Shown here: piece by piece, positions 1 through 64,000 of the stretch | How the letters are laid out: the number at the start of each line of letters is the position of its first letter | How positions within the stretch are numbered: position 1 is the stretch's first letter | Assembly: GCA_009783085.1 (NCBI GenBank) | Contig: WRHU01000004.1 | Coordinates: forward strand, 76,380-140,379 | Direction of reading: 5' to 3' | DNA from: Coriobacteriia bacterium | GTDB taxonomy: Bacteria > Actinomycetota > Coriobacteriia > Coriobacteriales > UBA8131 | Length of the DNA: 64,000 nucleotides | Made by a program: the position numbers and the translations under genes | Notes under the pieces: generated by a model | What the model was told of the DNA's origin: nothing | The model's input: only the letters and a program-made list of their open reading frames with translations | The model's database searches: none

Positions 1-2137
1 CTTCTGCGGCACGCCCCGGCTGGAGCCATGAAGCGTCCTCTGCTGCCAAGGGCTTAAAGCGTAGCTTGGCAAGAGCCAGCTCACGGGCAAGCCCTTCAAC
101 AATGCCTTTTCCGTCAAAGAAATCAAGGGCTTGTTCTGCTGCGTTCCATGAGGCCTCAGCCCAGCTTCCGCACAAAACACCCGATATGAGCGCACGTTCT
201 TTGGGCAGCTTGTGCCCCTCAGAGACGGCATAGACCGTTCCGTCCTCGTACAGCTGAACATTTTCTACCCCACGGCTCATGTTATATGCCACCGAACGCA
301 GCAATCCGGGCATAAGGCTGCGGCGCATGACACTTTGCTCAACATTCATAGGGTTAAGCAACTCAACTGGCTGCTGATGCTCGGGCAGCGGCATGCTCAG
401 ACGCTCTTGGTCGTCAGGTGCCGCAAAGGTATAGGTCATGGTTTCGTTTAAGCCTAAGGCTCTAAGGCTTGCACCAATACGCTTGCGCAAGGCCTGCTCA
501 GGTGCTTCCAAGCCAATGCGACCCCTGCCTCCGGGCAGAGTTTTCTCCACCCTGTCCATGCCCCAAATGCGCAAGACCTCCTCGTACAAATCTATCTCAC
601 GCTCAAGGTCGGGGCGCCAGCTGGGCGGTTTTATCGGGATAACCACATCGTGCATTGAGGCCGCAAGTTTTTCGGTAACGCAGTCGCTCCCGTGCATAAT
701 ATGGCAAATCGAGTTTTCTGGCACGGAGCCGTCCTTGCGGTCATGGCACGCCATGTGGCAGCCAAGCCGAGTAAGGATTCCAATTATCTCAACAAGTTCA
801 ATTTCTGCGCCGATAAGGTCATAAAGCTTGCCAACACGCAGCTGCAACACGGGCTGTTCCTTGGGCGCAGGATACACGTCAATTACACCCTCGCATACCG
901 TACCGCCTGCAATCTCGGCAATGAGATTGGCTGCCCGTAGAGAAAACTCCTCACAGGTCGCCGCATCAACACCACGCTCAAAGCGTGCAGCGGACTCACT
1001 AAACAGCTGCAAGTTGCGGCTCGTACGGCTGGTATGCGCCGGAGAAAAGCTTGCGCTCTCAAGCAAAATAGTGGTGGTTATATCGGTAACCTCAGTAGCA
1101 GCACCGCCCATAACACCCGCAAGCGCAATGGTAGCACCTGAGCCACCTTGAGCGTTGCCGTCATAAATAACCGTGACGTCGGGGCTGAGCGTGCGCTCAA
1201 TCTCATCAAGGGTAGTAAACAGCTCGCCTGCCGCAGCAGCCCGCACCCCTACCTGCGCCTTGCCAGCTTTATCAAGCGTAAAGGTATCAAAGTCAAAGGC
1301 ATGAAGTGGCTGCCCCAGCTCAAACATAATGTAGTTGGTTGCATCAACAATGTTGTTTATGGAGCGTGCGCCTGCGGCGGTAACTCGCTCAACAAGCCAT
1401 GCGGGTGATGGGCCTACCGTAACGCCTTGTATAATGCGTGCTGTATAACGAGGGCAACGCTCAGCGTCGTCAATCTTAACGGCAACAAGCTCATCAACGG
1501 GCTTTCCCTTTGGTGCAGCGGGTACCTCACGTCCCACAGAATACGGCAGGTCATACACCGCACCAACCTCACGTGCAATGCCTAACATGCTCATGCAGTC
1601 AGGGCGATTAGGAGTAATTTCAAGGTCAATAACGGTATCTGACAAGCCAAGATAATCGGCTATCGCAGCGCCTACGGGAGCATCCGCAGGCAAAATGAGC
1701 AAACCCTCGTGGTCATCGCCAAGCCCGAGTTCACGAGCCGAGCAATTCATGCCGCGCGATTCAATGCCCCGCAGCTTTGCTTTTTTTATCTGCATGCCAC
1801 CCGGCATAGTAGCACCCACCAAAGCAACCGGGACTTTATCGCCCGCATTAAAGTTCTGCGCTCCGCATACAATTTGCAGCGGGGCTGGTGCGCCGTCTGC
1901 CCCAAGGTTAAACGCACTCACGTCAACCGTGGTAACCCAAAGACTGTCTGCCTCGGGGTGTGCCTCACGAGTAAGAATATGTCCAACCACAATGCCGTCA
2001 AGAGCAGCACCCACGGTGTCGATAGATTCTACGGCAGTTCCTGTAAGGTCAAGGCGCTCGGCAAAATCCTTAATCGCCTCAGGCGTGTCCACCGGAGCGT
2101 TGACCATTGTTTTAAGCCATTTTAGTGATGTTTTCAT
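1..2137 (-). CDS. pheT: Phenylalanine--tRNA ligase beta subunit (3' end runs off the window)
   Basis: Hand translation from ATG at 2137 (SD AAGGA upstream) gives MKTSLKWLKTMV...DLTGTAVE. It contains MNCSARELGLGDDHEGLLI and DLEITPNRPDCMSMLGIARE, and lies directly downstream of pheS. Confidence 0.95.
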   Translation of the reverse strand, partial: MKTSLKWLKTMVNAPVDTPEAIKDFAERLDLTGTAVESIDTVGAALDGIVVGHILTREAHPEADSLWVTTVDVSAFNLGADGAPAPLQIVCGAQNFNAGDKVPVALVGATMPGGMQIKKAKLRGIESRGMNCSARELGLGDDHEGLLILPADAPVGAAIADYLGLSDTVIDLEITPNRPDCMSMLGIAREVGAVYDLPYSVGREVPAAPKGKPVDELVAVKIDDAERCPRYTARIIQGVTVGPSPAWLVERVTAAGARSINNIVDATNYIMFELGQPLHAFDFDTFTLDKAGKAQVGVRAAAAGELFTTLDEIERTLSPDVTVIYDGNAQGGSGATIALAGVMGGAATEVTDITTTILLESASFSPAHTSRTSRNLQLFSESAARFERGVDAATCEEFSLRAANLIAEIAGGTVCEGVIDVYPAPKEQPVLQLRVGKLYDLIGAEIELVEIIGILTRLGCHMACHDRKDGSVPENSICHIMHGSDCVTEKLAASMHDVVIPIKPPSWRPDLEREIDLYEEVLRIWGMDRVEKTLPGGRGRIGLEAPEQALRKRIGASLRALGLNETMTYTFAAPDDQERLSMPLPEHQQPVELLNPMNVEQSVMRRSLMPGLLRSVAYNMSRGVENVQLYEDGTVYAVSEGHKLPKERALISGVLCGSWAEASWNAAEQALDFFDGKGIVEGLARELALAKLRFKPLAAEDASWLQPGRAAE

Positions 2138-2177
2138 CTCTGTTTCCTTTATGCAATCTACTCTCTACTGTCAAACT

Positions 2178-3239
2178 CTAAAACTGTCGCAAGAAGCGCA
2201 TATCGCCTTCCAGCAGCATGCGCAAATCAGGGACGTTGTACTTTAGGCAGGCAATGCGCTCAACGCCCATGCCAAAGGCAAAGCCGCTGTATTCCTCGGG
2301 GTCAATGTTCACAAAACCAAAGACGTTGGGGTCAACCATGCCGCAACCCAAAATCTCAAGCCAGCCCGTGCCTTTGCAAAAACGGCAGCCCTCACCGTTG
2401 CAAATACCGCAGCTCACGTCAACCTCTGCGCTGGGCTCGGTAAAGGGAAAATAATGCGGACGAAAACGCGTTTTGCGCTCAGGGCCAAATATCTGCTTGC
2501 AAAAGAAGTCCAAGGTACCCTTGAGGTCGCCAAAGGTAATGCTTTTATCTACCACCAAGCCCTCAATCTGAGTAAACTGCGGAAGGTGCGAGGGGTCAGC
2601 CACATCGCGCCTAAACACCCGCCCGGGAGAAAGCACATAAATGGGTGGTTTTTGCTCCTCCATAGCGTGAACCTGCGCACCACTGGTCTGCGTGCGGAGC
2701 ATAACGTCGCTCTCGCCTTGCACTGCCGCCACATCGCCCGAGCGGTCAACCACATAAAAGGTGTCTTGCATGCCACGTGCTGGGTGGTCATCGGTGTAAT
2801 TGAGCGCCGTAAAATTGTAGTAATCAAGTTCTACTTCAGTTCCCTCAACCACCGAATAGCCAATACCTCTAAACACTTCAACAATTTCTTCGGTTAAGCG
2901 GTTGATAAGGTGCTGCGTTCCAAGCGGGTGCGCACGACCAGGCAGGCTAATATCCAGTGCCTCTGCCTCAATGCGTTGCGTAAGTGCCGCACTCTCAAGC
3001 GTAGTTTTACGAGCGGCAAGCGCAGCCTCAAGGCTATCACGAGCGGCGTTGACGGCCGTACCTATTGTTACGCGCTCCTCAGGTGCAACCTCTGCCATGC
3101 CTCGCAAAAGTGCCGTAAGAGAACCCTTTTTGCCGAGCACACGCACACGCACCTCGTCGAGCTCTGCGGTTGAGGATGCTGCATCTATGGCAGCATGTGT
3201 TTCTTTTTCTTGTTGTTCGATGCTTGCAAGTAGTGACAT
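2178..3239 (-). CDS. pheS: Phenylalanine--tRNA ligase alpha subunit
   Basis: Motifs HPARGMQDTFY, RTQTS, HLPQFTQIEGL, RFRPHYFPFTEPS and GFAFGMGVER. Confidence 0.98.
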   Translation of the reverse strand: MSLLASIEQQEKETHAAIDAASSTAELDEVRVRVLGKKGSLTALLRGMAEVAPEERVTIGTAVNAARDSLEAALAARKTTLESAALTQRIEAEALDISLPGRAHPLGTQHLINRLTEEIVEVFRGIGYSVVEGTEVELDYYNFTALNYTDDHPARGMQDTFYVVDRSGDVAAVQGESDVMLRTQTSGAQVHAMEEQKPPIYVLSPGRVFRRDVADPSHLPQFTQIEGLVVDKSITFGDLKGTLDFFCKQIFGPERKTRFRPHYFPFTEPSAEVDVSCGICNGEGCRFCKGTGWLEILGCGMVDPNVFGFVNIDPEEYSGFAFGMGVERIACLKYNVPDLRMLLEGDMRFLRQF

Positions 3240-3489
3240 ACCAGTTGCTCCTTGTTTTGCTTTTTTGTTTGTGCAGGCTGCTGTGGCTCGCCTCCTTTGG
3301 GCGAACTTGAGGCTGCATAAAACTTCAAGTTTTCCAGTATACCTGTTTATGGCGTTTTGCGGAGCGAGCTATCGTAAAGAAGTGCAGCTGAACGCACTGC
3401 CATTGCAGCGAGCGTGAGCGCCGTTAGGGCCAAGCAAGGCACAACCACTGCCAGAGCCGCCACCAAAAAACCAACAATCCAAACAAAAG

Positions 3490-3515
3490 CAAAAGCCCCG
3501 TTTCCGAGGCTTTTG
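3490..3515 (-). terminator. Intrinsic terminator after beta-helix paralogue 1
   Basis: Hairpin AAAAGCC-CCGTTTCCG-AGGCTTTT, with a T-rich tail on the minus strand. Confidence 0.75.
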
Positions 3516-3573
3516 TTCGTTCATTTTCTACACATAAGAGAATAGCACCTGTAATTCGCAAGGGCGCAACCCT

Positions 3574-5165
3574 TTATTTAACTACAATGGTCACTTTTTT
3601 CTTGGTAGTTCCCTTTACGTTCTTGGCGCTAATGGTAATTTTGTACTTACCTTTTTTGAGTCCCTTGGGAATAATAAGCTGGCCGCTTTGGTCAATTTTT
3701 ACCTTAGTTTTGCCCTTCTTTACCGACCACTTGCAATCAGCACCACCATTGGCGGTATAGAGCTTAATGGTTTTCTTATAGCCTTTTTTAAGCGTAATGG
3801 TTGCACTGCCTTTAATGGTAGGCTTTTTGGTAACTTTTGCCTTTGTTTTGATGCCGTCCTTATTGCTAACGTCGTAGTTGTTAAAGCCCTGCATAAAGGG
3901 ATAGGTCCACGTAGTGCACGCTATTTTTGCCTTGTTGTAATCCTGCATATATTTTGGGTTTAGCTTGCGGGCATCTTTTGCCTTATTCTTTGAGAAGGTA
4001 ACGTTTTTGCCGATGGTCAGACAATCATAGTTCCAGCGGTTAGCATGTAGCCCGCCGCCGTTGCCCTTGGCGGTATTGCCTGAAACAGTGCCGCCCGTCA
4101 AACTAACTGGCTTGTTATCGCAACTAATGCCGCCGCCGTTGCCCTTGGCGGTATTGCCTGAAACAGTGCCGCCCGTCATCTTAAAGCCGTCGCTGAAGCA
4201 GGTGGTTTCTACTCCGCCACCGTTTCCATTAGCGACATTACCTGAGATAGTTCCGCCACTCATAGTAAAACTACCAGCGTCATACACGCCGCCGCCACTT
4301 TCCGAGGAAACATTATTTGCTATGGTGCCACCAGACATAGCAAAGGTTCCAGAGCTGCTGACACCGCCGCCATAACCTCCAGATTTGTTGTTAGATATTG
4401 TGCCACCTTTCAAGTTGAACGTGCCTCTCGTGGCAACATTCACGCCCCCACCGCCATAGGTGTCGGTATTGTTCGAAATACTCCCACCCGACATAGTAAA
4501 AACACTGCCACCTGTGTTCCAAACGGTGCCGCCCGTGCTTGTGGTATTGTTGCCCATTATTGAGCCGCCCTGCATGGTGAAGGTGTTGCTGTTTTTTACG
4601 CTGGTACTTTTACAGTTGGCAATTTTACCGCTTTTGAGGGTAAAAATACCGCTGTTTGACACACAGGAACCAGTGGTGCTTGTAAAGGTAAGTGTTGGCC
4701 CGTTAAGGGTAAACTTACCACCAGTCTGAATGTACACAGTGTAGAGTTTCGGAGATGACAGAGTAAATGAGCCCGTCAGCGTAATATCCTTATTGCTGCC
4801 AACAAGGAGGTAGTTCTCTACCAAAGACTCTGTTCCAAACGTAATGTTTTCAGTCATCACAATGGTGCGCGGCGTAGAATTTGGTGCGCTATTCGCTGCA
4901 TTTTTTAGCTCAGTAACATTTTTGACATAAACTACATCGCCAGCCAAAGACTTAATTTCTTGCGTGCCTTCCTCGGCAAATGCGGCTGCCGGTGCTGCAG
5001 CAAAACTGCCACACGCCAGTACAAATGCTACCACCAAGGCAAGCGCACGCTTAGCTGGTGATACAGCAGGTCTTGATTGAGTTTTGGACGGAGAGTTTTC
5101 TTTCGGGCTTACTTTAGGGTCAGAGAGAGAGAGAGAGAGCTTTTCAGACCAAGGTTTAAGTTCAT
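3574..5165 (-). CDS. Secreted Gly-rich right-handed beta-helix (polymorphic-outer-membrane-like repeat) surface protein, paralogue 1; probably frame-OFF at the (CT)9 tract
   Basis: Signal peptide (ALALVVAFVLAC...AAAFA-EE), repeated GG(G/A)V / F.MSGG.IS.N units and a Lys-rich C-terminal beta domain. The SD-supported ATG at 5165 is out of frame with the body; an in-frame ATG at 5193 has only a weak SD. Confidence 0.7.
5122..5139 (-). repeat. (CT)9 dinucleotide tract in the 5' end of the surface-protein gene
   Basis: The plus strand reads (AG)9 at 5122-5139. Confidence 0.95.
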
Positions 5166-5370
5166 GAGTTAACCTTTCTAATTTTTGTGGCATATACGCC
5201 ACCACCGTATATCATTGCACATAATACACGCTTTTTCTGAGTTTTTCAAGAGCCCCCCGGCAAACGGCGGCTTGTAGGTGGCACAAGAGCACTGAAAAAA
5301 TGCTTCAAAAGTAACGTAGACGCTGGTTAGCGGCAAAAATAAGGCCCCATTTACGGTAAAATATAGTGCT

Positions 5371-6387
5371 ATGAAAAAGACAAACTACCCTACAGCACCA
5401 CCGCAAATGGCATTGCAAGCGTCGGTGTGGGCACCAACACAAGCATCTTTGCAAAAGCCGAGGCGAGTCGTGAGGACTATTCTCGCTCAGGCGATGCGAA
5501 TGTTGCTTGTCCTATATCTTGCAACGCTTTGTGCCGCCTGCCTGCTGCTCAATGCCTGCCAGCCTCAGCCTCAGCAAGACACCAACACAGCGCTCGCAGA
5601 AAACCCAGCGGCTCAGAACAGCGATTTTAAGGGTTCTCTTGAAACTTCTTTGCAAGCTGAGCTATCCGCTCTGTTCGCAGAGCTCGAGCAGCTTGTTTCT
5701 GTGGGACAGCCTAATGATGCGTCGAAGTCCAGTAGCGCAAGCTCCAGCCCCTCAACAGATACCTTCGACAACGCTACTTTGCCCGAGGGATTTTCCTACG
5801 TAAAACTCGCAAACCCTAACATTCGAGTAGATTTGCGCTATGCCACAACCAACAACTTTACGGGTTTTGTAGTAGATGGTTATCACAATGCTCAGGCGGC
5901 AATATTAAGAGAGCCTGCCGTTGCTGCGCTTTCCAAGGCCCAAAAACAGTTGGAAAAAAGTGGACTCGGGCTTTTGATTTACGATGCCTATCGCCCTCAA
6001 AAAGCCGCACACTTTTTTGTTGCGTGGTCGCTCAACGATGATGAGCGCATGAAAGACCAGTATTATCCCAAGCTCGCTAAAAGTTCGCTTCATTCACTCG
6101 GTTATATTGCCGAGTATTCGGGGCACTCACAAGGAACTTCAGTCGATGTAACGCTGGTTGATTTGGCTACGGGCACAGAGCTTGATATGGGCAGCCCCTT
6201 TGATTTATTCGATGAGATTTCTTGGCACGATTCTCAACAGATAACTGCCAAGCAGGCACAAAACAGAGCTCTGCTTAAAACCACTCTAGAACAATGTGGC
6301 TTTACCTCTTTTTATCAAGAGTGGTGGCATTACACGTACAACAACTTCTCTTATCCGAGCACCTACTTTGATTTTGACGTAGCCTAA
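5371..6387 (+). CDS. D-alanyl-D-alanine dipeptidase (peptidase M15D, VanX/DdpX family), probable lipoprotein
   Basis: Motifs DLRYAT.NNF.G, IYDAYRP, SGHS.G.SVD, MGSPFD and EWWHY; lipobox-like LLNAC. Confidence 0.9.
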   Translation: MKKTNYPTAPPQMALQASVWAPTQASLQKPRRVVRTILAQAMRMLLVLYLATLCAACLLLNACQPQPQQDTNTALAENPAAQNSDFKGSLETSLQAELSALFAELEQLVSVGQPNDASKSSSASSSPSTDTFDNATLPEGFSYVKLANPNIRVDLRYATTNNFTGFVVDGYHNAQAAILREPAVAALSKAQKQLEKSGLGLLIYDAYRPQKAAHFFVAWSLNDDERMKDQYYPKLAKSSLHSLGYIAEYSGHSQGTSVDVTLVDLATGTELDMGSPFDLFDEISWHDSQQITAKQAQNRALLKTTLEQCGFTSFYQEWWHYTYNNFSYPSTYFDFDVA

Positions 6388-7475
6388 TTGAACTTGAAAA
6401 TCTTTTGGGCGATGCGGTAGCCAGCGATAGTAAGCGTGCGACCAACGGGCCCTTTGAGCGTTACTCCCCTGCCGAGCGCACCGTTTCGCATGCGAGGATA
6501 CACTCCCGGGTTTTTCTCTTTGAGATAATCCCATAATTCTGTGCGTTGCTGTTCAGCGTCCTCACGTTTTGAGAGCAACAAAAACACCGAACTTATCGTC
6601 ATCATCATCGTAAGGTAATTGGTCATGTAGGCACGCAGCGGTAGACTTTCCACGTCTTTTTCAAGCTCAAATGCGTCAATCATAATACGGGTGACTCGCA
6701 GCTGCTGGTCAATGCGCGACACCATGGTTTTTTCGTTGACCGACTGTCCCTCGCGCCCAATAAAGTACCGATACCAATCAACATTGAGGTAATACAGCGA
6801 GGATACCGAAGGGAGCGGCACGTAGACATAGATGTTGTCCACATAAAACGTGTGCTTGGGCAGCTCAAGTGCGGCTGCGCGCAAAACCTCGGTACGATAC
6901 AGCACCGAGTGCATAAGAATATATTGGTGAAGCTTAAAGGCACCGGCCGCACTCCAGTCAACCACCAGTCCTTCGGGCAGGGCTTTTTTATAACGAACAG
7001 GCTGCTGCTTGCCTTCGAATACTTTTTCGTACACATAATTTGTAACAATCAAATCAACCGGCTCATCAACTTCTTGCCGGTGCAGGTTATTCTCGGTTGC
7101 CGGAGCAAGCTTCTCGTCAACAAAACTTGCGATGCACGCCAAAACTTCTTGTGTCGCAGCCTCATCAAGCCAGTCATCAGCGTCAACAACTTTGAAGTAA
7201 TAGCCGCTTGCGTTGCGCAGGCCCGTGTTGACCGCCTCGCCATGTCCACCGTTTTCTTGGTGAATAGCCTTGATAATGCTCGGGTGCTCACGTGCCCATG
7301 AGTCAATATGCTGGGCGGTTTCATCTTTGGTCGAACCGTCGTCAACGAGGATAATCTCGATGCGCTCGTGATAGCCCTTTGTTCCATCTAAAATGGTTTC
7401 AACACAGTGGTCAACATAAGTCGCCACGTTATAACACGGCACGGCGAATGTGATGAGAATATTATTTTTGGTCAT
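6384..7475 (-). CDS. Glycosyltransferase family 2
   Basis: N-terminal VPCYN, ILVDDGS, NGGHGEAVNTGL and VVDADD motifs. Confidence 0.93.
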   Translation of the reverse strand: MTKNNILITFAVPCYNVATYVDHCVETILDGTKGYHERIEIILVDDGSTKDETAQHIDSWAREHPSIIKAIHQENGGHGEAVNTGLRNASGYYFKVVDADDWLDEAATQEVLACIASFVDEKLAPATENNLHRQEVDEPVDLIVTNYVYEKVFEGKQQPVRYKKALPEGLVVDWSAAGAFKLHQYILMHSVLYRTEVLRAAALELPKHTFYVDNIYVYVPLPSVSSLYYLNVDWYRYFIGREGQSVNEKTMVSRIDQQLRVTRIMIDAFELEKDVESLPLRAYMTNYLTMMMTISSVFLLLSKREDAEQQRTELWDYLKEKNPGVYPRMRNGALGRGVTLKGPVGRTLTIAGYRIAQKIFKFN

Positions 7476-7516
7476 GGCTCAAGCCTCCTTGCTTGTATCT
7501 ATTTTGCAGACAGCTT

Positions 7517-8752
7517 TTATTTTGCGCACGGCTCGTTTGTGCACAGCTCGTTTGCGCACAGCTCGTCGGCAAGTGCCAAAGCCCGTTCAACAATTTGATC
7601 CATATTAAAGTAACGATACTCGGCAAGTCGCCCAAGCGCATGAAACGTAGGTAGCTCACTAAAAAGAGCAAGGTAGCGCTCGTAGTGCGCTCGGTTCTCG
7701 TCATTCAAAATGGCGTAATAGGGTACTTGACCGGGTTCGTCGGCAAAGGCTCGTGGGTACTCCTCCATAATGGTGGTATGGTCAAGGTCTTGCCCCGTAA
7801 GCCAGGTGTACTCGGTAATGCGTGTGTAGTCCTCGCTGACGGTGTAATTGACCGTGCCGCAGGGCAAAACGTGCTTCTCGTCCAGCTGCTTATACACAAA
7901 ATCAAGCGAACGATACGGAAGCATACCAAAGCGTTTGGCGCATAAAAAATCGAGTGGGCCTGTGTAGATAATCTCGCCCTCAAAAGGAGTGCCGCCTGCA
8001 AGGATTTTGGTGAAGGGGGCGTTGGGGGGCGTATCGCCCGCCGCCAGAAACAGCAAAACTTCGTGGGCATCGCAGCCCGTTAGCACCTCAATATTGGGGT
8101 GGTCAAGCATGTTTTCGAACAACTTTGTGTAGCCATCAAGCGGCATACCCTGATAGGTATCCTGAAAATAGCGATTGTCACGCCCAGCCAGCACGGGCAC
8201 ACGTGCCGTTACTGAAGGATCAACCTCCTCAGGAGCAAGCCCCCACTGTTTTTGCGTGTAGTACAAAAAGACGTTTTGGTACACAAAATCTGCCAGCTCG
8301 CTAAGCAGCGGGTCATCTTGCGAGCGCAACTCAATGATAGGAACTTTGGTATCTGCGCCAAAGGTCGAAACGAGCTTGTCTTTGAGCGCCGTTGCCTTAT
8401 CCTCGTCAAAATGAAGCTCGATTGAATTGAGATTAAACGGAACGGGAGTATACGTGCCGTGGACATCGGCTAAAACCTCATGCTGATAGTCGCGCCACGC
8501 AGTAAAACGGCTCAAATACTCGTAGGCACGCTGGCTGTTGGTATGAAAAATGTGAGGCCCGTAGGCGTGGATAAGTACGCCCGAGCTATCCAGCTCATCA
8601 TAGGCGTTGCCGCCAATATGCGAGCGCTGCTCAATTATGAGAACTTTTTTATTGGCACGCTCAGCAAGCTCACGCGCCACAACACTTCCGGCAAATCCTG
8701 CTCCTACCACAAGGGCATCGTAGTTTGAATAGTCGTCTATATGAGAAACCAT
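7517..8752 (-). CDS. glf: UDP-galactopyranose mutase
   Basis: VVGAGFAGSV FAD motif, HIGGNAYD, YGPHIFHT, QDTYQGMP and GRLAEYRYFNMD; start moved to ATG 8752 (SD AAGGA). Confidence 0.95.
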   Translation of the reverse strand: MVSHIDDYSNYDALVVGAGFAGSVVARELAERANKKVLIIEQRSHIGGNAYDELDSSGVLIHAYGPHIFHTNSQRAYEYLSRFTAWRDYQHEVLADVHGTYTPVPFNLNSIELHFDEDKATALKDKLVSTFGADTKVPIIELRSQDDPLLSELADFVYQNVFLYYTQKQWGLAPEEVDPSVTARVPVLAGRDNRYFQDTYQGMPLDGYTKLFENMLDHPNIEVLTGCDAHEVLLFLAAGDTPPNAPFTKILAGGTPFEGEIIYTGPLDFLCAKRFGMLPYRSLDFVYKQLDEKHVLPCGTVNYTVSEDYTRITEYTWLTGQDLDHTTIMEEYPRAFADEPGQVPYYAILNDENRAHYERYLALFSELPTFHALGRLAEYRYFNMDQIVERALALADELCANELCTNEPCAK

Positions 8753-9060
8753 AGTTTTCCTTACTGTTGGGTGTTTGTTAGTTATGCAATGCGAGGATTG
8801 CTCTCGCCGTTGTAATGCTTGCTGTTGTAGGGCTGGTATCAAGCTTGCTCTTGCTGTTTGTCGAGCTTGCCCTCGCCGTTCGTAGAAAAGACTCGTATAT
8901 TGTAGCTTATTTGGGCATTTTCCGCCTCCGTGCCACGGGCAATGCCGTATCATAAGCAAATTACAAAAGTTTGTTTTGCTTGTTTTTAACCGTTGCGCCT
9001 AAGAGATTGCACGCCAGCACCTCTCTTGTGACGCACAAAACAACCCGAAGGGGGCATAGT

Positions 9061-10071
9061 ATGAGTTCATTTCTTGACCGTATTGTAGAGCGAGCAGCCG
9101 CCAACACCCAAACCATCGTGTTGCCTGAAGGCTCAGATGAGCGCACCTTTGAGGCAGCCGCAAAAGCAGCCAAGCTTGGCATTGCAAACATTATTGTGCT
9201 TGCCGATGAAGCGGCTGTTGCAGCAGCTGAGGCAGCGGGCGTTGAGCTGCAGGGAATAACCTGCGTTGACCCGGCAACCTCTCCCGATGCCGAGCGTTTT
9301 GCCGACAAGCTCTTTGAGCTGAGAAAAGAAAAAGGCATGACGCTTGAACAAGCCCAGGAGCTTATCAAAAATGAGCTTTACTACGGCGTTATGATGGTTT
9401 CTCTTGGTGAGGCAGACGGCATGGTTGCTGGAGCTGCTAACGCCACAAGCGATGTGCTGCGCCCCTGTTTGCAAATACTCAAAACTGCGCCGGGCACTAA
9501 GCTGGTGTCAGCGTTTTTTGTTATTGTGGTTCCCGATTGCGAATACGGAAAAGACGGTGCATTTATCTTTGCAGACAGCGGCTTGGTGCAACACCCCGAT
9601 GCTGAGGAACTGAGTGAGATTGCCCTGAGCTCGGCGACCTCCTTTGAAAGTCTGCTTGAGGATACCCCTGTGGTTGCTATGCTCTCGCACTCAACCTACG
9701 GCAGCGCAAAAAGTCCCTCAATCGACAAGGTTGCCGAAGCGACCCGTCTTGCCAAAGAAAAAAATCCCCACCTTGCTTTGGACGGAGAAATGCAGCTTGA
9801 TGCCGCCGTGGTGCCCTCAGTGGGACAATCAAAAGCACCGGGCAGTACGGTTGCCGGTTATGCCAACGTACTCGTGTTCCCCGATTTGGACTCTGGCAAC
9901 ATTGGCTACAAACTCGCACAACGCCTTGCCAAAGCAGAGGCCTATGGCCCCATTACGCAGGGTTTGGCAAAGCCGGTTAACGACCTTTCGCGTGGTTGTT
10001 CTGCCGACGACATCGTGGGCGTTGTTGCTATCACCGCCGTACAGAGTCAAGCCCGTAAGGCCGCCCTTTAA
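9061..10071 (+). CDS. pta: Phosphate acetyltransferase
   Basis: Motifs IVLPEG.DER, FADSGL, DGEMQLDAA, FPDLDSGNIGYKL and KPVNDLSRGC. Confidence 0.96.
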   Translation: MSSFLDRIVERAAANTQTIVLPEGSDERTFEAAAKAAKLGIANIIVLADEAAVAAAEAAGVELQGITCVDPATSPDAERFADKLFELRKEKGMTLEQAQELIKNELYYGVMMVSLGEADGMVAGAANATSDVLRPCLQILKTAPGTKLVSAFFVIVVPDCEYGKDGAFIFADSGLVQHPDAEELSEIALSSATSFESLLEDTPVVAMLSHSTYGSAKSPSIDKVAEATRLAKEKNPHLALDGEMQLDAAVVPSVGQSKAPGSTVAGYANVLVFPDLDSGNIGYKLAQRLAKAEAYGPITQGLAKPVNDLSRGCSADDIVGVVAITAVQSQARKAAL

Positions 10072-10148
10072 GAAAAGCATCTTTGTAATATTTTGTTCTG
10101 GATTGAGAAATTGAGAGTATAAGATTTCAAACGACAGCTGTTGTTAAC

Positions 10149-11180
10149 CTAACGCACGTACCAGCTGGCAGGAACAAACAGGCTTTTGTAGGTTTCGGTG
10201 GCATAGCGGTCAGTCATGCTTGCTACGTAATCGCACACGGCACGTTCGGGCTTGCCCTCAGAAAGCGCAACGAGCTCGGCAGGAACTTCATTTGGGTGCT
10301 CAATATAGTAATCAAAAAGACTGCACACCAGCTTAAACGCCTTGGGTAAGGAATCGCCAGAATCAAAGGTTTTGTACACGTTCTCAAACAAGAAGCTCCT
10401 AAGTTCCATCATGGCGTCCCACGTACGACTACTCAGCGAAACATCGCCCGTGCCATCGGAGGTGGCAATCATATCCTCAACCAGCGTGGTAATGCGCTCG
10501 GAGTGACAACCCCCCAAAACTACGTGGGTTGAAAGGGGCAAATCCTGCTCAACAATGATGTTGGCACGCAGGGCATCGTCAATGTCGTGGTTTACGTAGG
10601 CAATGCGGTCAGCCGTGGCAACAATACGCCCCTCAAGGGTACGGGCCCGCTCTTTTCCTGTGTGATGGATAATGCCGTCACGCACTTCATTGGTAAGATT
10701 GAGGCCTTTTCCGTCACGCTCAATGATGTCAACAATGCGCAGCGATTGTAAATTGTGCTTGAACAGCTGAGGATTTGTTTCGGGGTCAAGCCCGTGGTAG
10801 CGAGCCAACGAATACGAGAGCGCATCTTCTCCCACGTGCCCAAACGGCGTGTGCCCTAAATCGTGTCCATAGGCGATGGCCTCGGCAAGATCCTCGTTAA
10901 GCCCAAGAGCGCGGGCAATTGAGCGAGAAATCTGTGCTACTTCAAGCGTGTGGGTTAAGCGGGTGCGGTAGTGATCGCCCTCTGGAGCAACAAACACTTG
11001 CGTCTTGTGCATGAGCCGGCGAAACGCCTTAGTGTGCACAATGCGGTCACGGTCGCGTTGAAACGCCGTTCTAAACGGATCATGGTCAGCCTCACCCTGC
11101 CGTGTTGCCACATCAGAAAACGTCGCATGAGCGCTGAGGATTTCATGTTCGAGTTGTTCTCGTTGTTCACGGTTTATCAT
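10149..11180 (-). CDS. dgt: dGTP triphosphohydrolase (HD domain)
   Basis: Motifs FQRDRDRIVH, HYRTRLTHTLEV, HDLGHTPFGH.GE and AYVNHD.DD. Confidence 0.93.
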   Translation of the reverse strand: MINREQREQLEHEILSAHATFSDVATRQGEADHDPFRTAFQRDRDRIVHTKAFRRLMHKTQVFVAPEGDHYRTRLTHTLEVAQISRSIARALGLNEDLAEAIAYGHDLGHTPFGHVGEDALSYSLARYHGLDPETNPQLFKHNLQSLRIVDIIERDGKGLNLTNEVRDGIIHHTGKERARTLEGRIVATADRIAYVNHDIDDALRANIIVEQDLPLSTHVVLGGCHSERITTLVEDMIATSDGTGDVSLSSRTWDAMMELRSFLFENVYKTFDSGDSLPKAFKLVCSLFDYYIEHPNEVPAELVALSEGKPERAVCDYVASMTDRYATETYKSLFVPASWYVR

Positions 11181-11217
11181 TTAAGGCCCATCAAGTTCGT
11201 CTAGCTCATCAGGTCCA

Positions 11218-11931
11218 TCAAAGACCCAGTGCTTTTTTGAGTGCAGTAACACGCCTGCGCGAAACGGGTATCTCCTCGCTTTCGCCTTTGAGCGAAAGCA
11301 AAAGCGTGCCTCCACTCACGGGAGTTATCTCCTCAACACAGGCAAGATTAACTAAGTAGCGACGATGGACACGAAAGAACCCAAAGGACTCAAGTTTTGT
11401 TTCCAGCTGAGCAAGAGAAACCGTTGAAAGGTAGCGGTCTTGTTCGGTATAGAGATAGGAATAATCATCGCGTGCCATGATATAACAGATGGTGCCTACC
11501 GCAATAAGTCTACGCTTGCCGTTTTTCTCGACAGGTATGCGCTCATTGATGCCACTGGTAGCGTAAACAGACACAAAATGCTTGACACGTGCGAGTGCCT
11601 TGACCAGGCGCTCTGTTTCAACGGGCTTAAGAAGGTAATCTACTGCGCTTACATCAAAAGCTTCGGTGGCGTACTCGCTGTAAGCGGTAACAAACACAAC
11701 GGCAGGAGGGTACTTAAGGCGCTCAAGGGCCTCTGCAAGCTGCAAGCCATTTGCACCAGGCATCTGAATGTCCATAAACATGACATCAGCACCTTTATCC
11801 TTTAGGCACTCGATAGCTTCACGCACGTTTGCGGCCTCAGCGACAACTTCAACGCCTCCAGCTTCGTCCAGCAAAAAACGCAACTCTGAGCGAGCAGGAG
11901 CTTCGTCATCAACTATTATCGCTTTTATCAT
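11218..11931 (-). CDS. LytTR-family response regulator
   Basis: Receiver domain (VDDE, FMDIQMP, YLLKP) plus LytTR domain (FFRVHRRYLVN, IPVSRR). Confidence 0.94.
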   Translation of the reverse strand: MIKAIIVDDEAPARSELRFLLDEAGGVEVVAEAANVREAIECLKDKGADVMFMDIQMPGANGLQLAEALERLKYPPAVVFVTAYSEYATEAFDVSAVDYLLKPVETERLVKALARVKHFVSVYATSGINERIPVEKNGKRRLIAVGTICYIMARDDYSYLYTEQDRYLSTVSLAQLETKLESFGFFRVHRRYLVNLACVEEITPVSGGTLLLSLKGESEEIPVSRRRVTALKKALGL

Positions 11932-13213
11932 TCTCAACCGTCCTCAATTTATTAAACAAGCCAAGGGTCAAAATTACCGTCGTGCCTTCTCCCAGTTTAG
12001 ATTGTACCTCAAGCCCCGCACCTGCGCCAAATAAACTGCGGAGACGCTCGTCAACGTTGCGCAATGCGATACCTGCGTGCTCACGATTTGGGTCAAGCAT
12101 CTGCTGTTGCTCGGTGGCGCTTATGCCAACACCGTCATCTGCAACGGTGATTTTTACTATGCCATCAACGCTGGCAGCGCGCACAGAAATATGAAGCGGT
12201 CTTTCAGCGTGTAGGGCATGGGCTACCGCATTTTCTACGAGGGGCTGCAGCACAAAAGCCGGAACCATAATATGCCTGAACTCAGAGGGAATGTCCCAGT
12301 CAATCGAGATGCGCTCGGCACCAAAACGAGCAACTTCAAATCCAAAATAGCGCAACGTTTGGAGGTATTCTTGCTCAAGCGTAATAAGGTCAAGCGAGCC
12401 CTCAAGCGTGCGACGATAAAACACCGCAAACTCTCTGAGCAGCACACGCGCCTGTTTGGGGTCGGTGCGAGTAAGGGCTGCAATGGTATTGATGGTGTTA
12501 AAGAGAAAATGAGGGTTTATCTGCGCCTGCAAGGCCTTGAGGCGCATCTGCGTGGCGAGCTCCCGCTGGTATTCAAGGTCGGCGAGCTGCAACTGCATCT
12601 CGAGCAAAGCGCCCAAACCCTGTGCCATTGCCTTTTGTGTTTCGTCAATTTTTTTTGCCGAGCGATAGTAAAACTTAAGAACGCCAGCTGGCTCTTCATG
12701 CACGGTCAAGGGAACAACAATAGCCGCCTGCAAGCTTGAATAGGTTTTAGGAAACCCAATGTCTTCTTGCGAGGTGATTACCCGCATTTCTCCGTCTTTC
12801 AACGTAGCGAGCGTTGCCTTGGTCATAACCGGCGAACCAACCTTGTGAGATTCTTTTTCTGCTCCAGCAAAACCCATGATGAACTCTCGGCTGGTAATGG
12901 CAACGGCATTAGCGAGCGTAGCAGGCAACAAAAGCTTGCAAACCGCTTGTGCAGAATCCTCCGTAAGGCCTTGGCGCATAAAGGGCAGCGTGTTTGCCGC
13001 AAGGCGCAAGGTTCGTTCACTTTGCCGGGCACGCAGTCTGTCGGGGTCAATGAAGTAGCGAAACGAAAACACAAAAAGGAGAAATAAGGCGGCAAGGCAC
13101 AACACAAAAATAACCGGGTGCCCGTCGGTGAGCACCACAGCAAGCGTAACTATGATAATGAGGGCAATCGCACCCGAGAGCACGAGTTTAAGACCTGAGG
13201 GACGTTGCTTCAT
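11909..13213 (-). CDS. LytS-type membrane sensor histidine kinase
   Basis: Two N-terminal TM helices, a GAF-like region, LQAQINPHFLFNTINTI, LQPLVENAV and a G-box; overlaps the response regulator gene. Confidence 0.93.
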   Translation of the reverse strand: MKQRPSGLKLVLSGAIALIIIVTLAVVLTDGHPVIFVLCLAALFLLFVFSFRYFIDPDRLRARQSERTLRLAANTLPFMRQGLTEDSAQAVCKLLLPATLANAVAITSREFIMGFAGAEKESHKVGSPVMTKATLATLKDGEMRVITSQEDIGFPKTYSSLQAAIVVPLTVHEEPAGVLKFYYRSAKKIDETQKAMAQGLGALLEMQLQLADLEYQRELATQMRLKALQAQINPHFLFNTINTIAALTRTDPKQARVLLREFAVFYRRTLEGSLDLITLEQEYLQTLRYFGFEVARFGAERISIDWDIPSEFRHIMVPAFVLQPLVENAVAHALHAERPLHISVRAASVDGIVKITVADDGVGISATEQQQMLDPNREHAGIALRNVDERLRSLFGAGAGLEVQSKLGEGTTVILTLGLFNKLRTVENDKSDNS

Positions 13214-13306
13214 GTTCTTTTCTTGACCACCTTGCTTGACACGTTAATTGTCATTATGCAGCAGCTGCACCAGCGTACTAGGTGCTACCACCGCTGCGCC
13301 ACACGC

Positions 13307-13370
13307 CTAGCTACACTAGCTACACATCTAGCTACACGTCCAGTTACACTAGCTACACATCTAGCTACGC
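13307..13370. repeat. Intergenic tandem repeat, six units of CTAGCTACA(CAT)
   Basis: Units start at 13307, 13316, 13328, 13340, 13349 and 13361. Confidence 0.85.
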
Positions 13371-14183
13371 GCTTATGTTCTTTACCAGCAACAAAACAGC
13401 GCTCACACATAACAGGATACCAAAAGCAGCACGCAGGGGGCGTTCGGGGAGCTTTGCCGCAAGCCACGCTCCCAGCTGTGCGCCGGGTATGGTTCCCACA
13501 ATAAGCGCAAGACCATACAGCCACGCAATTTGTCCCAACATGCCGTGCGCTATGATACCCGGTATGGCAATAATGCTTATCGCCAAAAGCGACGTTCCTG
13601 CCGCTTCTTTTAGGGAAAAACCGAGTACCGCAACACAAAAGGGCACGATAATAAAACCGCCGCCGATGCCAACCAATCCTGCCGTAAGACCAGCAATCGC
13701 CCCGAGAACTATAAAAAGTGCAGAGCGTTTGCGAAGGTCTGATGCTTTTTGGGCTGCTTGCTCGGTGCCAGTGGTAGGAGTGAAGGACTTCTCCCGGGCT
13801 TTTAAAATCATCGTAATGGCACTGTAGAGAATAACCGCCACCGTAATGAGCACCAAAACAAGTTCTGGAACCGAGCCAGCAATGAGCGAACCAATCACCG
13901 AAAAACAGGCACCGGTAAGACCGATGATAATTCCCACTTTGAAATGAATAGTTTTTTGGCGCAGATGCCTCAAAGCCCCTGAAAGCGCAGTGGGCACAAT
14001 GGTAAAAAGTGACGTAGCCGTAGCAGCTATCATGGGTAAGCCAAACGCCAGATTATACAAAGGCACAATCAACGTACCGCCGCCGATGCCAAACATACCC
14101 GAAAGCACGCCAATAGCAAAACCACACAACACTATAAGCAGCACCATCTGCGGCTCAAAACTTATTGCGTCAACAAACTGCAT
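13365..14183 (-). CDS. TauE/SafE (sulfite exporter) family membrane protein
   Basis: Twofold internal repeat G..SG..GIGGG.L.VP and multiple TM helices. Confidence 0.9.
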   Translation of the reverse strand: MQFVDAISFEPQMVLLIVLCGFAIGVLSGMFGIGGGTLIVPLYNLAFGLPMIAATATSLFTIVPTALSGALRHLRQKTIHFKVGIIIGLTGACFSVIGSLIAGSVPELVLVLITVAVILYSAITMILKAREKSFTPTTGTEQAAQKASDLRKRSALFIVLGAIAGLTAGLVGIGGGFIIVPFCVAVLGFSLKEAAGTSLLAISIIAIPGIIAHGMLGQIAWLYGLALIVGTIPGAQLGAWLAAKLPERPLRAAFGILLCVSAVLLLVKNISA

Positions 14184-14208
14184 TGTTAGTAAAACCCTCT
14201 GAGCTCAT

Positions 14209-15453
14209 CTAGGCTCTCACTGAGGGGAACCCCTGTGACGAGCCCTGCGGCGCAGCCTGCAATGGGGCGCCCGTTAGGATTGAGCGCATAAGGGGGTCTG
14301 CTTCAAAAGCAGCAACAATATGCGGCCAACCACTTTGGAACTCGTAGTATTTCATGCAGAACGTTTCGGCATATTCTTTTGCCTCACGCTGCGCCACCAT
14401 TGCGGCATGGAAATAACCTTTACGATCTTTTGGTCGACCAATAATGCGCAAAACAGCCGTAATGAAAACACGCCCCGATACCGAATGCTCCAAAAAGGGA
14501 CCAGGATACGGGTCAAGCGTATGCGACTGAATGGGAATTAGGTCAATTTGCGATTTAGCGTATTCGAGCTTGCGGTGCTCATACACCCAGCGATAAATGT
14601 CTTGCCTAAAGCGCTGCGCCTCGGTACGATTTGGCGGCGGAAGGTGCGTTGCATGCCACTGATTGTCAAACCACACATCACCACCATACATGCGCACGTT
14701 AAGCAGATAGTCCAAGTCCTCACCGCGCGATATCCACGGGTCAAAAGAAACACGCCTAAACGCCTCACGATGGATAATGCCCAGGCCCCCATAAAAGCCA
14801 TTTGACCGAGAAAGCCGACTACCTCGCATCGCCTTAGTAATCCAGGCGTTAAACAACTCGCCCTGCTGCCAAAAACGGTCGTACCATTTGCGGGTATTTG
14901 ATGACTTCCAGCTCCCCTTGCTGTCAAGGAAAAATCCTGTTTTAACAAGAATGGGCACACCCTTTGGTGTGAGCTTTCCTAAACCGTAGAGCGCTTTTTC
15001 GATAAACTCGTCGTCTTCGATAATCTCATCATCATCAATAAATATGCACTCGGTGTAGCCACCGGCTGCCGCAACAATAAGGCCAAGATTACGCATGGCT
15101 CCGTAACCACTGAGCGCAATAGTTTCCTCGAGGTCATAAAATCCAAGAGCTTCGGCGCGCTGATAAAACTGCTGCAAGACCTCGTCGTCGATGACCGTTA
15201 TGTTAAGCGTGTCGGCAAAGGCACTCGCAATGCCCCGTATTTTATTTGATGCCGCTTGTTCATAGCGCCCCTCGGCAACCACGAGGAGGAAAATGGGCAA
15301 AGTAACGCCCCTCTCTCGCAGCGAAATAAGACAGCGACTGAGCTCACCTTGATGCGTAAGCGGCGTTACGTGGTCATAGGTTTCGATAACGTCGTCGCTG
15401 ATTGGCTTACGGCTCCCACCCACGTAAGTTGGTACGATAATAACAGGATTCAA
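14209..15453 (-). CDS. GT-A fold (GT2-like) glycosyltransferase
   Basis: IIVPTY start, IFIDDDE (DxD) and GEDLDY motifs. Confidence 0.65.
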   Translation of the reverse strand: MNPVIIVPTYVGGSRKPISDDVIETYDHVTPLTHQGELSRCLISLRERGVTLPIFLLVVAEGRYEQAASNKIRGIASAFADTLNITVIDDEVLQQFYQRAEALGFYDLEETIALSGYGAMRNLGLIVAAAGGYTECIFIDDDEIIEDDEFIEKALYGLGKLTPKGVPILVKTGFFLDSKGSWKSSNTRKWYDRFWQQGELFNAWITKAMRGSRLSRSNGFYGGLGIIHREAFRRVSFDPWISRGEDLDYLLNVRMYGGDVWFDNQWHATHLPPPNRTEAQRFRQDIYRWVYEHRKLEYAKSQIDLIPIQSHTLDPYPGPFLEHSVSGRVFITAVLRIIGRPKDRKGYFHAAMVAQREAKEYAETFCMKYYEFQSGWPHIVAAFEADPLMRSILTGAPLQAAPQGSSQGFPSVRA

Positions 15454-15489
15454 GATGGCTCCTTACTGGTGGTCGTGGTGGTTGCCAAA

Positions 15490-16875
15490 CTAAAAAGTAA
15501 GCGTTTCAAGACGTTCAAAAAGTATGCTTCGATCTTCAAGAAAGTTCCACGGGTCAAACAGTTCGTCAAGTTGCTGCGGGGTAAGAGATTTTGCGCGCTC
15601 GTCAGCAGCAATGCGTTCTTTATAGCTTGGCCCTGAGCGTGCCTGCTGAATATCGTCCCAAACGGTCATAGCGTTGCTCTGAACAATGTCATACGCTTCC
15701 TCACGCGTAATGCCCGTATCAACAAGGGCCAAAAGCACCTTGCTCGAATAGATGAGCCCTCGGGTGCGGTCAAGATTTGCTTGGCAATTCTCAGGGTAAA
15801 CCACAAGTCCTTCTAAAATCCACTGCGCTTTGGCAAGAATATAATCAAGGGCAATAAAGCTATCGGCAAGAGCGATGCGCTCAGCGCTGCTGTGCGAAAT
15901 GTCACGCTCATGCCACAGGGCCACGCTGTCAAACGCCACCTGTGCGTTCGCTTTGATGTTGCGCGCCATACCGCAGATGCGCTCGGCGGTAATGGGATTG
16001 CGTTTATGGGGCATGGCTGATGAACCTTTTTGGCCTTTGGTAAAGGGCTCTTCGGCTTCAAGCGTATCGCTTTTTTGGAGCGCTCGTATTTCTGTCGCAA
16101 TATGTTCAAGCGTTGCTGCTGTAATGGCAAGTGCTGAGGCAACGTGGGCGTGATTGTCACGCGCAATAACCTGTGTAGAAAGCGGGTCGGCCGTAAGTCC
16201 CAGCTTCTCGCATATATACTCCTCCACAAAGGGATCTATGCTTGAATAGCTTCCTACTGCACCAGAAATAGCACCGCGCGCAGCAGACAAATCTCGTGCC
16301 TGTTTTAGGCGCTCCTCCGCACGCTTAAGTGCCCAAGCCCACGCGCCAAACTTCATACCAAAGACCATGGGCTCAGCATGAATACCGTGGGTACGTCCTA
16401 CGCATAAGGTGTCTTTGAACTCAAAGGCTCGCTTTTTGGCAGTATCACCGAGTTTGCGCACGCCTTCCAAAATGAGGTCAAGTGCCTGCGTGATTTGACA
16501 ACATAATGCCGTATCACCCAAATCTGATGAGGTCATTCCATAGTGGACCCAGCGGGAAGGCTTAGGCTCTCCCTCTGCGATACCAGCGTCTAAGTATTCT
16601 GCAACATTGGTTAAAAAAGCGATAACATCATGGTTGAGCGTTGCTTCAAGTTCGTCGATGCGCTCAACGTCAAAATTGGCATTCTCGCGAATGAAGCGTG
16701 CTTCCTCTAAAGTGATGCCCGATGCCTTGGAGTTTGACTTATTGGCTTTGGCAGTCTGTGCCCCCAGCTCTGCCTGTGCCTCGCACGCAAGCGTTTCTAT
16801 CTCAAGCCACACCCGATATTTATTCTCAAGGCTAAATATCGCACCCATCTGCGGACGGGTATATCGGTCAATCAT
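15490..16875 (-). CDS. purB: Adenylosuccinate lyase
   Basis: MIDRY start, HYGMTSSD, GRTHGIHAEP and the GSSAMPHKRNP signature. Confidence 0.97.
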   Translation of the reverse strand: MIDRYTRPQMGAIFSLENKYRVWLEIETLACEAQAELGAQTAKANKSNSKASGITLEEARFIRENANFDVERIDELEATLNHDVIAFLTNVAEYLDAGIAEGEPKPSRWVHYGMTSSDLGDTALCCQITQALDLILEGVRKLGDTAKKRAFEFKDTLCVGRTHGIHAEPMVFGMKFGAWAWALKRAEERLKQARDLSAARGAISGAVGSYSSIDPFVEEYICEKLGLTADPLSTQVIARDNHAHVASALAITAATLEHIATEIRALQKSDTLEAEEPFTKGQKGSSAMPHKRNPITAERICGMARNIKANAQVAFDSVALWHERDISHSSAERIALADSFIALDYILAKAQWILEGLVVYPENCQANLDRTRGLIYSSKVLLALVDTGITREEAYDIVQSNAMTVWDDIQQARSGPSYKERIAADERAKSLTPQQLDELFDPWNFLEDRSILFERLETLTF

Positions 16876-16942
16876 AAAATCTCCCTGCTCTTTTTACCTC
16901 GGTAGTACGCTTTTTCTATAGTACCACGGTTCGAGGTCAAAA

Positions 16943-18328
16943 TTACAGCTGAGCTTGGATACGTTCAGTAGCTTTTTGTGTTTGTTGTATGGCGCGCTCA
17001 ATGTCTATGGTGGTCCAAATGCCGTCCTTAAACAGCACGGCACCGTCAACCATAGTCAACACGACCTCGGTGCCCTGTGCGGAGAAAACAAGGTTGTTGA
17101 GCACGTTGGTGGTTGGCTGTAACCACGGCTGATTGGTATCAAGCACCACAAGATCGGCACGGTTTCCTGTTTGTATCGAGCCGCAGTCAAAACGACCCTG
17201 TGCATGGGCACCGTTGATAGTTGCCGTTGCCAAAGCCTGTGGTACGGTAATCACCGTTGGGTCACCCGTTGAGCCCTTGTAAAGCAGCGCAAAGAGATAA
17301 AGTTCCCGCAGCATATTGTGACTATTGTTGCTTGCCACACCGTCAGTTCCGAGCGCCACGTTAACACCCGCAGCCAGCATTTGAGGAGCGGGGGCAAAAC
17401 CGCTGGCTAGCTTCATGTTGCTGGCAGGACAGCAGACAACGCTTACGTTTTGCTGGGCAAGAATGTCCCAGTCGCTTGGCTCAGTGTGCACGCAATGCGC
17501 CGCCGTACAGGGTGCTTCAAAAAAACCAAGAGCATCAAAGTATTGCGTTGGGGTCTTGCCGCCGTTGCGCTGTTTGCACTCCTCGTGTTCGCTTTTAGTT
17601 TCAGACAGATGAATGTGCGTTTGTACGCCGTGCTGTGCGGCAGCGCGCCCGACCGCCTCAACAACGCGGGGTGTGCTGGTGTATTCACCGTGAATATTGA
17701 GTTCAATTTTGAGTCGTCCGTCAAGCGTGTTGTGATGCTGCGCTATAAGTTCGTCGTCGATTTTTTTATTGGGAAGCTCCTCATACGTGCGCTCATCAAA
17801 ACAGACAATGCCCGAGCACAGATTAGCCTTGATACCACTTTCTTTGATGGCGTTAATGCGAGCCTCGTTAAAAAAGTACATATCGGTCATGCTCACCGTG
17901 CCAAAACGCAGCATCTCGGCAAGAGCAAGCTGCGTGGCAAAGTAGGCATCCTCGTTTGTGATTTTCTCCTCAAAGGGGAACACGCGGGTGTTGAGCCAGT
18001 CGTGGAGCGAGAGGTTTTCTGCATAACCGCGAAGCAAGGTCATGGGTGCGTGGGTATGGGCGTTATAAAGTCCCGGAAGAAGGAGTTTGTTGGTGCCGTC
18101 GTAGCGTTCACCAAAATCATAGGAGGGCTTTTGTGCGGGCTGCGTGGGCTGTGCGGTTTGTGCGGGCTGGGGCTGTGTGAGCTCGCAACGAGGAGGAGTA
18201 GAGCTGGTGGGGTCAACGCTCATGGGGTCATTCTCGCCAACATAGGTGATGTAGCCGTTCTCGACGCCTACAAATCCCTGTTCAATTTCAAAATTGCTAT
18301 TCAAATAAGCGATATTTGAAAAGAGCAT
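16943..18328 (-). CDS. Amidohydrolase, 5'-methylthioadenosine/SAH deaminase-like
   Basis: Motifs PGLYNAHTH, HIHLSET, AAHCVH, SNMKLASG and LGTDG..SNN. Confidence 0.85.
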   Translation of the reverse strand: MLFSNIAYLNSNFEIEQGFVGVENGYITYVGENDPMSVDPTSSTPPRCELTQPQPAQTAQPTQPAQKPSYDFGERYDGTNKLLLPGLYNAHTHAPMTLLRGYAENLSLHDWLNTRVFPFEEKITNEDAYFATQLALAEMLRFGTVSMTDMYFFNEARINAIKESGIKANLCSGIVCFDERTYEELPNKKIDDELIAQHHNTLDGRLKIELNIHGEYTSTPRVVEAVGRAAAQHGVQTHIHLSETKSEHEECKQRNGGKTPTQYFDALGFFEAPCTAAHCVHTEPSDWDILAQQNVSVVCCPASNMKLASGFAPAPQMLAAGVNVALGTDGVASNNSHNMLRELYLFALLYKGSTGDPTVITVPQALATATINGAHAQGRFDCGSIQTGNRADLVVLDTNQPWLQPTTNVLNNLVFSAQGTEVVLTMVDGAVLFKDGIWTTIDIERAIQQTQKATERIQAQL

Positions 18329-18375
18329 ACTTTTTCTCCCATCGAACCCGCAGAGCGTCCGCTTCTGCTTCTACG

Positions 18376-19638
18376 CTACGACGCAACCACACGAGCAAAC
18401 TTGCGCTTGCCCACCTGCACAATCACACCTGCAAGCTGGGAAGGTTCAAGATGATACTCCCCTTTTGCAAGGGCTTCTCCGTCAATTTTAACGCCACCGC
18501 CGTCTATGAGCCTACGCGCTTCTCCAGCACTTGTTGCAAAGGAAAGCTCAACCAACACCGCGGGAACATAGATACGTCCGTCATCTCCCGGTGCTGTAGT
18601 CAAGGTGTGCTCAGAAATGTCTTCTGGCGCAGCATGTTGCTTAAAGAGCCGATCAAAAGTTTCCTCGGCAGCAACGGCAGCATCAGCACCATAATAAGCG
18701 GTGACAATATTTGCCGCAAGCTGGCGCTTGATGATGTTAGGGTGCAGCTCCCCTGCCGCAAGACCTGCAATTATTTTTTCGACCTCAAGCGGCGGTATCG
18801 TTGAGGCAAGATAAAAATAACGCTCCATAAGCTCATCAGGGATGCTCATAACCTTGCCAAACATATCGTCTGGTGCATCGGTAATACCAATGTAGTTGCC
18901 ATAGCTTTTCGACATTTTTTGCACACCGTCGGTACCCTCTAGCAAGGGCAAGGTAAGGCACACCTGCGGCTCCATGCCCATTTTTTCCATAAGTTCGCGC
19001 CCCGCAAGCAGGTTAAAGAGCTGGTCGGTGCCCCCGAGTTCCATGTCGGCGTTTACCTGAACACTGTCGTAGGCCTGCATAACGGGATATAAAAACTCAT
19101 GAAGCGAGATAGGCTGCTGGGCTTTGTAGCGATTAGAAAAGTCGTCACGCTCTAAGATGCGTGCCACCGTAAACTGTGCAGCAAGCTTGAGAATTGCGTG
19201 CAGATCAAGGGGCATAAGCCAGTTGCCATTCCACACCAGTTCGGTTTTTTCTTTATCAAGTATTTTGAAGGCTTGATCAACGTAGGTTTGAGCGTTTGCT
19301 TCAATTTCGTCAGGCGTAAGCGGCGGGCGGGTTGAATTACGACCAGAGGGGTCGCCCACAAGTGCGGTGCCATTACCAATAATCAAAACCACCTGATGCC
19401 CTAAATCCTGCAGCTGTCTGAGCTTACGCAAGGGAACGGCATGTCCCAAATGTAAGTCGGGTGCGGTGGGGTCAACACCAAGTTTGATGCGCAGCGCTCG
19501 ACCCGACTTAAGCTTTGTTTTTAGTGCCTCAACAGGAACAATAGTCGCCTCTCCACTTTGGATAATATGAAGTTGCTCCTCAACCTGCTGCTCGCTTAGT
19601 GTTGTGGTCTTGTCGTTTGTCTTATCTGTTGCCGACAC
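18376..19638 (-). CDS. tyrS: Tyrosine--tRNA ligase
   Basis: GVDPTAPDLHLGH (HIGH-like), KMSKS and a C-terminal S4 domain; probable GTG start at 19638 after GGAG. Confidence 0.97.
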   Translation of the reverse strand: MSATDKTNDKTTTLSEQQVEEQLHIIQSGEATIVPVEALKTKLKSGRALRIKLGVDPTAPDLHLGHAVPLRKLRQLQDLGHQVVLIIGNGTALVGDPSGRNSTRPPLTPDEIEANAQTYVDQAFKILDKEKTELVWNGNWLMPLDLHAILKLAAQFTVARILERDDFSNRYKAQQPISLHEFLYPVMQAYDSVQVNADMELGGTDQLFNLLAGRELMEKMGMEPQVCLTLPLLEGTDGVQKMSKSYGNYIGITDAPDDMFGKVMSIPDELMERYFYLASTIPPLEVEKIIAGLAAGELHPNIIKRQLAANIVTAYYGADAAVAAEETFDRLFKQHAAPEDISEHTLTTAPGDDGRIYVPAVLVELSFATSAGEARRLIDGGGVKIDGEALAKGEYHLEPSQLAGVIVQVGKRKFARVVAS

Positions 19639-19874
19639 CGTTCTCTCCACTCTTTTTAGTCGTCTTGCCGCTACAAATGTTGTCGCTTTAACTGTCGCAA
19701 AAATCTCGCTTTGGTAACCAGCCGCTTGCACGTATGGCAATGGTTTCATAGAACCGCTATTATACCGTTAAAGCTAATGTCGCGCTGTAGCGACACGAGT
19801 GTGTTTGCAAGGACTTTGTTTTGTGTGAGCATACTGTTCGCGCAAATACCACGATAAAAGAAAGCGAGTGAGGC

Positions 19875-20858
19875 ATGAAAGTTTTAGTTGTGGGTGGAGC
19901 GGGTTACATTGGAAGCCATGCAGTTTATGAGCTCATTCGTGCAGGACACGAAGTTGTTGTATACGACAATCTTTCAACGGGACATCGAGATGACGTTCAT
20001 GCACAGGCGCGTTTTGTGCAGGGCGATATTCGTGATAAGAAAACGCTCGCTGCCTGCCTGCAAGCCGAGAACGCAAACAAACCTTTTGACGTTGCCATGC
20101 ATTTTGCCGCCAAGCTCATTGTTCCCGAAAGTCTAAGCGAGCCACTTGCCTATTATGAAAACAATGTCGAAGGCGTGCGCGTACTGCTTGAGGTACTGGC
20201 AGAGACAGGAGTTAAAAACTTTGTGTTCTCGTCCACCGCTGCGGTCTATGGCGAGCCCGAAAACGGCGTGTGCAAAGAGGACGACTACACAGTTCCGATA
20301 AACCCCTACGGCGAAACCAAGCTTGCTGCTGAACGCATGATAACGTGGGTTTGCGCGGCACACAATATGAATTATTGCATCTTGCGGTACTTTAACGTTG
20401 CCGGTGCTGATGCCTCGCTCGAGATTGGGCTTGAAAAAGATACGCTTACTTGGATTGTTCCCCTTGTCATGCAGGCGGCACTTGGCATACGCGACAAGCT
20501 CTCTATTTTTGGCAGCGACTATAACACGCCCGATGGCACCTGCATACGCGACTATATCCACGTTACCGATCTGGCAAAAGCTCACATTCTTGGAGCAGAA
20601 TACCTGCTCAAAAACAACGACTCGCTGTTGGTAAACTTGGGAAGCGGCAGTGGTTATTCTGTGCGCGAGGTGGTTGACGCCGCACAAGAAATGTTTGATT
20701 TTGAGTACGAATATGTTGAGCGTCGCGCGGGTGACCCTGCCAAGCTCACAGCAGACATCAGCCGTGCAAAAGAGTTGCTGGGTTGGAAACCTGAGCTTTC
20801 GCTTAGAGAAATGCTTAAAAGCGACTACGACTACCGTAAAAAAAAGAGCAATAAGTAA
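19875..20858 (+). CDS. galE: UDP-glucose 4-epimerase
   Basis: Motifs GGAGYIGSH, FSSTAAVYG, YGETK (YxxxK), LRYFNVAGA and IRDYIHV.DLA. Confidence 0.96.
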   Translation: MKVLVVGGAGYIGSHAVYELIRAGHEVVVYDNLSTGHRDDVHAQARFVQGDIRDKKTLAACLQAENANKPFDVAMHFAAKLIVPESLSEPLAYYENNVEGVRVLLEVLAETGVKNFVFSSTAAVYGEPENGVCKEDDYTVPINPYGETKLAAERMITWVCAAHNMNYCILRYFNVAGADASLEIGLEKDTLTWIVPLVMQAALGIRDKLSIFGSDYNTPDGTCIRDYIHVTDLAKAHILGAEYLLKNNDSLLVNLGSGSGYSVREVVDAAQEMFDFEYEYVERRAGDPAKLTADISRAKELLGWKPELSLREMLKSDYDYRKKKSNK

Positions 20859-20875
20859 TAAACAGAGGGATAAAA

Positions 20876-20909
20876 TATACCCGCGTCGTGCTTCGCACGA
20901 CGCGGGTAT
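20876..20909. terminator. Strong hairpin between the convergent galE and PBP genes (likely bidirectional terminator)
   Basis: ATACCCGCGTCGTGC-TTC-GCACGACGCGGGTAT, a 15-bp perfect stem. Confidence 0.8.
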
Positions 20910-20921
20910 CAAAGCCTATCT

Positions 20922-23111
20922 TTACGGCCCGCCGCCAACAGAACCACCACCATCACCGCCGGGGTCACCGCCGCCACCATTCGCCTCACCGCCGCCATCA
21001 CCCGGAGGGGTTACGGGCGGATTGGGTGTGGTCGGTTTTTCTTTTGGTTTGTCAGGTTTTGTTGCATTGTTGTTCTGATTATTTTCCGCAGCTTCAGCCG
21101 CTTCGCGATCTCGGCGTTCCTGCTCTTCTTTTGCTTTCCTTTCCTTCTCTTTCTTTTCCGCATCTTTCTTCTTCTTGTCCTCGATAGCTTGCAGTTCCTC
21201 TTTTGAATACAAGCTTATCTTGCTATTGTAAGGAGGATTTTTGCTCTCAGGAAACTCTGCCTTAGAATAGGATTTCAGGGCAAACAACATAAACTCTTTC
21301 CACACGGGACAGCAGTTCGCACCACCAACATTATCGGCAATGTAGCGCTGCTGGCGTGCGCCAATCCATACTGCTGTTGAAAGCTGTGGCGTGTAGCCAA
21401 CAAACCATGAGTCGTTCCAGTCATCAGAAGTTCCTGTTTTTCCTGCCGCTTCTTGATTAGGCAAATATGCCAAGGCACCCGTTCCTGCCCCCGTCAAAAC
21501 ACCTTTAAGTACGTTGGTGGCAGCGTAGGCAACCTCAGGAGAAATGGCTCGATCCTTTGAGGGAGTAGCCTCAAAAATGACGTTGCCGCTTTTATCGTAG
21601 ATTGTCTTGATGGCAGTCGCCTTGTTGTGAACGCCACCGGTAGACAGGGTGCCAAACGCTGAAGCCATCTCAAGCGTATTAACCCCTTGCGAACCAAGCA
21701 CTATCGAATTGACGGGCTGCAGCTCATTTTGGATACCCATACGCTGGGCAACATCAACAACTGCTTCAGGTCCAATTTTGCGTACTACGCGAGCGTATGC
21801 CGTGTTGGACGAAACATGCGTAGCACTCGCCAGCGTCAAAGTTCCATAGCTTGCGCCACCGTAATTTGCAACCTTCCAGTCATCAATTTTAAGGGGTGAC
21901 GAACCCAAAACGGACGTTGAAGGAGAAATGCCTTCCTCAAGACAAGCAACGAGGGCAAATGCCTTAAAGGTCGAGCCCGCTTGACGACGCATATCGGTGC
22001 TGGTAGACCACTCGTCTTTGCGATAATCCTTACCGCCACGCATTGCCAAAATATAACCCGTTGATGGCTCGACGCACGTCAAAGAAACCTCAACATCTTT
22101 GTCAAGCGTTTTCTCCTTGCGCTTACAAGCTTTCTCCGCAGCTTTTTGCATATCCATGTCAATGGTAGTAATAACCTTCAGGCCGTTGTTAAAAACCGCC
22201 GTGCTGCCATAATCCTCCTGCAAAATGCCGCGTACATACGAGGCAAAGTAGTGAGCCTCAAAAATACCGTCGTTGTTGCGCTCGTTCAAATTAAGATTGA
22301 GATCGGTGGCAATTGCGCGATCGTATTCTTCTTTGGTAATGTACTTATTAACGTGCATTCTATCCAAGACCTGCGCGCGTCGATGCAGCGCGTTTTCAGG
22401 ATAATACACAGGGTTGTTGTACGTTGGTTGCTGAGGAATACCCGCGAGCAGGGCGGCTTCTTCTAAGGTAAGCTCGCTCGCATTTTTAGAAAAGTAGTGT
22501 TGGGCAGCCGATTGGATGCCATAGGCTCCATCACCGTAGTTGATGGTGTTGAGGTACATCATCAAAACAGCATCTTTGCCATAGGTTTTTTCTACCTCCA
22601 TGGCCAGTGCTGCCTCGCGTACCTTACGCTCTAGGGTTCGTTCGGTCGCTACCGAGCTAAGCAAGGTTTGGCGTACAAATTGCTGCGTAATGGTTGAAGC
22701 ACCTTGCGAATCGCCCAAAAGATCCATTACCGCAGCACGTGCAATACCCATGATGTCGATACCGTTATGTTCCCAGTAGCGCTCATCTTCAACAGCGATG
22801 CTCGCATCAAACACATGCTGAGAAACCTCAGCAGCTGTTACGGGCTCTCGGTCTTCAGCATAAAAGGTCGCCAACAGCGTTGTTTCATCGCTGGCGTACA
22901 CATAGGTTTTTTGCGGAACCGAAAACGCCTCGACGTCGCTAACGTCGGGCAAATCTTTGAGCCACGAGCCCACAATTGCAAAGCCACTTGCCGTTACAAC
23001 GCCAAAAATGAGAATAAAAGAAAGGGCGAAAGCAAACAAAGCAAATGGTATGATATGTTTCTTGGGCACTGCTTTTGCGCGTTTGGTACGTGATACCATG
23101 TCAACCTCCAA
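20922..23111 (-). CDS. Class A penicillin-binding protein (transglycosylase/transpeptidase, PBP1A-like)
   Basis: GT51 motifs EDERY and GASTITQQ; transpeptidase motifs STFK, SSN and KTGT; N-terminal TM; Gly/Pro-rich tail. Confidence 0.95.
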   Translation of the reverse strand: MEVDMVSRTKRAKAVPKKHIIPFALFAFALSFILIFGVVTASGFAIVGSWLKDLPDVSDVEAFSVPQKTYVYASDETTLLATFYAEDREPVTAAEVSQHVFDASIAVEDERYWEHNGIDIMGIARAAVMDLLGDSQGASTITQQFVRQTLLSSVATERTLERKVREAALAMEVEKTYGKDAVLMMYLNTINYGDGAYGIQSAAQHYFSKNASELTLEEAALLAGIPQQPTYNNPVYYPENALHRRAQVLDRMHVNKYITKEEYDRAIATDLNLNLNERNNDGIFEAHYFASYVRGILQEDYGSTAVFNNGLKVITTIDMDMQKAAEKACKRKEKTLDKDVEVSLTCVEPSTGYILAMRGGKDYRKDEWSTSTDMRRQAGSTFKAFALVACLEEGISPSTSVLGSSPLKIDDWKVANYGGASYGTLTLASATHVSSNTAYARVVRKIGPEAVVDVAQRMGIQNELQPVNSIVLGSQGVNTLEMASAFGTLSTGGVHNKATAIKTIYDKSGNVIFEATPSKDRAISPEVAYAATNVLKGVLTGAGTGALAYLPNQEAAGKTGTSDDWNDSWFVGYTPQLSTAVWIGARQQRYIADNVGGANCCPVWKEFMLFALKSYSKAEFPESKNPPYNSKISLYSKEELQAIEDKKKKDAEKKEKERKAKEEQERRDREAAEAAENNQNNNATKPDKPKEKPTTPNPPVTPPGDGGGEANGGGGDPGGDGGGSVGGGP

Positions 23112-23219
23112 AATTGTTCTTATCCTATTATACCACGTGAAAGATTTGTTGATGTTTTTGTAGGGTTACAGTGTAAACGTGCTGTAATATGTAAAAAAGG
23201 TTGTGGAAAGGGCTAAAAA

Positions 23220-25808
23220 ATGAGCGAAAAAACTATAATTCCTGAACTGCTTGCCCCTGCGGGCAATCGTGATGCTTTTTTTGCTGCCCTCGCAGCTGGT
23301 GCAGATGCCGTCTATTTTGGTGTTTCTGATTTCAATGCACGACGAGGGGCAGATAACTTTTTGCTCGATGACCTGCGGGAACTTTGCGACATTGCACATT
23401 TGGCTGGACGTCGTGTTTACCTTACGCTTAACACCGTAATTAAAGAGAGTGAGTTTGATAAAGCACTTGAGCTCGGTCGTCAGGCGTGGGCTCGAGGGGT
23501 AGACGCAGTTATCGTACAAGATCTTGGTTTGTTGCGCGCGCTCGCTCGTGCGGTACCCGACCTCAAGCTTCATGCTTCAACCCAGCTCAATGCCCACAGC
23601 TCGGCTGATATAAAAGCTTTGGCAAAACTTGGGGCAGCACGCGTTACGCTTGCCCGAGAACTCAGCTTATCAGAGATACAAACCCTCTCTGTTCGAGCGG
23701 CTGATTTAGGAGTCGAAACTGAGGTTTTTGCCCACGGAGCACTCTGCTTTTGCTATTCGGGGCAATGTTATATGTCGTCGATTATTGGGCAGCGCTCTGC
23801 CAATCGAGGGCTTTGTGCACAACCGTGCCGTCTGCCGTACAAGCTCATAGATACTTCAACCGGACGAGCGGTTGCAACGCCCGGCGATCATCTCCTCTCG
23901 GCAGGTGATTTGTGTTCGCTGCCTTTGTTGGGCGAGCTTGCGGCAAGTGGTGCATCATCGCTCAAAATTGAAGGACGCATGAAGTCTGCGACCTACGTTT
24001 CAACAGCAACGCAAGCGTATCGGGCGGCCTTGGATGGTGTGGAACCTTTGGACAGAGCGGGCTCCTTGGATAGTGGGGGCGAATTGGACGACGTGAGCGA
24101 CATGGATGCTGCAGACGGCTTGAGCGTGGGAAGTGATTCGGGTACTGCAAGCAACTTGGATACTGCAAGCGATGAACTCGCCGAAGTCTTTTCTCGGAGC
24201 TTTACTACCGCATATCTTGAGGAAAACCGCTCAAATACTATGATGAGTTATCAGCGACCCAACAATCGGGGCACTTTGGTAGGACGCATAACCGAGCTCA
24301 AGGGTGCGATAATTGGCATTGAGCTTACCCGAGACGTTGAGCGCGGCGACAAGCTTGAAGTCTGGACTACTAAGGGTAATAAAGTTGTAACTCTTGAGGA
24401 TTTTTACGATGGCGCGGGAGCGAAAGGTGCGCCTCTTACCTCTGCACCAGCAAAAAGCACCATCTATCTTGAAATAAGGGCAGGAGTCTCAAAGGGCGAT
24501 CGTGTGTTTCGCGTCTACAACAACGCACTCGAACAAAAAACGCAACAAAGCCTTGAGAAATCTCTGTTTGCAGGTCAAGGTGGGCTTGTTCCGGTTGCTT
24601 TTGAGGTCAAGCTGCGCCTTGGTAAGCCGCTGGAAGTACGGGTGAGCCTACCTAACGGCGATGCTACGGCGGTTGCGACTGGTCCGCTCGTTGAAGCAGC
24701 GCGCACCAAGGAGCTTACGGTCGACGACGTTATTGAGCATGTCTGTCGTATTGGAGGAACACCGTTTAGCGTTGACGATTGTATCGTTGAGCTTGACGAG
24801 GGTGTTGGGCTCGGCTTTGCCGCACTTCACGCTTGCCGCGCAGAAGCTCTTGAAAAGCTCAGCGAGATCATCTGTGCGCCGTGGCATGAGCGTCGTCTTG
24901 CGCCACAGGCTGCCTATGCTGCTCCAGCCCCTGCCCGACGAGGCAAGGTTCAGCTTGCCGTACTCGTGCGCAATGCTGAGGGCGCACGAGCTGCCGCAAA
25001 GGCAGGAGCAAAGGTTATTTACGGTCATGTTGTGAGCCTTGATTTAGAGGGGGCAGCATTGGACTTTGCGGCAGCGAGTAAAAAAGCTGCACCTAAAGTA
25101 ATTCCACAGCCCTGGCTTCCTTCCATAATCCATGACAAAAACCAGGAGAGCTTTGCTCACTTCTTTGCTGGAGATCCGAAGGACAATGCCATTGTTGGCG
25201 AGGACCAAGCTCTGGTAGCCAATACCTTGGGCGCTCTTTGTGAAGCTGGTGAAGCAGGCGTGAAGGCAGAATCTGGTCCCTCTCTCCCCGCCCTTAATAG
25301 TGAGGCCCTTGCCCTGCTTGCTCAGTGTGGGGCGCAGATGGCTTGGCTCAGCCCCGAGCTATCCTATGAAGATCTTGAGCAGCTTGCCCCACAAGCTCCT
25401 TTGCCCCTCGGCATCACGATAGGCGGTTTTCAAGAGCTCATGGTGAGCGAACACTGTGTACTCATGGCGCAAGGCGACTGTACGGAGGACTGCGCACGCT
25501 GCACCCGGAGAAAAACGCCTCGTCTGCTGGAGGATAGAAAGGGCTATCGTTTTCCTGTGCGCACCGATGCAATGGGGAGAAGCCACATCTACAACGCTAT
25601 CCCGCTTGATCTTTTTGGCGAGATACCAAGGCTTCTGAGCCTCGGCATTACAAACTTCCTTGTTGATGCAACGCTGCTTAGCACCTCAGAGATTGCCGAG
25701 GAGGTTCAGCGAGCGGTGCGTGCCGTTAATTTAGCGGTGCGCGATGCCGGCGTGCTTCCCAAGCGCGAGGGATATACCACCGGACACCTTTATAGGGGCG
25801 TAAAGTAA
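23220..25808 (+). CDS. U32 family protein, long RlhA-like form (rRNA hydroxylation)
   Basis: Motifs ELLAPAG, GADAVY, HGALCFCYSGQCYMS, NRGLCAQPCRLPY and KIEGRMK, plus a long C-terminal region. Confidence 0.85.
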   Translation: MSEKTIIPELLAPAGNRDAFFAALAAGADAVYFGVSDFNARRGADNFLLDDLRELCDIAHLAGRRVYLTLNTVIKESEFDKALELGRQAWARGVDAVIVQDLGLLRALARAVPDLKLHASTQLNAHSSADIKALAKLGAARVTLARELSLSEIQTLSVRAADLGVETEVFAHGALCFCYSGQCYMSSIIGQRSANRGLCAQPCRLPYKLIDTSTGRAVATPGDHLLSAGDLCSLPLLGELAASGASSLKIEGRMKSATYVSTATQAYRAALDGVEPLDRAGSLDSGGELDDVSDMDAADGLSVGSDSGTASNLDTASDELAEVFSRSFTTAYLEENRSNTMMSYQRPNNRGTLVGRITELKGAIIGIELTRDVERGDKLEVWTTKGNKVVTLEDFYDGAGAKGAPLTSAPAKSTIYLEIRAGVSKGDRVFRVYNNALEQKTQQSLEKSLFAGQGGLVPVAFEVKLRLGKPLEVRVSLPNGDATAVATGPLVEAARTKELTVDDVIEHVCRIGGTPFSVDDCIVELDEGVGLGFAALHACRAEALEKLSEIICAPWHERRLAPQAAYAAPAPARRGKVQLAVLVRNAEGARAAAKAGAKVIYGHVVSLDLEGAALDFAAASKKAAPKVIPQPWLPSIIHDKNQESFAHFFAGDPKDNAIVGEDQALVANTLGALCEAGEAGVKAESGPSLPALNSEALALLAQCGAQMAWLSPELSYEDLEQLAPQAPLPLGITIGGFQELMVSEHCVLMAQGDCTEDCARCTRRKTPRLLEDRKGYRFPVRTDAMGRSHIYNAIPLDLFGEIPRLLSLGITNFLVDATLLSTSEIAEEVQRAVRAVNLAVRDAGVLPKREGYTTGHLYRGVK

Positions 25809-26005
25809 AAGCAGGCTGCCTCTACCTTTTCCCTCTGGTTCGAGCCTCTGTGGCCTAGTTCTTTCTCCGCCTCTTATTATTTTGTACTATGCTGTCGCCC
25901 TCCATCTACCTATCCGTTTTCTGCTGCTGACAATTTACATATGCTAGCTTATTGTTGTATTTCTATAGAATTAAATATATGTTATACTACTCATTAGAAA
26001 GAATC

Positions 26006-26033
26006 TTGTTATTTCTAAACTATAGTTTATAAT
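26006..26033 (+). promoter_or_regulatory. Putative sigma70 promoter of hicAB with an overlapping palindromic operator
   Basis: TTGTTA-16 nt-TATAAT(26028-26033); the perfect palindrome TAAACTATAGTTTA at 26016-26029 overlaps the -10. Confidence 0.55.
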
Positions 26034-26052
26034 ATAAATGAAAGGTTCGACA

Positions 26053-26230
26053 ATGACTAAAAGAAAGGATCTTGTCAGGTTTCTTGAAAGTTGTGGCTTT
26101 GTGAACAAGGGAAGGGGCTAATCATGACAAGTTTACCCACCCAGACGGACGCTGGACAACAGTCCCAAGGCATCGAGAGCTTCTGGAAACAACCGTAAGG
26201 CTGATTAAGAAACAGGCTGGCTTGAAATAA
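26053..26230 (+). pseudogene. hicA: HicA-family mRNA interferase toxin with a +1 frameshift
   Basis: ATG 26053 reads MTKRKDLVRFLESCGFVNKG then hits TAA at 26119. Removing one A at 26112/26113 gives ...GANHDKFTHPDGRWTTVPRHRELLETTVRLIKKQAGLK* (58 aa, HicA G.H pattern). Confidence 0.85.
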
Positions 26231-26257
26231 CTGGTAGCAATTCTAAAGGGAGGCAAT

Positions 26258-26704
26258 ATGCACTATGTTTACGAGTTTGAAATATATGAAAGCGAGGGAA
26301 AGCTTGTGACGTTGCCCTTTGATATGGACGGGGGAACTCAAGGAGGCACCCTAAGGGAAGCAGCTTTTATGGCCACCGATTGGTTACGGTTGGACATTGA
26401 GCATAGGCTGATGTACGACCTTGAAATCCCAAAGGCAACGTTTGGAAACAAACCGCAGCAGAATGGACGCATCCTGCTTATTGCAATCGAAGCAAGTCTT
26501 GACACCATCAGTGCTGTTGCCGCCTATAAAGCAGCCGATATGCTTGGAGTGTCACGGGGGCGTGTGTCGCAGATGGTATCGGCAGGATTGCTTGATGGTT
26601 TTAGGAAAGGACGAGATGTCTTTGTAACCACCGACAGCATAGCGGCGCGTCTTGCTGAGAAACCAAGGGCGGGTCGTCCGAGCAAAAAGCTTGCACTGGT
26701 GTAA
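26258..26704 (+). CDS. hicB: HicB-family antitoxin with C-terminal helix-turn-helix
   Basis: N-terminal HicB pattern (FDMDGGTQGGTLREAAFMATDWL) and C-terminal AADMLGVSRGRVSQMV HTH; directly follows hicA; SD GGAGG. Confidence 0.85.
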   Translation: MHYVYEFEIYESEGKLVTLPFDMDGGTQGGTLREAAFMATDWLRLDIEHRLMYDLEIPKATFGNKPQQNGRILLIAIEASLDTISAVAAYKAADMLGVSRGRVSQMVSAGLLDGFRKGRDVFVTTDSIAARLAEKPRAGRPSKKLALV

Positions 26705-26711
26705 CACGCAT

Positions 26712-27006
26712 TCTGGCTTCGATTCCCTCACGGACGTCTTGAACAAAAAAAAAGAACCCCTATCGGGGCTCTTTTGCAAATAGCTGGTACGCCGTGAGGG
26801 AATCGACGCAATTTTGGAAACCTCAAAATTGCGTGTCCTTGTTCGCTTGGCTCACTTCGGACCCTCGGCTACAAACGTGCCACTGGCACGTTTGATGACG
26901 CCTCGCCCCATGTCTGGCTTCGATTCCCTCACGGACATCTTGAACAAAAAAAAGAGCCCCTTATCGGGGCTCTTTTGCAAATAGCTGGTACGCCGTGAGG
27001 GAATCG
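26712..27006. repeat. Two ~95-bp direct repeats (26712-26806, 26913-27006), each containing an inverted tRNA T-arm copy, a terminator and the tRNA-Lys 3' end
   Basis: Near-identical copies of TCTGGCTTCGATTCCCTCACGGAC...GAACAAAAAAAAAG.CCCC.TATCGGGGCTCTTTTGCAAATAGCTGGTACGCCGTGAGGGAATCGA. Confidence 0.92.
26945..26976 (-). terminator. Intrinsic terminator downstream of tRNA-Lys (a second copy lies at ~26745-26775)
   Basis: Minus strand AAAAGAGCCCCGATAAGGGGCTC followed by a T run. Confidence 0.85.
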
Positions 27007-27061
27007 AACCCGCGACCTTAGGATTAAAAGTCCTCTGCTCTACCAACTGAGCTAACGGCGC
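26986..27061 (-). tRNA. tRNA-Lys (anticodon UUU)
   Basis: GCGCCGTTAGCTCAGTTGGTAGAGCAGAGGACTTTTAATCCTAAGGTCGCGGGTTCGATTCCCTCACGGCGTACCA; 76 nt cloverleaf with encoded CCA. Confidence 0.97.
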
Positions 27062-27174
27062 ATAAAACCTACTTTCAGTACTCTCTGCGTGCTCCGTAAA
27101 CACAACTGGAGCCCAAAAGACAGCTTGCGTATTGTATCATGTCTGCGGCTGCGAGAAAAGCACAAAAGCATAAT

Positions 27175-27259
27175 TGGTAGGGGCGATGAGACTCGAACTC
27201 ATAAACCTTGCGGTGGTGGATTTTAAGTCCACTGCGTATGCCAATTCCGCCACGCCCCC
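27175..27259 (-). tRNA. tRNA-Leu (anticodon UAA)
   Basis: GGGGGCGTGGCGGAATTGGCATACGCAGTGGACTTAAAATCCACC...GAGTTCGAGTCTCATCGCCCCTACCA; long variable arm, 85 nt. Confidence 0.96.
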
Positions 27260-27325
27260 GACCACGCATAATAATACCTGAGTTTTGCTTGCACCTCAAC
27301 AGACTACAGGAGTTCGGAGATAAAA

Positions 27326-27353
27326 GCAGGGCTTGCTCTACGAGCAAGCCCTG
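27326..27353 (-). terminator. Intrinsic terminator after beta-helix paralogue 2
   Basis: Hairpin CAGGGCTTGCTC-TAC-GAGCAAGCCCTG with a T tail on the minus strand. Confidence 0.75.
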
Positions 27354-27407
27354 TCAAACTACCACAATTTTTGGCACCTCTCAGAACAGGAAATGCCACA
27401 AAAAGCG

Positions 27408-28904
27408 CTAGCTAACCTTTATGGTAATGGTTTTTGTTTTTACTCCCGAGGAGTTCTTGGCCTGAATGGTAATCTTGTGATTTCCCTTTTTGAGGCCTTT
27501 TGGAATGGTCAGCTTACCCTTGCTGTTAATCGTAACTTTTTTGCTTCCCGTGTTTTTTGTAATAGAAAACTTAGGTGCTGGATAACCTTTGCCCACATAT
27601 ACCTTAGAGGTTTTTGCGTAACCCTTCCTTAGCTTAATGGTGCTTGCGCCCTTAATACTTGGCTTACCTTTTGCCGTAGTTTTTGCGCCAAGGTAAGGAC
27701 CAGCAATATCAAAGTTGTTGTAACCCTGCTTGAGGTTGTAGCTCCACTTTTTGGACTTAATATTTTTTTTGTAAATCTTATTATATTTTGCAAGGCGCTT
27801 GTAGGCACCCTTTGCGCGATTGTCAGAGAACTTGCCTTTCTTGGCTACCTTCAGCTTGGCATAGTCTTCTGTAGCTACACCGCCACCAAATTTCTTTGCC
27901 ACATTATCGGTAACAGCACCTTTTGTTATGTTCATGTTGCCAGATTTCACAACATATGCGCCGCCGCCATCTTGACTGGCAGTGTTTTCGATTATTTTAC
28001 CACCAGACATTTTGAAGGTCGAAAAAGTGACGAGACCAGCTCCGCACTTTGTAGCCTTATTTTTTGAGATAGTGCCGCCCGTCATAGTAAACGTGCCCTT
28101 GCTCACATACACGCCGCCGCCATGAACGCTTGACTTGTTCTCCGTTATCTTACCGCCAGACATTTTGAAGGTGCCGCCTGCAACTACTACACCACCGCCG
28201 CCGTAAGCAGACATGCACTTTGTTATTGTGCCACCCGTCATAGCAATGTTGCCAAAGCTAAAGACGCCAGTATCTTTGCAGCCAGAAATTGTACCGCTTT
28301 TCAAAGTGAGGGTTCCGCCAGATTCCACACCAACACCAGCACCTTTGCTGCTGGTGTTGATAACAGTGATGCCTGAAAGGGTGAGCTTTGCTCCAGTATC
28401 AACCCAAATAACGGTACCCAAATAATCGTTTCCAACGCTGACATCAGAGCCTTTGAGCTTAAACGCACCGGTCAACGTGATATCTTGACCCTTTGAAATA
28501 GGAAGATAATAAGCTCCCAAATCGATATCAGCAGTTAACTGAATGGTCGTTGGCGTGTTTTGCGGAGCGTTGATAACCGCCGTTGCAAGATCCGTGACCG
28601 TGCCAACAGTAGCCAGGGGTTTTACAACCGACGTGCCAGACAGGGCTTCGATTGCACCAGACGTGCCAAGCGACGTGAGAGGATTTTTCTTCGAAGCATC
28701 CGTCTTAGCTTCTGATGCTCGTATCTCTCCAACAAAAACAGCATCATCTCCTGATGCATCATCTGCAAATGCCGTTGCAGGAGCTACCGCAAAGCCCGTA
28801 CATGCGAGCGCGAGCGTCAAAAAGAATGCAATAAATTTTTTACGAAATGTTACTGCTGGAGTCTTGCTTGCTGCCTTGCTAGAGTTTTGTAAGTTTTTTG
28901 TCAT
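27408..28904 (-). CDS. Secreted Gly-rich beta-helix surface protein, paralogue 2
   Basis: SD GAAAGG, MTKN... signal peptide ending ATAFA-DD, GGGV/F.M.GG.I..N repeats and a Lys-rich C-terminal domain like those of paralogues 1 and 3. Confidence 0.8.
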   Translation of the reverse strand: MTKNLQNSSKAASKTPAVTFRKKFIAFFLTLALACTGFAVAPATAFADDASGDDAVFVGEIRASEAKTDASKKNPLTSLGTSGAIEALSGTSVVKPLATVGTVTDLATAVINAPQNTPTTIQLTADIDLGAYYLPISKGQDITLTGAFKLKGSDVSVGNDYLGTVIWVDTGAKLTLSGITVINTSSKGAGVGVESGGTLTLKSGTISGCKDTGVFSFGNIAMTGGTITKCMSAYGGGGVVVAGGTFKMSGGKITENKSSVHGGGVYVSKGTFTMTGGTISKNKATKCGAGLVTFSTFKMSGGKIIENTASQDGGGAYVVKSGNMNITKGAVTDNVAKKFGGGVATEDYAKLKVAKKGKFSDNRAKGAYKRLAKYNKIYKKNIKSKKWSYNLKQGYNNFDIAGPYLGAKTTAKGKPSIKGASTIKLRKGYAKTSKVYVGKGYPAPKFSITKNTGSKKVTINSKGKLTIPKGLKKGNHKITIQAKNSSGVKTKTITIKVS

Positions 28905-29062
28905 GGTCAGTCCTTTCACTCAAATCCTCTTGCTCTAAATATATTCTCCACGGTCACGTATGCAGTTAGCACTTCTCTCTACGGAGCAAATGTACTCCCG
29001 TTTGGTTACTTTGTCAACGAAGGCATAAACTTTTTCCAAACGAACACCGAATAACCGAACAA

Positions 29063-29091
29063 CAAAAGACCCCGTTTCCGAGGTCTTTTGT
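29063..29091 (-). terminator. Intrinsic terminator after paralogue 3, nearly identical to that of paralogue 1
   Basis: ACAAAAGACC-CCGTTTCCG-AGGTCTTTTGT. Confidence 0.8.
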
Positions 29092-29102
29092 AAATACTTC
29101 AG

Positions 29103-30869
29103 TTACTTGACAACAATCGTTACCGTTTTCTTGCCAGTTCCTTTTTTGTTCTTGGCAATAATGGTTACTTTGAATGTTCCTTTTTTGTGTCCTTTAGGAA
29201 TAGTGAGCCTGCCGCCTTTGTCAATTTTTACCTTAGTGCTACCCTTCTTTACTGAGATAGTAAAGTCACCGCCACCTTTTATGGGGAAATCTGCGTAGTC
29301 ATATCCGTATTTGGTATAGGCAGTTATCTTAGACTTACCGCCTACCTTTGGCTTGGTAGCCTTGACCTTTGTTTTGGTGCCACCAGGATTGCTGATGTCG
29401 TAATTGTTGTAGCCCTGTACAAACTTCGAGCTCCATGACGTGCACTTAATTTTAGCCACATAGTATCTGCCTTCGCGAGGGCTTGGCTTGCGGGCATCTT
29501 TTGCTTTATTGCCCGAAAACTTTACCGCCTTTGCAATGGTCAAATTCTTAAAGTAGTAGGAGTCCATGGCCAAACCGCCGCCGTTTCCTTTGGCAGTATT
29601 ATTTGAAATGATGCCACCATTAAGCTTGATTTTCTTGTCGGTGAAGCCAATGGCGAGACCGCCGCCGTCAGCACCGGTAGTTTTGTTGCCCGTAATAGTG
29701 CCACCGCTCATAGTAAATGTTGTAGAGGTACAGTAGATTCCACCACCATTTTTGCCGGCTGTATTGCCAGAAACAGTAGCCTTGTTAAAAGCAAACGTTG
29801 CACTTTGGCAATAAATGCCACCACCCCTACCGAAGGCTGTGCCGCTTCCTTTAGCGGTGTTATTTGAGATAGTACCACCTGTGATGCTAAAATTACCGTT
29901 AAATAAATCTATGCCGCCACCATCAAAGGCAGCAGTATTGCCAGATACCGTACCGCCTGACATCGTAAAAGTTGACCGTATGCTCAGTCCGCCGCCGTCG
30001 CCTGCAGAAGTGTTGTTTGAGATGGTACCGCCAGACAAAACAAGCGAACCACCACAGTAGGCACCAGCACCTTCTGAACCAGAGGTATTCCCTGTGATAG
30101 CACCACCAGACATACGAAAAGCACTATTGCCCGTTGTGCGAACACCAGCACCAGAACCGCTGCTCTTATTGCCCGAAATAGTGCCGCCTTGCAAGACAAA
30201 GGTGTTGGTGTTGTAGACGCCGCTATTTTTGCAGTTTATGACTTTTCCGCTTTTCATGGTAAAGATACCGTCATTCCAGATTCCATAGCCGGTTCCTGCA
30301 TTGGTTACCGTGACGCCATCGAGGACAAAGGTTCCGCCCGTATAAACATCAATAACCTCATATGCGCTGCCCGTTAATACAAAGTTTCCCTTGAGCGTAA
30401 TATTTTTGCCGTTGGTAATGGTAACTCGGTCTGAACCTACGAGGGAAATGTTCTGCGTTAATGTGATGACACGCGGTTGTGTTGCGTTGTTGACTGCATT
30501 GAGGAGTTCCGTAGCGTTTTTGACTGATACGGCATCCAGAGTCGTAATTGCCTTGGCAGCCACTGATTTTTCTTCAGAGCTAGCTGGGGCAACTTCTGCA
30601 GCCAAAGGCTCAATCGCCTCATCTTCCTCTACCGCATCCTCTGCGGCATCCTCTGCAGCAAAATCCTCGGCTTCGTCTGCTGCGTCCTCAGCAACAGCAG
30701 CTTCTGGAGCAACAAGCTCAAGAGGCTCTACGACCTCATCTGCAAAGGCACTTGCAGGAGCTGCTACACCAGTACACGCCAGTGCAATTGCCACAAAGAT
30801 AGCAAGTGCCCTCTTTTGCAAAGAGATGCTTGCTTTTGCAGCAGTTTTGTTTGATAACTTCTTGTACAT
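29103..30869 (-). CDS. Secreted Gly-rich beta-helix surface protein, paralogue 3
   Basis: SD GAAAGG, MYKK... signal peptide ending ASAFA-DE, an acidic Ala/Glu linker, beta-helix repeats and a Lys-rich C-terminus (YNNYDI motif shared with the paralogues). Confidence 0.8.
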   Translation of the reverse strand: MYKKLSNKTAAKASISLQKRALAIFVAIALACTGVAAPASAFADEVVEPLELVAPEAAVAEDAADEAEDFAAEDAAEDAVEEDEAIEPLAAEVAPASSEEKSVAAKAITTLDAVSVKNATELLNAVNNATQPRVITLTQNISLVGSDRVTITNGKNITLKGNFVLTGSAYEVIDVYTGGTFVLDGVTVTNAGTGYGIWNDGIFTMKSGKVINCKNSGVYNTNTFVLQGGTISGNKSSGSGAGVRTTGNSAFRMSGGAITGNTSGSEGAGAYCGGSLVLSGGTISNNTSAGDGGGLSIRSTFTMSGGTVSGNTAAFDGGGIDLFNGNFSITGGTISNNTAKGSGTAFGRGGGIYCQSATFAFNKATVSGNTAGKNGGGIYCTSTTFTMSGGTITGNKTTGADGGGLAIGFTDKKIKLNGGIISNNTAKGNGGGLAMDSYYFKNLTIAKAVKFSGNKAKDARKPSPREGRYYVAKIKCTSWSSKFVQGYNNYDISNPGGTKTKVKATKPKVGGKSKITAYTKYGYDYADFPIKGGGDFTISVKKGSTKVKIDKGGRLTIPKGHKKGTFKVTIIAKNKKGTGKKTVTIVVK

Positions 30870-31197
30870 GGTACTTCCTTTCGTTTTGGGCGCGCACAAA
30901 CACGAGCCACCTGTTTATGTTTTCTTGGATTTCAGACAGTTTTTCGAAAATGGGCTTCTACACATCTCTGACATGCTACTTGCAAACTTCCCACACACTT
31001 TTTGTTATTTCTCGACTATTATGTCACGTTTCTGTCCGAATTTCAAGACCCTACGTCAAATAAAACCCCCCGAAGTCGCGCGAGGTTGCATTTTTTTGAA
31101 TTTTTTTTGAGGTTATTGGGGTTTTGGGCTCTAGGTGGGGTTTTGCGGCAAAACAAGCAGAATGCCCCAACGTAACACCTCGTCAAAGGGCAAATAC

Positions 31198-31848
31198 TCA
31201 GCGAACAAAGGGGTCGTGCTGCTCTGATGCCTGCTTGCTCGTGTCCACATCAAACAAATAATCTAGCAGGTTTGTCCACCAGTTTGACTCTGCGGCAACT
31301 GAGCCAGGGGCAATCGCAGCAGGCAATACCGTTGAAGAATCAGAAAGCTCCAAACCCGTGATATTAACCACTTCCTCGCCCTTGCGAACCCAACCAAACT
31401 GCTCGCGCGCGCGATCTTCAATGCCTTCAGGTGTTTCAAGGCTGGCAATCTGGCTCTCGATTTTCTCGTTGCGGTCTAATACAGCTGCATATTCAGCCAT
31501 CTGCAAATCGTGCGCTCGGCTCGCCACATAATACTCGCGCAAAACTGGCTGCAACGTCAAAAAGGCAAAAACAAGGCAAAAAAGCAGGCCGGCTATGACA
31601 ATGAGCGCCTTAATGGAGCGATATTGAGGAGGCGGTGCTGCTTTTTCCTTTGCTGGCCGTGCGGTTTGCTTGCTTGATTTTGCTTTTTGTGTTTGTTGGG
31701 TGCTCGTTTTTGCCGATGAGCTTCGCTTGGCAGCAGGCGCCCGCACGGGAGCAGACCTGGCTGCAGACGCCCGCACGGGAGCAGACCCAGATGCGCCCTG
31801 CCGCGCGCTTGGTCTTGCCGTATTTGGTTGTCTATTGACCCTCGCCAT
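31198..31848 (-). CDS. Septum formation initiator (FtsB/DivIC family)
   Basis: Single TM, short coiled coil and the IEDRAREQFGWVRKGE motif. Confidence 0.8.
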   Translation of the reverse strand: MARVNRQPNTARPSARQGASGSAPVRASAARSAPVRAPAAKRSSSAKTSTQQTQKAKSSKQTARPAKEKAAPPPQYRSIKALIVIAGLLFCLVFAFLTLQPVLREYYVASRAHDLQMAEYAAVLDRNEKIESQIASLETPEGIEDRAREQFGWVRKGEEVVNITGLELSDSSTVLPAAIAPGSVAAESNWWTNLLDYLFDVDTSKQASEQHDPFVR

Positions 31849-31863
31849 GCAGAAGCTTCCCCG

Positions 31864-32481
31864 CTAGTCGTCCAAAGTTTCAATGCTGGGCTTGAGTATG
31901 CCGTAGCTACCGTCTTTACGACGATACATTACGCTCACCAGCCCGTCGGTCGCATCGCTGTACATAAAAAAGTCATGCCCGAGCAAGTCGATTTGCAAAA
32001 GAGCTTCTTCCTCGTTAAGAGCAATAAGGTCAACCTCTTTTATGCGAACAACTCGAGCCTCGTCCTCACCAACCGTAGTAACGTGCTCATCTAAAACGGG
32101 CAAAACGCTTGCAGGCGGGGCATCGCTGCCAACCACGTTTTCTTGAATCATTTCCTGCAGCTTTTTGCCGTGGTGACGGCGGTCAACAACACGGGTTTTA
32201 TACTTGCGAAGCTGACGCTCGACCTTTGCAGCTGCAATGTCGATGGCAGCATACATGTCTTCCTCAGCTTCTTCGGTTCGAATAATATGACCCTTGGTAT
32301 ACAAGGTGACCTCGGCAATGGCTGGATTGGGATTGGAGGGGTTTTTCTCTTTTCGTAAGACCACCTCTGCCGACATAGGACTAATATCAAACACTTTTAC
32401 GGAACTTCCGATTTTCTCCTCAACATAGGAGCGCAGTGCATCGCTTACCGTCATTTTACGACCGGTTACCGTGATTTCCAT
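31864..32481 (-). CDS. hpf: Ribosome hibernation promoting factor (long HPF/RaiA)
   Basis: MEITVTGRKM start, DMYAAID...KVERQLRKYK and a C-terminal EEALLQIDLLGHDFFMY domain. Confidence 0.95.
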   Translation of the reverse strand: MEITVTGRKMTVSDALRSYVEEKIGSSVKVFDISPMSAEVVLRKEKNPSNPNPAIAEVTLYTKGHIIRTEEAEEDMYAAIDIAAAKVERQLRKYKTRVVDRRHHGKKLQEMIQENVVGSDAPPASVLPVLDEHVTTVGEDEARVVRIKEVDLIALNEEEALLQIDLLGHDFFMYSDATDGLVSVMYRRKDGSYGILKPSIETLDD

Positions 32482-32723
32482 ATGAGTTCCTTCCTCGCGG
32501 TTTACAGGACTGTGGCGCGCCAACAGAGGTGTTTGCTCTGGTGGCGCAAGTGCTACGTTTCATGGTTTCGTTTTTCGTAGTTCCATGATAGCAAATTAAG
32601 GAGCAACACACACATTACGCTGCATTTTGAAACCATTTTGAAAGAATTGAAAATGAGAAAACTGGAGCCCCTTGCAGGGTGCGTAGCAAAAAGCGCAGTT
32701 TACAAGATGGCTTACGAGATAGC

Positions 32724-33488
32724 TTACGAGATATGCCCTAAGAAGTTTTTTGTGCGCTCATGGTGGGGGTGGTCAAAAACCTCCTCGGGACTTCCTTGTT
32801 CCACGATAACGCCTCCGTCCATAAAAATGACCCGGTCGGCCACGTCGCGGGCAAAACCCATCTCATGGGTAACTACCATCATGGTCATGCCACCTTGCGC
32901 AAGCTCGCGCATAACATCGAGCACGCCTCTTACCAGTTCGGGGTCAAGGGCAGAGGTTACCTCGTCAAAGAGCATGACGTGCGGATCCATTGCCAAGGCG
33001 CGCGCGATAGCAACACGCTGTTGTTGTCCGCCAGAAAGCTGGGCGGGCATATAATCTATGCGATCGCCGAGACCAACTTTTTTCAGCTGTTCTACGGCTA
33101 TGCGGTCAGACTCCTCTTTGGAACGCTTGAGCACTTTGCGCTGCGCAAGCATGACGTTGCCTTTGGCAGAAAGATGCGGAAACAGATTAAACGACTGAAA
33201 CACCATACCAACGTGTTCACGTATTTTGTTGATGTCGGTTTGGGGGTCGGTAATATTGGTATCCTCAAACCAAATGGTGCCCGAAGTTGGTTTTTCGAGT
33301 AAGTTGACGCAGCGCAAAAGGGTTGATTTCCCTGAACCAGAGGGCCCAAGAATACAGACCACCTCTCCCCGCTCAACCTCTAAATCAACGCCTTTAAGCA
33401 CCTCAAGCGTGCCAAAATACTTGTGCAGGTTTTCAATACGCACAACAGGTTTGTTGTTTTTATTTGCGCTGGTTGTACGAGGGCTCAT
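32724..33488 (-). CDS. Polar amino-acid ABC transporter ATP-binding protein (GlnQ-like)
   Basis: Motifs [28 protein letters not shown] and [11 protein letters not shown]. Confidence 0.95.
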
Positions 33489-34982
33489 CTATTCCCCACC
33501 CTCTTTCTTTGCGTTCTGTGCTTTCTTTACGTTCTGTGTGCTTTTGTTGCTCGGTGCATTTAGCGCATCTGAAGTATCCGGCGCGCCCGGCGGATTCGGC
33601 GCACCCAGCGCACCCAGCGCATCCGGCGCATCCGGCGCATTAGACTCGCTCGTAGAAAACAGGCCTACGCGCTTTTTCTTTTTGGCAGGCGGTTCAGAAG
33701 TGGTGCCGTCTGCAGCTGCAAGTTTTTTCTCAAAGTTTGCTATGACCTTAGTAAGCGGCAACGTAACCACCAGATAGTAACACGCAGCCACCACGTACGG
33801 TGTCATATTGCCCGAAACCGCCGCCATAGACTTCGCAAACATCATCATTTCCATAACGCCTACCGCAGCAAGCAGCGCAGTGTCTTTGTAGAGCAAAATA
33901 AACTCAGACGTTGCCGTAGGAATAACGCGTCTGACCGTCTGCGGAATGATGACCGAGAACATAGTCTGAACGCCATTCATGCCCAAAGACGCCGATGCTT
34001 CAAACTGTCCTTTATGGATAGACTGAATGCCCGCACGGAAAATCTCGGCAAGATAGGCGCTCGAATTAACCGCAAGTACAATAACACCCAAGAAGTAACT
34101 GTTAAACGACGCACCCGCTATTTGAATACCAATGATGACTATGTACATCTGTAAGAAAAGCGGCGTACCACGAATAACATTGACGTAAATACTTGCGAGA
34201 AAACGCAGTATGCCAAGGCGCGACATACGTAAAAATGCAAACCCAAGACCAAAGGGTATGGCGAGTGGGAAGCCGAGTAATACTAATCCCAGCGAGCGCA
34301 GCCACCCAAAGAACAAATTGGGGAATGCGGCAACAATAAGCTGCGGGTTAAAGAAAATCCTGAGAAACAGCACTGAGTTCCACGACTCAACCCACTTTTG
34401 TCCGTCAAGCCAAGTGATAATTCGGTCAACAAGCGTGGTGCCAATAACCGTAATAGTAGGGGAATCTGCAAGGGTTTGAATGGCCCCATTCTCGTCAACG
34501 TAGCTCCCGCCGACAACATACTCCCCACCTAAAGCAGGTAGCGCAACATTGTGAACCTCGACGCGAATAACATAGTCTGTTTCAATGAGCTCTCCAAAGG
34601 TGATAACTACACTTTCGCCGTCAAGCTCATAGCTCTGCTCAACTTCTATACGCTGAGCGGCGCGGCGCGGGTCTTCTTGATACAAAATGGTCGCCTGCAC
34701 ATTGGCATTATCGGCAAACGAGGAGCCCGCAGGAAAGGTGAGCGTGACGGAAGACACCGCCTCTCCCTCATCAACCTTTGCCTCCCACGTAACCCGCGTG
34801 GGTTGACCACCAACAACACTGTTGCCGCTGGCCTGATTGGACTTAGCGGTAGTGGTAGTAACCGTTAGTGCCTCTGCCGAGTAAGATGTGGCAAGCTGGA
34901 CACAAAAAGAGAGCACCACTGCAAAGGCAAGTAGTGTAAGGAGAGGTTTCCTCCACGCCTTTGCAGTGGTGCTTCGTTTCAT
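33489..34982 (-). CDS. Amino-acid ABC permease fused to a large N-terminal extracytoplasmic domain
   Basis: C-terminal HisM-type permease (RGTPL, AEIFRAGIQSIHKGQFEA); N-terminal signal-like segment plus ~170 aa beta-rich domain. Confidence 0.88.
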   Translation of the reverse strand: MKRSTTAKAWRKPLLTLLAFAVVLSFCVQLATSYSAEALTVTTTTAKSNQASGNSVVGGQPTRVTWEAKVDEGEAVSSVTLTFPAGSSFADNANVQATILYQEDPRRAAQRIEVEQSYELDGESVVITFGELIETDYVIRVEVHNVALPALGGEYVVGGSYVDENGAIQTLADSPTITVIGTTLVDRIITWLDGQKWVESWNSVLFLRIFFNPQLIVAAFPNLFFGWLRSLGLVLLGFPLAIPFGLGFAFLRMSRLGILRFLASIYVNVIRGTPLFLQMYIVIIGIQIAGASFNSYFLGVIVLAVNSSAYLAEIFRAGIQSIHKGQFEASASLGMNGVQTMFSVIIPQTVRRVIPTATSEFILLYKDTALLAAVGVMEMMMFAKSMAAVSGNMTPYVVAACYYLVVTLPLTKVIANFEKKLAAADGTTSEPPAKKKKRVGLFSTSESNAPDAPDALGALGAPNPPGAPDTSDALNAPSNKSTQNVKKAQNAKKEGGE

Positions 34983-35064
34983 CTTTTCGTGCCTACTTTC
35001 TCTCTGCCGTGTTTCAGGCAGTGTATTCTAGCCGTCTCGTTACGCCGAGCTATCTCTCAGTGCA

Positions 35065-35925
35065 TTAACGCAAAGAGGGCGGTGTAACGCCAGGGAAGTA
35101 CTTCAAGAAAATAAGGTCAAAGGTGCCGTCTGCCTTAAGGTCGAGCAATGCCTGATTAACAGCAGCCTCGAGTACCGGATTGTCCTTAGAAACAGCAAAA
35201 CCATATTGCTCGCCCGTTGGAACACTTTGAATAATCTCAAGCTCTCCTGCATACTGCTCAGCAACGTGCTCGGCAGCAACAGGCTCGTCATACACAACAG
35301 CCTCGGCGTCGCCTGCCAAAACCGCAGCAATAGCTTCACTCGTTTGATTGAAGGGTTTCAAAGTGATGCCAGGGATGTTTTCCTGCGCCCAGTCAGCACC
35401 GGTAGTTCCGCTCTGTGCGGCAATAACCATACCCTCAAGGTCAGAAGCATTCGTATAGGCCTTTGACTTGAGAGATACAATCGCTTGGTTTGAATCAAAA
35501 TACGGTGTGCAGAAGTTTACCAACTTTTTGCGCTCGTCGTTAATGGTAAAGGATGAAACACCGATGTCCATCTTGCTGCCAGCGGCAACTGATGCAATAA
35601 GTGAATCAAAGTTTTGGGGCGCAAGATACTCAACCTCAAGGTCAAGCTTTTTGCCAATTTCGAGCATAAGATCATACTCAAAGCCAGCGGGTTTTGCACC
35701 ATCCATAAAAATAAAGGGTGGATAATCGCAGTCAGAGCCAACGATGAGCTTGCCCTCTTTTACCAAAATCATCTCGGTAGGAGCAGCGTCGCCACCCGCA
35801 GCTTGCGCGTCGGCAGCATCGCCATCGGTTGCTTCCGGCGTGCCGCCACAACCTATCAGTGCCAAGCTCAAAGCCATAATAAGACTCGTTAGCACGACAA
35901 GAATGCTTTTCTTTTTCAACAACAT
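35065..35925 (-). CDS. Amino-acid ABC substrate-binding lipoprotein (SBP family 3)
   Basis: Lipobox LIGC; motifs DYPPF, GFEYDL, TINDERKK, FCTPYF and GEQYGFAV. Confidence 0.92.
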   Translation of the reverse strand: MLLKKKSILVVLTSLIMALSLALIGCGGTPEATDGDAADAQAAGGDAAPTEMILVKEGKLIVGSDCDYPPFIFMDGAKPAGFEYDLMLEIGKKLDLEVEYLAPQNFDSLIASVAAGSKMDIGVSSFTINDERKKLVNFCTPYFDSNQAIVSLKSKAYTNASDLEGMVIAAQSGTTGADWAQENIPGITLKPFNQTSEAIAAVLAGDAEAVVYDEPVAAEHVAEQYAGELEIIQSVPTGEQYGFAVSKDNPVLEAAVNQALLDLKADGTFDLIFLKYFPGVTPPSLR

Positions 35926-36145
35926 AAAACCCTCCTTTTACTCATACTCTCCTTGTTTATGGTTTCTGCGCCCATGCGCAGATTACACCCATTGTGGTAC
36001 TCGATGAATAGCTGTCGTCGAGCCCTCTGTACACCACTCGCAATTTTATACCATTTACGCCTCTCTTACACAGTAAAGCACAAAAGCGCTTGAAGCAGGG
36101 AGCGACGTTGAGCGCAAACGCCTGCCCTTAGCCTTAGTTCTGTTC

Positions 36146-37153
36146 TTAATTCTGCCCTTCATCCTCGGGCTCGCCGGCGTTTGTCGGATCGGGCAAATCA
36201 TCGCCCGTATCGACATCGCCAGGTGTCACGCCTTCTGGAGAAAGACCTAGTTCGGTGCTTTGCGCAATGATAGCCACTGAGCTTGCCACCACATTTGAAG
36301 AGATGGAACCCAGCCATTTCGCAAGAATGACGGAAAGCGTGCTGTCGTCTCGAATATTGATAAGCGCCTCGGTAAGGGCACCGGCAAGATCATCATTTTC
36401 AGCGGCAACGCCAAGGTATACGCCAATTTTCGAATCGGGAAGCAGCATGGCACAAGACACCGCACCATAGTTGCTCGACAAATACGAACCAGCAATGGCA
36501 TCGGCAGCAGCATACGCAGCGGAGCCATTCTCAACCATAGCAAAGGCATCTTCAATTCTGTCTGCCTCAATAAGAGCTTGCTCTCCAAAAGTGTTTTTGA
36601 CCGCCCAGGCAGAAAGCGAATCTTTTTGTGCGACTATTGACGTGCCGACAAGAATATCAAGATCAAGATCCGACGAGGTATTTTCATCAATGAGAGAAAA
36701 AATTGCTGGGCCACTTTCAAGGTAGGGACCAATCTCAATGCCCCTATCAAGTCTCACGCCACTTTCCTCAACGTCCATGACCATGTCAATATCACCTGCA
36801 ACAAAAAGCTCATCGGCTCTTTTGTCTGCTATGTCAACAAGCTCAAGTTTTAATCCGAGCTTGTCTGCAAGTGCAGCTGCAATATCAACATCAATGCCTA
36901 CAAGATTTCCTTTTGACAAACCAGCATACGGTGCGCGTCCGGAATCAACTCCTACTTTCAAGACGCCTTCGCTTTGAACAGCGGTTGGGGGCACCTTGGA
37001 TACCATGGTTACCGGCTTGGGGTCTGGCACCTCGTTGCAGCCAAAAAGCCCCAGTGGCAAAAAGCACAACACACACAACAATATAAGAGGCAGCGCCTGC
37101 ACTGATACTTTCTTTTGCTGCTGGCGTTGCGCCACATATCTAACCGTTGGCAT
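36146..37153 (-). CDS. Second, divergent SBP family 3 lipoprotein
   Basis: Lipobox LFGC; LKVGVD...PYAG and GIDVDIAAALADKLGL. Confidence 0.8.
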   Translation of the reverse strand: MPTVRYVAQRQQQKKVSVQALPLILLCVLCFLPLGLFGCNEVPDPKPVTMVSKVPPTAVQSEGVLKVGVDSGRAPYAGLSKGNLVGIDVDIAAALADKLGLKLELVDIADKRADELFVAGDIDMVMDVEESGVRLDRGIEIGPYLESGPAIFSLIDENTSSDLDLDILVGTSIVAQKDSLSAWAVKNTFGEQALIEADRIEDAFAMVENGSAAYAAADAIAGSYLSSNYGAVSCAMLLPDSKIGVYLGVAAENDDLAGALTEALINIRDDSTLSVILAKWLGSISSNVVASSVAIIAQSTELGLSPEGVTPGDVDTGDDLPDPTNAGEPEDEGQN

Positions 37154-37231
37154 AAAACCTACTTCCTCCCCCCACAAACTACTCGCTTAAATCGTTCTCG
37201 TGTTCTCATAAACCATATTCATATCTCAAGG

Positions 37232-37483
37232 CCCCTTCGGCTGACCTGGTCTTTGACCCCACACTCGCATACTGGAACGGTCGCTTGATACTATCTCACT
37301 ACTAGCTCTCTCGCCCGGGAAACGGGTGTTTCATCACAGGCGGTACGGCTTACCCCTAAGACGCGCCATGCTCATGTGCAGAAACCCGCACACTTACGTG
37401 GATCCTTTTGACCGCGTCTGCCATGGACTAAGAGCTGCAATACAAGGTTGATACACAGCTCCGCAACCACAGACCCGAAGGGA
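37232..37483 (-). ncRNA. raiA-motif RNA
   Basis: The minus strand carries, in order, blocks I recall as conserved in the raiA motif: GUGGUUG, GAUCCACGUAAG, UGAGCAUGG.GCG.CUUAG..GUAAG, GGCGAGAG..UAGUAGUGAGA and GCGAGUGUGGGGUCAAAGACCAGGUCA. It is closed by a terminal stem CCCUUCGG/CCGAAGGG. Recognised from memory, not from an Infernal run. Confidence 0.88.
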
Positions 37484-37493
37484 CAGACCTGTC

Positions 37494-37522
37494 ATTTTAG
37501 CAGCTTGACGGCATTTTGTCAC
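37494..37522 (-). promoter_or_regulatory. Putative sigma70 promoter of the raiA RNA
   Basis: Minus strand GTGACA-17 nt-TAAAAT, about 10 nt upstream of the RNA 5' stem. Confidence 0.65.
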
Positions 37523-37702
37523 CCCTTAGCCGCTACAAAACTGCGAGATTTTTGGCGATATATCGCGCCGAACCTTTGGGGAACCTTTTTATGGTGTGTT
37601 GCGCCGAGCTCTGGTCAAATCACGCCGAGCCTCGGTCAAATCGCGCCGATCCGCGCGACTGCCACGCATCTGACCACGCGCCGAGCCCTAGCCAATTTGC
37701 AC

Positions 37703-39646
37703 CTAGCCCCGGTTAAGGATTAAGTCCTGATACAGCGCAGTGGTTCTCAAGGACGGCAATATGCCCAGCTCCTCATGGAGAAACTCCTTGCACGCAAAAT
37801 AGGTTTCTATGGCAGAGGTACGCTGTCCCGCACTTGACTGCGCATCCATCAAGGCCCGATACACGTCCTCACGCGCGTGATCATAATCATAAGCGCGACG
37901 GGTGAACCACAAAGAGGACTGCACATCTCCCCTGCCGCTTGTAAGGTCGGCGGCAGTAAGAAGAGCATCAACAAGCAGGTTGTGTTGCCGCTTGCGATAC
38001 TGCAACAAAGCTCCATCGAGCCGAACCCCTACCAACAAATCATCGCGGTACAAACTCTCCATCTGAAACACGGCCTCAAGGCGTTGCTCACAACTGAGCT
38101 CACTACGGATTACCTTGCGCGCCTGCTCCTCAAACTGGTCAACATCGCTGGCAACCAACTCGCTGTCAAAATAGTAGTGCGAACCATTGCGGAAAAAGTA
38201 CCGCTCCTCGGCATCAGGAGAGGGGGCAAGCGTGCGGGTAAGTCGAGAGGCCGTAACATGAAAATTGTTGACTGCCCGCTCCCCTTCAAACTGCGGCCAA
38301 AATTGCTGAATGACCGTGTCGCGCGTTACACATTTTCTTGGGCTGAGAAGTATGAGAGCCAAAAGGCTCTGAACTCGCTTGCCGCGCAGGTAACGATGCT
38401 CAACGCGCGTATTGCCTCGATATATCTCAAGCTCTCCGAAAAGGCGAACATAAAGAGGTTCTTGCTCGGCACGTATTTTTGCTCTGCGGAGCGTTTTGGC
38501 GTTGGGCATTTTTACCCGTGACGGTTTGACTTCTAGTTCATAGGCGTTCGGCTCTTTTGCGCTTGGATCGAGCACTTTTGCGCCTGGGGTGAGCACTTTT
38601 GCGTCCAGCGCATGTGTGCCTGGTATTTTTTCAACCGCTTGCGCAGCTGATGTTTTCTCGTTTGTGTGTGCTTCATTTATCTGCCCTCCGCTTGCCTGCG
38701 CTTGGTTTGCAACCAAAAGTTCAACACAAGACAGGGTTTCATGCGAGCGAGCGTGCTTACCTTTCTTGAGAAGCTCCATTGAAAGGCGGGTTAGGGTTTC
38801 TATAATACGTTCGGCGCGCTTCTCGCAAGGCGCATCGCCATAGTATTCCGAAAAAACTTCTTGGATTGACGGCAATAAGTGCGCAAGCGGCATTCCCTTA
38901 AGGACAAGCTTGGTGGGCTGCTCATTATCTAGTTCAAAAAGTGGATTGAGCGTAGCAACCATCTGAGCCACATCGTCATGCACCGAAAACCCGAGCGAGC
39001 AGGCCTCTTTAGTTTCAAGCTCTTGCAGTATTGCCGCCAGCGTTGCAAAAAGACGAAGCTCGAGCGGCAAATCGTCGCACAGAAAATGCAGCGTGCAATC
39101 GAGTTGTTGCTCAGGCGTGCTGTGCATCTTGTTCAAAAGGTTAGCGCCTGCTATAAGGCAGCGGTCGGACTGGAGGTTGTCGTAGCAATCGCACTGCGGC
39201 GTCGTTATCACCAAAACGCGCCAACCTTGCTCAACCAGTGTATCAAGGTCATCTGAGAGGCGCTGCGCCTGCCACGGCTCAAGGTAAGTTAAGTCGTCTA
39301 TGATGAGCATCTGCTCGCTCACATTAGGAACGGCGTTTTTAGTGAGAAACCCGAGGAGGCTTCCTGTTTCAACCCCTTGCACAAACACCTCTGTGCTGCC
39401 ATCGAGCCAGTGAACGTTTTCATCTTGGCGGTACTTTTGAATATAGCGATACGCCAAAGAGGTGCGTCCTGAACAACGTGGCGCAACGATAAAGCTCGGC
39501 ACATCTGCCGCAAGATGAATACTTTTGGCAAGGCCATCGAAGTAGCGCTCAGCTTCCTCCTGAGCAATGCTATTGGCTATTTTATTTGTGTTCGAGCTTG
39601 CTAGCATATTTGTTTCTAGAAGAATGCCTTTGAGTGTGTCGTGCAT
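37703..39646 (-). CDS. BTAD-domain (SARP-like) transcriptional regulator with a degenerate N-terminal NTPase-like region
   Basis: C-terminal LYVRLFGELEI (wHTH start), SDVDQFE, LYRDDLL, REDVYRALM and LGILPS (BTAD); N-terminal APRCSGRTS and LIIDD. Confidence 0.82.
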   Translation of the reverse strand: MHDTLKGILLETNMLASSNTNKIANSIAQEEAERYFDGLAKSIHLAADVPSFIVAPRCSGRTSLAYRYIQKYRQDENVHWLDGSTEVFVQGVETGSLLGFLTKNAVPNVSEQMLIIDDLTYLEPWQAQRLSDDLDTLVEQGWRVLVITTPQCDCYDNLQSDRCLIAGANLLNKMHSTPEQQLDCTLHFLCDDLPLELRLFATLAAILQELETKEACSLGFSVHDDVAQMVATLNPLFELDNEQPTKLVLKGMPLAHLLPSIQEVFSEYYGDAPCEKRAERIIETLTRLSMELLKKGKHARSHETLSCVELLVANQAQASGGQINEAHTNEKTSAAQAVEKIPGTHALDAKVLTPGAKVLDPSAKEPNAYELEVKPSRVKMPNAKTLRRAKIRAEQEPLYVRLFGELEIYRGNTRVEHRYLRGKRVQSLLALILLSPRKCVTRDTVIQQFWPQFEGERAVNNFHVTASRLTRTLAPSPDAEERYFFRNGSHYYFDSELVASDVDQFEEQARKVIRSELSCEQRLEAVFQMESLYRDDLLVGVRLDGALLQYRKRQHNLLVDALLTAADLTSGRGDVQSSLWFTRRAYDYDHAREDVYRALMDAQSSAGQRTSAIETYFACKEFLHEELGILPSLRTTALYQDLILNRG

Positions 39647-39674
39647 GAGAGCCTCCTGTTTTAGCAGTTGATGG

Positions 39675-42600
39675 TTAGTTCTGGTGTTTCTTGTTGTGTT
39701 TCTGAGTCTTTTGGGGAGCGCGGCGCATTCTTGCTGTTGCTCCTGCTGTTCTTGTTGCTCTTGCTGCTTTTATTGCTCCTGCCGGTCTTGTTGTTCTTGC
39801 CGCGTGCAATGGGCGCGCTACACCTGATACCCCAGACGAGCTTGAAGCCGCCCTCACCCTCAATAAGCTCTTTCTTAATATCACTCCAAATACTACGCAC
39901 AATCCCAGCAGAAAGCCTACGGCACCAAACAGAAACCAAACGCCTTTTGCGTCGCCCGTTTGCGGATAGCCCATTGCAATAACACCCTCGTTCCCAGACG
40001 GTATCGAGAAAGAAAACTCCGTAAAAAAGGAAGTTATGGTTGTGGTAGCAACATGGTCATTTACTTTGTCGGTTAGTACGGCGTTGCGCGCGATATTTGC
40101 CTGTGCCGATGCCGTGATTTGCTGAGGTGGAAGGATTTCTTGCGGGCACACAACAAGATAATACGCCGGATACGGATTTGCTGCCGAAGCACCTGAAGCT
40201 GGCTGCGTAAGATTGAAGTTTTGGGCAAGGGTGCTCTCCGACCAATCCAACGAAGACTTATTGAGCTGCTGTCTTGTAATGAGTCCTTTTGCAGTGCTAA
40301 AACCAACCTCAACCGAACCATACTCGTAGCGCACGCCGGTAATGTACTCATCATCTGCCAAGCCAAGGTCTGCAACATACAAATGCGTTGTTTCTGTTGT
40401 AGAAAGGTTTTCTGCCCAGAGCTGCCACCCTGCAGAAGAATAGAGCTGTACATTTTCAGGATTGTTGGGATTATACGGATTATTACTCATAGCATTAGCG
40501 TTTGAATAATTAGTGGTTGGGTCTGTTTGGTTGGTGCGATACCACAGATTAAAGCACCCATCGGTATCACCGGTAGCAACGGGTGTCCACAGCTGCGTCA
40601 AACGAACCTGCCCCGCCTGAGCATTTTCCATGGGGTCTACTACGGTGAACTCATCAGCGCGTACATTGGAGGTTGAGCGGAACCCTACCTTGTAGGCATA
40701 CTCCTCCGTGCCAATGTTATTTATTTGCAGATAATCCTCATCCATGGTTCTAAAAGCTGCCGAGGTAATGTTGATAGTATCTTTATAAACCTCGCACGAG
40801 AGTTGTATAAGTTCGTCGTAAAATACCTGAATTTCATCGGTTGAGGTGGGAACAATTTCGAAATACTGAACGGGACTTTGCCCGCTTTCTTGTGCTGAAG
40901 CATACTGAGGGTTTGGCAGAGTTTCTTCAAGGCGATATGAGCCAGAGGTGAGCTGCGGATAAGCAACCTTACCGTTGTTGTCTGTTGTAAGTGTAGCAAT
41001 GAACTCCCAGCTGCCGTGTTCGTCGGTTATGTGCGCCGCGTCTGGATTTTTAGGTTCGTTACCTTTTTTGAGCTTTTTGTGAAGGGTGAACTCCGTGTTT
41101 GCAACGGGTTTTTCAGTGCCCTTTTCAAGCTTATTTATTTCTAGGTCGCGCCGCTTGTTTTTGCGGGTAATACTTTTGGTTGCGTCGTCGGCAGTAAGCG
41201 TAACTATCTCACTTGCGTCTTTGGGTAAAATCCACCCGTCAACTGGCTCAAGCTCAACAATCAAATAGGTACCTGGTTCAAGCGGAGAGAACAAGACTGT
41301 GCCGGTTTCGTCGGTTCTCTTTTGTGTGCGCGGCTCGTCTTTGAACACGCCAGAGCCTTCTACCTCTTCTTCATACAGGGCAAAGAGTGCGCCTTCAAGG
41401 GGCTCATTGCTGTCTGCGTCCACCTTTTTAAGTTCGATGGTTCGAGGCGTTTCGGGAACAATGAGAGCGTTTAAGCGCTCAATGCTGTCTTGTTTGATAC
41501 CATCGGTATAAAGCTCTCTGTTTACTCTGTTGTTGGCTCCCGGAGTAATTTTGAGCAGTGAGATGGGGTTAGGGTCTGGGAGCAGGTAAGCAGCTGGAGC
41601 CTTTGTTTCTTGGATAATGACGGTGCCGAGGGGGATTATAGGATAACCTGCACTAATAAGATAAAGAGGATCAGAGCTTGCCAATAAATAATCGTTAGAG
41701 AGCCATGCAATGCCATTATCCTTCGTTTCTAACACCCATGTTCTCGTCGGAGCACCCGAAGCTCGGGCTGCTTCTGGGGTGTCGTAGTAACCCGCATAGT
41801 ATTCCCACGTAAACTGAGCACCCGCAAGGCTTGCGCCCGTTGGATCGTCAATGCCGTAGGCCTCACCCGTGCGAGGATCGAGCTTTTGAATTTTCACAGG
41901 GGCAGGATCACCCAAGGGCGCGTCATGCACCCGAAAATCAAAGCTAATAACGGTGCCTGGGCGAGCAGGAGTAAGCGAAAAGCGCACGGGGTCAGGGTTG
42001 AGGGCGTAGCCGGGAGGGGCTTGGGTTTCTTTAACATAATACGCTCCGAGAGCAAGTCCTTTCAACGTGTTAGAATTGCCGTTTTTGTCCGTGGTAAGCG
42101 TACCTACTTTAGCCCCACTTATCTCATAGAAAACATCAAAGGTTGCGCCTTCAAGTGAATAGCAAGGGTTGTTTTCGGTAATGCCTGAGTTTGCGGATAG
42201 TTTTTGCAGCCATACTTGTCCAGTTTGAGGTGCGTCGTTAAAAGTTATAGTTCTGTTTTGATTGGCGTGGTTTAAGACAAAGGTTTTTACCTCACCAGAG
42301 AGGTTGTAGCCAGCAGGGGCTTCGAGTTCAATCATAAAGTAGTTGCCATAAAGCAGTTGCTTTGACCATTCTGAGAAACCGTCGGAACCTTTAACCACAA
42401 GCATGCCTTCAAAGGTAGCATACGAGCTATACTGGCTGTTGCTTATGTAGCTATTAACCGCTGACTGGCGTGTCGCCTCATTGCTTAGAAGGTTCCTCAC
42501 GTTTGTGGCGTGTGCTGTTCTTTGAGTACTTGTAAGGCTTGGTTTGAACTTAAATACACCAAAAGTCGCACCGGCAAAGGAGTACATACCTCCACTGGTC

Positions 42601-43469
42601 GCAGGGGTTTTTGAGGCATCGGTCGAGCCTTTTCTCACTTGGGCTTTGGTCTTTATCTTAAAGCGCATTTCTCCTTCAGCAGCACCTTGGAACCGTGGGC
42701 CAAAGTCGATCTTTACTGCGTACACATAAACATCGGTTCGATGGTCAAAACCACGATACGTTAGTGTTAGATCACCTGTTTGGTGTAGGGCTGGATTGTT
42801 TCTGCCGGGTGTTTGGCACCAAAGTTCTGTAACGGTACGACTAACCGCATATTCATTTGCGGTGGTTGGGTCGGTGATAGTAATATATGCCGTAAACTTG
42901 TTGTTTGTCCCCGACATGACAGTTTGGTTGTCAGGGGATTTAGTTCCTGGCTTCCACGTTTCAAGCTTTGTAATTTCTCCATAGCCATACATGGTGTTTT
43001 TCAGAGGAGGGTTTGGTGGCGTAATGCTTGTGTCAAGATTTTTGTCGGCCGTCCAGACCAAGAGGTCAAAGGAGGAGTCCGAATAATAATCTCCAGCATC
43101 ATCTTTGTTAATGGTAGGGCCATCAGCGGCAAGAGGTACGATGGGCTCATCTGCCAAAGGAACAGTCGGTTCGTCTTCATGAGGCTCATTGAGAGAGTCA
43201 GCGTTTTCTTTGGCAGGCTCATTGCCTCTTTTCGTTTTTGATGCCGATTGATCGTCCTTAGCATTCTCTGTTTTGTCAGGCACAAAAGCTGAAGTCGCTT
43301 TGTCATCGGAGCGCTCCCCTACTCGTCCAGCCTCTGTAGAATCCGCCTCACTTCTGGTAGTTGAAATCTCTGACAGCGGTGCCGCCCCAAAGAGCATTGG
43401 CAAAACAAGGAGGAGTGATATGAGTATCGTCAAGACGCTCTTTAGTGGCTTTTTAGATAGTGCTTTCAT
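39675..43469 (-). CDS. Large SpaA/Cna-B repeat isopeptide adhesin with an LPXTG-like sorting signal
   Basis: Signal peptide; about five K..…L.GA.F…G.Y…E..AP.GY units; YPQTG followed by a TM helix and basic tail; SD GAAAGG before ATG 43469. Confidence 0.85.
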   Translation of the reverse strand: MKALSKKPLKSVLTILISLLLVLPMLFGAAPLSEISTTRSEADSTEAGRVGERSDDKATSAFVPDKTENAKDDQSASKTKRGNEPAKENADSLNEPHEDEPTVPLADEPIVPLAADGPTINKDDAGDYYSDSSFDLLVWTADKNLDTSITPPNPPLKNTMYGYGEITKLETWKPGTKSPDNQTVMSGTNNKFTAYITITDPTTANEYAVSRTVTELWCQTPGRNNPALHQTGDLTLTYRGFDHRTDVYVYAVKIDFGPRFQGAAEGEMRFKIKTKAQVRKGSTDASKTPATSGGMYSFAGATFGVFKFKPSLTSTQRTAHATNVRNLLSNEATRQSAVNSYISNSQYSSYATFEGMLVVKGSDGFSEWSKQLLYGNYFMIELEAPAGYNLSGEVKTFVLNHANQNRTITFNDAPQTGQVWLQKLSANSGITENNPCYSLEGATFDVFYEISGAKVGTLTTDKNGNSNTLKGLALGAYYVKETQAPPGYALNPDPVRFSLTPARPGTVISFDFRVHDAPLGDPAPVKIQKLDPRTGEAYGIDDPTGASLAGAQFTWEYYAGYYDTPEAARASGAPTRTWVLETKDNGIAWLSNDYLLASSDPLYLISAGYPIIPLGTVIIQETKAPAAYLLPDPNPISLLKITPGANNRVNRELYTDGIKQDSIERLNALIVPETPRTIELKKVDADSNEPLEGALFALYEEEVEGSGVFKDEPRTQKRTDETGTVLFSPLEPGTYLIVELEPVDGWILPKDASEIVTLTADDATKSITRKNKRRDLEINKLEKGTEKPVANTEFTLHKKLKKGNEPKNPDAAHITDEHGSWEFIATLTTDNNGKVAYPQLTSGSYRLEETLPNPQYASAQESGQSPVQYFEIVPTSTDEIQVFYDELIQLSCEVYKDTINITSAAFRTMDEDYLQINNIGTEEYAYKVGFRSTSNVRADEFTVVDPMENAQAGQVRLTQLWTPVATGDTDGCFNLWYRTNQTDPTTNYSNANAMSNNPYNPNNPENVQLYSSAGWQLWAENLSTTETTHLYVADLGLADDEYITGVRYEYGSVEVGFSTAKGLITRQQLNKSSLDWSESTLAQNFNLTQPASGASAANPYPAYYLVVCPQEILPPQQITASAQANIARNAVLTDKVNDHVATTTITSFFTEFSFSIPSGNEGVIAMGYPQTGDAKGVWFLFGAVGFLLGLCVVFGVILRKSLLRVRAASSSSGVSGVARPLHAARTTRPAGAIKAARATRTAGATARMRRAPQKTQKHNKKHQN

Positions 43470-43558
43470 GGGTTGTCCTTTCTTTTTGGAGCTTTCTTGT
43501 TGTATGTAAAAACGTGCAAAGGACTTTTCAATAGCACTGATAATTTTACTAAGTTTTA

Positions 43559-44614
43559 TCACTTCTTTACCAACTTCCAGTAGCCGGATACGACCCAGAC
43601 TTCTCCGTAGACAGCAGGGTGATGGATAGTGACAGCTACTAGGGTGTTGTAGTAGCCGTAGAGCTCGCTGACGGCATAATGCGCTTCCATGTGTTCTTGG
43701 AATTCGTTGTAAGGAACAGAGAGAAGAAAAACTTGACCACAGTCGCAAACCACCGCTGGAACATGAACTTCCTCATCCCACGCAGGCGTTACCACCACCC
43801 GCTCATAGTGTGAGGTGTCAGTCCATACATAGGTGTAGTTAGGGTTCGAAGGTGCCGGTGGTCGCTGTGAGCGGTTAGCGTAGATTTTTCCGCTCTTGGG
43901 CTTACAAAACGCGCCTTTGCCACCCTTGCACACGGCGCGCACTTTGAAGTAGTACGTTTTGTTTGGCTTAAGCTTTTTGTTGGTAAAACTTTTCTTGACA
44001 CCACTTTGGACAACGCCAGCCTTGGTATATTTGCCAGTTTTAGACGTTGCACGGTACACCTCATAGCCGGTTGCACCAGCAACAGGCTTCCAGGATATTT
44101 TAATAACATCATGGCTTGTTGCAGCAGTCTTAATCTGAGGTGCCTTTGGCACGGGCTTTCCTGCAACTACCTTGCTAAACGCACCTTTTTTGGCACCAGA
44201 AACAGTGCGAACTTTATAATAATAGGTCTTGCCCGTTTTGAGTTTCTTATTAGTAAAGCTTGTTTTGGTACCGCCTTGGATAGTACCAACCTTAGTATAT
44301 TTGCCCTTTTTGGCCGTTGCTCGGTAGACCTCGTAGCCGGTAGCGTCCGCACTCTTTTTCCATGTTATTTTCACAGAAGTATGACCCACAGATGTCACTT
44401 TGACACCCTTAACCTTCTTGGAAGCTTTTGCCGTAAGGGTTTGCAGGGTAAACGCAAGGTCATTTGCCATACCACCATCTTGAGGGGCACGCGCATTGCC
44501 TTCTTGCCTAGCAGGGATATCCGAAACAGCATATGCATTGCCAGCTGGTACAGCCAACGCTAACGCCAAAACAAAAGACAACAAGGCAACAAAATGTTTA
44601 GGGGAATTTTTCAT
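43559..44614 (-). CDS. Secreted protein with two fibronectin type III domains and a Cys/His C-terminal module
   Basis: Signal peptide; duplicated KITWKK...ATGYEVYRAT...LK..KTYYYKVR; C-terminal VCDCG...HMEAH. Confidence 0.82.
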   Translation of the reverse strand: MKNSPKHFVALLSFVLALALAVPAGNAYAVSDIPARQEGNARAPQDGGMANDLAFTLQTLTAKASKKVKGVKVTSVGHTSVKITWKKSADATGYEVYRATAKKGKYTKVGTIQGGTKTSFTNKKLKTGKTYYYKVRTVSGAKKGAFSKVVAGKPVPKAPQIKTAATSHDVIKISWKPVAGATGYEVYRATSKTGKYTKAGVVQSGVKKSFTNKKLKPNKTYYFKVRAVCKGGKGAFCKPKSGKIYANRSQRPPAPSNPNYTYVWTDTSHYERVVVTPAWDEEVHVPAVVCDCGQVFLLSVPYNEFQEHMEAHYAVSELYGYYNTLVAVTIHHPAVYGEVWVVSGYWKLVKK

Positions 44615-45846
44615 GCAAAGCTCCCTTCGGGCTCAACCTCAATAATTTCATCGAGTGGACTTGCAGCCGCCATCTCAAAAAGACGTTTTTGGAGATCTAT
44701 CTCACACGCAAGTGGAAGCTGAAACAAAAGGCAACCACGCCATACCACGTTAAGAAACTCGCCCTTATCCACAAGGGATTGTTTTACACGAACAACATGT
44801 GCCACGGTAGGAGACACCAATGAGCAACCCTCGGGAACAACAAAAGTTGCACGTCCCTCAACAAGACGCACGTGCTTTCTCGCCAGCGTTTTGGCAGATC
44901 CATTCTCGTCAAGAGCTATGAGCTTTACGTTCCAGCGACGGATAAAGAATGCAAAAGCAAGCACTCCCAACAGCAAAACACCTACAGTCGTTGCCATTGC
45001 GCCGTATGGCACTGAAGTGCCTGGGATAGTTTCGAACAGGAGTGGTGACATGGGTAGCGCAAAGGGAGCAGAAACAACCTGAGCCTGCGGCACAAGCTCG
45101 GTGTCAATCAGCGTAAACGTACCACGATATAAAGCAGTTGCGGTAATATAGTCAACAATCAGTTCTCGCTCGCTGCCACGATACGTTACCTCCGCCGTAT
45201 AGCCAACTGGACGTCCTGCAGCATCAGTGCTTTTTGAAATCCATCGTATTGCTGCCATTTCGAGGTCTGCCGTAATGCTGGCCCCCGGACCCTCATCACT
45301 TGAAATAAGATACGCACGTGAGGTGGGAATATGGATAATGTCTGCAGCAGGAAGATTGCTATACCAGGCAACGCGCTCAATTTGACGCTCCACAGTTCTA
45401 TAGGCTGGCTCAAAGGTCAAAGATTCGAAGTCCAAATAGCCCTCGAACGTATCGTCGGCATAAAACACACGTGCCTCAAAAGCCTGTCTTATAGCTTCGT
45501 ATCCACCCTCCAGCAGCTCGGGAGCAACAATGCGTGTAATCGTTTTGGCACGCACCTCCTCAACCGTGCGAACTACTTCTTGTTCGTTTTGCTCGTGGGG
45601 GCTTTCGAACAGAGGGCTTCGAAGCTGCTCGTTTTGAGGCGTCCTATCATTATCTTGCTCCGCATACGCCAATGGAGAACAAAGAACAAAAAGGCTCAGC
45701 AGCACTGCCACAGCAACAAGAAAATATGAGGTTCTTGACAAAATAGTAAATAAATTTGCTTGATTGCTATCATAGTGATATAGTTGCTTATGTGACCTTG
45801 CAAACGAACGCATGACTTCCTCTTTCGTGTGGGGCAGTTGTGGCAA
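44611..45846 (-). CDS. Hypothetical exported protein with a TM anchor
   Basis: Hydrophobic segments near the N-terminus and at about aa 285-305; ATGA-coupled to the FN3 gene; start uncertain. Confidence 0.7.
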   Translation of the reverse strand: MPQLPHTKEEVMRSFARSHKQLYHYDSNQANLFTILSRTSYFLVAVAVLLSLFVLCSPLAYAEQDNDRTPQNEQLRSPLFESPHEQNEQEVVRTVEEVRAKTITRIVAPELLEGGYEAIRQAFEARVFYADDTFEGYLDFESLTFEPAYRTVERQIERVAWYSNLPAADIIHIPTSRAYLISSDEGPGASITADLEMAAIRWISKSTDAAGRPVGYTAEVTYRGSERELIVDYITATALYRGTFTLIDTELVPQAQVVSAPFALPMSPLLFETIPGTSVPYGAMATTVGVLLLGVLAFAFFIRRWNVKLIALDENGSAKTLARKHVRLVEGRATFVVPEGCSLVSPTVAHVVRVKQSLVDKGEFLNVVWRGCLLFQLPLACEIDLQKRLFEMAAASPLDEIIEVEPEGSFA

Positions 45847-45998
45847 AGGTTAATTGCTTGACTGCTTGACTTTGTTAGGGTATGCTAGCATACACACATT
45901 TTTTCGGGTTGTCAAGCTGATTTGAAAAGTTTTTTCGAAAACTAGTAAAAACTACCAGAAATGTCGTAAAAATAAACGATGCGAGAAAAGGAGTAATT

Positions 45999-46238
45999 AT
46001 GGAAACTACAACGAAGACAGCTCCAAAGCGGGGGGCAAAGGCACTGCAGAAGGCACTGCAAAATGAAAAGGGTGTTGATCGCCCTACCGTTTATAAGGGG
46101 TTTTATATCTACGCAGATCAGTACGTTAAGCTTCTTGAGCTTTCTGCCTACAACAAAATCAACGGCGTTGAGCCCAGCAACTCTTCGGAGATAATCCGTG
46201 TTGCGCTTGACGAGTTTATCGCAAAGCACGCCTCCTAG
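45999..46238 (+). CDS. Small ribbon-helix-helix-like (CopG/ParG-type) DNA-binding protein
   Basis: SD AGGAG; beta-strand YKGFYI followed by helices ending SEIIRVALDEFI. Confidence 0.6.
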   Translation: METTTKTAPKRGAKALQKALQNEKGVDRPTVYKGFYIYADQYVKLLELSAYNKINGVEPSNSSEIIRVALDEFIAKHAS

Positions 46239-46248
46239 TTTTAACAAC

Positions 46249-46288
46249 GCTCCTGCGGGGGCGGTCAGCTGACCGCCCCCGCAGGAGC
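46249..46288. repeat. Perfect 40-bp GC-rich palindrome
   Basis: GCTCCTGCGGGGGCGGTCAG|CTGACCGCCCCCGCAGGAGC, with no spacer and no U-tract on the plus strand. Confidence 0.95.
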
Positions 46289-46317
46289 CAACAAAAGAGA
46301 AATGAACCAAAGGTACC

Positions 46318-47268
46318 ATGATTAACAAAGGTCGCTTTAACAATTTACATCTCTATGAAGTCACCGAGCAGGACTTGCTCATTCCTACTGAGAAGTCTGC
46401 GCACTACCGCCAAGGCAACGTTCTCATTTTTGCCGATAAGAAAAACATTGACTTTGGCTTTGAGCTTGCCAAAGCCGATGACCTCACCGCTGCACAAGAA
46501 TACCTTGCCAATAGCGAAACGCTTATGTATGAGCGTATTCAGGAATTGGAAGGGCAAATACAGCAGCTCAATGTGGGCATTCAGCAGCGTGAGGGTCTTT
46601 TGCAAGACCTTACGGCAGATTTGCGTCACGAGCGCGATATATCCGGCGTACTTAAACAAGAACTTGAAGAAGCGTACGAAAAACTCGAGGTTGAGCTCGC
46701 AAGCCGCGATGAACTCGTTGGCGATTTGCAACAGGCAAGCGCTGGAACGCACACCGTTGAGGCCGCCTTGCAAAAGACTCTTGATGAAAAAGAAAAACTT
46801 ACCCAAGAGCTGGCAACGCACGTGGTTGATTTGGTTGACCTCGACCTACAGAACAAGGAGCTTAAGCGACTTTTGGAGCAAGCCACAAAAAGCTCCGAAA
46901 AGGCACCCGCAGCAATAAGCGTGGCTGATGACACATCAAAAAATCCTTCTACCCTCTCTGCCGCTCCTACCTCCGTAGCTCCCCTCTCTACCCCTGCTAA
47001 CGCTGCAAGCCTCGCAAACGCTGCAGACAACAGCTCTGTTCTCACCATGTCAACGGGCAAGCAGGTTCATGTTTACCATGAGTTTTCGGCTCCGCCCAAA
47101 CGGGGAACCAAAGCCCTTGTATCGGGAGCCATTCGAAATATCGTGCGCATTGGGACAGTCGTCTTTGTCGCTGCCGTCGTGGCTTTGGCGCTCAGCGTTG
47201 TCGCAACTGCCTATCTCAACAAAGTAAGCTTTGGAGAAGCCTTTGATATTCTGTTTGCAATGATTTAG
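46318..47268 (+). CDS. Hypothetical coiled-coil protein with a C-terminal membrane anchor
   Basis: Long heptad-rich E/L/Q region, an Ala/Ser/Pro linker and a C-terminal hydrophobic helix. Confidence 0.7.
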   Translation: MINKGRFNNLHLYEVTEQDLLIPTEKSAHYRQGNVLIFADKKNIDFGFELAKADDLTAAQEYLANSETLMYERIQELEGQIQQLNVGIQQREGLLQDLTADLRHERDISGVLKQELEEAYEKLEVELASRDELVGDLQQASAGTHTVEAALQKTLDEKEKLTQELATHVVDLVDLDLQNKELKRLLEQATKSSEKAPAAISVADDTSKNPSTLSAAPTSVAPLSTPANAASLANAADNSSVLTMSTGKQVHVYHEFSAPPKRGTKALVSGAIRNIVRIGTVVFVAAVVALALSVVATAYLNKVSFGEAFDILFAMI

Positions 47269-47286
47269 AAATCCTCTGGTAAAAAA

Positions 47287-48216
47287 TTAACCACGTTTTA
47301 CAAGCTCATCGCACAAAGCATCAAGAATAGTGGCGGCAGCATATTGCTCCCACAGCACTTGCGGATATTCGGTGTTACGAGAAGCAAGCTTAAGCTCAAT
47401 GCGACACTCGTCTTCACTACACGCCGCAAGACCAGCACCGAGTGCGGTCTTTATCCCTTCCGCAAACTTTATATCCCCGATAACATCAGCTTCCGTCAAA
47501 CCAACAACCCAAGCGCCTTTTGCTGGTGGTCGCGTCAAAGATGACGCACTCATCACTTTAGCTCCCTCACAGGTCGCGTGAGCAAGGTTTGAAACACGCT
47601 CCGCTACCGAGCGGGTCATCTCGGTAACGCCAAACACACACACGCTCTGCGCTTTGAGCACCTCAGGATCTCGCGCAGGCACACAGCTTCGTCCCTCAAG
47701 ACGTACGCCAGCCTTACCTTCCCACGCATGGCGAAGTCGCTGCAGAGCGACAAAGGTTTCCTCACCAACAATGCCTTTGTCGGGCAGACCCATACTCGCT
47801 TGAAAATCGCGCACGGCGCACTCAGTGGTAGCATCAAAAATCCCGTCGACCGCAAGCGAAAATCCCAACGACGAAAGAGCCCCTTGCAGCATAACCACAT
47901 CGCGCCCCTGAAAATAAGGTCGATGCAAATACAGACTACGCTCCCCCATCGTAAGGCTTGCGTCTACCAGGGCAATCCAAGTTGCTTGGTCAAGCAGCTC
48001 ACCTTCTGGAAGCTGCGTGCTAGCCTTAAAAGCCGAAATGGCCGCAAGAGTTTTTTCTCCATAGAGCCCTTTGTCTACCTCGTCGCCAAGCTCATAGCCA
48101 AGCACGGCAAGTCTGCGCTGCACGTCTTGTACAGCGAGGTCGAACACCGTACCCTCAAGAGGCGGGGCAGTGGTAGTTTTGTTGACTGGTGAACTCATAT
48201 CCTCATTGTACTGCAT
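47287..48216 (-). CDS. Protein with two peptidoglycan-binding (PGBD-like) domains
   Basis: VQRRLAVLGY...GLYGEKT..AI..F and LQGALSSLGF...VDGIFDATTECAVRDFQ...G.VG..T. Confidence 0.82.
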   Translation of the reverse strand: MQYNEDMSSPVNKTTTAPPLEGTVFDLAVQDVQRRLAVLGYELGDEVDKGLYGEKTLAAISAFKASTQLPEGELLDQATWIALVDASLTMGERSLYLHRPYFQGRDVVMLQGALSSLGFSLAVDGIFDATTECAVRDFQASMGLPDKGIVGEETFVALQRLRHAWEGKAGVRLEGRSCVPARDPEVLKAQSVCVFGVTEMTRSVAERVSNLAHATCEGAKVMSASSLTRPPAKGAWVVGLTEADVIGDIKFAEGIKTALGAGLAACSEDECRIELKLASRNTEYPQVLWEQYAAATILDALCDELVKRG

Positions 48217-48354
48217 CAGCGCTATCCGTTACAATCATAAGAAGACGTAAACTTCTGCATTATTGCAAGAAGTACCAACGCAAGCACAGAAAATACGTTG
48301 GCACGCACCAAAATGACGTGCCACACGCACACAAGAGAAAACGAGGTATGAGTT

Positions 48355-49266
48355 ATGCCAGTCAATGTGCCCGATGGGCTTCCTGCCATCGAAACGTTGT
48401 CAAAAGAGAATATTTTTCTTATGACAGAAAAGCGCGCACGAAAACAAGACATTCGTCCGCTTGAGATTGCCATTGTCAACCTCATGCCCACTAAAATTGA
48501 TACCGAAACTCAGCTTATTCGCCTACTCTCGAACTCACCCTTGCAGGTGCATCTCACGCTCATTTCTATGAGTGGGCACGTTTCAAAAAATACTTCAGAG
48601 GCACACATGGAAGCCTTTTATCTTTCGTCGGACGAAGCCCTCAAGCGTCGCTTTGACGGACTTATCGTTACGGGCGCACCCGTTGAAACCCTACCCTATG
48701 AGCAGGTGGACTATTGGGATAAGCTCACAAAAGTGTTTGAGTGGTCGCGCAAGAACGTGTTTAGCTCGCTGTATATCTGCTGGGGCGTGAATGCCGCCCT
48801 GTGGCATTTTTATGGAATCGAAAAGCGCCTCATGGACAAAAAGCTCTCTGGCGTATACGAGATTGAAATTTACGATAAAACAAACCATCTCATGCGTGGT
48901 TTTGACGATTCCTTCCTTATGCCGCAATCGCGCTACGTAACCGTGCTGCCCGATGACCTAAAAACCTCTGAGCTTAAGGTAATTGCAGGCTCAAAAGAAG
49001 CAGGAGCGGTTGTCTTTGCAAACGGAGACCGGCAGATATTTGTTACGGGACATCTTGAATATGATGACCTCACTTTAGACCGCGAATATAAGCGTGATGT
49101 TGCCGCTGGACTCCCTATTGCCGTGCCGTGCAACTACTATCCCGATGATGACCCGAGCAAAACGCCGCTCATTCGTTGGCGCACCTACGCTCATCAGTTC
49201 TTTGCCAACTGGCTCAACCATTGCGTATACCAAGAAACGCCGTTTGACCTCCGAGATATTCGTTGA
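48355..49266 (+). CDS. metA: Homoserine O-acyltransferase (MetA family), probably an acetyltransferase
   Basis: Motifs LNLMP.K..TE.Q, TGAPVE (Glu at the specificity position), YICWG, PQSR, TGHLEYD and W..YAHQFFANWLN. Confidence 0.93.
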   Translation: MPVNVPDGLPAIETLSKENIFLMTEKRARKQDIRPLEIAIVNLMPTKIDTETQLIRLLSNSPLQVHLTLISMSGHVSKNTSEAHMEAFYLSSDEALKRRFDGLIVTGAPVETLPYEQVDYWDKLTKVFEWSRKNVFSSLYICWGVNAALWHFYGIEKRLMDKKLSGVYEIEIYDKTNHLMRGFDDSFLMPQSRYVTVLPDDLKTSELKVIAGSKEAGAVVFANGDRQIFVTGHLEYDDLTLDREYKRDVAAGLPIAVPCNYYPDDDPSKTPLIRWRTYAHQFFANWLNHCVYQETPFDLRDIR

Positions 49267-49421
49267 GGAAATGTAATGCTACAATGTTGATACACTACTA
49301 TTCCCTGAAACGCTTAAGAAAATGCGCCACAGGAGAATCCTGCCGATAAGAGCACACAAAGGCGAAGTAAGAAAATGTCTGCTGAGTGCTGTTTGTTATC
49401 CATTGGAGGTTTGTTAGATTT

Positions 49422-51020
49422 ATGAACAAAAGAACATCAAACTACCGTAAGGCAAGTGCTTCCAATAGGCAAAGAGTACCCCATGCTGAGCGTAAGCCCA
49501 TCACATCCAGGCAATTGGACATAAGCGAAGCGAGCAAAAGTGCTGAGTTGGCGGTGGACGAAACGATTGACGAGAAAACCAACGCTGACATTGTGGTTGA
49601 TGTTGACGCTGACGCCAGTGCTTATTCGCGCACGAGCACGCGTTATCATGCTCGAAACACTGACGATGATGACGGCGATGGTGATGGCGATACGAGCGAT
49701 GGCGATACGAGCGATGTTGCTGCGGACAACGACGACGTTGCCGATAACAGCACCGCTGCCGATAACAGCACCACTGCTGATAACAACGCCGGCTCAACCA
49801 TGAGTTATGCCGCTGTTGGCGAAAGTGTACCTGAGCTTCCCTTTGCTTTTGAAGAAGAAAACGAGATTGAAAAGAACGCAGACAAAGACAACAAGCAAGT
49901 TTTGGATACAGACAGCAAAAAACCTGCCGGAACAAGCACCCGCGATTCTCGACGCATCAGCATCCGCGAAATAGAGCAAGACGACTTGGAGCGCAGTGCA
50001 CGGCAAGCCTCAGGACGCAACAAGGAGCGCTCAGGCAGGGCAAGAGCTATCCAGCAAAGTGCTCAAGATTCACAAAAGCCACGCACGGGAACTGCTCGAA
50101 GAGACAGTACAAAGACCTCTGCGCTCGGCACTTTTTCTGCTTCTGCCAAAACAGCTTCCTCTAAAAAGACGGGCTTCCAAAACTACACCAAAGGTACCAG
50201 CAAACCAGATGCCTACACGCCTCTTACTGAGAATAGTGGCAATTATCATATTCGGGGTGGCGGAAAGCTTCAGCTCAAATCTCCTGCTTTTATTATCGTC
50301 TATGGTCTCATTTTGGTTGCTGCTCTTGCGCTGGTTGCCGTTGCACTGAATGGCATCCTAACCACACTCTCAAACGGTGCGGATCGTAACCCAATAACTT
50401 TAACGCAGGCTGAGACACGCGCTGCCATCGACGAGAATATGCCTATCCTCGTAAACAACCTTGATAAAAAGGTCAGTGATGCAGTAAAAAGCCTCAGTGG
50501 TGACGGACGAACGATTTTCCAAGACGAGCGCTATACTCCCGATTCTATTGATCCAACGGCAAAAGGACAAGGTATTATCTTTATGCCCCAGTCTGTCACC
50601 GATGAGTTCATGGAAGGATTTTTTGAAGGATCGTACGTTCCTTATACTCCCGGAGAACTCCAAGAATTTTTTAACGGCTCTTGGTCGCTTGAGATGGCAC
50701 GGGGAGACTTAGGCGCGCAACACAAGCTGCGCTACATAAATCTCAACGCTGCAAGCGTTAAGGACGAGATGAAAACACTCGCAGATTTTCAAGAACTTTC
50801 TGGCGAAGGCATCACCATTGCTGCAGAAGGCACTGACCCCCGTGGAAACTTCGTTATGCAAGGCACCAAAGCGGTTGGAGAAAGAATCTATTACTGGAAA
50901 ATTGCTGCCTGCTCATTTAATGAGATATACCGAGGTAGGTCGATACCAAACAATGCTGCCTACGTGAGCTGCACGGTTTCTGATTTCGATTTCTATACGG
51001 GTAGCGACGAGATAAAATAG
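49422..51020 (+). CDS. Hypothetical single-TM protein with a long acidic disordered N-terminus and an extracytoplasmic C-terminal domain
   Basis: Long ORF; Asp/Thr repeats; TM AFIIVYGLILVAALALVAVALNGIL. Confidence 0.7.
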   Translation: MNKRTSNYRKASASNRQRVPHAERKPITSRQLDISEASKSAELAVDETIDEKTNADIVVDVDADASAYSRTSTRYHARNTDDDDGDGDGDTSDGDTSDVAADNDDVADNSTAADNSTTADNNAGSTMSYAAVGESVPELPFAFEEENEIEKNADKDNKQVLDTDSKKPAGTSTRDSRRISIREIEQDDLERSARQASGRNKERSGRARAIQQSAQDSQKPRTGTARRDSTKTSALGTFSASAKTASSKKTGFQNYTKGTSKPDAYTPLTENSGNYHIRGGGKLQLKSPAFIIVYGLILVAALALVAVALNGILTTLSNGADRNPITLTQAETRAAIDENMPILVNNLDKKVSDAVKSLSGDGRTIFQDERYTPDSIDPTAKGQGIIFMPQSVTDEFMEGFFEGSYVPYTPGELQEFFNGSWSLEMARGDLGAQHKLRYINLNAASVKDEMKTLADFQELSGEGITIAAEGTDPRGNFVMQGTKAVGERIYYWKIAACSFNEIYRGRSIPNNAAYVSCTVSDFDFYTGSDEIK

Positions 51021-51059
51021 CAGGTTGGTGCAGACGAGTACACCTACGCATAAGAAACA

Positions 51060-51503
51060 CTAGAGGCAAGAAAAGCGCATCGAGAACGTTCCGACTTGAA
51101 CCAACGTGCCTTCAACAAGTTCTGCTTCCTCGACAACTTTGCCGTCTATCCACGTACCGTTAAGAGAATCACCATCGCGAATGAGGAGCTTACCGTTTTC
51201 CTCTAAGATGAGTGCGTGGCGACGCGAAACGGTCATATTGTTTAAGAACAAGTCGCAGTCTGGATCACGCCCTATGCTCACGGGCAAGGGCTCCAAAGAA
51301 AAAACCTCGCCAGCAATGGGGCCTTTGGTAACGGTTAAATGAGGTGTTCCACGCAGCTCCGTACCATCTATGGCTATGCCTCCCGTGCCGGGAGTTGAAA
51401 ACTCCTGCGTTGCACCCACCAACTTGAAACCACAATATATACATTCATTGGCACTTGCGTCGATTTCATGACGACATACCGGGCAGCTTACTGTGTTGCT
51501 CAT
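51060..51503 (-). CDS. Zinc-ribbon plus FHA domain protein
   Basis: CPVC...CIYCG, then FHA motifs SIGR, VSRRHA and SLNGTWI. Confidence 0.9.
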   Translation of the reverse strand: MSNTVSCPVCRHEIDASANECIYCGFKLVGATQEFSTPGTGGIAIDGTELRGTPHLTVTKGPIAGEVFSLEPLPVSIGRDPDCDLFLNNMTVSRRHALILEENGKLLIRDGDSLNGTWIDGKVVEEAELVEGTLVQVGTFSMRFSCL

Positions 51504-51559
51504 AGCTCGTCCTTTCGTATTCCATTTTGATTTTAACACGAAACAGCGCGTGCCATCAC

Positions 51560-52357
51560 CTAGAGCGTTTTAAGAGCACGAGCGCCCACAAAATCACGGG
51601 TAGTGCGCAAAAGCGCGCTGAGCTCAGGAGTGTCAGGCTGGCAATACTCACTACGTTCTGCGCCAGAAAACCACGTACGTGCCGCCTGACGAGCCGCACA
51701 ATACTCCTCCCACGAAGCAGGATCAATCTCAGGAAAACTCAATAAAAGATGCTCAAGACTTGGCGAGAGAGAGGGCGCAACCGAAAGCTCAAAGTAGCCT
51801 CCCTCAAGCAGCGGATAGCTAAAAACAAAGGCTGGGAGTCCGTCCAAGGTGCAAAGTCCAGCACAGCGTCCTCCCAGTGTCGCATCAAGCTCACCAGCGG
51901 CTAAATCGTCAATAATGGTGTGGGCGGCGGGACCATAAACAGCAACCGTTTTGAGGTCTTTTGTTTTGTCCTCGAGCTCCAGCTGGCTAAAGACGGCGCC
52001 CGTTTCGTCGCTCAGTTCAGCATGGGCCTCAAGCCAAGCAAATACCTCGCCTTTGGTTGACGGGTGAGTCGTGAGCATATATTCAGTATCTCCTGTGCGC
52101 GTTATTATCACAAGATCGATAATCTCTGCCTGCCCCGTTAGCACCAGCGCAGCTGCTGCCGTACCAACCTTATCAAGGCGCGAAATATCAACCGTTGTCA
52201 TGGTATGGACAAAAAGAGGAGCAGAAGCACCGCTCAGGCGAATTCTGCCAAGGCCGTCGAGAAAAGCAAACTGCGCCCTATCTGACTCTGCGGCACTCGT
52301 CCCCCCTGATTTTACAGCACTCGTCCCCTTTGGCTTTACGCCACTCATCTTGCTCAT
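51560..52357 (-). CDS. Aminomethyltransferase-like (GcvT/YgfZ fold) protein, apparently lacking the C-terminal domain
   Basis: GRIRLSG..A..FV..MTT.DI, VAVYGP.A and the terminal DFVGARAL. Confidence 0.7.
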   Translation of the reverse strand: MSKMSGVKPKGTSAVKSGGTSAAESDRAQFAFLDGLGRIRLSGASAPLFVHTMTTVDISRLDKVGTAAAALVLTGQAEIIDLVIITRTGDTEYMLTTHPSTKGEVFAWLEAHAELSDETGAVFSQLELEDKTKDLKTVAVYGPAAHTIIDDLAAGELDATLGGRCAGLCTLDGLPAFVFSYPLLEGGYFELSVAPSLSPSLEHLLLSFPEIDPASWEEYCAARQAARTWFSGAERSEYCQPDTPELSALLRTTRDFVGARALKTL

Positions 52358-53847
52358 TAGGCTGCTTTTCGCCCCTCGCGGTGCGATTGGAGGGTAGATG
52401 ATGAGTTGGTTTCTTGCGCGATGCCAACGGTATTAAGAAGTATTTGGAACCCATTGGAAACGCCCGCCCAAAAACCATCAGACGAACTGCGCGCGCTGGA
52501 ACCAACAATACTTTGTCCTGCTATAAGGTCAGAGGTTACCACTGTTCTGCCATCTTGCAGCCACGTTATTGAGCCACAAACCTGTCCTTCCTCAACTGCG
52601 CCTCGCACATCATCAAGATCAATAACGTATTTGAAAGGACCATTAAAATCAAAATTGCTCACCTGTATAGCCTCGGGAACAGACAAAACAACACTGGTAT
52701 TTGAAAGTCCCGCAGGAAACAGCATGCCGAGTTCTTGTGTAGGGTTTACCAGCTCTACCGTTTCGAAATGCCCAAGGCCCCAACTAAGAAGCGTTGCAGA
52801 ATCCTCAAAACTTCCTTCTCTATCGTTGCAGTCAAAGACAATAGAATACAACTCCACACCATTAAGCTTAGCGCCACCAATAAAGCAGTAACCAGCGCCG
52901 TAGGTGTGCCCAGTTTTTATGCCAACGATTTCAACTGCATCAAGATAGTCATACATTTTATTGGTACTTTCAAGCTCAAGCGTGGTGTTGTCAACTTTGA
53001 TGTTTTTCTCGCGCGTTGCAACTATCTCTCTAAAGGTTGCATTTTTCATGACCTCACAGGTGAGCTTACTGTAGTCTTCAATGGTTGTGTAGTTGTTGTC
53101 ATCAGACCAGCCCGTTGCATCTCCATAATGAGTAGAGGTCATTCCAAGATCGGCAGCCTTTTTGTTCATAAGAGCCGTAAAGTCTTCCTCGCTCTCACTA
53201 ATGTTTTCGGCAATGCACACAGCCGCATCATTGCCCGAAGGCAACAGCATGCAATACAGCAAGTCTGAAAGCGTCAGAACCATGTTTGGCAAGATGCCAG
53301 ATCCCGTACCCTCCATATAGCCGGCCTTTTGGCTAACCGTCATTTCAGTATCCAACGTAGTTGTCTCAAGGGCAATCAGGGCAGTCATGAGCTTGGTAGT
53401 TGATGCCATCGGCGTCTTTTTATCTACCTTACGCTCAAAAAGTGCCTGTCCGTCGGCGGTGTACAGGCCTGCATAGCCTGCATCTATATTGGGGAGGTCA
53501 TCGGTTAAGCCCTCGTAGTCAGAAACGGGTCTACCAGCGATAAGGTCAGTTTCTGGGAGAAACGTTTGCGGAGTCAGACGATAGTGCGCAGTGCTTACTG
53601 CGACCTCGCTCGTTGTGCTCTCGGTTGCCGCACGTTCGTTTGGCAGCGAAAAAGCTCGGCTTGCCGCTCCCACAAACAAACCTCCACCAAGTGCAAGCAC
53701 TACCAAGGCGATAATAATCCAGCGGGCAACAATAACCCACGTTTTTTCTTGCCGTACTTGAGGAGATCTCGGCGGGTTTTTATGCGTCCCCTTTTTTGGG
53801 GAGGATTTTTTTTGAGGTGCCATCATGCTGCGTCCTATCTCCACCAA
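52357..53847 (-). CDS. D-alanyl-D-alanine carboxypeptidase (peptidase S11, DacA/DacB-like)
   Basis: Catalytic motifs STTK (SxxK), SGN and KTG; N-terminal TM. Confidence 0.92.
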   Translation of the reverse strand: MVEIGRSMMAPQKKSSPKKGTHKNPPRSPQVRQEKTWVIVARWIIIALVVLALGGGLFVGAASRAFSLPNERAATESTTSEVAVSTAHYRLTPQTFLPETDLIAGRPVSDYEGLTDDLPNIDAGYAGLYTADGQALFERKVDKKTPMASTTKLMTALIALETTTLDTEMTVSQKAGYMEGTGSGILPNMVLTLSDLLYCMLLPSGNDAAVCIAENISESEEDFTALMNKKAADLGMTSTHYGDATGWSDDNNYTTIEDYSKLTCEVMKNATFREIVATREKNIKVDNTTLELESTNKMYDYLDAVEIVGIKTGHTYGAGYCFIGGAKLNGVELYSIVFDCNDREGSFEDSATLLSWGLGHFETVELVNPTQELGMLFPAGLSNTSVVLSVPEAIQVSNFDFNGPFKYVIDLDDVRGAVEEGQVCGSITWLQDGRTVVTSDLIAGQSIVGSSARSSSDGFWAGVSNGFQILLNTVGIAQETNSSSTLQSHREGRKAA

Positions 53848-53864
53848 ACTCTACCCACAACGCA

Positions 53865-54290
53865 CTATGCGTTATAGACGTCCTCAGGGGCAAGCAGCTT
53901 AAAGCCTGCCTCATCTACAATAGCAAAAACGCGCTCGTTATCATCAACGCGCAGTATGTCAACGGCCTCACCGGCGTGCGCACTAAAGCAATAGGCGTAC
54001 TCAACATTGACTCCTGCTTCGTCAAAAGCTTCAAAGAGTTCTGCAAGTCCTCCGGCGCGATCTGGAATAGAAACGGCACACACCTTGGTTATCTTAGCAC
54101 GATAACCAGCATCAACAAGCGCCTCACATGCTCGCGTGGGCTCATCAGCGATAATGCGTGCAACGCCATAATCAGCAGTATCGGCAATGGTAAGCGCACG
54201 CATAGATATGTTCGCATCTCCGAGCGCTCTGCACATAGCAGCAAGTCGACCTCGGTCGTTTTCAAGAAATACCGTGATTTGGTCAATCAT
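53865..54290 (-). CDS. Tandem ACT-domain protein
   Basis: QITVFLENDRGRL, DTADYGVARII and GVNVEYAY. Confidence 0.88.
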   Translation of the reverse strand: MIDQITVFLENDRGRLAAMCRALGDANISMRALTIADTADYGVARIIADEPTRACEALVDAGYRAKITKVCAVSIPDRAGGLAELFEAFDEAGVNVEYAYCFSAHAGEAVDILRVDDNERVFAIVDEAGFKLLAPEDVYNA

Positions 54291-54335
54291 AGCTTGCTCC
54301 TCTTTTTGCAACAAATGCCTTTGCTGCCTCATAGT

Positions 54336-55700
54336 TTACCGCAAATCGACAACGCGTTTTGCCTTGCCTTCACTGCGCTCAATGCTTTTTGGTTCAACAA
54401 TTTTTACGTCAACCGCAACCTGCAAATTGCTCTTAAGTTCAGAGTTAATGCGATGAGCCAAATCCTCAATTTTGCGAATCTCATCAAAGTCAAAGTCGGG
54501 CACCGTTTCTACCTGCAACGTTACGTGGTCAAGTGCTCCGCGACGCGTAAGTATAATCTGATAGTAGCTCGTAACCTCGTCAAAGGAAGAGATAACCTGC
54601 TGTATCTGGCTCGGGAACACGTTGACCCCACGAATAATGAGCATGTCATCGGTGCGGCCACTAATGCGATCCATGCGCCGCAAGGTGCGCCCACAGCTGC
54701 ACACACCAGGAATAATCCGTGAAATATCCCGCGTGCGATAGCGAATAAGCGGTGAACATTCTTTGGTAAGCGTAGTAAATACCAGCTCACCCCACTCTCC
54801 TTCTGCCACGGGCTCAAGCGTTTGCGGGTCGATGATTTCTATGATGAAGTGATCCTCGGCAACGTGCAGGCCGTCTTGGTAGCTGCACTCGCAGGACACA
54901 CCAGGCCCCATAACCTCAGAAAGCCCATAAATATCTATAACTTTAACGCCTAACTTGTTCTCAATTTCTTTGCGCATATTTTCTGAGCAGGGCTCAGCGC
55001 CCAAAATAGCGCCTGAAACCTTAAAGTCAGTCGCAGGATTAAGACCCATTTCCAAGGCGGTATCAGCAATAAGCAAGGCATAGGACGGAGTACAGGCCAA
55101 AATATCAACACCAAAATCAGACATCATCTGTATTTGTCGCTTGGTATTGCCGCTTGACATGGGGAGAATGGTAGAGCCCATACGGATAGCACCCTCATGC
55201 GCTCCAAGCCCACCCGTAAACAGACCATAACCGTAAGAAATCTGTAGTATCGACTCAGGACCTCCGCCCGCCTGCGCAATGCAGCGCGCAAAACAATCGC
55301 CCCAGTTGTTAAGGTCATTTTGCGTGTAGCCACACACCGTCGCATTGCCCGTTGTGCCACTTGAAGCGTGTAAGCGTTGCACGCGATCATGCACATCAAC
55401 CGCAAACAAGCCAAAGGGATACGCATCGCGCATATCTTGTTTGGTGGTAAACGGAAGCGAGCGTAAGTCATCGAGCGAATTGACATCATTCGGAGTAAGC
55501 CCCAATCCGTCAAAGGCCTTGCGGTAAAAGGGAATATTCTCATAACAGTTTGCAACCGTTGCCTTAAGACGTTTGAGCTGTAATGCCTCAAGCTCATCGC
55601 GGGCCATTGTTTCAAGCTCTGACTGATAATAGTTTTGCTTCTTTTGGTCTGCTGCTAGCAGTTCGGATGTTGGCGCAGCAGATGGCGCAGCACAACTCAC
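54336..55700 (-). CDS. paaK: Phenylacetate--CoA ligase family
   Basis: Motifs HASSGTTG, YGLFTGGLG, ACTPSY, YGLSEVMGP and GRTDDMLIIRGVNVFP; probable GTG start at 55700. Confidence 0.9.
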   Translation of the reverse strand: MSCAAPSAAPTSELLAADQKKQNYYQSELETMARDELEALQLKRLKATVANCYENIPFYRKAFDGLGLTPNDVNSLDDLRSLPFTTKQDMRDAYPFGLFAVDVHDRVQRLHASSGTTGNATVCGYTQNDLNNWGDCFARCIAQAGGGPESILQISYGYGLFTGGLGAHEGAIRMGSTILPMSSGNTKRQIQMMSDFGVDILACTPSYALLIADTALEMGLNPATDFKVSGAILGAEPCSENMRKEIENKLGVKVIDIYGLSEVMGPGVSCECSYQDGLHVAEDHFIIEIIDPQTLEPVAEGEWGELVFTTLTKECSPLIRYRTRDISRIIPGVCSCGRTLRRMDRISGRTDDMLIIRGVNVFPSQIQQVISSFDEVTSYYQIILTRRGALDHVTLQVETVPDFDFDEIRKIEDLAHRINSELKSNLQVAVDVKIVEPKSIERSEGKAKRVVDLR

Positions 55701-55716
55701 AGCGTCGCCCTCTTCC

Positions 55717-58410
55717 TTAGTCGTCGTCATTGTTCTTTGGTTTGGAACTCGTATCTGAGTCATCGTCATCATCTTTGGGAGGTCGAGGTTTAGTTCCAAC
55801 TTCGATTACTTCATCAATGGGACGATAGCGCGAGCTAAACACCGTCTCTCGTATCAATTTGCCCGCACGGTCATACACAAGACGTGTCACCGAAATTGAG
55901 CTGCCGTTCACACCCTTGGTTTTGACCTTTTCTTCATCTTCGTAAAGTTTGTTGTTTTCCACCTTTTTGGTTTTGTATTTTGTGCCCTTTGCCCACGCGC
56001 CCTTTTTGGTTTCAACCTTATAGCCAGGGTCAGTACCCCACAACGTTGCCGTAACGTGGTCGTCGGTAGCCTCTATGGTAAGCACCATCCAGTCAGGGGT
56101 GTCATTGGTGAATTTTAGGTCAGGACTCGGAAAGGAAACTGCCGCATCGCGTCCATCGGGATAGTTTGAGAGATATAAAGCATGGTTGGTACGCTCTTCA
56201 ATGGGTAGACCCGACTCATAGGCGGCATTAAAAATTGTCGTAGCAACCTGGCACACGCCACCGCCAATCGCATCAACAAACTCATTGCCTGCTATGCCGC
56301 GATCCATCTGGAAACCACGCTCGGTGGTGGGGTCTCCCACAGTTTCGTGAAAAGACCACGTGTCGCCGGGGGCAATAAGCGTGCCGTTGATAAAGTCGCA
56401 GGCAAGCTTAATGTTATGCGCACGCGTTTCTGGCGAAGAGTGCGTTGTGGTGAAGCTCGAAATCTTGTCGGTTATGCGCAAGGCCTGTGCGTCTTCGGTA
56501 GTGAACTTGGGCTGTAGTGTGCCAATAGGAATAACAATGTCGCGCGTAGCTGCCCCCGATGAGGTCGAAGCCGCATTGCTGGCTGCACCATTACTGGCAG
56601 AAGTGCCAGCGCTGGTATGGGCATTGGTGCGCGCCTGAGTGTCACTGGAAGTAGTTGAGTTTTCGGTATTGTCCTCGGTTCCGTCACCGTTGCCGTTTGT
56701 CCCAGACTCAGCAGCTTTTGCTGCGGCGACCGCTTTGTGATGAGGGCCAAACACGGTCTCTTCAAGTGCCTGCGAGAGCTTCTCGTAATCAACACCAGCG
56801 CCTTCGATAGCGTCGATGATTTCTATTTCGCCATTCTCATCTACTTCAAAGTGAGCATTTTTTGGTTTGACTCGTATCGTTTTAATGTCAACAACTTTTT
56901 CAAAGTTAGTTGATACTTTGGCTTCGTCAATAAAAGCAACAAGTTCTGCCTCATCGCCTGGCTGAGCATCAGTTGGTTTGATGGTTGTGCTTACCCAGCC
57001 TCTCAAAACATCGCCATCTGCAGGCCACGATTTTTTAGAATCAACGTCAGCAGGCACAAAGTTCACTGCCTCACTCGTAGCCTCAGTTGCCCATTGGCGC
57101 GCATACTCTGCTTTCTCTTCATCTATGAGCTGAGCCTCAGGAACTAAGGAGACAACAACTGTGCGGTCTTGCCCTAAATAGGCGGCATCAAGGGCGCTCA
57201 CAAAAGCGTCGTGGTCAACTACCAGTCCATCTTTTCCAGGCTCAACTACAAAACCCTTATCGGTTGAGCGTATGTCGGCGTTGACCGTTTCCCAACCTGC
57301 CGCACGCGTAAGTACGGTTTTAAGCGCACTGAGTTGAGCAGGTTCGTACTCAAGGGTTCCAGCAATTTCAACGCCTGAGAAAACCGCTTTGAGGCGACCA
57401 AGGAGAAAATCAGATCCACGACCCACGGCATACGCTTGCTCGGCGAGTTTTTGACCGTCAACGTCAACAGAAAGCGTTGCGCCAGAAATAGACCATGACT
57501 GAGCAGGATCTTCCTCATCTTCAAAATCCGTATCATCATAGGCAGTGACTCCCTCAGTAAAATCAAGGGTGTTTTCATTTACGCCCGTTGCGACAAGATC
57601 AGCAGCGGCAAAAATATTCACTGGCTCTGCATCAGCCCTGTTAACCAGCTCAACATCAAGAATATTAGCTGCCTCATCAACCGTCATGTTCCCTACATCA
57701 ACACCGGAAACCGTAACGCCGCTGTGGATAGTATTGAGATTGAGCAGCGTGTCAATGCCATAAAACCCAAGCGCGCTGAGCAGCACAAGGAGGATTGCTC
57801 CTACGATAAAAAATCGCTTATATCGAGAGAAAAAACCACCGTCATTTTCTGACTCAGCTGTTTCAAAAACAGAGGTATCAAAGCCAGACGAACCATAAGC
57901 AGGCCCGTCAAAGGCAGGTCTGTCAAAGGCAGATTTGTCGGCAAACTGATGGTATGCCGGCGCATTCTTGCGCGTACCGTCAGGCTGATAGTTCCCAAAG
58001 CTTCCCAGAGGGGCAAAACCATAGTTCGTTTTTTCTGTGGCTTCATCAAGTGAGGCTACGTCAAGACGTGCCTCGTCAAGTCGTGCGCGCGTAGCGTTTG
58101 CCTCAGTGCGCCATGGTTCATTTTGCGCCCACGGATTAAGGCCTTGCGCTCCACGAGTCTGCCCTGCGCGCGAGCGACGAGCTCGGCTCGTTTGCACACT
58201 ACGGCTATCGTTATAGCTGGTTTGCCCGCTGAGACCCTGTCCGCTCAAAGCCTCATCGTAGCTTATCTGCTCACTATAAACATCGGAGTAATTCTCTGCG
58301 CTGTTTTCGCGGCGAGAAGCGCGCGAGCGACCATCGCGCTGCTCAAGGGCTGCGCGACGATACGTGACGCCATTGCGTCGAGTTCTCCGATAATCATTAG
58401 ACGGTGTCAT
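55717..58410 (-). CDS. VanW-family membrane-anchored protein with a peptidoglycan-binding region
   Basis: Motifs R..NI.LA...INGTLIAPG, GGGVCQVATT, ERTNH, GRDAAV and DLKF.N; single TM. Confidence 0.9.
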   Translation of the reverse strand: MTPSNDYRRTRRNGVTYRRAALEQRDGRSRASRRENSAENYSDVYSEQISYDEALSGQGLSGQTSYNDSRSVQTSRARRSRAGQTRGAQGLNPWAQNEPWRTEANATRARLDEARLDVASLDEATEKTNYGFAPLGSFGNYQPDGTRKNAPAYHQFADKSAFDRPAFDGPAYGSSGFDTSVFETAESENDGGFFSRYKRFFIVGAILLVLLSALGFYGIDTLLNLNTIHSGVTVSGVDVGNMTVDEAANILDVELVNRADAEPVNIFAAADLVATGVNENTLDFTEGVTAYDDTDFEDEEDPAQSWSISGATLSVDVDGQKLAEQAYAVGRGSDFLLGRLKAVFSGVEIAGTLEYEPAQLSALKTVLTRAAGWETVNADIRSTDKGFVVEPGKDGLVVDHDAFVSALDAAYLGQDRTVVVSLVPEAQLIDEEKAEYARQWATEATSEAVNFVPADVDSKKSWPADGDVLRGWVSTTIKPTDAQPGDEAELVAFIDEAKVSTNFEKVVDIKTIRVKPKNAHFEVDENGEIEIIDAIEGAGVDYEKLSQALEETVFGPHHKAVAAAKAAESGTNGNGDGTEDNTENSTTSSDTQARTNAHTSAGTSASNGAASNAASTSSGAATRDIVIPIGTLQPKFTTEDAQALRITDKISSFTTTHSSPETRAHNIKLACDFINGTLIAPGDTWSFHETVGDPTTERGFQMDRGIAGNEFVDAIGGGVCQVATTIFNAAYESGLPIEERTNHALYLSNYPDGRDAAVSFPSPDLKFTNDTPDWMVLTIEATDDHVTATLWGTDPGYKVETKKGAWAKGTKYKTKKVENNKLYEDEEKVKTKGVNGSSISVTRLVYDRAGKLIRETVFSSRYRPIDEVIEVGTKPRPPKDDDDDSDTSSKPKNNDDD

Positions 58411-58475
58411 GTACTTCTCCACCAAATATTTGTTTCACGTTGCAGTTTGCCCTCTTCACTCGTTTGTTTACTATC

Positions 58476-59123
58476 CTATTTGTTATATTCTCTGTTTTTA
58501 TTGTCCCCACGATTTTCGTTCCTCTGCATTTTCGCATACTTTATGCACCGTGCGACGTAATAACAGCCCGACGTTACCGAGAGGATAATTCCAACGTATA
58601 AAAACCAGGTGCCGAGAAGCGCGGGCTCTTGTCCCCAGCCGGGCAAGAATGGTGCGTTGATAAGACCCAATCCGGGCACTTCGGGTGCACCCAATATGAG
58701 CAAGCAGAAGCCTATCATAATAAAAACCGTAGTAACTTTTCCGAGAAATATAACTTCAAACCGCTTATCGAGGTATTTTTCTTGGTAGATGGTCACAATG
58801 GCCAACAAAAGGTCGCGCACAACAAGAACAACGAGAATCCATAAAGCAATGCGCCCCACCATAAAAACACCAATAACGCCCAGAAGGATGAGAAGACGAT
58901 CAACCAGTGGATCGAGCTGCTGTCCAAGCTTTGAAACCTGATTGAGCAGGCGGGCGGCTAGCCCATCAAGAAAATCGGTCGATGCAGCGATGAGAAAAAC
59001 AATAAAAGCCGCAAGGTCGTTGTGGTAAAACACAAGAAGAATAAAGAAAATGGGCACGAGCAAAAGCCGAAACAGCGTCAACGCGTTCGGAACAGTTAGA
59101 ATGTTGTCGTTTACTTTTGTCAT
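58476..59123 (-). CDS. pgsA: CDP-alcohol phosphatidyltransferase (PgsA family)
   Basis: PNALTLFR and the TDFLDG.AAR.....SKLG..LDP..D motif. Confidence 0.88.
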   Translation of the reverse strand: MTKVNDNILTVPNALTLFRLLLVPIFFILLVFYHNDLAAFIVFLIAASTDFLDGLAARLLNQVSKLGQQLDPLVDRLLILLGVIGVFMVGRIALWILVVLVVRDLLLAIVTIYQEKYLDKRFEVIFLGKVTTVFIMIGFCLLILGAPEVPGLGLINAPFLPGWGQEPALLGTWFLYVGIILSVTSGCYYVARCIKYAKMQRNENRGDNKNREYNK

Positions 59124-59776
59124 TCGTCAGCTTTCGTCATCGTGCCATCGTTAATACGTTGTTCTACAGCGGCAAGCTCCTCGGGCGTGTTTACGTTAAT
59201 AAACGTACCGCCACGGGGGTCAATCTCAAGCATCGTTTGCTTATCGAGTTCAACGAGGCGCGCCTGTTCATACCAGATGGTTGCTTTAGTCTGTCCCTTT
59301 TCTAAGGCAGCCTTTACCAGCGGGAGGCAGGTTTCTCGGCGATACACCGCATGAAAGGGCTCATAGCCATGGCTCACACGCGGAACCGCCACATCAGCAC
59401 CCTGCTCTACCAGCATATCTCGCTCGAGAAGCAGTATTGGCGCAGAAGGGAAAATCATATCACAAGCCACCACTGCCACCAAGGGGTTGCTCGCGTAATG
59501 CAAGGCAGTATGCAGGCCGTTAAGGGCGCTGCGCTCCTCAAATAAATCGGAACAAAACCGCGGAGGGCCAAACTCAAAATCGCAGGGAGTATCATGGCAC
59601 ACAGCTTTAAGGCTTTCTGGTTCATTGGTGGTGATAATAAGCTCATCAGCAATGGAATTGAGTCGCTTAAGCGCACGACAAATCAGGGGCGCACCACAAA
59701 AAGGCACGAGCGCCTTAGGGCTGCCCATGCGCTTTGAGGCACCACCCGCCTGTATAACTACCGTTAGTTTTTCCAT
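59120..59776 (-). CDS. mobA: Molybdenum cofactor guanylyltransferase
   Basis: Motifs QAGG.SKRMG..KA, VACDM, EPFHAVY and NVNTPEEL. Confidence 0.88.
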   Translation of the reverse strand: MEKLTVVIQAGGASKRMGSPKALVPFCGAPLICRALKRLNSIADELIITTNEPESLKAVCHDTPCDFEFGPPRFCSDLFEERSALNGLHTALHYASNPLVAVVACDMIFPSAPILLLERDMLVEQGADVAVPRVSHGYEPFHAVYRRETCLPLVKAALEKGQTKATIWYEQARLVELDKQTMLEIDPRGGTFINVNTPEELAAVEQRINDGTMTKADE

Positions 59777-59892
59777 GGTTTATAGTATAGCGTTCTTAGG
59801 ATAAGAATGCGTACTTGGCAGGGTTTTTTACCGTGTTTTTTAGGGCATTTAGTACGTTGTTTTGTGCACAGTGTTTTGTACACAGGCAGGAG

Positions 59893-61194
59893 TTAAATAA
59901 TTGTTCCGCCTGCCAAAACGGTGCTTTGTGTGTCTGGGTCATAGAGAACGAGGGCTTGTCCGCAGGCGAGGTCAACAACGGGCTCATCATAGATGATTTT
60001 GATTTCTGCTGAGGAGTGCCTGCTCGCTTGCTCCTCAGCGAGCTCTTTTTCCTCAACCAGCGCCTGCTCCGGAGCCAGCCCCTGCTCTTTAGCCAGCTCT
60101 TTTTCCTCAGCCAGCCCCTGCTCCGGGACCAGCGCCTGCTCGTTAGGCAATGCATGCTCGTTAAGCACCTCAACCGTAACCAAACGGGGCGTGCAGTGAT
60201 ACCGATGCCGAGCATACGCACGTATTGGCAACGACAGCTCGCTTAGGCTCGCACACGAAACAACGTTGACATCGGCAAGAAGCGCCGTTGTTGTGCCCAG
60301 CTCTGAGCGAGGCGCAACCACCACAGTTTTGGTGGCAACATCGAGAGCTTTTACGTAGAGTGGCTCTGCGGCAGCAATGCCAATGCCCTTACGCTGCCCG
60401 ATCGTGTAGTTGACAATGCCTTCATGTCTGCCCAACACTGTGCCTTCTGTATCAACAATTTTGCCGGGACTTAAGGCATCAGGACTCAAGGCATCAGGGC
60501 TCAAGGCATCAGGGCAAAGTTCAGCGTCTAAAGCACCTGCAACAGCGGCTTCTTTTTCCACATACTTTCGAATAAATGCCGCATAATCTCCCTCGGGAAT
60601 AAAACAAATATCTTGACTTTCTCCCTTGCCTGCGGTGGCAAAGCCCGCCTCAACCGCCAAAGCACGCACCTGTTCTTTGGTAAGCTCACCGAGCGGAAGA
60701 CGGGTAAACGCAAGCAGCTCTTGCGTAAGCCCATACAGCACATAACTTTGGTCTTTATGGGCATCAACAGCTGTTTTAAGCACGTAGCACCCGCTGTCCT
60801 CGTCAAAGGCAACCCGGGCATAGTGGCCCGTTACCATACAGTCGCAGCCCAATTCTTGGGCAACATGATATAAGCGGTCAAACTTGAGAAAACGATTGCA
60901 GGCAATGCAGGGGTTGGGCGTGAGCCCGCAGAGATATTCCGCAACAAAACGATCTATGACCTGCTCGGTAAAGGTATCAGAAAAATCGTATACATAATGA
61001 GGAATGTTGAGTCGGTCGCAAACGTTACGCGCGTCAGTGATATCGGTGGTTTTATCAGCAAGAGCTCCTCCTTCATGCAGAAGCATAGTCGCACCCACGC
61101 AGTCATACCCCGCCTGCTGCATAAGAAAGGCGGCAACGGAGCTATCCACTCCCCCGCTCATAGCTATAAGTGCTTTTGGTCGTTTTGTGTCCAT
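59893..61194 (-). CDS. mnmA: tRNA-specific 2-thiouridylase
   Basis: Motifs AMSGGVDSS, TPNPCI.CN...KF, TGHYA, KDQSY, ESQDICF and YTIGQRKG; start ATG 61194. Confidence 0.96.
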   Translation of the reverse strand: MDTKRPKALIAMSGGVDSSVAAFLMQQAGYDCVGATMLLHEGGALADKTTDITDARNVCDRLNIPHYVYDFSDTFTEQVIDRFVAEYLCGLTPNPCIACNRFLKFDRLYHVAQELGCDCMVTGHYARVAFDEDSGCYVLKTAVDAHKDQSYVLYGLTQELLAFTRLPLGELTKEQVRALAVEAGFATAGKGESQDICFIPEGDYAAFIRKYVEKEAAVAGALDAELCPDALSPDALSPDALSPGKIVDTEGTVLGRHEGIVNYTIGQRKGIGIAAAEPLYVKALDVATKTVVVAPRSELGTTTALLADVNVVSCASLSELSLPIRAYARHRYHCTPRLVTVEVLNEHALPNEQALVPEQGLAEEKELAKEQGLAPEQALVEEKELAEEQASRHSSAEIKIIYDEPVVDLACGQALVLYDPDTQSTVLAGGTII

Positions 61195-61326
61195 GCGATA
61201 ATCATACTGCGTTTTTGCCCGCAAGCAAACCAAGCGCAAAACTCGGGCAAACAAGGTACAATTTAGCGATAACAAAATGCGGAACGCGACAGACAGGGCA
61301 TCTGCCGCACAAAGTGCAGAACAGGA

Positions 61327-61983
61327 GTGAGCATCGTGAGTGAAACCGTATCTACCGTACAATCTACCGCACAGGGTGCCAAGAACATTATTCGAATGGC
61401 TGAGCTGGACGACTGTCAAAAAATCTTGGACATCTATTCTCCTTATATTGAGCAAACCGCCATCACACTCACCTCGCGAACCCCAAGCCTCGAAGACGTT
61501 GCAAAAACAATGGCGGACATCAAACGTCATTACCCCTATCTCGTCTGCTGCATAGACGGTGAGCTTGTAGGTTTTGCCTTCGCGTATCGTATGCGCCCAC
61601 AAGAGGCCTATCGCTGGAGTGCCGAGATTAACGTCTACATCGCACCGGATTATCACGGAAAAGGCATCGCCACAGCACTTTATACCGCCTTATTCCAAAT
61701 ACTCAAGACGCAAGGTTTTTGCAACCTGTACGCCGTTATTACGCTGCCGAGTAAGGCGAGTGTTGCGCTGCATGAGCATTTTGGTTTTACCGAGATGTGC
61801 GTGCAAAAAGCCGTTGGCTACAAGCTTGGCGAATGGCGCGATGTTTTGTGGATGGAATGGCGCATTGAAGGAGCTGCCGACCCGAGCACCCATGGCGCTC
61901 CCCTGCTTTTGCAAGACCTTAATGCTCACGACATAGACATGGCTCTTGCGATGGCTTCGACTTTGTTGATGGGGGCTCAGTAA
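61327..61983 (+). CDS. GNAT N-acetyltransferase (Pat/YncA family)
   Basis: Motifs GFAFA, GKGIATALY..L, SVALHEHFGF and GYKLGEWRDV.WM. Confidence 0.9.
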   Translation: MSIVSETVSTVQSTAQGAKNIIRMAELDDCQKILDIYSPYIEQTAITLTSRTPSLEDVAKTMADIKRHYPYLVCCIDGELVGFAFAYRMRPQEAYRWSAEINVYIAPDYHGKGIATALYTALFQILKTQGFCNLYAVITLPSKASVALHEHFGFTEMCVQKAVGYKLGEWRDVLWMEWRIEGAADPSTHGAPLLLQDLNAHDIDMALAMASTLLMGAQ

Positions 61984-63152
61984 TGGAAGAAACATATGAA
62001 AATACTATGCAGGTAAAGCCGAGCGTAGAGAGCTGGAGCACCTGGGAACAGGAGCACGGCGTATCTGTTGGTGCGGCAAGCCTGTTGCCAAGCGGTTTTG
62101 CCGTAGGCAATGCACAGGATACCGCTGCGGGCACGGGCTGCACCGTATTGTTGTGCAAGGCAGGCGCAGTTGGTGGTGTGGCGGTTGAAGGCGCAGCGCC
62201 AGCAACGCGCGAAACCGAGGTACTGCGTTCAGAAAACGCCGTCGAGTGTGTGCATGGCGTAATCTTAAGCGGAGGCAGTGCTTTTGGTCTTGATGCCGCC
62301 ACCGGGGCTATGCAGTTTCTTGCGGAACAAGGGGCTGGTGTAGCCTTTGGCGGACGAACGATACCCATCGTGGTAGGGGCATCCTTGTTTGACCTTGTGG
62401 TTGGCAGTGCCGAGGTTACGCCTGACGCAGCTATGGGCTATCAGGCTGCCCGTAATACCGCGAGCGCCACTGATAGCGCCCTAGACGCTGCTGCCGGAAA
62501 TGCCTTGGGCAGCACCGTCGGTGCCGTAGGAAACATCGGGGCTGGCACGGGCGCAAGTGTTGGCAAGATGCTTGGGCCTGAATTTTCCATGAAAGGCGGC
62601 TTAGGTGCAGCAAGTATCACGCAGGACGATTTGACGGTAAGTGCCGTTGTTGCCGTAAATGCGCTTGGTTGCGTGTCCGATCCTGTTTCTGGCGCAAGGC
62701 TTGCCGGCGTGCTTGACCCTCAAACGGCTGCCAGCGACACCCCTAAACTCCTTGACCCCTATGTTGCACTTGAGCTCTTTGCACAATCGCAGACAGGCGA
62801 GCAACCAAACGCTCAGGCAGACAAGCAGCCAAACGCTCAGGCAAACGGGAATGACGCACAAGCAAACTCCAATACCAACACCACTATCGGGTGTATTCTT
62901 ACCAACGCACGCCTTACCAAACCTCAGGCAAATCGCGTTGCTCTCATGGCGCACGACGGCTTGGCGCGCACCATTACCCCCGTACACACCTCTTTTGACG
63001 GCGACGCTGTTTTTTGTATGGCATCAGGCGAAGTTGCTGCCCACCCTGATGTCGTGGGTTCGCTCGCTGCACTTTGTATGGAACGGGCAATTGTTAATGC
63101 GGTTGTTGAGGCGCAGAGTGCCTACGGACTTTTGGCTTTTGGCGACGTATGA
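61983..63152 (+). CDS. P1/S58 family peptidase (DmpA/ArgJ-like)
   Basis: Motifs GTGCTV, APATRET, GGSAFGL, GAGTGA, NTTIG and DGDAVF. Confidence 0.9.
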   Translation: MEETYENTMQVKPSVESWSTWEQEHGVSVGAASLLPSGFAVGNAQDTAAGTGCTVLLCKAGAVGGVAVEGAAPATRETEVLRSENAVECVHGVILSGGSAFGLDAATGAMQFLAEQGAGVAFGGRTIPIVVGASLFDLVVGSAEVTPDAAMGYQAARNTASATDSALDAAAGNALGSTVGAVGNIGAGTGASVGKMLGPEFSMKGGLGAASITQDDLTVSAVVAVNALGCVSDPVSGARLAGVLDPQTAASDTPKLLDPYVALELFAQSQTGEQPNAQADKQPNAQANGNDAQANSNTNTTIGCILTNARLTKPQANRVALMAHDGLARTITPVHTSFDGDAVFCMASGEVAAHPDVVGSLAALCMERAIVNAVVEAQSAYGLLAFGDV

Positions 63153-64000
63153 TTAACGCATTGTTTTGTTAATTTTTTCCACGTTTAAGCTACGCGCGGC
63201 AGCATCAAATATCTCTTTGTATGCGCCCTCTTGACGATACACTTCCTCATGCGTGCCATGCTCAACCAAATACCCATTTTTCAAAACGTAAATCACCTCA
63301 GAGTCAATGAACTGAGAGATACTGTGCGAAATCATAACAACCGTCCTGTCCTTCTTTATAGCATCAAGACTGTTTTTGATTTGCTCGGTAGAAATGGCAT
63401 CAAGACTTGCCGTAGGCTCGTCCAAAAAGATGATGGGCGGCTTTTTGAGAAACAAACGAGCGATGGCGATACGCTGCTGTTGCCCACCAGAAAGCAACAG
63501 GGCAGAGGACTCATACCCCTGCGGCAGCTCAACAATCTGCTCGTGGATATACGCCTGCTTGGCAGCTTCGACCATTTCCTCATGGGAGGCTTCTGGCTTG
63601 CCGTACATGATATTTTCGGCAATCGTGCCGGAGAAAATATGATTTTTCTGCAGCACCAGCCCAATGTTTTCGCGCAGATACTTGGTGTCATAGTCGCGCA
63701 GGGGCACGCCGTCGAGCAGTATCTCGCCTGCCGTTGGCTCATAAAACTTGTCGAGCAAATTAACCACCGTACTTTTGCCCGCGCCAGATAGTCCCACCAG
63801 TGCCGTTATTTTATTGGGCTCAATACTCATGTTTACCCTGGTGAGCGCCTGCGTGCCATCTGCGTAAGTAAAATCAACGTCCTTGAGTTCAAAGGCACCA
63901 ACAATCTGCTCGGGCCGATACGTGCCTGACTGCTCAACTTCGTGCTCCGCATTCATAATGTCAAAAAATCCTTCAGCATAAATGAGCGCGTCGTTGACTT
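63153..64000 (-). CDS. ABC exporter (TMD-NBD fusion), C-terminal part; 5' end lies outside the window
   Basis: Motifs [17 protein letters not shown] and LDEPTASLD; the frame stays open to the window edge (...VNDALIYAEGFFDIMNAE). Confidence 0.9.
   Translation of the reverse strand, partial: VNDALIYAEGFFDIMNAEHEVEQSGTYRPEQIVGAFELKDVDFTYADGTQALTRVNMSIEPNKITALVGLSGAGKSTVVNLLDKFYEPTAGEILLDGVPLRDYDTKYLRENIGLVLQKNHIFSGTIAENIMYGKPEASHEEMVEAAKQAYIHEQIVELPQGYESSALLLSGGQQQRIAIARLFLKKPPIIFLDEPTASLDAISTEQIKNSLDAIKKDRTVVMISHSISQFIDSEVIYVLKNGYLVEHGTHEEVYRQEGAYKEIFDAAARSLNVEKINKTMR

What the first reader, a model, noticed from the sequence alone, without database searches (positions are those of the whole stretch)
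5109..5180. (CT)9 tract as a candidate ON/OFF phase-variation switch for a secreted surface protein
The ORF caller starts this gene at 5205. However, the SD GAAAGG, used by both paralogues and by the adhesin gene, sits 7 nt before a different ATG at 5165. From that ATG the frame reads MNLNLGLKSSLSLSLTLK* and stops just after the (CT)9 run. Deleting one CT unit (8 repeats), or adding two (11), fuses it to the 500-aa body (MNLNLGLKSSLSLSDPKVSP...). A dinucleotide SSR in the first 20 codons of a surface-protein gene is the classic layout of a slipped-strand contingency locus. The frame arithmetic is seen directly; the switching is inference.
Basis: partly seen in the sequence, partly recalled or inferred. 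Interest (0 to 1): 0.8.

Follow-up and report, generated by a model that had tools for sequence, protein, structure and literature searches.

The report
CT-repeat on/off switch, surface proteins
A run of nine CT pairs just after the start codon of a secreted beta-helix protein gene very likely acts as a slippage-driven on/off switch. It is one of three such switches in this termite-gut bacterium, which has no DNA mismatch repair, and the mechanism is the one long known from Helicobacter pylori.

Summary
A perfect (CT)9 lies on the minus strand at 5139-5122. It sits 26 nt after an ATG (5165) that has the SD GAAAGG 7 nt upstream. That frame stops at 5111-5109, and 8 or 11 units fuse it to the 529/531-aa body.

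- The genome (1.58 Mb termite-gut Coriobacteriales MAG) has only three dinucleotide tracts of 7 or more units. All three share one layout: promoter, SD-ATG, 26-29 nt, (CT)n, signal peptide. Their lengths are n=9 (OFF), 12 (OFF, with no alternative start) and 14 (ON). A fourth paralogue has (CT)5 and is ON.
- Eleven paralogous genes use GAAAGG-N7-ATG.
- The syntenic gene in a second strain differs at 5 of 1548 nt, yet its tract has at least 11 units.
- A different genus of the same family has ATG-(CT)12/17/18-signal-peptide cassettes.
- Relatives carry (AG)n tracts that split restriction-modification genes.
- MutS, MutL and NucS are absent.

Not shown: length heterogeneity within a sample (no raw reads were served), and which start codon is used. 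An in-frame ATG at 5193 could keep the n=9 allele expressed.

Verdict: a new member of a known kind, closest to the H. pylori oipA/sabA CT-repeat switches. Interest is moderate.

The parts
5221..5249 (-). Sigma-70-type promoter, TTGAAA-17 nt-TATTAT. The same -35/17/-10 layout (TTGCAT or TTGAAA, then TATAGT) precedes the C8, C10 and C1 paralogues.
   Evidence: 10 of 12 consensus matches; paralogue sequences. The transcription start near 5214 is inferred.
5187..5202 (-). Small conserved 5'-UTR hairpin GTGGC-GTATAT-GCCAC. Its loop and 3' arm contain the alternative ATG at 5193-5191.
   Evidence: 5 pairs kept in 5 paralogues, with no compensatory changes; the fold is not more stable than shuffles. 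Function unknown.
5191..5193 (-). Alternative ATG, in frame with the body only when n mod 3 = 0, as in this assembly. It has only a weak SD-like GGTGG upstream. IMG annotated this start (539 aa).
5173..5178 (-). Shine-Dalgarno GAAAGG, 7 nt before ATG 5165. This is the family-typical ribosome-binding site.
   Evidence: the same GAAAGG-N7-ATG occurs in 11 paralogous genes.
5109..5165 (-). OFF-phase reading frame from the family start codon: 18 codons (MNLNLGLKSSLSLSLTLK) plus TAA at 5111-5109.
5122..5139 (-). (CT)9 tract, the proposed slipped-strand switch. It is ON from ATG 5165 when n mod 3 = 2 (n = 8, 11, ...). When ON it encodes (SL)n in the n-region of the signal peptide.
4975..5052 (-). 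Signal-peptide core: KR, a hydrophobic stretch ALALVVAFVLACGSFAAAPAAA, then AFA before EEG as the likely signal peptidase I site.
   Evidence: The same KR(L/A)LA...AFA pattern occurs in all paralogues. The cleavage site is inferred from the -3/-1 rule.
3574..5121 (-). Body of the gene (515 codons plus stop): a right-handed parallel beta-helix made of ~25-aa GGxISxN...GGGV repeats, a capping region (WTxP..GYNNYD), and a basic C-terminal Ig-like domain shared by at least 12 paralogues.
   Evidence: AF2 mean pLDDT 85.8; Foldseek top hits are all beta-helix proteins, but E >= 0.02.
3490..3515 (-). Intrinsic terminator after the stop codon, so the gene is monocistronic. pheS-pheT follow with their own leader.

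Best explanation
**What it is.** The tract is a slipped-strand (simple-sequence-repeat) translational phase-variation switch.

**How it works.**
- A constitutive sigma-70-type promoter makes an mRNA whose family-typical ribosome-binding site (GAAAGG-N7-ATG, 5165) opens the reading frame.
- Twenty-six nucleotides later the ribosome enters (CT)n.
- When n mod 3 = 2, the tract is read as (SL)n inside the long n-region of a signal peptide, and the 500-aa beta-helix surface protein is made and exported. The variable (SL)n stretch is removed with the signal peptide.
- With any other n, translation ends at a stop just past the tract. At n=9 this gives an 18-aa peptide.
- Replication slippage adds or removes CT units. 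The organism has no MutS/MutL or NucS repair, so such loops are not corrected.
- Each of the three tract-bearing genes (n=9, 12, 14 here) therefore flips on and off independently, giving a mixed-surface population.
- In this assembly the window's gene is in the OFF register.

**Shown versus inferred.** The frame arithmetic, the family layout, the polymorphism between strains and the lack of MMR genes are shown. Start-codon use, switching rate, export and surface location are inferred.
For: 1. The frame logic is verified.
2. The only three dinucleotide tracts of 7 or more units in 1.58 Mb all sit 26-29 nt after an SD-ATG and before a homologous signal peptide. None of that length is expected by chance.
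3. All four family loci share one ON register, n mod 3 = 2. Their states are mixed: C8 n=14 is ON, C1 (CT)5 is ON, C4 n=9 and C10 n=12 are OFF.
4. C10 at n=12 has no start codon at all in the body frame upstream of the signal peptide, yet an intact frame of more than 1917 codons. That is a phase-OFF gene rather than a decayed one.
5. GAAAGG-N7-ATG is the start of 11 paralogues, including tract-less ones whose leaders read straight through.
6. The syntenic orthologue in a second strain (L018) differs at 5 of 1548 nt with no indels, but its contig begins with (CT)11, so n is at least 11 against 9 here.
7. A 96%-identical cassette in that strain carries n=12 against 14 here and is called from an internal Met.
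8. In run X2 the contigs end in the tract with non-reference letters beyond it.
9. Genus g15 of the same family has three AGGAG-ATG-6 codons-(CT)12/17/18-signal peptide cassettes. Eight of 34 family genomes hold a (CT) tract of 9 or more units. (AG)n tracts split restriction-modification genes in relatives.
10. No MutS_V, MutL or NucS was found in the 91%-complete MAG. This agrees with the report that all analysed Coriobacteriia lack them (PMC5290159).
11. The same mechanism with the same CT unit is established for H. pylori oipA (PMC10564699 abstract).
Against: - No within-sample length heterogeneity could be measured. All runs are served only as assembled contigs, and the X1 contig crosses the C4 tract cleanly at n=9. 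The only hint comes from a paralogue: a 97-nt unitig over the C10 tract has depth 8.4 against 14-16 in the flanks, which is not conclusive.
- At n=9 the body frame contains ATG 5193 and GTG 5205, downstream of the predicted transcription start. The allele may therefore still be translated.
- No RNA run holds the gene, so transcription and the 5' end are unverified.
- The same-genus genome G001 (75% complete, 220 contigs) shows no tract.
- The second-strain cassette L139 is not strictly syntenic with C8, so only the C4 comparison is truly orthologous.
Confidence: 0.72

Rival explanations
1. Two-start variant. The tract is hypermutable, but the n=9 allele is not silent. Translation starts at ATG 5193 (or GTG 5205) and yields a full-length pre-protein with a different, 9-aa-longer leader (MPQKLERLTHELKPWSEK(LS)3D...). 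Only n mod 3 = 1 is then truly OFF, so the switch works more like a dimmer or leader-swap than a strict ON/OFF.
For: - ATG 5193 is in frame with the body at n=9 with no intervening stop.
- It lies about 21 nt downstream of the predicted transcription start and has GGTGG 5 nt upstream.
- IMG annotated this start (539 aa).
Against: - The equivalent ATG is part of a conserved hairpin. In C10 and C1 it runs into a stop after 4 codons, so it is not a conserved start.
- Its SD is poor compared with the GAAAGG used by 11 paralogues.
- Ribosomes starting at 5193 would compete with the strong site at 5165, which lies in another frame.
- NCBI chose yet another start (486 aa), so annotators found no convincing start.
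Confidence: 0.17
2. Neutral hypermutable repeats in an MMR-less genome. The tracts expand and contract simply because nothing repairs them. The out-of-frame genes are on their way to becoming pseudogenes, and there is no selected switching function.
For: - There are no MMR genes.
- Earlier notes report many other tandem repeats in this genome.
- Two of the three tract genes are out of frame.
Against: - Long dinucleotide tracts are not scattered. All three sit at one codon-level position of one gene family.
- Bodies of 515 to more than 1917 codons are intact.
- The same position is used in another genus.
- The tracts are pure, with no interrupting substitutions, which argues for maintenance.
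Confidence: 0.07
3. Assembly or sequencing artefact. The true tract has 8 or 11 units and the gene is simply intact.
For: Dinucleotide runs are prone to polymerase stutter. All n=9 assemblies probably come from one library.
Against: - Three assemblers agree on n=9 (NCBI MAG, ENA k141 contig L140, Logan contig).
- An 18-nt tract is far shorter than the reads and the k-mers.
- The artefact would also have to hit C10 independently.
- Other samples give other lengths.
Confidence: 0.03

Closest known systems
Helicobacter pylori outer-membrane protein genes with 5' CT dinucleotide repeats (oipA/hopH, sabA, sabB, hopZ, babB)
   Same: - Same repeat unit (CT) and same place, within the signal-peptide-coding 5' end.
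- Same consequence: a frameshift to an early stop, with ON at one register in three.
- Several paralogous surface-protein genes are switched independently.
- The host organism lacks MutS1/MutL-type repair.
- The oipA mechanism is stated in the PMC10564699 abstract. H. pylori loci were also recovered by my generic AAGG..ATG..(CT)8 scan.
   Different: - The proteins are unrelated: a beta-helix plus Ig-like secreted protein of a presumably monoderm Coriobacteriales bacterium, not a Hop-family beta-barrel. There is no significant Pfam hit.
- The host is an uncultured termite-gut commensal, not a human pathogen.
- The tract lies in a long (~35-40 aa) n-region upstream of the charged KR, not in the hydrophobic core.
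Neisseria opa genes (CTCTT pentamer repeats in the signal-peptide region), from general knowledge
   Same: A pyrimidine-rich coding repeat inside the leader peptide of a multigene family of surface proteins. Each copy switches independently, and the repeat-encoded residues are removed with the signal peptide.
   Different: The unit is a pentanucleotide rather than a dinucleotide. The proteins are Gram-negative outer-membrane beta-barrels. There is no sequence relationship.
Chlamydia polymorphic membrane proteins (Pmp; Chlam_PMP / POMP repeat)
   Same: Repetitive GGxI/FxxN-like beta-helix passenger in a large paralogous surface family. Some pmp genes are known, from memory, to vary through poly-G tracts.
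   Different: The repeat models score just below their curated cut-offs (PF02415 16.8 against 20.6 bits; TIGR01376 14.9 against 15). There is no autotransporter barrel. The C-terminus is a basic Ig-like domain.
Phase-variable restriction-modification genes (phasevarions)
   Same: In relatives of this genome, (AG)10-22 tracts interrupt a type III-like methyltransferase, an HsdS-like gene and a type IIG-like enzyme. The same SSR chemistry therefore operates across the lineage.
   Different: Those tracts lie inside enzyme genes, not in a secretion leader. None was found in this genome.

Membership tests
SSR-mediated translational phase-variable (contingency) locus | A perfect repeat tract whose unit is not a multiple of 3, long enough to slip, located inside the 5' part of the reading frame | tested here: met
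   (CT)9, 100% pure, 26 nt after the ATG. It is far beyond chance.
SSR-mediated translational phase-variable (contingency) locus | Gain or loss of units toggles between a full-length product and an early stop | tested here: met
   n=8 or 11 gives 529 or 531 aa. n=9, 10 or 12 gives 15-20 aa.
SSR-mediated translational phase-variable (contingency) locus | Tract length is polymorphic between closely related strains while the flanks are conserved | tested here: met
   L018 has at least 11 units against 9 here, with 5 substitutions and 0 indels in 1548 nt of gene body. The cassette L139 has n=12 against 14 here.
SSR-mediated translational phase-variable (contingency) locus | Length heterogeneity within one population, with reversible high-frequency switching of expression | not testable with these tools
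   All four runs that hold the locus are served as assembled contigs only, and no RNA run holds it. The only hint is a lower-depth unitig over the C10 tract.
SSR-mediated translational phase-variable (contingency) locus | The start codon upstream of the tract is the one actually used | tested here: inconclusive
   Comparative support for ATG 5165 is strong: GAAAGG-N7-ATG occurs in 11 paralogues. However, ATG 5193 is open into the body at n=9, and there are no expression data.
H. pylori Hop-family CT-repeat OMP genes | Protein homology to the Hop/Hor outer-membrane family | tested here: not met
   There is no Pfam family at E<=0.01, and the weak hits are only Big_2 and Chlam_PMP. The resemblance is in mechanism only.
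Right-handed parallel beta-helix repeat proteins (Beta_helix PF13229 / Chlam_PMP-like) | Beta-helix fold built from ~25-aa coils | tested here: met
   In the AF2 model (pLDDT 85.8), residues 11-380 form regular three-strand coils. All top Foldseek hits are beta-helix lyases or adhesins, though E >= 0.02. Homologues carry PF13229 or PF02415. The query itself stays below Pfam thresholds.
Coriobacteriia (taxonomic placement used for the MMR argument) | Named close relatives, and absence of MutS/MutL/NucS | tested here: met
   The sister-strain contigs belong to NCBI MAG GCA_031283305.1, 'Coriobacteriales bacterium'. The three repair families are absent, as reported for the class. No 16S-based placement was done.

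The most novel reading that the evidence does not exclude
The tract may be one element of a lineage-wide (CT/AG)n 'phasome' in mismatch-repair-less termite-gut Coriobacteriales. In this reading, a portable module (promoter, 5'-UTR hairpin, SD-ATG, (CT)n, signal peptide) is recombined onto different surface-protein bodies.
- Those bodies are beta-helix, LRR and Ig-like. The same 96%-identical cassette heads a 360-aa Ig protein here and a 478-aa LRR protein in a sister strain.
- (AG)n tracts also gate restriction-modification genes in sister genera.
- Together these would give a non-pathogenic insect symbiont combinatorial surface and epigenetic variation of the kind so far documented mainly in host-adapted pathogens.
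Probability: 0.4. Interest if true: 0.7.

Novelty: new member of a known kind. Interest (0 to 1): 0.55.

Why it matters
SSR contingency loci have been worked out almost entirely in a few pathogens: Neisseria, Haemophilus, Helicobacter, Campylobacter and mycoplasmas.

This case shows the same design, with the same CT unit and leader-peptide position as H. pylori. It occurs in an uncultured actinobacterial gut symbiont of termites whose class naturally lacks all known mismatch repair.

If switching is confirmed:
- Bet-hedging of surface proteins (against phages, protists or the host) would be part of life in a mutualistic insect gut.
- 'Frameshifted' or oddly started surface genes in such MAGs would need to be read as phase-OFF alleles rather than pseudogenes or errors. 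Three annotation pipelines gave three different starts for this gene.
- Contig breaks at these tracts would point to sites of variation.

The finding also gives a simple test case, with three loci in one small genome, for measuring dinucleotide slippage in an MMR-free background.

Tried and rejected
- **Family-specific flank pattern.** CTCTCTCTGMMCCTAAASTAAGC found nothing in metagenome contigs or genome contigs. L018 contains an exact match, so near relatives of the window's genome are evidently withheld from these scans. The zero is therefore uninformative.
- **Strict pattern in relatives.** GAAAGG..ATG..(CT)6 in 61 relatives hit only the window's own genome. The pattern was too strict, because a later BLAST and a plain (CT)9 scan did find tracts in relatives.
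- **Generic scan of GTDB genomes.** It is useful only as a positive control (H. pylori).
- **Read-level heterogeneity.** Only Logan contigs were available. I tried to reason from unitig break points. Breaks near C8 and C1 can be explained by k-mers shared between paralogues, so I do not count them as evidence.
- **RNA evidence.** No run was found.
- **Neighbour-gene look-ups for more alleles.** PheS, the VanX-like gene, Pth and MtaB returned only the same sample's ENA assembly or contigs that end before the tract.
- **C10 orthologue search.** No close relative was found. P0134, P0004 and P0192 have no tracts.
- **5'-UTR hairpin and leader fold.** The hairpin is conserved but shows no covariation, and the leader is no more stable than shuffles. 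I assign it no function.
- **Rfam.** Nothing relevant was found.
- **dN/dS between strains.** There are too few substitutions to use (3 non-synonymous, 2 synonymous).

Full report
**1. The observation**

On the minus strand the region reads as follows:
- TTGAAA-17 nt-TATTAT at 5249-5221
- a small hairpin GTGGC-GTATAT-GCCAC at 5202-5187
- GAAAGG at 5178-5173
- ATG at 5165
- 26 nt, then (CT)9 at 5139-5122
- GACCCTAAAGTAAGC...

Tandem Repeats Finder reports 5122-5139, period 2, 9.0 copies, 100% matches. From ATG 5165 the frame gives MNLNLGLKSSLSLSLTLK and stops at 5111-5109. The long frame (543 aa from GTG 5205, 539 aa from ATG 5193) is in a different register. Editing the tract in silico, n=8 and n=11 join ATG 5165 to bodies of 529 and 531 aa. 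n=6, 7, 9, 10 and 12 give peptides of 13-20 aa.

**2. More than chance**

The window belongs to a 1.58-Mb, 19-contig, 49.8% GC assembly. In the whole genome the only dinucleotide tracts longer than 6 units are three AG/CT tracts of 9, 12 and 14 units. Thirty order-1 Markov simulations of the genome produced none above 7 units.

**3. The three tracts are one design**

The other two tracts lie at G000 C8:46345-46372 (n=14) and C10:5824-5847 (n=12). They sit in the same layout as the window's tract:
- a -35/17/-10 promoter
- a GTGGC..GCCAC hairpin
- GAAAGG, 7 nt, ATG
- 26 or 29 nt, then (CT)n
- G(A/C)(C/A)CCTAAA(G/C)TAAGC
- a homologous signal peptide (KRLLAMLLALALVCS...AFA)

A fourth copy, at C1:176764, is almost identical to C8 upstream but has only (CT)5. 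A fifth, at C2:140096, has a degenerate TCTCTCTTT.

All copies are in frame from the SD-ATG when n mod 3 = 2. C8 (14) and C1 (5) are ON, and the window's gene (9) and C10 (12) are OFF.

For C10 the body frame contains no ATG, GTG or TTG at all between the preceding stop and the signal peptide. The frame is nevertheless open for more than 1917 codons to the contig end. That is what a phase-OFF allele looks like, not a decaying gene.

**4. Which start codon**

GAAAGG followed by 7 nt and ATG heads eleven paralogous secreted-protein genes of this genome. These include tract-less ones whose leaders run uninterrupted into the signal peptide. Long n-regions of 30-45 residues before the hydrophobic core are also normal in the sister MAG.

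The upstream ATG that corresponds to 5193 is part of the conserved hairpin. In C10 and C1 it meets a stop after four codons, and in C8 it happens to be in frame with the SD-ATG. It is therefore not a conserved start. In the window's gene at n=9, however, it is open into the body, and it probably lies on the mRNA (promoter). I keep this as the main rival.

Annotation pipelines disagree. NCBI starts at a GTG inside the hydrophobic core (486 aa) and IMG at ATG 5193 (539 aa).

**5. Variation between strains**

The locus is found in termite-gut metagenomes only.

*Second strain, syntenic locus.* A second strain (JGI sample 3300042604; NCBI MAG 'Coriobacteriales bacterium', GCA_031283305.1) carries the syntenic gene followed by pheS-pheT.
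- The two strains are 99.2% identical over 4139 nt.
- The gene body differs at 5 of 1548 positions with no indel.
- The contig begins inside the tract with eleven CT units before GACCCTAAAG.
- So n is at least 11 there against 9 here.

*Second strain, C8-type cassette.* The same sample has a C8-type cassette that is 96.4% identical over 446 nt, with n=12 instead of 14. It heads an LRR-containing body, and annotators had to start that gene at an internal Met. This locus is a mosaic and not strictly syntenic with C8.

*Run X2.* The two contigs that approach the window's tract both stop in it, with 3 and 6 further letters that do not match the reference. That strain also has a 1-nt insertion at 5157. 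The insertion re-registers the leader, so that n mod 3 = 0 would be ON there.

*Limits.* The source run's contig and an ENA assembly both show n=9. Raw reads were not available for any run, so heterogeneity within a sample could not be measured. A 97-nt unitig over the C10 tract has depth 8.4 against 14-16 in the flanks. This is only a hint.

**6. The lineage**

A BLAST of the cassette and a plain (CT)9 scan found long CT/AG tracts in 8 of 34 genomes (7 of 19 genera) of the same family.
- In genus g15 three loci read AGGAG-ATG-six codons-(CT)12, 17 or 18-signal peptide (RKLLLTTKKLLLITLISAQVLSMTVSLGWA). This is the same layout with unrelated flanking sequence. All three are out of register by one unit in the assembly.
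- In other genera, (AG)22 splits a type III-like DNA methyltransferase. (AG)13 lies between the halves of an HsdS-like gene. In another family of the order, (AG)10 splits a type IIG-like enzyme.
- The MAG has no MutS_V, MutL or NucS domain, while the control genomes do. Castaneda-Garcia et al. report that all analysed Coriobacteriia lack NucS and MutS-MutL (PMC5290159).
- An uncorrected-slippage background is what makes such tracts fast switches in Helicobacter and Campylobacter. This last point is general knowledge.

**7. The protein**

No Pfam family reaches threshold. Homologues from gut and termite metagenomes are annotated as beta-helix, InlB B-repeat or 'beta strand repeat-containing' proteins.

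An AlphaFold2 model of the mature part, built on 39 aligned sequences, has mean pLDDT 85.8.
- Residues ~11-380 form a regular right-handed beta-helix.
- A low-confidence linker and a C-terminal beta-sandwich follow.
- Foldseek's best PDB matches are all beta-helix lyases and adhesins (PL6 lyases, pectate lyases, L. reuteri SRRP, PfbA), but none is significant.

The basic C-terminal Ig-like module (weak Big_2 / InlK_D3 hits) recurs in at least a dozen paralogues. It is plausibly the cell-surface attachment module, which is an inference. The gene is monocistronic, with a terminator at 3515-3490.

**8. Mechanism and rivals**

The best-supported reading is a slipped-strand translational ON/OFF switch in the leader of a surface-protein gene family (confidence 0.72). 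The rivals are:
- the n=9 allele is still translated from ATG 5193, which makes the switch leakier (0.17)
- neutral repeat instability with no selected function (0.07)
- an assembly artefact (0.03)

**9. Comparison and novelty**

The closest known systems are the H. pylori outer-membrane protein genes with CT repeats in the signal-peptide region (oipA: PMC10564699) and the Neisseria opa CTCTT repeats.
- The mechanism is the same.
- The proteins, the cell envelope, the phylum and the ecology are different.
- Searches of the paper library found no report linking Coriobacteriales with SSR phase variation.

I therefore class it as a new member of a known kind, with moderate interest. The interest is higher if the lineage-wide, cassette-based 'phasome' reading holds.

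Noticed in passing
G000 C8:46345-46372 and C10:5824-5847 (outside the window); C1:176764-176773: Two further long tracts, (CT)14 (ON, 360-aa Ig-like protein) and (CT)12 (OFF, protein of more than 1917 aa), sit in the same promoter/SD/ATG/tract/signal-peptide cassette. A near-identical cassette has only (CT)5 and heads a 952-aa LRR/Ig protein.
   Followed up: yes
window 27414-28889 and 29106-30887 (minus strand): Two tandem paralogues of the beta-helix gene (36-43% identity) have GAAAGG-N7-ATG starts and the same type of signal peptide but no repeat tract.
   Followed up: partly
G000 C1:48332-48342 and C1:194844-194857: Poly-C tracts of 11 and 14 lie between TTGAC and TACAAT hexamers, the classic promoter-spacer position for transcriptional phase variation. 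They are upstream of a small secreted protein plus a membrane protein, and of a DUF2752-like membrane protein.
   Followed up: partly
G000 C5:54841-54850: A (G)10 run lies inside a 508-aa MBOAT/DltB-like acyltransferase ORF, about 70 codons before its end. It is intact in this assembly.
   Followed up: no
G000 C3:67547-67570: (CCTC)6 lies about 200 nt upstream of recA, next to a degenerate GACG(T/A)TGG-type repeat field at the end of the preceding gene.
   Followed up: no
L147 (G018), L149 (G016), L151 (G040): (AG)22, (AG)13 and (AG)10 tracts interrupt a type III-like DNA methyltransferase, an HsdS-like specificity gene and a type IIG-like helicase-methylase in relatives. Two of them are split into two frames at the tract, so they are candidate phase-variable restriction-modification systems.
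   Followed up: partly
L148, L156, L188 (G015, another genus of the family): Three copies of AGGAG-ATG-6 codons-(CT)17/18/12-signal peptide, all close to contig ends and all out of register in the assembly.
   Followed up: partly
L161 (G028) and L159 (G004): (AG)23 ends 9 nt before the ATG of a lipoprotein gene, at the Shine-Dalgarno position. (AG)10 lies in the 5' region upstream of another secreted-protein gene. The same repeat chemistry is used here in a different layout.
   Followed up: no
window 5187-5202 and the equivalent sites of C8, C10, C1, C3:80366: A conserved 5-bp hairpin GTGGY-loop-GCCAC followed by AA(A)TTAAAAGAAAGG occurs in the 5' UTR of five paralogues. It shows no covariation and its function is unknown.
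   Followed up: partly
window 5157, 5169, 5193 in run X2: A related strain has 1-nt insertions at 5157 (inside the leader ORF) and at 5193, and a substitution in the SD-ATG spacer. The leader peptide upstream of the tract is therefore not conserved at protein level, and the ON register differs between strains.
   Followed up: partly
L139 743-925 and 1170-1256; copies on G000 C2, C3, C5, C6: Short dispersed intergenic repeats (80-180 nt, 83-99% identical) lie upstream of the cassettes. They may be recombination substrates that move the cassette between genes.
   Followed up: no
L060, L081, L091, L029, L050, L068 (genome-contig scan): A generic AAGG..ATG..(CT)8 scan also hit Tannerella MAGs with termite-study-style isolate labels and Dysgonomonas genomes, besides H. 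pylori. Leader-proximal CT tracts may be common in this habitat.
   Followed up: no

Follow-up and report, generated by a model that had tools for sequence, protein, structure and literature searches.

The trailer of the tRNA-Lys gene

The window, i.e. the whole 64,000-nucleotide stretch of contig WRHU01000004.1 of a Coriobacteriia bacterium that was analysed, carries on its minus strand a host tRNA-Lys(UUU) gene (26986-27061; found by ARAGORN, 66 bits with the Rfam tRNA model). This gene closes a Leu(UAA)-Lys tRNA operon, for which the promoter scan predicts a sigma70-like promoter at 27299-27271 on the same strand. Read in the sense of the tRNA, the gene is followed by a terminator (T1), an antisense copy of part of the tRNA (S1), a core of several hairpins, a copy of the tRNA 3' end in sense orientation (t3'b), and then once more a terminator (T2) and an S1; in all, the locus amounts to 1.47 tandem units of 201 bp each. 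T1 (26950-26976, minus strand) comes right after the tRNA within the proximal repeat 26913-27007 and was recognised by the terminator scan from its 11-pair stem and T-run; it is the native trailer of tRNA-Lys, and an equivalent terminator in genus g31 is kept in occupied and empty alleles alike (see below). Next, S1 (26920-26934, minus strand) is antisense to tRNA nucleotides 55-69 (the T-loop, the 3' half of the T-stem and 4 nt of the acceptor) and is the exact 15-nt complement of 26792-26806. The inverted arms CCGTGAGGGAATCGA (26792-26806) and TCGATTCCCTCACGG (26920-26934) match exactly and represent those tRNA nucleotides and their complement, just as an earlier note on this DNA had read them. 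S1 forms the 5' arm of a closing helix, P1, and is followed by the conserved GAAGCCAGAC.

The core (26807-26919, minus strand), which is conserved and made up of four helices, is documented by nine genomic copies, our covariance model R1, agreeing folds of the individual copies and covariation across 78 copies. From 5' to 3' it consists of a small hairpin (∼26907-26917), a helix with tandem G-A pairs (P2) that encloses a palindromic hairpin (26872-26894), a GA-rich helix (P4; GTCC at 26859-26862 with GGAC at 26835-26838) and a final hairpin (P5, 26806-26834). The two enclosed hairpins to which the earlier note drew attention (26806-26816/26824-26834 and 26872-26882/26884-26894) are each complementary at 11 of 11 positions, and R1 scores 160.5 bits across 26785-26935. 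The sense copy t3'b (26785-26806, minus strand), identical to 26986-27007, repeats tRNA-Lys nucleotides 55-76 (TCGATTCCCTCACGGCGTACCA) including the CCA end, and provides the 3' arm of P1 together with a single-stranded 7-nt tail, a feature found in all complete copies. Since S1 pairs with t3'b, the module closes into a helix resembling the tRNA half formed by acceptor and T-arm, with CCA as its 3' tail, which would fit the suggestion, made from the letters alone, of a read-through transcript with a tRNA-like 3' end.

Beyond the core, T2 (26750-26775, minus strand; terminator scan, direct-repeat family D1) is the duplicate of T1 within the distal repeat 26712-26806, and the two terminator-like hairpins bear out the duplicated terminator described before. 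It is followed by a distal S1' with GAAGCCAGA (26712-26733, minus strand; inverted repeats I1 and I3, sense-strand layout) that starts a second unit and contains the third, previously noticed antisense copy of the arm (26716-26733). Only 9 nt of the core are present in this second unit, which ends 7 nt short of the stop codon of a convergent gene (26258-26704), and its end point recurs in remnant sites, e.g. behind tRNA-Pro(CGG). The direct repeats 26712-26806 and 26913-27007 (95 nt, 94% identity, 201-bp period) exist as the earlier note had stated; what it took for flanks is better described as a second, truncated tandem unit.

The immediate neighbours checked encode a U32 peptidase, a 148-aa HTH_17 protein and two beta-helix proteins, and no recombinase gene is among them, in agreement with the previous remark that no integrase or transposase is adjacent. 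The promoter scan found no promoter-like site for the module, which is flanked by T1 and T2.

Copies within the genome

The inner 106 nt occur nine times in the 1.58-Mb genome, well above chance, at 83-96% identity, with one divergent copy at 65-70% behind tRNA-Ala. All nine lie directly 3' of distinct tRNA genes (Lys, Glu, Met, Thr, Cys, Gln, Val, Leu and Ala), so that about a fifth of the 46 tRNA genes carry the module, and all are in tRNA sense, 25-65 nt past the CCA. In every copy the arms match the copy's own host tRNA, S1 tracking the tRNA from locus to locus. The module is an ORF-less unit of ∼150 nt in tRNA orientation, just past the intrinsic terminator of an operon's last tRNA gene. 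The earlier note had expected copies at other tRNAs with ends matched to each host, and had taken a single copy as an argument against its reading; the nine copies settle both points in its favour. A one-off local duplication or inversion without wider meaning, which the 201-bp repeat period taken alone would suggest, is refuted by these nine copies at nine tRNAs and by the 78 copies aligned across genera.

Besides the complete modules, S1-type remnants stand at 8 further tRNAs, 6 of which also retain the first nucleotides of the core. Two core types are present, the eight type-A copies and the Ala copy, together with GAACCCGAGAGGG-type remnants. Cores are 95-97% alike within the genome and 90% alike to the orthologous copy of the sister species.

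Three other candidate features were discarded. There is no element behind the tmRNA gene of this genome, the 'permuted tmRNA' call of ARAGORN being spurious. A match to a sigma-54 promoter (TGGCACG-N4-TAGC) in the palindrome was dropped, as it is not kept in other subfamilies; moreover, Actinobacteria are not known to have sigma-54. Start codons that vary between copies led to the rejection of a small tpr-like ORF within the module.

Conserved RNA structure

The helices of the module covary. In the alignment of 78 copies 92% of the cells are paired, and the covariation score of 0.314 compares with 0.098 for shuffles, none of 500 of which reached the observed value, and with at most 0.059 for slid partners; the lack of covariation that would have spoken against the earlier note's element was not encountered. 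GNRA loops (GTGA, GCGA, GGGA, GAGA, GAAA) appear on the tRNA-sense strand only, and counts of G-U versus A-C pairs in P1 show no strand bias. From the loop motifs, and by analogy with E. coli (see below), the strand of action is probably the tRNA-sense strand, here the minus strand. No RNA run was found to contain this locus, and runs of an Eggerthella-like relative gave coverage of the tRNA only.

Distribution and inheritance among relatives

The covariance model recognises family members in 40 of 151 Coriobacteriia genomes and also matches a Clostridia MAG as well as an uncultured Clostridiales locus (L046, L055). Copies in relatives, 27 of which were retrieved, mostly follow a tRNA gene: such a gene closely precedes 21 of them in the orientation of the element, and together these cover ∼17 tRNA species. 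The palindrome module is nearly sequence-identical in Coriobacteriia, Clostridia and phi29-like phage contigs, which points to horizontal movement. Scanning public genomes with the palindrome alone was not specific, a called tRNA lying upstream in 41 of 139 matches. Other contexts of the palindrome include tandem copies of the 3' end of a protein gene (L079) and phi29-like phages.

Occupancy of individual tRNA loci differs between close relatives. The sister species carries copies at Arg(CCG) and Thr(CGU), and both sites are empty in this genome. Empty alleles, whose absence the earlier note would have held against itself, exist in relatives. At the Met locus upstream of tuf, each of the two species of the genus carries a module. 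Within genus g31, one and the same tRNA-Ser locus holds core type I, core type II or nothing; the 3' arm has decayed in this genus and a 24-nt S1 is still perfect, which a simple model in which P1 must pair leaves unexplained. An orthologous copy behind tRNA-Ser(CGA) in eight species of one genus keeps its stems, with one compensatory pair, and varies in its loops.

Orthologous copies under structural constraint in eight species keep in play the main rival of the reading we prefer, namely that the modules are resident RNA genes, acquired anciently at the end of each tRNA operon and inherited vertically. Their arms would be matched to the tRNA by selection or local gene conversion, their cores homogenised by ectopic gene conversion in the manner of rRNA operons, and all differences in presence would be losses through recombination between tRNA-end repeats. 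The constrained stems and free loops at tRNA-Ser(CGA), the shared Met locus, the precise deletion alleles known from E. coli, the failure to detect a mobility enzyme in the genome, and cores that are closer within the genome than between orthologues, as concerted evolution predicts, are all in line with it. Such an account, however, needs an ancestor with modules at most tRNA operons, and it sits poorly with the coexistence in one genome of eight type-A copies, the Ala type and the GAACCCGAGAGGG-type remnants, with the alternation of two core types at one tRNA locus of a single genus, and with the near-identity of the palindrome across two bacterial classes and phage contigs. We consider it fairly doubtful as a whole.

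Module boundaries and the search for an enzyme partner

The boundaries of the module can be seen in g31, where the native terminator adjoins the tRNA in both the occupied (L225) and the empty allele (L230), and the module, when present, comes after the terminator. This corrects the position within the tRNA 3' end that the earlier note had assigned to it. The Arg(CCG) locus of another genome (G001) could not be used against this genome to define boundaries, the tRNA gene being inverted between the two species, and metagenome contigs covering two loci (X1-X4), in which empty alleles and circular joints were sought, break at the repeat.

The g31 comparison bears on a further possibility, that the module is the remnant or satellite of an integrase-type element (a CIME-like mini-island) with crossover by a tyrosine integrase in the T-loop and direct repeats that are attL and attR. 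Integrative elements and CIMEs likewise show a direct repeat of the tRNA 3' part, and the minimal direct repeat here, 21-23 nt from T-loop to CCA, is the identity block typical of T-loop-targeting integrases. Unlike them, the module is only ∼150 nt long, has no integrase and has an inverted arm, the S1 arm, for which integration offers no explanation. It also stands after the native terminator, which stays beside the tRNA when the site is occupied and is not displaced to the far side, the opposite of integration inside the tRNA. Only two tyrosine recombinases (PF00589), both Xer-like, occur in the genome, no integrase was found among the neighbours checked, and nine tRNAs would each require a matching attP. 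We regard this origin as very unlikely.

Alternatively, the module could be a non-autonomous MITE-, PATE- or SINE-like element mobilised in trans, its specialised enzyme being encoded at another site or on another replicon. Candidates would be an HUH or DDE transposase or a reverse transcriptase with target-primed synthesis, with the conserved hairpins as the recognition signal and the tRNA T-loop or the terminator as the cutting site. In favour of such an element are the multiple copies with 95-97% similarity within the genome, flanking repeats that vary from 21 to 95 nt, truncated second units and remnants that end at or shortly after the S1/core boundary, which recall truncated insertions, and a tightly set distance from the tRNA end (45-57 nt at 11 of 16 scored sites, range 25-65). 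MITEs and REP/BIME elements (REPINs) are, like the module, short intergenic sequences without an ORF, rich in hairpins, present in multiple copies and frequently close to terminators. Their ends, however, are fixed and element-specific and they need a cognate transposase or RAYT, whereas every copy of the module is linked to a tRNA and its arms are copied from that host tRNA and differ at every copy, so that fixed terminal inverted repeats common to all copies are not seen. Nor is there a short target duplication of fixed length, and no larger autonomous relative appeared among the inspected loci.

A search for candidate enzymes that covered RVT_1 and Y1_Tnp gave no matches to either in this genome (91% complete) or in the 100%-complete G026, which has four copies of the element; a trans-acting enzyme could sit in the missing part of the former. 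Reverse transcriptase is somewhat commoner in carriers of the element (7 of 15) than in non-carriers (6 of 26), and its lack in this genome and G026 is at odds with a SINE-like partnership. Reverse transcriptase, Y1 transposase and phage-type integrase were set aside as partners, each being absent or uncorrelated with the element. On this evidence an element moved in trans is unlikely. The earlier note's non-autonomous element with ends borrowed from the tRNA 3' end holds in so far as copies stand at other tRNAs with matching ends; transposition proper is not supported, since this genome has no detected reverse transcriptase or Y1 enzyme and only the two Xer-like recombinases.

Similarity to the RtT repeats of E. 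coli

The RtT repeats of E. coli have been known since the late 1970s and are annotated as a small RNA, rttR (RF00391); the stable small RNA, trimmed by the tRNA 3'-end machinery, was demonstrated in the older literature. Read in tRNA sense, the RtT repeat of tyrT has the same layout as the module, so the earlier statement that no named family exists was too strong. Each RtT unit starts with an S1 (GGGGAAGGAT) complementary to the T-stem and acceptor of tRNA-Tyr, and its last 18 nt repeat the 3' end of that tRNA, CCA included, as the counterpart of the 22-nt copy at 26785-26806. The closing helix of the Rfam RtT consensus corresponds to the 15-bp P1, and the interior in both cases contains a palindromic, GC-rich hairpin whose loop is 3 nt long, along with GA-rich motifs of the GCGAAGC type. 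RtT units, like the nine copies here, follow immediately on a tRNA gene and share its strand; tandem units occur in both systems, and neither needs a protein. Their number varies from 0 to 10 units per E. coli genome, with precise empty alleles and natural strains that have no unit.

Similarity at the level of sequence is slight in both directions. R1 matches the three tandem units behind tyrV over their full length at 12 bits (E 0.15), and RF00391 aligns end to end with a member of our family (L015) at 21.5 bits, its best score, against a gathering score of 45 and 133-137 bits for E. coli RtT controls. No RtT match was obtained on the window at E<=1, and in Rfam scans at E<=1 and E<=10 no family reached threshold, so the match to a described Rfam family that would have told against the earlier note is lacking. 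With scores this marginal both ways, the likeness to RtT is mostly architectural and a common descent would be conjectural; by its layout the module appears to be a variant of a known but unexplained kind. The two also differ in setting: RtT stands only behind tRNA-Tyr genes at the K-12 locus, whereas here nine tRNA species are involved, each copy with arms of its own; a strong terminator separates tRNA and module here; and the hosts are Actinomycetota and Bacillota rather than Enterobacteria. In the literature searched, RtT is mentioned only in passing and is given no clear function or origin, and a family that spans several tRNAs with arms matched to each host is nowhere described. RtT thus supplies the name of a look-alike, not a mechanism. 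Another E. coli parallel is given by rrA/rrB/rrF, small RNA genes between the dual terminators of rRNA operons (PMC8144298); these carry no copy of the end of the upstream gene, nor do they form a dispersed family whose arms match their hosts.

A proposed mechanism and its reach

The explanation we favour is that the locus consists of one complete and one truncated unit of an RtT-like tRNA-trailer module, expressed and renewed as set out below, and our confidence in it is evenly balanced. With no promoter of its own and a position between two terminator copies, the module would depend for its transcription entirely on polymerase running past T1; T1 is apparently strong, so read-through may be rare. 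By analogy with rttR, the enzymes that mature tRNA 3' ends would then process the read-through RNA into a stable small RNA. New or renewed copies would arise without an element-encoded enzyme, their arms being written from the adjoining tRNA. The route we favour is template switching by host enzymes, or gene conversion, between inverted and direct T-arm repeats; both core/arm junctions sit in the universal TTC of the T-loop. Template switching is put forward by analogy only, and neither an insertion event nor an intermediate came to light. Unequal exchange between tRNA-end repeats would account for tandem units, precise deletions and S1-only remnants.

More broadly, and as a doubtful though not negligible proposition, RtT-like modules may be widespread enzyme-less, self-addressing elements or RNAs, extending from Enterobacteria to Coriobacteriia and Clostridia, in which a conserved, structured core lies between antisense and sense copies of the host tRNA end. 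Their arms would be rewritten by template switching at the near-palindromic T-loop, and their product would be a CCA-tailed small RNA, the 'top half' of a tRNA, possibly acting as a decoy, sponge or antisense partner of that tRNA or of its 3' fragments.

For genome analysis, the elements break metagenome assemblies at tRNA loci, and the additional tRNA 3' ends that they create may mislead programs that look for tRNAs or att sites. For the biology of these bacteria, the RtT layout is not peculiar to one enterobacterial tRNA-Tyr operon: each copy is tailored to its own tRNA, in a design under structural constraint across many gut Coriobacteriia. How a protein-less element gains ends copied from its target, and what role a tRNA-specific, CCA-tailed small RNA may play, are questions that can now be tested.

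Anatomy of the tRNA-Lys locus

In the window, tRNA-Lys(UUU) occupies 26986-27061 on the minus strand, with tRNA-Leu(UAA) upstream of it at 27175-27259 (both called by ARAGORN and Rfam). Reading on in minus-strand order, tRNA-Lys is followed directly by a strong terminator, T1 (26976-26950), then by S1, an antisense copy of tRNA nt 55-69, by GAAGCCAGAC and the conserved core, by t3'b (26806-26785), a sense copy of tRNA nt 55-76 with its CCA end, by a second terminator, T2 (26775-26750), and by a second S1 with GAAGCCAGA, which ends abruptly 7 nt short of the convergent gene's stop codon. A repeat finder recovered the features that the earlier note had read from the sequence: the 95-nt direct repeats at 26712-26806 and 26913-27007, which are 94% identical and have a period of 201 bp, the two inverted arms of 15 nt, CCGTGAGGGAATCGA and TCGATTCCCTCACGG, which match exactly, and the two inner hairpins of 11 bp each. 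It follows from the tRNA-sense layout that these '95-bp flanking repeats' represent the overlap in a tandem array of 1.47 units (unit length 201 bp).

Products of the neighbouring genes are a U32 peptidase, a 148-aa HTH_17 protein and beta-helix proteins; none is a recombinase, in keeping with the earlier remark that no integrase or transposase is adjacent. The 148-aa ORF (26258-26704, plus strand) is convergent on the element; its C-terminal half matches excisionase-type HTH_17 (E 1e-5, just below the Pfam cut-off), its N-terminal half is HicB-antitoxin-like by eye, and a HicA-like partner is not obvious in the 450-nt gap upstream. A promoter scan of the locus found a single promoter-like site, upstream of tRNA-Leu, and none for the module, so that the module could be transcribed only by read-through of T1.

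Copies in the genome and their host tRNAs

The window's genome is a termite-gut Coriobacteriia MAG (1.58 Mb, 91% complete) in which the inner 106 nt of the element have nine copies, at 83-96% identity except for the divergent Ala copy among them (65-70%); a covariance model found the same nine and nothing further. Each lies in tRNA sense 25-65 nt past the CCA of a different tRNA gene (Lys-UUU, Glu-UUC, Met-CAU, Thr-UGU, Cys-GCA, Gln-UUG, Val-UAC, Leu-UAG and Ala-GGC), and where tRNAs are clustered it stands behind the last one. The 3' arm equals host tRNA nt 55-76 in all nine copies, perfectly in seven (one mismatch in Leu, four in Glu), and the 5' arm is the complement of the host T-loop and T-stem plus 0-4 nt of the acceptor. 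The suspicion that copies would sit at other tRNAs is thus borne out, and the finding is real: the ends are borrowed from each host tRNA. A one-off local duplication at tRNA-Lys is effectively rejected.

The flanking repeats range from 21 nt (the tRNA end alone) to 95 nt; six long ones stop inside S1 or no more than ~12 nt into the core, and the other three stop before S1 or 20-60 nt inside the core. At eight more tRNA genes an S1-type inverted copy of the T-arm stands alone 35-57 nt past the CCA, except that six retain the first few core nucleotides too (e.g. ...CCTGGATTTGAAGCCAGA behind tRNA-Pro(CGG)), bringing the tRNA genes marked by a copy or remnant to 17 of 46. Elsewhere in this genome, ARAGORN's 'permuted tmRNA' at C6:114009-114641, which overlaps the genuine tmRNA (113756-114105), looks spurious, since the region downstream is an ordinary membrane-protein gene.

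Distribution in other genomes

By BLAST the core is present in 15 of 41 relatives, and 21 of 27 fetched copies have a tRNA gene directly upstream in the element's orientation, spanning about 17 tRNA species with host-matched arms. R1, a covariance model built on the family, detected it, at 1-9 copies per genome, in 40 of 151 high-quality Coriobacteriia genomes, belonging to 12 of 81 genera, and, outside this survey, in Clostridia (uncultured MAG L046) and Clostridiales (uncultured bacterium L055); one match lies behind a tmRNA gene (L157). At tRNA-Ser(CGA) of genus g31, a second core type with a hairpin GCTGAGNAAATGCGCTGAGCATTTNCCAGC and GCGAAGC motifs keeps the S1 ... t3' layout (L224, L225, L228, L229). 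R1 barely detects it, so the superfamily is wider than R1 shows.

The best-conserved piece is a hairpin, AAACGTGCC-NNN-GGCACGTTT, enclosed by a stem whose internal loop is GTTAAGA / TTAG; the palindrome by itself is a non-specific probe. The hairpin module was also found, without tRNA linkage, in phi29-like podovirus contigs from IMG/VR (L158-L174, ~15 kb, with Gp16 ATPase, Phi29 capsid protein and connector), in the form stem-GTTAAG-[AAACGTGCC NNN GGCACGTTT]-TAG-stem (e.g. L159:4480-4530). There it is intergenic beside structural genes with no tRNA near: in L159 it follows the capsid gene, and in L158 it separates the connector gene from an unassigned ORF. In a Clostridiales MAG (L079:3900-4400), each of a set of tandem units repeats the final ~100 nt, including the stop codon, of a protein-coding gene and then carries a AAACGTGCC-ACC-GGCACGTTT hairpin, a gene-end-copying arrangement at a non-tRNA gene.

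A conserved structure

Element copies are 140-160 nt long, and the same five helices appeared in 26 copies folded independently: P1, in which S1 pairs with t3'b; a small hairpin, of the form CCC-GNRA-GGG in most subfamilies; P2, which contains tandem G-A pairs and surrounds the palindromic P3; P4, which is GA-rich (GTCC/GGAC, in some copies GTGC/GCAC); and P5, a free-sequence hairpin directly before t3'b. Across 78 copies, in an alignment fitted to the model in which P1 covaries by construction, 92% of cells are paired and the covariation score is 0.314. Shuffles score 0.098, with none of 500 reaching the observed value, and slid partners score no more than 0.059. Pairing in P3 reaches 99%, and eight of its ten pairs show double changes.

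The GNRA loops (GTGA, GCGA, GGGA, GAGA, GAAA) occur on the tRNA-sense strand only, which is our main ground for supposing that the sense RNA of the module matters. Counts of G-U versus A-C did not discriminate between the strands. The recurrent GCGAAGC motif also forms a very stable DNA mini-hairpin, so a role as single-stranded DNA is possible too. The window's palindrome (26872-26900, minus strand) reads TGGCACGTTTGTAGC in tRNA sense and fits the sigma-54 -24/-12 spacing (GG-N10-GC) with a perfect TGGCAC; this match is probably chance, because other subfamilies do not keep it.

Turnover and inheritance

Copies at Arg(CCG) and Thr(CGU) in the sister species G001 correspond to empty sites in the window's genome, and the Met locus upstream of tuf is occupied in both, its arms following each species' own tRNA. 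Relative to flanking genes that the two genomes share, the tRNA-Arg(CCG) gene has opposite orientations in the window's genome (C1:254609-254684, no element) and in G001 (L010:1379-1454, with element). At the G001 Lys locus (L192) the core is gone and S1 and the tRNA end are retained, in the order S1, TTAA, last 10 tRNA nt with CCA, trailer copy and second S1; the core appears excised from between the arms. Across genera, tRNA-Lys(UUU) carries differing core subfamilies, an S1 remnant or nothing. Core identity within the window's genome (Lys, Glu, Met) is 95-97%, against 90% to the orthologous G001 Met copy.

In g31 (many species, genomes of 1.8-2.5 Mb), the tRNA-Ser(CGA) copy is orthologous in eight species, with variable loops, retained stems and one compensatory stem-pair change; its 24-nt S1 is still a perfect complement of the tRNA end, and its 3' arm has decayed. 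Other g31 species have a different core type at this site or an empty one. The main rival account holds that nothing transposes and that these are old resident RNA genes subject to concerted evolution and loss. We consider it unlikely, given two core types within one genome, their alternation at one locus within one genus, and a hairpin module nearly identical across phyla and phages.

The native terminator adjoins the tRNA in both occupied (L225) and empty (L230) g31 alleles; the module therefore sits after the terminator, which argues against an integrase-type crossover inside the T-loop, and an origin as an integrase remnant is effectively rejected. Nor was a partner enzyme detected: RVT_1 and Y1_Tnp had no match in the window's genome (91% complete), its only two tyrosine recombinases are both of Xer type, and neither RT nor Y1 was found in a 100%-complete relative with four copies. 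RT and element do not go together (7 of 15 carriers have an RT, as do 6 of 26 non-carriers). Movement by a trans-acting transposase or RT is less probable still than resident genes, if conceivable because the genome is incomplete and the search covered RT, Y1 and tyrosine recombinases rather than DDE or IS91-type enzymes.

We favour a mechanism with no dedicated enzyme. Both core/arm boundaries fall at the universal T-loop TTC and the T-arm is nearly palindromic, so the arms could be written and maintained by template switching or gene conversion among tRNA, S1 and t3'b; in E. coli, correction of quasi-palindromes independently of RecA is established. Tandem arrays, precise loss and S1 remnants would then follow from exchange between the direct repeats of the tRNA end. 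The module, between its two terminators, would be transcribed by read-through and, by analogy with rttR of E. coli, perhaps cut down to a small RNA that, through its closing helix and CCA tail, may mimic the acceptor/T-arm half of its own tRNA.

Comparison with the E. coli RtT repeat

The layout is common to this family and RtT (RF00391), the trailer repeat of E. coli tyrT-tyrV-rttR. Each 178-bp unit, in tRNA sense, consists of a trailer, then GGGGAAGGAT, which is complementary to ATCCTTCCCC in tRNA-Tyr, then a core containing the hairpin GCGTTGCC-GCA-GGCAACG together with GCGAAGCG motifs, then ATCCTTCCCCCACCACCA, the CCA-bearing end of the tRNA. R1 matched the three tandem units behind tyrV over exactly their full extent, with a weak score (12 bits, E 0.15) that comes mainly from P1 and the CCA tail. 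The Rfam RtT model scores 133-137 bits on E. coli and at best 21.5 bits on our family (L015, end to end; E 0.035 when 201 nt were searched). The gathering score is 45, which leaves the family outside RF00391; common descent is possible. RtT is present in 4738 of 5426 complete E. coli genomes at 1-10 units each (0 to 10 over all genomes, with 18 matches on plasmids), and precise empty alleles join the tRNA-Tyr CCA directly to the flank (129/129 nt, e.g. NZ_CP010200).

The searchable literature treats RtT as an RNA with an uncertain role, and we found no description there of a multi-tRNA family of this type. The element belongs to the same kind as this long-known, unexplained repeat; what is new is the multi-tRNA family that it makes up here, in a phylum other than that of E. 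coli.

Follow-up and report, generated by a model that had tools for sequence, protein, structure and literature searches.

A raiA-motif RNA with a lineage-conserved promoter-like site and probable read-through into an adjacent binding-protein gene in Coriobacteriia

The window analyzed here, meaning the whole 64-kb stretch of DNA, contains a single raiA/ModT motif RNA of 252 nt on the minus strand (37232..37483), and we are next to certain that this element is a true raiA RNA. Our analysis favors, as a fairly probable overall reading, a raiA gene of the P2+P8 type which is read through into the adjoining lipoprotein gene SBP1, and from whose transcript a stable RNA is processed out and acts in trans. 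The copy is genuine, belongs to a known family and is mostly ordinary for that family; raiA/ModT is among the most widespread large bacterial RNAs without an assigned biochemical function, and the window copy adds no new class. The family itself, its occurrence in Coriobacteriia and its association with genes for periplasmic binding proteins and RaiA are already published (PMC10861870, PMC5737381). The tight, same-strand, near-universal raiA–SBP1 junction which we describe for Coriobacteriia may perhaps not yet be in the literature.

A preliminary description, made from the letters of the window, had proposed a raiA-motif noncoding RNA of ~250 nt and named the Rfam raiA covariance model as one means of checking it. 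That search returned a significant match far above the curated threshold: RF03072 (raiA) was the sole match in the window (cmscan at the gathering threshold, Rfam 15), scoring 165.4 bits (E = 1.1e-41) against a gathering cut-off (GA) of 101.3 bits, and the match was untruncated, spanning model positions 1 to 209 of 209. The interval that had been flagged, 37232–37522, is exactly the RNA plus its promoter-like site. A permissive Rfam scan of 30.9–38.0 kb (E ≤ 1) found no RNA family besides raiA. The source genome is a termite-gut Coriobacteriia MAG, 91% complete, and its 1.58-Mb assembly holds one raiA copy; exactly one was likewise found in 39 of 41 relatives and in all 18 of the high-quality relatives. 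The nearest loci come from termite-gut and gut Coriobacteriia MAGs, Eggerthella, Adlercreutzia and others. Bacillota and Actinomycetota form the carrier group of the family, which the host of the window copy fits, and Coriobacteriia are among the carrier classes in Soares 2024 (PMC10861870). With the raiA/ModT RNAs described so far (RF03072; PMC5737381, PMC10861870, PMC11706538), the window copy shares a full-length covariance-model match, presence as a single copy, a housekeeping-type promoter in front, an Actinomycetota host, and genes for a periplasmic binding protein and HPF downstream.

The RNA had also been described as highly structured, and its helices are backed by covariation in 30 lineage members. 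We aligned the window raiA with 29 relatives (alignment A1; 30 lineage RNAs) and mapped the consensus pairs of Rfam to the alignment columns. Standard pairs occupied 93.2% of consensus cells, a count that leans slightly toward the Rfam structure as the consensus was projected through the window's row, compared with 35–46% in a slid control in which the 3′ partners were moved by 1–3 columns. Both sides of the pair had changed at 32 of the 55 consensus pairs, and none of 500 shuffles reached as high a number. These comparisons argue that the raiA helices are maintained in this lineage by compensatory change. Covariation cannot speak on the two pseudoknots, because the partner segments of PK1 and PK2 never vary in this lineage.

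Relative to the Rfam consensus, cmscan placed an insert at 37431..37462 (minus strand; GGAGCUG...CAGCUCU). This insert, P2, folds into a 9-bp hairpin of −12 kcal/mol, and a hairpin of variable sequence occupies the P2 position in 29 of 30 relatives; the window raiA is of the P2+P8 subtype, the most elaborate one. All 30 sequences keep P1a, P1b and P1c with the GU and GGU bulges between them, G20 and the UUAGNNGUAA linker without variation, P1 reading UCCCUUCGG-GU-CUG-UGGUU ... GACCA-GGU-CAG-CCGAAGGGG. G10, U11, G14, G238, G239, U240 and C241 are equally invariant in the 30 sequences, so that the bases of the G-G-C triple are in place, and from these we infer the tertiary contacts. P8 carries an E-loop motif, with UAGUAGUGA at 37304..37296 and AAGCGA at 37286..37281.

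The cryo-EM structure of the 253-nt Ns-raiA from Nocardioides sp. Iso805N (He 2026, PMC12968392) provides a structural counterpart. By the description in that paper, on which the likeness rests rather than on aligned sequence, the 252-nt window RNA has in common with Ns-raiA eight stems including P2 and P8, the GU and GGU bulges in P1, a conserved PK1–P6 linker, G10, G14 and C241 for the G-G-C triple, and G20 and C21 at the four-way junction. The linker, single-stranded and located at 37350..37359 (minus strand), reads UUAGGGGUAA in the window and UUAGACGUAA in Ns-raiA, and the two RNAs differ in the sequences of P2, P5 and P7. The characterized Clostridial raiA/ModT RNAs are without P2, whereas the window copy has it.

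The proposal that this raiA has its own sigma70-type promoter was upheld by the comparison among relatives. The promoter-like site on the minus strand (37522..37494) is GTGACA-17-TAAAAT with a TG extension; it consists of the −35-like hexamer GTGACA (37517..37522) and the extended −10 box TGCTAAAAT (37494..37502), whose first base lies 19 nt ahead of the first base of P1. A promoter scan of 1 kb gave one match where 0.8 were expected, which alone is not above chance. However, TGnTAnnnT is found before P1, mostly 16–19 nt from its 5′ end, in 29 of 30 relatives and, at mostly the same distance, in 67 of 71 further Coriobacteriia loci which were fetched independently through the SBP1 protein, where, by our estimate, a 5-base motif would turn up by chance within 40 nt in ~3% of cases. 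The conservation of this predicted promoter, unlike the single match, is beyond chance. The fixed distance of the box puts the expected start site a few bases upstream of P1. Likewise, a single SigA promoter is found at the C. difficile raiA orthologue (Lence 2024, PMC11706538).

Directly 3′ of raiA, all relatives carry an SBP1-type lipoprotein gene, as judged by tblastn and ORF analysis, including four relatives in which SBP1 is too divergent for tblastn. Scanning one genome per species with an alignment of SBP1 orthologues (A2) yielded 80 loci, almost all labeled Coriobacteriia and covering Eggerthella, Adlercreutzia, Gordonibacter, Slackia, Cryptobacterium, Denitrobacterium, Atopobiaceae and termite-gut MAGs; the few labeled as other phyla look like binning errors. 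raiA was directly upstream on the same strand in 77 of these 80 loci, and the three exceptions comprise a contig whose first base falls within SBP1, a Brevinematales match that is not orthologous, and one unexplained case. The gap between raiA and SBP1, measured from heuristically assigned start codons in the relatives, has a median of 33 nt (range 3–129) and is no longer than 60 nt in 63 of 74 measured loci. From these loci, raiA–SBP1 is a class-wide unit in Coriobacteriia.

In the window, a 78-nt spacer (37154..37231, minus strand) runs from the 3′ end of P1 to the SBP1 start codon and contains the SBP1 Shine–Dalgarno sequence GGAGGAAG (37169..37162). This spacer is variable across loci, and apart from the Shine–Dalgarno sequence the spacers of the Coriobacteriia loci are unconserved. 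A hairpin/U-tract scan of the window spacer found no terminator and a promoter scan found no second promoter-like site, and runs of at least four T occur in the spacer in only 13 of 75 loci. One relative (locus L005 of G039, 1751–1982) stands out in that its raiA and SBP1 are 232 nt apart; this AT-rich gap is long enough that transcription could end and start anew within it. With neither a terminator nor a second promoter in between, and with the spacing short and conserved, we think it likely that raiA and SBP1 are co-transcribed from the raiA promoter. The preliminary description had left open the choice between a standalone transcript and a leader or read-through transcript; the sequence evidence favors read-through into SBP1.

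We considered the alternative that raiA is standalone, ending at or just after P1 by Rho-dependent or processing-coupled termination, with SBP1 served by a separate, unrecognized promoter and the adjacency being mere synteny. Terminators without U-tracts are common in Actinomycetota, and the 232-nt gap in the relative mentioned above has space for separate signals. The experimentally studied raiA/ModT RNAs are independent transcripts: those of C. acetobutylicum and C. difficile have their own terminator(s) (PMC10861870, PMC11706538), whereas the window raiA has no terminator and is followed by an SBP gene 78 nt after P1. Since the Clostridial RNA is self-terminated, Coriobacteriia might use Rho-dependent or noncanonical termination which a hairpin/U-tract scan would miss. 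Against this, a median spacer of 33 nt is too short for a terminator plus a promoter; an extended −10-like motif occurs within the last 100 nt of raiA and the spacer in only 4 of 75 loci, compared with 67 of 71 before raiA; and the 3′ region of raiA is lineage-invariant and without a −10-like sequence. Moreover, same-strand adjacency holds in 77 of 80 loci even though both outer neighbors vary, comFC being in either orientation or replaced and the downstream position being taken by hpf, ABC genes or neither. We therefore regard separate transcription of the two genes as unlikely.

Slightly less probable still is that raiA serves as a cis-acting leader, riboswitch-like or protein-responsive, in which a metabolite or protein would bind the folded core and control SBP1 and the genes that follow at the level of translation or elongation. 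The riboswitch-like layout of promoter, structured RNA, short Shine–Dalgarno spacer and same-strand ORF speaks for such a role and holds in essentially every Coriobacteriia genome examined, as does the position of hpf in other Actinomycetota, often a few tens of nt from raiA. Rfam types RF03072 as 'Cis-reg; riboswitch', and the 5′-UTR position was remarked on by Weinberg 2017 (PMC5737381). The order of promoter, RNA, Shine–Dalgarno spacer and SBP gene on one strand is also that of 5′-UTR-derived stable RNAs and riboswitch leaders of ABC binding-protein operons. Unlike riboswitch leaders, however, the window raiA showed neither a terminator in the spacer nor a Shine–Dalgarno-sequestering helix or other expression platform; the spacer sequence is unconserved, the raiA family is single-copy, no ligand is known for the family and none was found in vitro (Weinberg 2017, PMC5737381), and the Clostridial orthologues act in trans. 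Soares 2024 (PMC10861870) dispute a cis relationship, in part on the ground that the ORFs downstream of raiA are commonly hundreds of nt away and variably oriented; Coriobacteriia are a clear exception to this picture.

Sequestration of the Shine–Dalgarno sequence by the pyrimidine-rich 5′ strand of P1a was considered as an expression platform and rejected. Lineage-matched pairing between the two elements gave −5.6 kcal/mol for own-locus and −5.5 kcal/mol for cross-locus duplexes (permutation p = 0.2), so the own-locus duplexes were no better.

That the raiA match arose by chance or is a degenerate relic of a raiA gene is ruled out for practical purposes by the covariance-model score and the covariation, given E = 1e-41 over the full length, retention of all invariant family positions and strong covariation in the helices. 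The only hint toward it would be the MFE z-score (0.52, computed on raiA together with its spacer), which is uninformative because raiA is pseudoknotted and rich in noncanonical pairs.

Returning to the reading we prefer, read-through from raiA into SBP1 followed by release of a trans-acting RNA, we envisage the following course. Directed by the lineage-conserved extended −10 promoter, transcription would begin a few bases ahead of P1, the closing stem, and since neither an intrinsic terminator nor a second promoter precedes SBP1, the polymerase would continue from raiA into this gene. It would probably go on through SBP2, the permease and the ATPase in the window genome, and into hpf in relatives without the ABC genes. 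A stable RNA of ~250 nt could then build up once the transcript has been cleaved, or trimmed from its 3′ end, as far as the very stable P1, and the compact fold at the 5′ end may in addition shield the mRNA. In analogy to two Clostridia, the RNA would act in trans at the transition to stationary phase, and its linkage to hpf would reflect co-expression with ribosome hibernation. The analogy draws on knock-out and trans-complementation of raiA in C. acetobutylicum (Soares 2024, PMC10861870) and of raiA/ModT in C. difficile (Lence 2024, PMC11706538); on this ground, we hold it reasonably likely that trans action is the main role of the raiA RNA. The phenotypes published so far, sporulation and aggregation, do not carry over to Coriobacteriia that form no spores. 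Cultivable gut members of this kind, such as Eggerthella, Adlercreutzia and Gordonibacter, would be open to tests of co-transcription, of processing and of a phenotype other than sporulation.

KhpA and KhpB possibly bind the raiA RNA here. Both bind raiA RNAs in vitro, and they are general RNA binders of micromolar affinity (He 2026, PMC12968392), which counts against the reading given here. The genome encodes an 84-aa KhpA and, adjoining yidC, a Jag/KhpB-like protein with KH and R3H domains which was found via PF13083; a search of the genome with Jag_N (PF14804) gave no match. In this Jag/KhpB-like protein (G000 contig C5, locus L032, 1177–1893), an acidic N-terminal region replaces a recognizable Jag_N, and the KH and R3H (RLRPMTPYERRAIH) parts are kept.

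The gene content that had been claimed for the region, two SBP genes, an ABC system and hpf, all downstream on the same strand with hpf 4.7 kb further on, was present in full by domain searches, and the claimed association of raiA with periplasmic binding proteins and raiA/hpf is as reported by Weinberg 2017 (PMC5737381). SBP1 (36146..37153, minus strand) encodes a divergent SBP_bac_3 lipoprotein with a 56-bit Pfam match and the lipobox LFGC; its likely start is the ATG at 37153. Its NCBIfam matches were all far under cut-off, and its relatives in the PDB include AncQR and the BvgS VFT. The orthologues (A2) retain the Cys of the lipobox as well as GIDVDIAAALA, GPY, YAAADA..GSYL and KWLG motifs, and in many of them the C-terminus is an acidic tail in which (I/V)D(T/M)G.DLPDP(S/T)NAG is conserved. 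The Arg of the α-carboxylate clamp, whose position we presume by reading SBP1 against GlnBP/HisJ-type proteins, is not conserved among these orthologues (A2). Because of this, we rejected SBP1 as a canonical amino-acid binder and give it no ligand assignment.

The three genes behind SBP1, all on the minus strand, form the ABC system. SBP2 (35065..35925) is a canonical polar-amino-acid-type binding protein (SBP_bac_3, 107 bits in Pfam; GlnH/ArgT-like NCBIfam matches), and domain matches identified a permease (BPD_transp_1; 33489..34982) with an N-terminal DUF2808-like extension and a GlnQ/TcyN-like ATPase (32724..33488). The permease is unusually long at 497 aa, its DUF2808-like segment occupying residues 63–159 ahead of BPD_transp_1.

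The hpf gene on the minus strand (31864..32481, or to 32523) encodes a long-form HPF with the S30AE domain (Pfam) and a C-terminal domain, and its TIGR00741 match of 85 bits is above cut-off. The likely start is the ATG at 32481, preceded by the Shine–Dalgarno sequence GAGGAAGG; it lies 4.7 kb from the 3′ end of raiA, behind four genes on the same strand. A terminator-like hairpin follows the ATPase gene (32603..32623, minus strand), from a scan whose yield over 30.9–37.3 kb was at chance level (10 found, 8.6 expected), and inspection of the sequence revealed an extended −10-like TGCTATCAT ahead of hpf (32585..32593, minus strand), with a similar box before hpf in two of six ABC-carrying relatives. 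The window hpf is probably uncoupled from raiA, with its own promoter-like site after the terminator-like hairpin. Among genomes with the order raiA–SBP1–hpf, nine of ten show no extended −10-like motif up to 200 nt from hpf, a pattern consistent with a three-part transcription unit. The window arrangement, in which the −10-like box comes immediately after the terminator-like hairpin, suggests that hpf became an independent unit after insertion of the ABC genes.

A more far-reaching interpretation is that in Coriobacteriia raiA and the orphan lipoprotein SBP1 form an obligate promoter–RNA–ORF unit, ancestrally promoter–raiA–SBP1–hpf, in which SBP1 would be a dedicated partner in the raiA pathway, for example an extracellular sensor of nutrients or growth phase, or the RNA would have a second role in cis. 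We put this forward as speculative and rather improbable; if true, raiA function outside spore-formers could for the first time be approached through a consistently linked protein gene.

We compared gene layouts using extended regions of 18 relatives and the 80 SBP1-homologue loci. The order-level layout is comFC → raiA → SBP1 → hpf, and most relatives keep comFC–raiA–SBP1–(ABC)–hpf. Loci of the Eggerthellaceae type often have comFC on the opposite strand and no hpf within ~2.5 kb downstream, and SBP2, the permease and the ATPase stand between SBP1 and hpf in only two sampled families of the order (f1, f2), one of them the window's own. The typical raiA neighborhood is downstream of comFC (74%) and upstream of raiA/hpf (66%) (Soares 2024, PMC10861870). 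comFC, the usual upstream neighbor, is absent upstream of raiA in the window; in the window's genus and one further genome (G011), an adhesin with SpaA repeats and a BTAD protein have taken its place. Another contig (C6) holds a ComF-like gene that scored 66 bits, under the TIGR00201 cut-off, and has CxxC pairs and a PRTase motif; it is likely ComFC. In other classes of the phylum, raiA was found in 33 of 81 sampled genomes, with hpf directly behind it and never SBP1. As far as these genomes show, a leader-like placement of raiA is therefore not restricted to Coriobacteriia, and only the following gene differs. In these other Actinomycetota (loci L132–L159), hpf often starts a few tens of nt after the 3′ end of raiA.

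The 180 bp between the stop of the BTAD gene and the raiA promoter include, at 37562–37716, several direct copies of GCGCCGAGC.. / GGTCAAATC. Two units in perfect register 21 bp apart, GATTTGACCNRDGCTCGGCG, lie at 37602–37621 and 37623–37642, where 0.12 would be expected by chance. These direct repeats are absent in two relatives sharing the BTAD neighbor, and they may represent an array of sites bound by the BTAD protein encoded alongside, or else a duplication at this locus.

Follow-up and report, generated by a model that had tools for sequence, protein, structure and literature searches.

Four co-directional minus-strand genes of a termite-gut Coriobacteriales bacterium, TMH, X, ADH and REG, encode a bitopic membrane protein, a secreted FN3 protein, a predicted wall-anchored fibrillar adhesin and a SARP-type regulator. 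The firmest new result is the link between TMH and ADH. Sortase-anchored adhesins are usually viewed as substrates complete in themselves. The genes of the present adhesin family, in contrast, neighbour that of an uncharacterised bitopic membrane protein in two phyla and have repeatedly been fused to it directly behind the sorting signal, suggesting an unrecognised accessory step, or by-product, of wall anchoring. For the locus as a whole we favour, with moderate confidence, an operon for surface proteins, chromosomal and passed on vertically within an uncultured Coriobacteriales family of the termite gut, under a palindrome-overlapped promoter shared with REG. The analysis also puts this "inverted SARP" in context as the reduced form of a near-universal Coriobacteriia regulator beside secA, and a conserved candidate operator with a small candidate repressor provides a concrete handle on how the locus is regulated.

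Organization of the locus

The window (the whole 64-kb stretch of DNA analysed) had been annotated in a first pass as carrying four tightly packed minus-strand genes, in agreement with the open reading frames at 37703-39646, 39675-43469, 43559-44614 and 44611-45846. The features considered here are:

37703..39646, minus strand: REG, 647 aa, with a pseudo-P-loop STAND-like N-domain, a helical region, a low-complexity linker and a C-terminal putative wHTH + BTAD (SARP module)
39675..43469, minus strand: ADH, 1264 aa from MKALSKK, wall-anchored fibrillar adhesin
43559..44614, minus strand: X, 351 aa, secreted, two FN3 domains and a C-terminal Cys/His knuckle domain
44611..45813, minus strand: TMH, 400 aa from the likely ATG at 45813, with AGAGGA upstream
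45881..45892, no strand: candidate operator, a perfect 12-bp palindrome (TATGCTAGCATA) that overlaps the -10 region
45887..45915, minus strand: sigma-70-type promoter TTGACA-17 nt-TATGCT, reading toward TMH (consensus scan, 10/12 matches)
45999..46238, plus strand: RHH-like gene, 79 aa, divergent from the operon, with a good RBS
46318..47268, plus strand: CC316, coiled-coil protein with a C-terminal TM helix

For TMH, the TTG start at 45846 (frame 44611-45846) was set aside in favour of the ATG at 45813; for ADH, MKALSKK was taken as the start and a longer TTG frame was judged unlikely. TMH and X share the ATGA overlap previously described (44611-44614), X and ADH are 87 nt apart, and the reported 29-nt gap between the ADH stop and the REG start was confirmed. 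This last gap contains no hairpin, the REG ATG is preceded by AGGAGG at a distance of 6 nt, and no terminator was found between the four operon genes. The ADH and REG reading frames overlap in four related loci (L005, L070, L085 and L098) and the two genes are translationally coupled in several genera; the overlaps suggest selection for co-expression. Most likely the promoter would drive a single TMH-X-ADH-REG transcript. Promoter-like sites were also detected inside ADH, so REG might have transcription of its own as well. On the other side of the promoter, CC316, for which only weak SMC-like coiled-coil matches were obtained, is a conserved neighbour of the RHH-like gene (more than 20 related loci) and is predicted to be co-transcribed with it.

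The first-pass proposal was that an adhesion module of an ICE or conjugative element may have been domesticated here together with a dedicated regulator. Pfam analysis of ~50 window ORFs upheld the companion statement that the 64 kb hold no sortase, integrase or T4SS, and found no relaxase, coupling protein or VirB4; the other window matches were to housekeeping proteins. A repeat boundary is likewise missing from the 64 kb. The flanks of the locus are likewise housekeeping genes, syntenic with relatives, and its GC content (0.47-0.51) is the same as that of the remaining window. The claimed likeness of the ADH C-domain to ICE or Tad adhesins was not upheld; in 72,556 plasmids the C-domain had one weak match and TMH no match at all. 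In favour of an ICE, GC dips slightly, to 0.468, at 42-46 kb, and Bacillota MAGs (Family XIII, Oscillospiraceae) also contain C-domain homologues, implying transfer between phyla at some point. However, with synteny retained, REG a core gene and the module essentially missing from plasmids, we regard an ICE origin as largely refuted and give it hardly any weight. What stands of the earlier proposal of a regulated adhesion system is that the genes co-occur and that they are no described pilus locus; the mobile origin and the dedicated regulator (see below) do not.

The adhesin and its membrane partner

ADH consists of a signal peptide, an unassigned head (residues ~200-370), a SpaA/CnaB-type stalk (370-880) and a conserved Ig-like C-domain (880-1167; 39969-40832). 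Pfam reported SpaA (PF17802) in four stretches (173.8 bits) and also SdrD_B, the prealbumin-like stalk matched collagen adhesins in the PDB (7k1u, E=6.6e-29), and a Foldseek search with an AF2 model retrieved Ig-like domains from integrin alpha, BcpA, SdrD and SspB. The C-domain is followed by YPQTG (residues 1168-1172; 39954-39968) with Asp next (YPQTGD), a 23-residue hydrophobic stretch and a 70-aa basic tail beginning RK, the organization of a sortase substrate; in ADH homologues the motif is [LFTI]PxTG, and several homologues of the module bear a TQXA thioester head. The sole sortase of the genome, which would anchor ADH, is encoded on another contig (contig 2). It scored highest with the class B model TIGR03064 (135 bits, short of the 153.75 equivalog threshold), and the genome encodes about five PxTG(D) substrates alongside this class B-like enzyme.

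A sortase-assembled pilus, in which the class B-like sortase would join ADH pilin subunits into a polymer like the FCT pili of Streptococcus pyogenes, would fit the type of this sole sortase, the FctA or GramPos_pilinD1 domains of some ADH homologues and an E-box-like YYVKETQAPPGY in ADH. However, ADH has no YPK and thus lacks the YPKN pilin lysine motif, tip and base pilin genes are missing, and there is no sortase gene at or near the locus; moreover, 1264 aa with many stalk domains is typical for monomeric fibrillar adhesins. We therefore consider a pilus very unlikely. Whether the genes might be an already described pilus locus had been raised as a check, and the answer is no, because both a class C sortase and a pilin motif are missing.

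Within the favoured surface-protein operon, TMH is a bitopic membrane protein that would act at the membrane beside the ADH sorting signal. It has a signal peptide or anchor, a ~165-aa all-beta ectodomain, a Pro-rich linker, a TM helix (residues 269-291) and a ~100-aa cytoplasmic beta-sandwich, the latter conserved in the TMH proteins of the termite-gut family. The AF2 model reached a pLDDT of 76 overall and above 90 in the ectodomain; TMH had no match in Pfam or NCBIfam, and its fold had none in the PDB. Searching with a TMH profile yielded 652 representative clusters, some with an adhesin fusion. TMH adjoins ADH in more than 15 genomes. In at least 13 protein clusters, moreover, a single ORF runs from an adhesin through a PxTGD sorting signal, a TM helix and a basic loop into TMH, and the resulting membrane topology is consistent. 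The neighbourhood and the fusions therefore identify TMH as a membrane partner of the sorted adhesin.

X carries two fn3 domains (Pfam, 77 bits) and a C-terminal Cys/His knuckle domain of ~105 aa (43562-43879). Six further loci have a gene between TMH and ADH that keeps the knuckle (W, CxxCG or CxCG, H) and carries a Gly/Ser-rich spacer in place of the FN3 domains, and X is missing in about half of the modules. In the favoured reading X is an optional surface protein bearing the knuckle on a spacer.

The regulator, the promoter and their conservation

Pfam reported BTAD alone for REG (PF03704, residues 501-642, 53.5 bits; cut-off 22.1); Trans_reg_C was not reported, and was sub-threshold in the homologue P0006 (23.1 against 26.2 bits). 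Residues 28-278 of the AfsR chain 8hvr align to REG 384-638 (E=0.0066). The SARP module spans residues ~400-645 of the 647 and is C-terminal in all 20 class-wide orthologues inspected, confirming the reversed domain order relative to AfsR that had been noted. Also correct is the "degenerate NTPase" label given to the N-terminus: in the Walker A-like APRCSGRT (39461-39484) Lys is replaced by Arg and the first Gly is lost, a departure from GxxxxGK[ST], and Walker B is intact (hhhhDD; MLIIDD, residues 113-118). The N-terminus is homologous to that of long forms found across the class, which have a Walker A of the type APxG[FY]GK[ST] and weak AAA_16, nSTAND5 and TPR matches, including TPR_12. REG is 200-500 aa shorter than these and gave no sensor-repeat (TPR/SUPR) match. 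Every member of the termite-gut family has a short form, and APRxSGR[TS] is conserved in 9/10 of the short forms that keep the N-domain. REG is the only BTAD gene of its genome; relatives are present in 367/401 Coriobacteriia genomes, usually upstream of secA, with SecA and PrfB genes downstream. REG is a shortened, family-specific orthologue of a class-wide MalT-like NTPase/SARP regulator, a group of which we found no studied member. It would act as an activator devoid of sensor repeats and P-loop lysine, its gene being a core regulator normally placed after the same promoter and before secA.

The core layout in the family has the palindrome TATGCTAGCATA at its centre, with the small RHH-like gene and then a coiled-coil protein gene leading away on one side and REG and then secA on the other. 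In about half of the family genomes a TMH-(X)-ADH module lies between palindrome and REG, where it would share the transcriptional control of the REG gene; in other genomes it lies elsewhere. More than 15 genomes have conserved the module, with several arrangements of its genes. All four genes occur in the same order in L069, L070, L071 and a 37.7-kb JGI contig (with P0001/P0028/P0104), and the subsets TMH-ADH-REG or ADH-REG in six further genomes, so that the co-occurrence put forward as a check of the first-pass annotation does exist. The idea of a dedicated regulator failed, given the class-wide distribution of REG: 10 genomes of the family have the RHH-like gene, palindrome and REG-secA with no adhesin in between, and in at least six the TMH/ADH module and REG are on different contigs.

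Such a distribution could mean that REG is functionally unlinked to the adhesin, its targets lying elsewhere and the module having landed or stayed in a permissive spot after a strong promoter. REG is indeed secA-linked across the class whether adhesins are present or not, and the sister species has REG in the equivalent slot with the adhesin genes missing. Additionally, SARP modules bind direct repeats rather than palindromes, and the operon promoter showed no conserved array of such repeats. Against this, about nine genera share the placement of the module between palindrome and REG, which occurs with either of two flanks (secA, or raiA-ABC), and the overlapping ADH/REG frames point to co-expression. 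We consider an unlinked REG improbable, and retain the shared promoter of the favoured operon.

At this promoter, TTGACA beside the palindrome is kept in 15/17 related loci, at a spacing of 14 or 17/18 nt. The palindrome occurs exactly once in the 1.58-Mb genome, where 0.09 copies would be expected, and with at most one mismatch it is found in the RHH|REG or RHH|TMH intergenic regions of more than 17 related loci; it is kept across genera, at varying distances from the -35 box. The RHH-like protein, 56-83% identical among genera of the family, is always encoded beside it, and RHH-like paralogues accompany modules without REG linkage and adjoin other palindromes. Because the 79-aa protein has no Pfam, NCBIfam or PDB match, even with a 19-sequence profile, its RHH fold is assigned purely from a strand-helix-helix sequence pattern. 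The palindrome is probably the operator through which this divergently encoded protein acts, while its conservation could merely reflect two overlapping -10 boxes.

A bolder reading joins TMH and REG in a circuit that senses sorting status. TMH, positioned beside the cleaved sorting peptide, would control the sensor-less REG through its beta-sandwich, and REG would autoregulate the operon. Consistent with this, TMH stands directly behind the sorting signal in the fused proteins, its cytoplasmic domain is conserved in the family, REG has lost sensor repeats and P-loop lysine with its N-domain still conserved, and ADH and REG are translationally coupled. There is also a precedent in Streptococcus gordonii, where a histidine kinase receives a signal from the C-peptide that remains once sortase has cut the adhesin (Hall 2019, PMC6662179, as relayed in PMC11502775). 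However, the Family XIII fusions P0055 and P0056 have no cytoplasmic domain, REG stands without an adjoining TMH in 10 genomes and TMH modules also occur away from REG; this circuit is doubtful. We are similarly sceptical of the wider proposal that the TMH family is an undescribed module for one sortase-anchored adhesin family, in which cleavage of the fused precursor at its internal PxTGD would yield a wall adhesin and a membrane TMH with the sorting peptide, whose cytoplasmic domain would report sorting to the sensor-less STAND/SARP REG of the same operon.

Comparison with known systems

ADH shares with Cna, SdrD and the TIE thioester-domain adhesins (CnaB/SpaA stalks) a signal peptide, a tandem prealbumin-like/Ig-like stalk and a tripartite sorting signal. 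It differs in its unassigned head, in an Ig-like C-domain by the sorting signal that is specific to its group, in a PxTGD motif putatively recognised by a class B-like sortase, in a 70-aa cytoplasmic tail, and in its tie to the TMH membrane module, whose gene is either inherited alongside the adhesin gene or fused with it. In Clostridioides difficile, SrtB is one class B-type sortase with a handful of (S/P)PXTG substrates in which the first position is variable. The present genome likewise has a single such enzyme and few substrates, with putative anchoring and an invariant Asp after the motif.

In the S. gordonii system, as far as it is described via PMC11502775 (Hall 2019, PMC6662179), a membrane-retained adhesin remnant, a membrane partner and adhesin-gene regulation resemble what is proposed here. 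The partner there is a histidine kinase, whereas TMH is an unrelated bitopic protein, sometimes fused to the adhesin precursor, for which signalling is hypothesised. The CopG/Arc/MetJ RHH repressors are resembled by a small divergent strand-helix-helix gene beside a perfect palindrome over the promoter, the fold here being predicted from sequence pattern.

REG has the order of MalT/LAL-type STAND regulators, with an N-terminal NTPase, a helical region and a C-terminal DNA-binding output, and the likeness extends to its long Coriobacteriia orthologues with Walker A/B and TPR-like repeats. In contrast to these regulators, its output is a SARP module (putative wHTH plus BTAD) and not a LuxR HTH, and its 647 aa include no detectable repeats and an Arg for the P-loop Lys. 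AfsR and the large Streptomyces SARPs also combine a wHTH+BTAD module, whose wHTH part is putative in REG, with a STAND NTPase; REG, however, has the reversed domain order, lies outside any biosynthetic cluster and is a single-copy core gene near secA across the class.

Gene layout and genomic setting

The locus is a predicted sortase-anchored adhesin operon of four co-directional open reading frames on the minus strand, as the first-pass annotation had described down to the ATGA overlap of the first two genes, the 29-nt gap between the last two and the YPQTG motif of the adhesin:

TMH, 44611-45846, minus strand: membrane protein; the ATG at 45813, preceded by AGAGGA, is the likely start and gives 400 aa; no Pfam match
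X, 43559-44614, minus strand: FN3 protein with two fn3 domains (Pfam)
ADH, 39675-43469, minus strand: adhesin of 1264 aa with four SpaA stretches and SdrD_B (Pfam)
REG, 37703-39646, minus strand: regulator with BTAD as its sole Pfam domain

The ATGA overlap is shared by the TMH and X reading frames, and 87 nt lie between X and ADH. In the 29-nt ADH-REG gap no hairpin was found, and AGGAGG stands ahead of the REG ATG.

The host genome (1.58 Mb in 19 contigs, ~50% GC) belongs to f1, a MAG-only family in an order that also contains Collinsella-like genera, and its relatives come from termite-gut metagenomes. Pfam searches of ~50 ORFs across the window returned housekeeping genes only, including tRNA synthetases, a PBP, an amino-acid ABC transporter, hpf, divIC, metA, an FHA protein and a D,D-carboxypeptidase. 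No sortase, integrase or T4SS protein was found among them, in agreement with the earlier annotation. The same annotation had suggested that the operon might be a domesticated ICE module; an ICE or plasmid origin was rejected because the operon is flanked by housekeeping genes in syntenic order and because, among 72,556 plasmids searched by tblastn, the ADH C-domain had a single weak match and TMH had none.

A block encoding adenylosuccinate lyase, an unknown protein, TauE, a LytS-type kinase and a LytTR regulator occupies 11218-16875 of the window and 1-4675 of a related locus (L085). In L085 it directly adjoins the gene for CC316, a coiled-coil membrane protein, and in the window it lies 30 kb distant, indicating local rearrangement in the window's lineage.

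The adhesin and its membrane partner

The C-terminus of ADH consists of YPQTGD, a hydrophobic helix and a basic tail of 70 aa. Its C-domain (residues 880-1167) has homologues in MAGs of Coriobacteriales, Family XIII and Oscillospiraceae, where the domain is paired with thioester (TQXA), SpaA, FctA and pilin-D1 domains. Its AF2 model (pLDDT 78) gave low-TM-score matches to Ig-like domains of integrin alpha, BcpA, SdrD and SspB. The C-domain is a stalk-type module that is not ICE- or Tad-specific, and the likeness to such elements proposed in the first-pass annotation was not borne out.

The sole sortase of the host genome (G000 contig 2, 84817-85320; L001) is class B-like, with its best match to class B under the equivalog cut-off. 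About five host proteins have a C-terminal PxTG(D) followed by a helix and basic residues, and the candidate substrates carry PxTG followed by Asp (YPQTGD, APKTGD, TPKTGD, VPETGD), a variation indicating that the first motif position is free. The YPKN motif was not found in ADH. Considering the single class B-like sortase and the lack of YPKN, ADH is most likely a monomeric wall-anchored fibril. A pilus locus was rejected, as there is neither a local sortase nor a pilin motif; the operon is therefore not a well-described pilus locus.

At ~70 aa, with a high content of Arg, Ala and Thr, the cytoplasmic tail of ADH (39678-39890) far exceeds the 5-10 residues usual for tails of sorting signals. 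Long tails were also seen in several ADH homologues, in which the motif lies at -53 to -83 from the end.

Alignment of TMH homologues revealed a signal anchor, a ~165-aa ectodomain, a Pro-rich linker, a TM helix and a ~100-aa cytoplasmic domain. The AF2 model was confident in two parts, the ectodomain, whose beta strands are very long, and the cytoplasmic beta-sandwich; assignment to a PDB fold was rejected, since Foldseek returned nothing below E=0.016 and TM-scores were ≤0.13. When 1.84 billion representative proteins were searched with a profile, 652 clusters matched at E≤1e-3, 151 of them at E≤1e-30. At least 13 of the best 150 matches are long proteins in which the TMH match is C-terminal (for example P0055, P0056, P0149, P0180, P0183, P0190, P0199, P0219, P0227, P0233, P0234, P0237 and P0246). 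These fusions run from an ADH-type C-domain through xPxTGD, a hydrophobic helix and a basic loop to a second hydrophobic segment corresponding to the TMH signal anchor, after which come the TMH ectodomain and TM helix and, in some of them, the cytoplasmic domain. They have a self-consistent membrane topology, and the fused precursor would be cut in two by a sortase. As separate genes, the partners occur in the orders TMH-X-ADH, TMH-ADH, ADH-TMH and ADH-X-TMH. Together, the fusions and the neighbourhood in several gene orders provide strong evidence that TMH and the adhesin work together at the sorting signal or close to it.

X is present in 7 of ~17 modules and is conserved only in its C-terminal ~100 aa (W, CxxCG or CxCG, H, GYW), the spacer consisting of two FN3 domains in the window and being Gly/Ser-rich elsewhere.

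A core regulator and a mobile surface unit

REG is the sole BTAD gene of the host genome, and a word-based search of 5.8 billion proteins recovered seven full-length relatives. By six-frame search, REG residues ~398-643 were matched in 367 of 401 Coriobacteriia genomes, the match forming the C-terminal part of open frames of 860-1150 aa. The N-termini of these long forms contain APxG[FY]GK[ST] and hhhhDD, with weak AAA_16, nSTAND_NTPase5 and TPR_12 matches, and those of closer families also align with REG residues 49-180. The class-wide C-terminal match, the Walker motifs and the N-terminal alignment identify REG as a member of a class-wide, MalT-ordered STAND regulator group with SARP output, for which no studied member was found. 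The long-form N-terminal module had no match at E≤1e-6 in ~270 other Actinomycetota genomes, a weak test for a fast-evolving module with same-family matches only.

All f1 copies of REG are short (284-713 aa). APRxSGR[TS], with Arg for the P-loop Lys, occurs in 9 of the 10 that retain the N-domain and is a conserved variant rather than random decay.

In most of 20 loci inspected, secA and prfB lie downstream of the regulator gene. Upstream of the long regulator in other orders of the class (L038-L057) are an HD-GYP-type (HD_5) gene, an unknown ~400-aa gene and DUF5317, and the block from HD_5 to secA-prfB is kept across many families.

Ten f1 genomes share an arrangement in which the CC316 gene and a 70-90-aa RHH-like gene point away from an intergenic region that is followed on its other side by REG and secA. 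In about nine other f1 cases TMH-(X)-ADH sits between the intergenic region and REG (the window, L069, L070, L071, L072, L077/L085, L088, L090, L098 and L005, where the contig ends within ADH), and ADH and REG overlap in four of these. In the window and L069, raiA RNA and an ABC operon lie downstream in place of secA, which is on a separate contig. The module and REG are on different contigs in at least six f1 genomes, and several modules lying off REG's contig have their own divergent RHH-like paralogue. In the sister species (L007), REG is found at the same chromosomal position in inverted orientation, and the module is missing there; the TMH-X genes are located elsewhere (L068), and P0106 is from the same MAG. 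These layouts, with and without the module and with the module apart from REG, argue that REG is part of the core genome and that TMH, X and ADH together form the mobile unit. REG had been proposed as dedicated to the adhesin, which is inconsistent with its class-wide presence and with the ten f1 genomes lacking the module. Overall, the gene-level observation stood, and its interpretation was supported in part.

Literature searches on BTAD with LPXTG and on termite Coriobacteriia found nothing on the adhesin-REG locus. The undescribed parts are the TMH partner and its fusions, the X knuckle, the conserved candidate operator, and REG, a reduced form from a class-wide group of regulators that is unstudied.

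A promoter palindrome and proposed regulation

Upstream of TMH is TTGACA-17-TATGCT, the -10 box of which is half of a perfect palindrome, TATGCTAGCATA. This 12-mer has one copy in the genome (0.09 expected) and recurs with ≤1 mismatch at the equivalent intergenic position of >17 related loci, where the next gene is REG or TMH. Nine loci place it 14 nt from TTGACA and five place it 17-18 nt away, and this variable spacing argues for a candidate protein-binding site over a simple -10 box. Three copies are present in the sister species (L007 6729, L007 8863, L068 2393): one precedes REG, one separates REG from the RHH-like gene and one precedes an unlinked TMH, which hints at a small regulon. Six one-mismatch copies elsewhere in the host genome had no common context and were rejected as a regulon.

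The divergent 79-aa RHH-like gene is the best conserved at the locus (56-83% identity within f1 versus 30-55% for REG and CC316); its product has a strand-helix-helix pattern and ends SSEIIRxALDxYL. Paralogues adjoin other perfect 17-nt palindromes, AATACGATTATCGTATT and CACTAAGTCACTTAGTG (L078 ~5850 and L079 ~1450), located between them and unlinked TMH-ADH modules. Because the RHH fold found no match in Pfam, NCBIfam, PDB sequence or PDB profile searches, we only infer the role of the 79-aa protein, which is probably an operator-binding repressor acting via the palindrome. Between this gene and CC316 lies a GC-rich perfect hairpin, CTCCTGCGGGGGCGGTCAGCTGACCGCCCCCGCAGGAG (46246-46290).

SARP modules bind direct repeats, and no conserved repeat array was found at the operon promoter. 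Five direct copies of TCGGCG(C/T)(G/A) lie at 37564-37684 on the minus strand (spacing 35, 21, 21 and 36 nt), in the stretch from the REG stop to the raiA/ABC-operon promoter, and include four of the window's six exact TCGGCGYG matches. This array was rejected as a SARP site, being absent from three related loci (L003, L069, L007).

We propose that the palindrome-bearing promoter would drive TMH, X, ADH and REG jointly, REG being co-expressed with the surface genes because the module sits between REG and its own promoter. ADH would be secreted and then attached to the wall by the class B-like sortase. TMH and, in modules that encode it, X would be putative surface or membrane partners of its wall-proximal end. 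That the TMH cytoplasmic domain relays adhesin sorting status to REG, which lacks a sensor, is an unlikely extension of this scheme; such signalling would be analogous to the C-peptide sensing of Streptococcus gordonii (Hall 2019, as summarised in PMC11502775).
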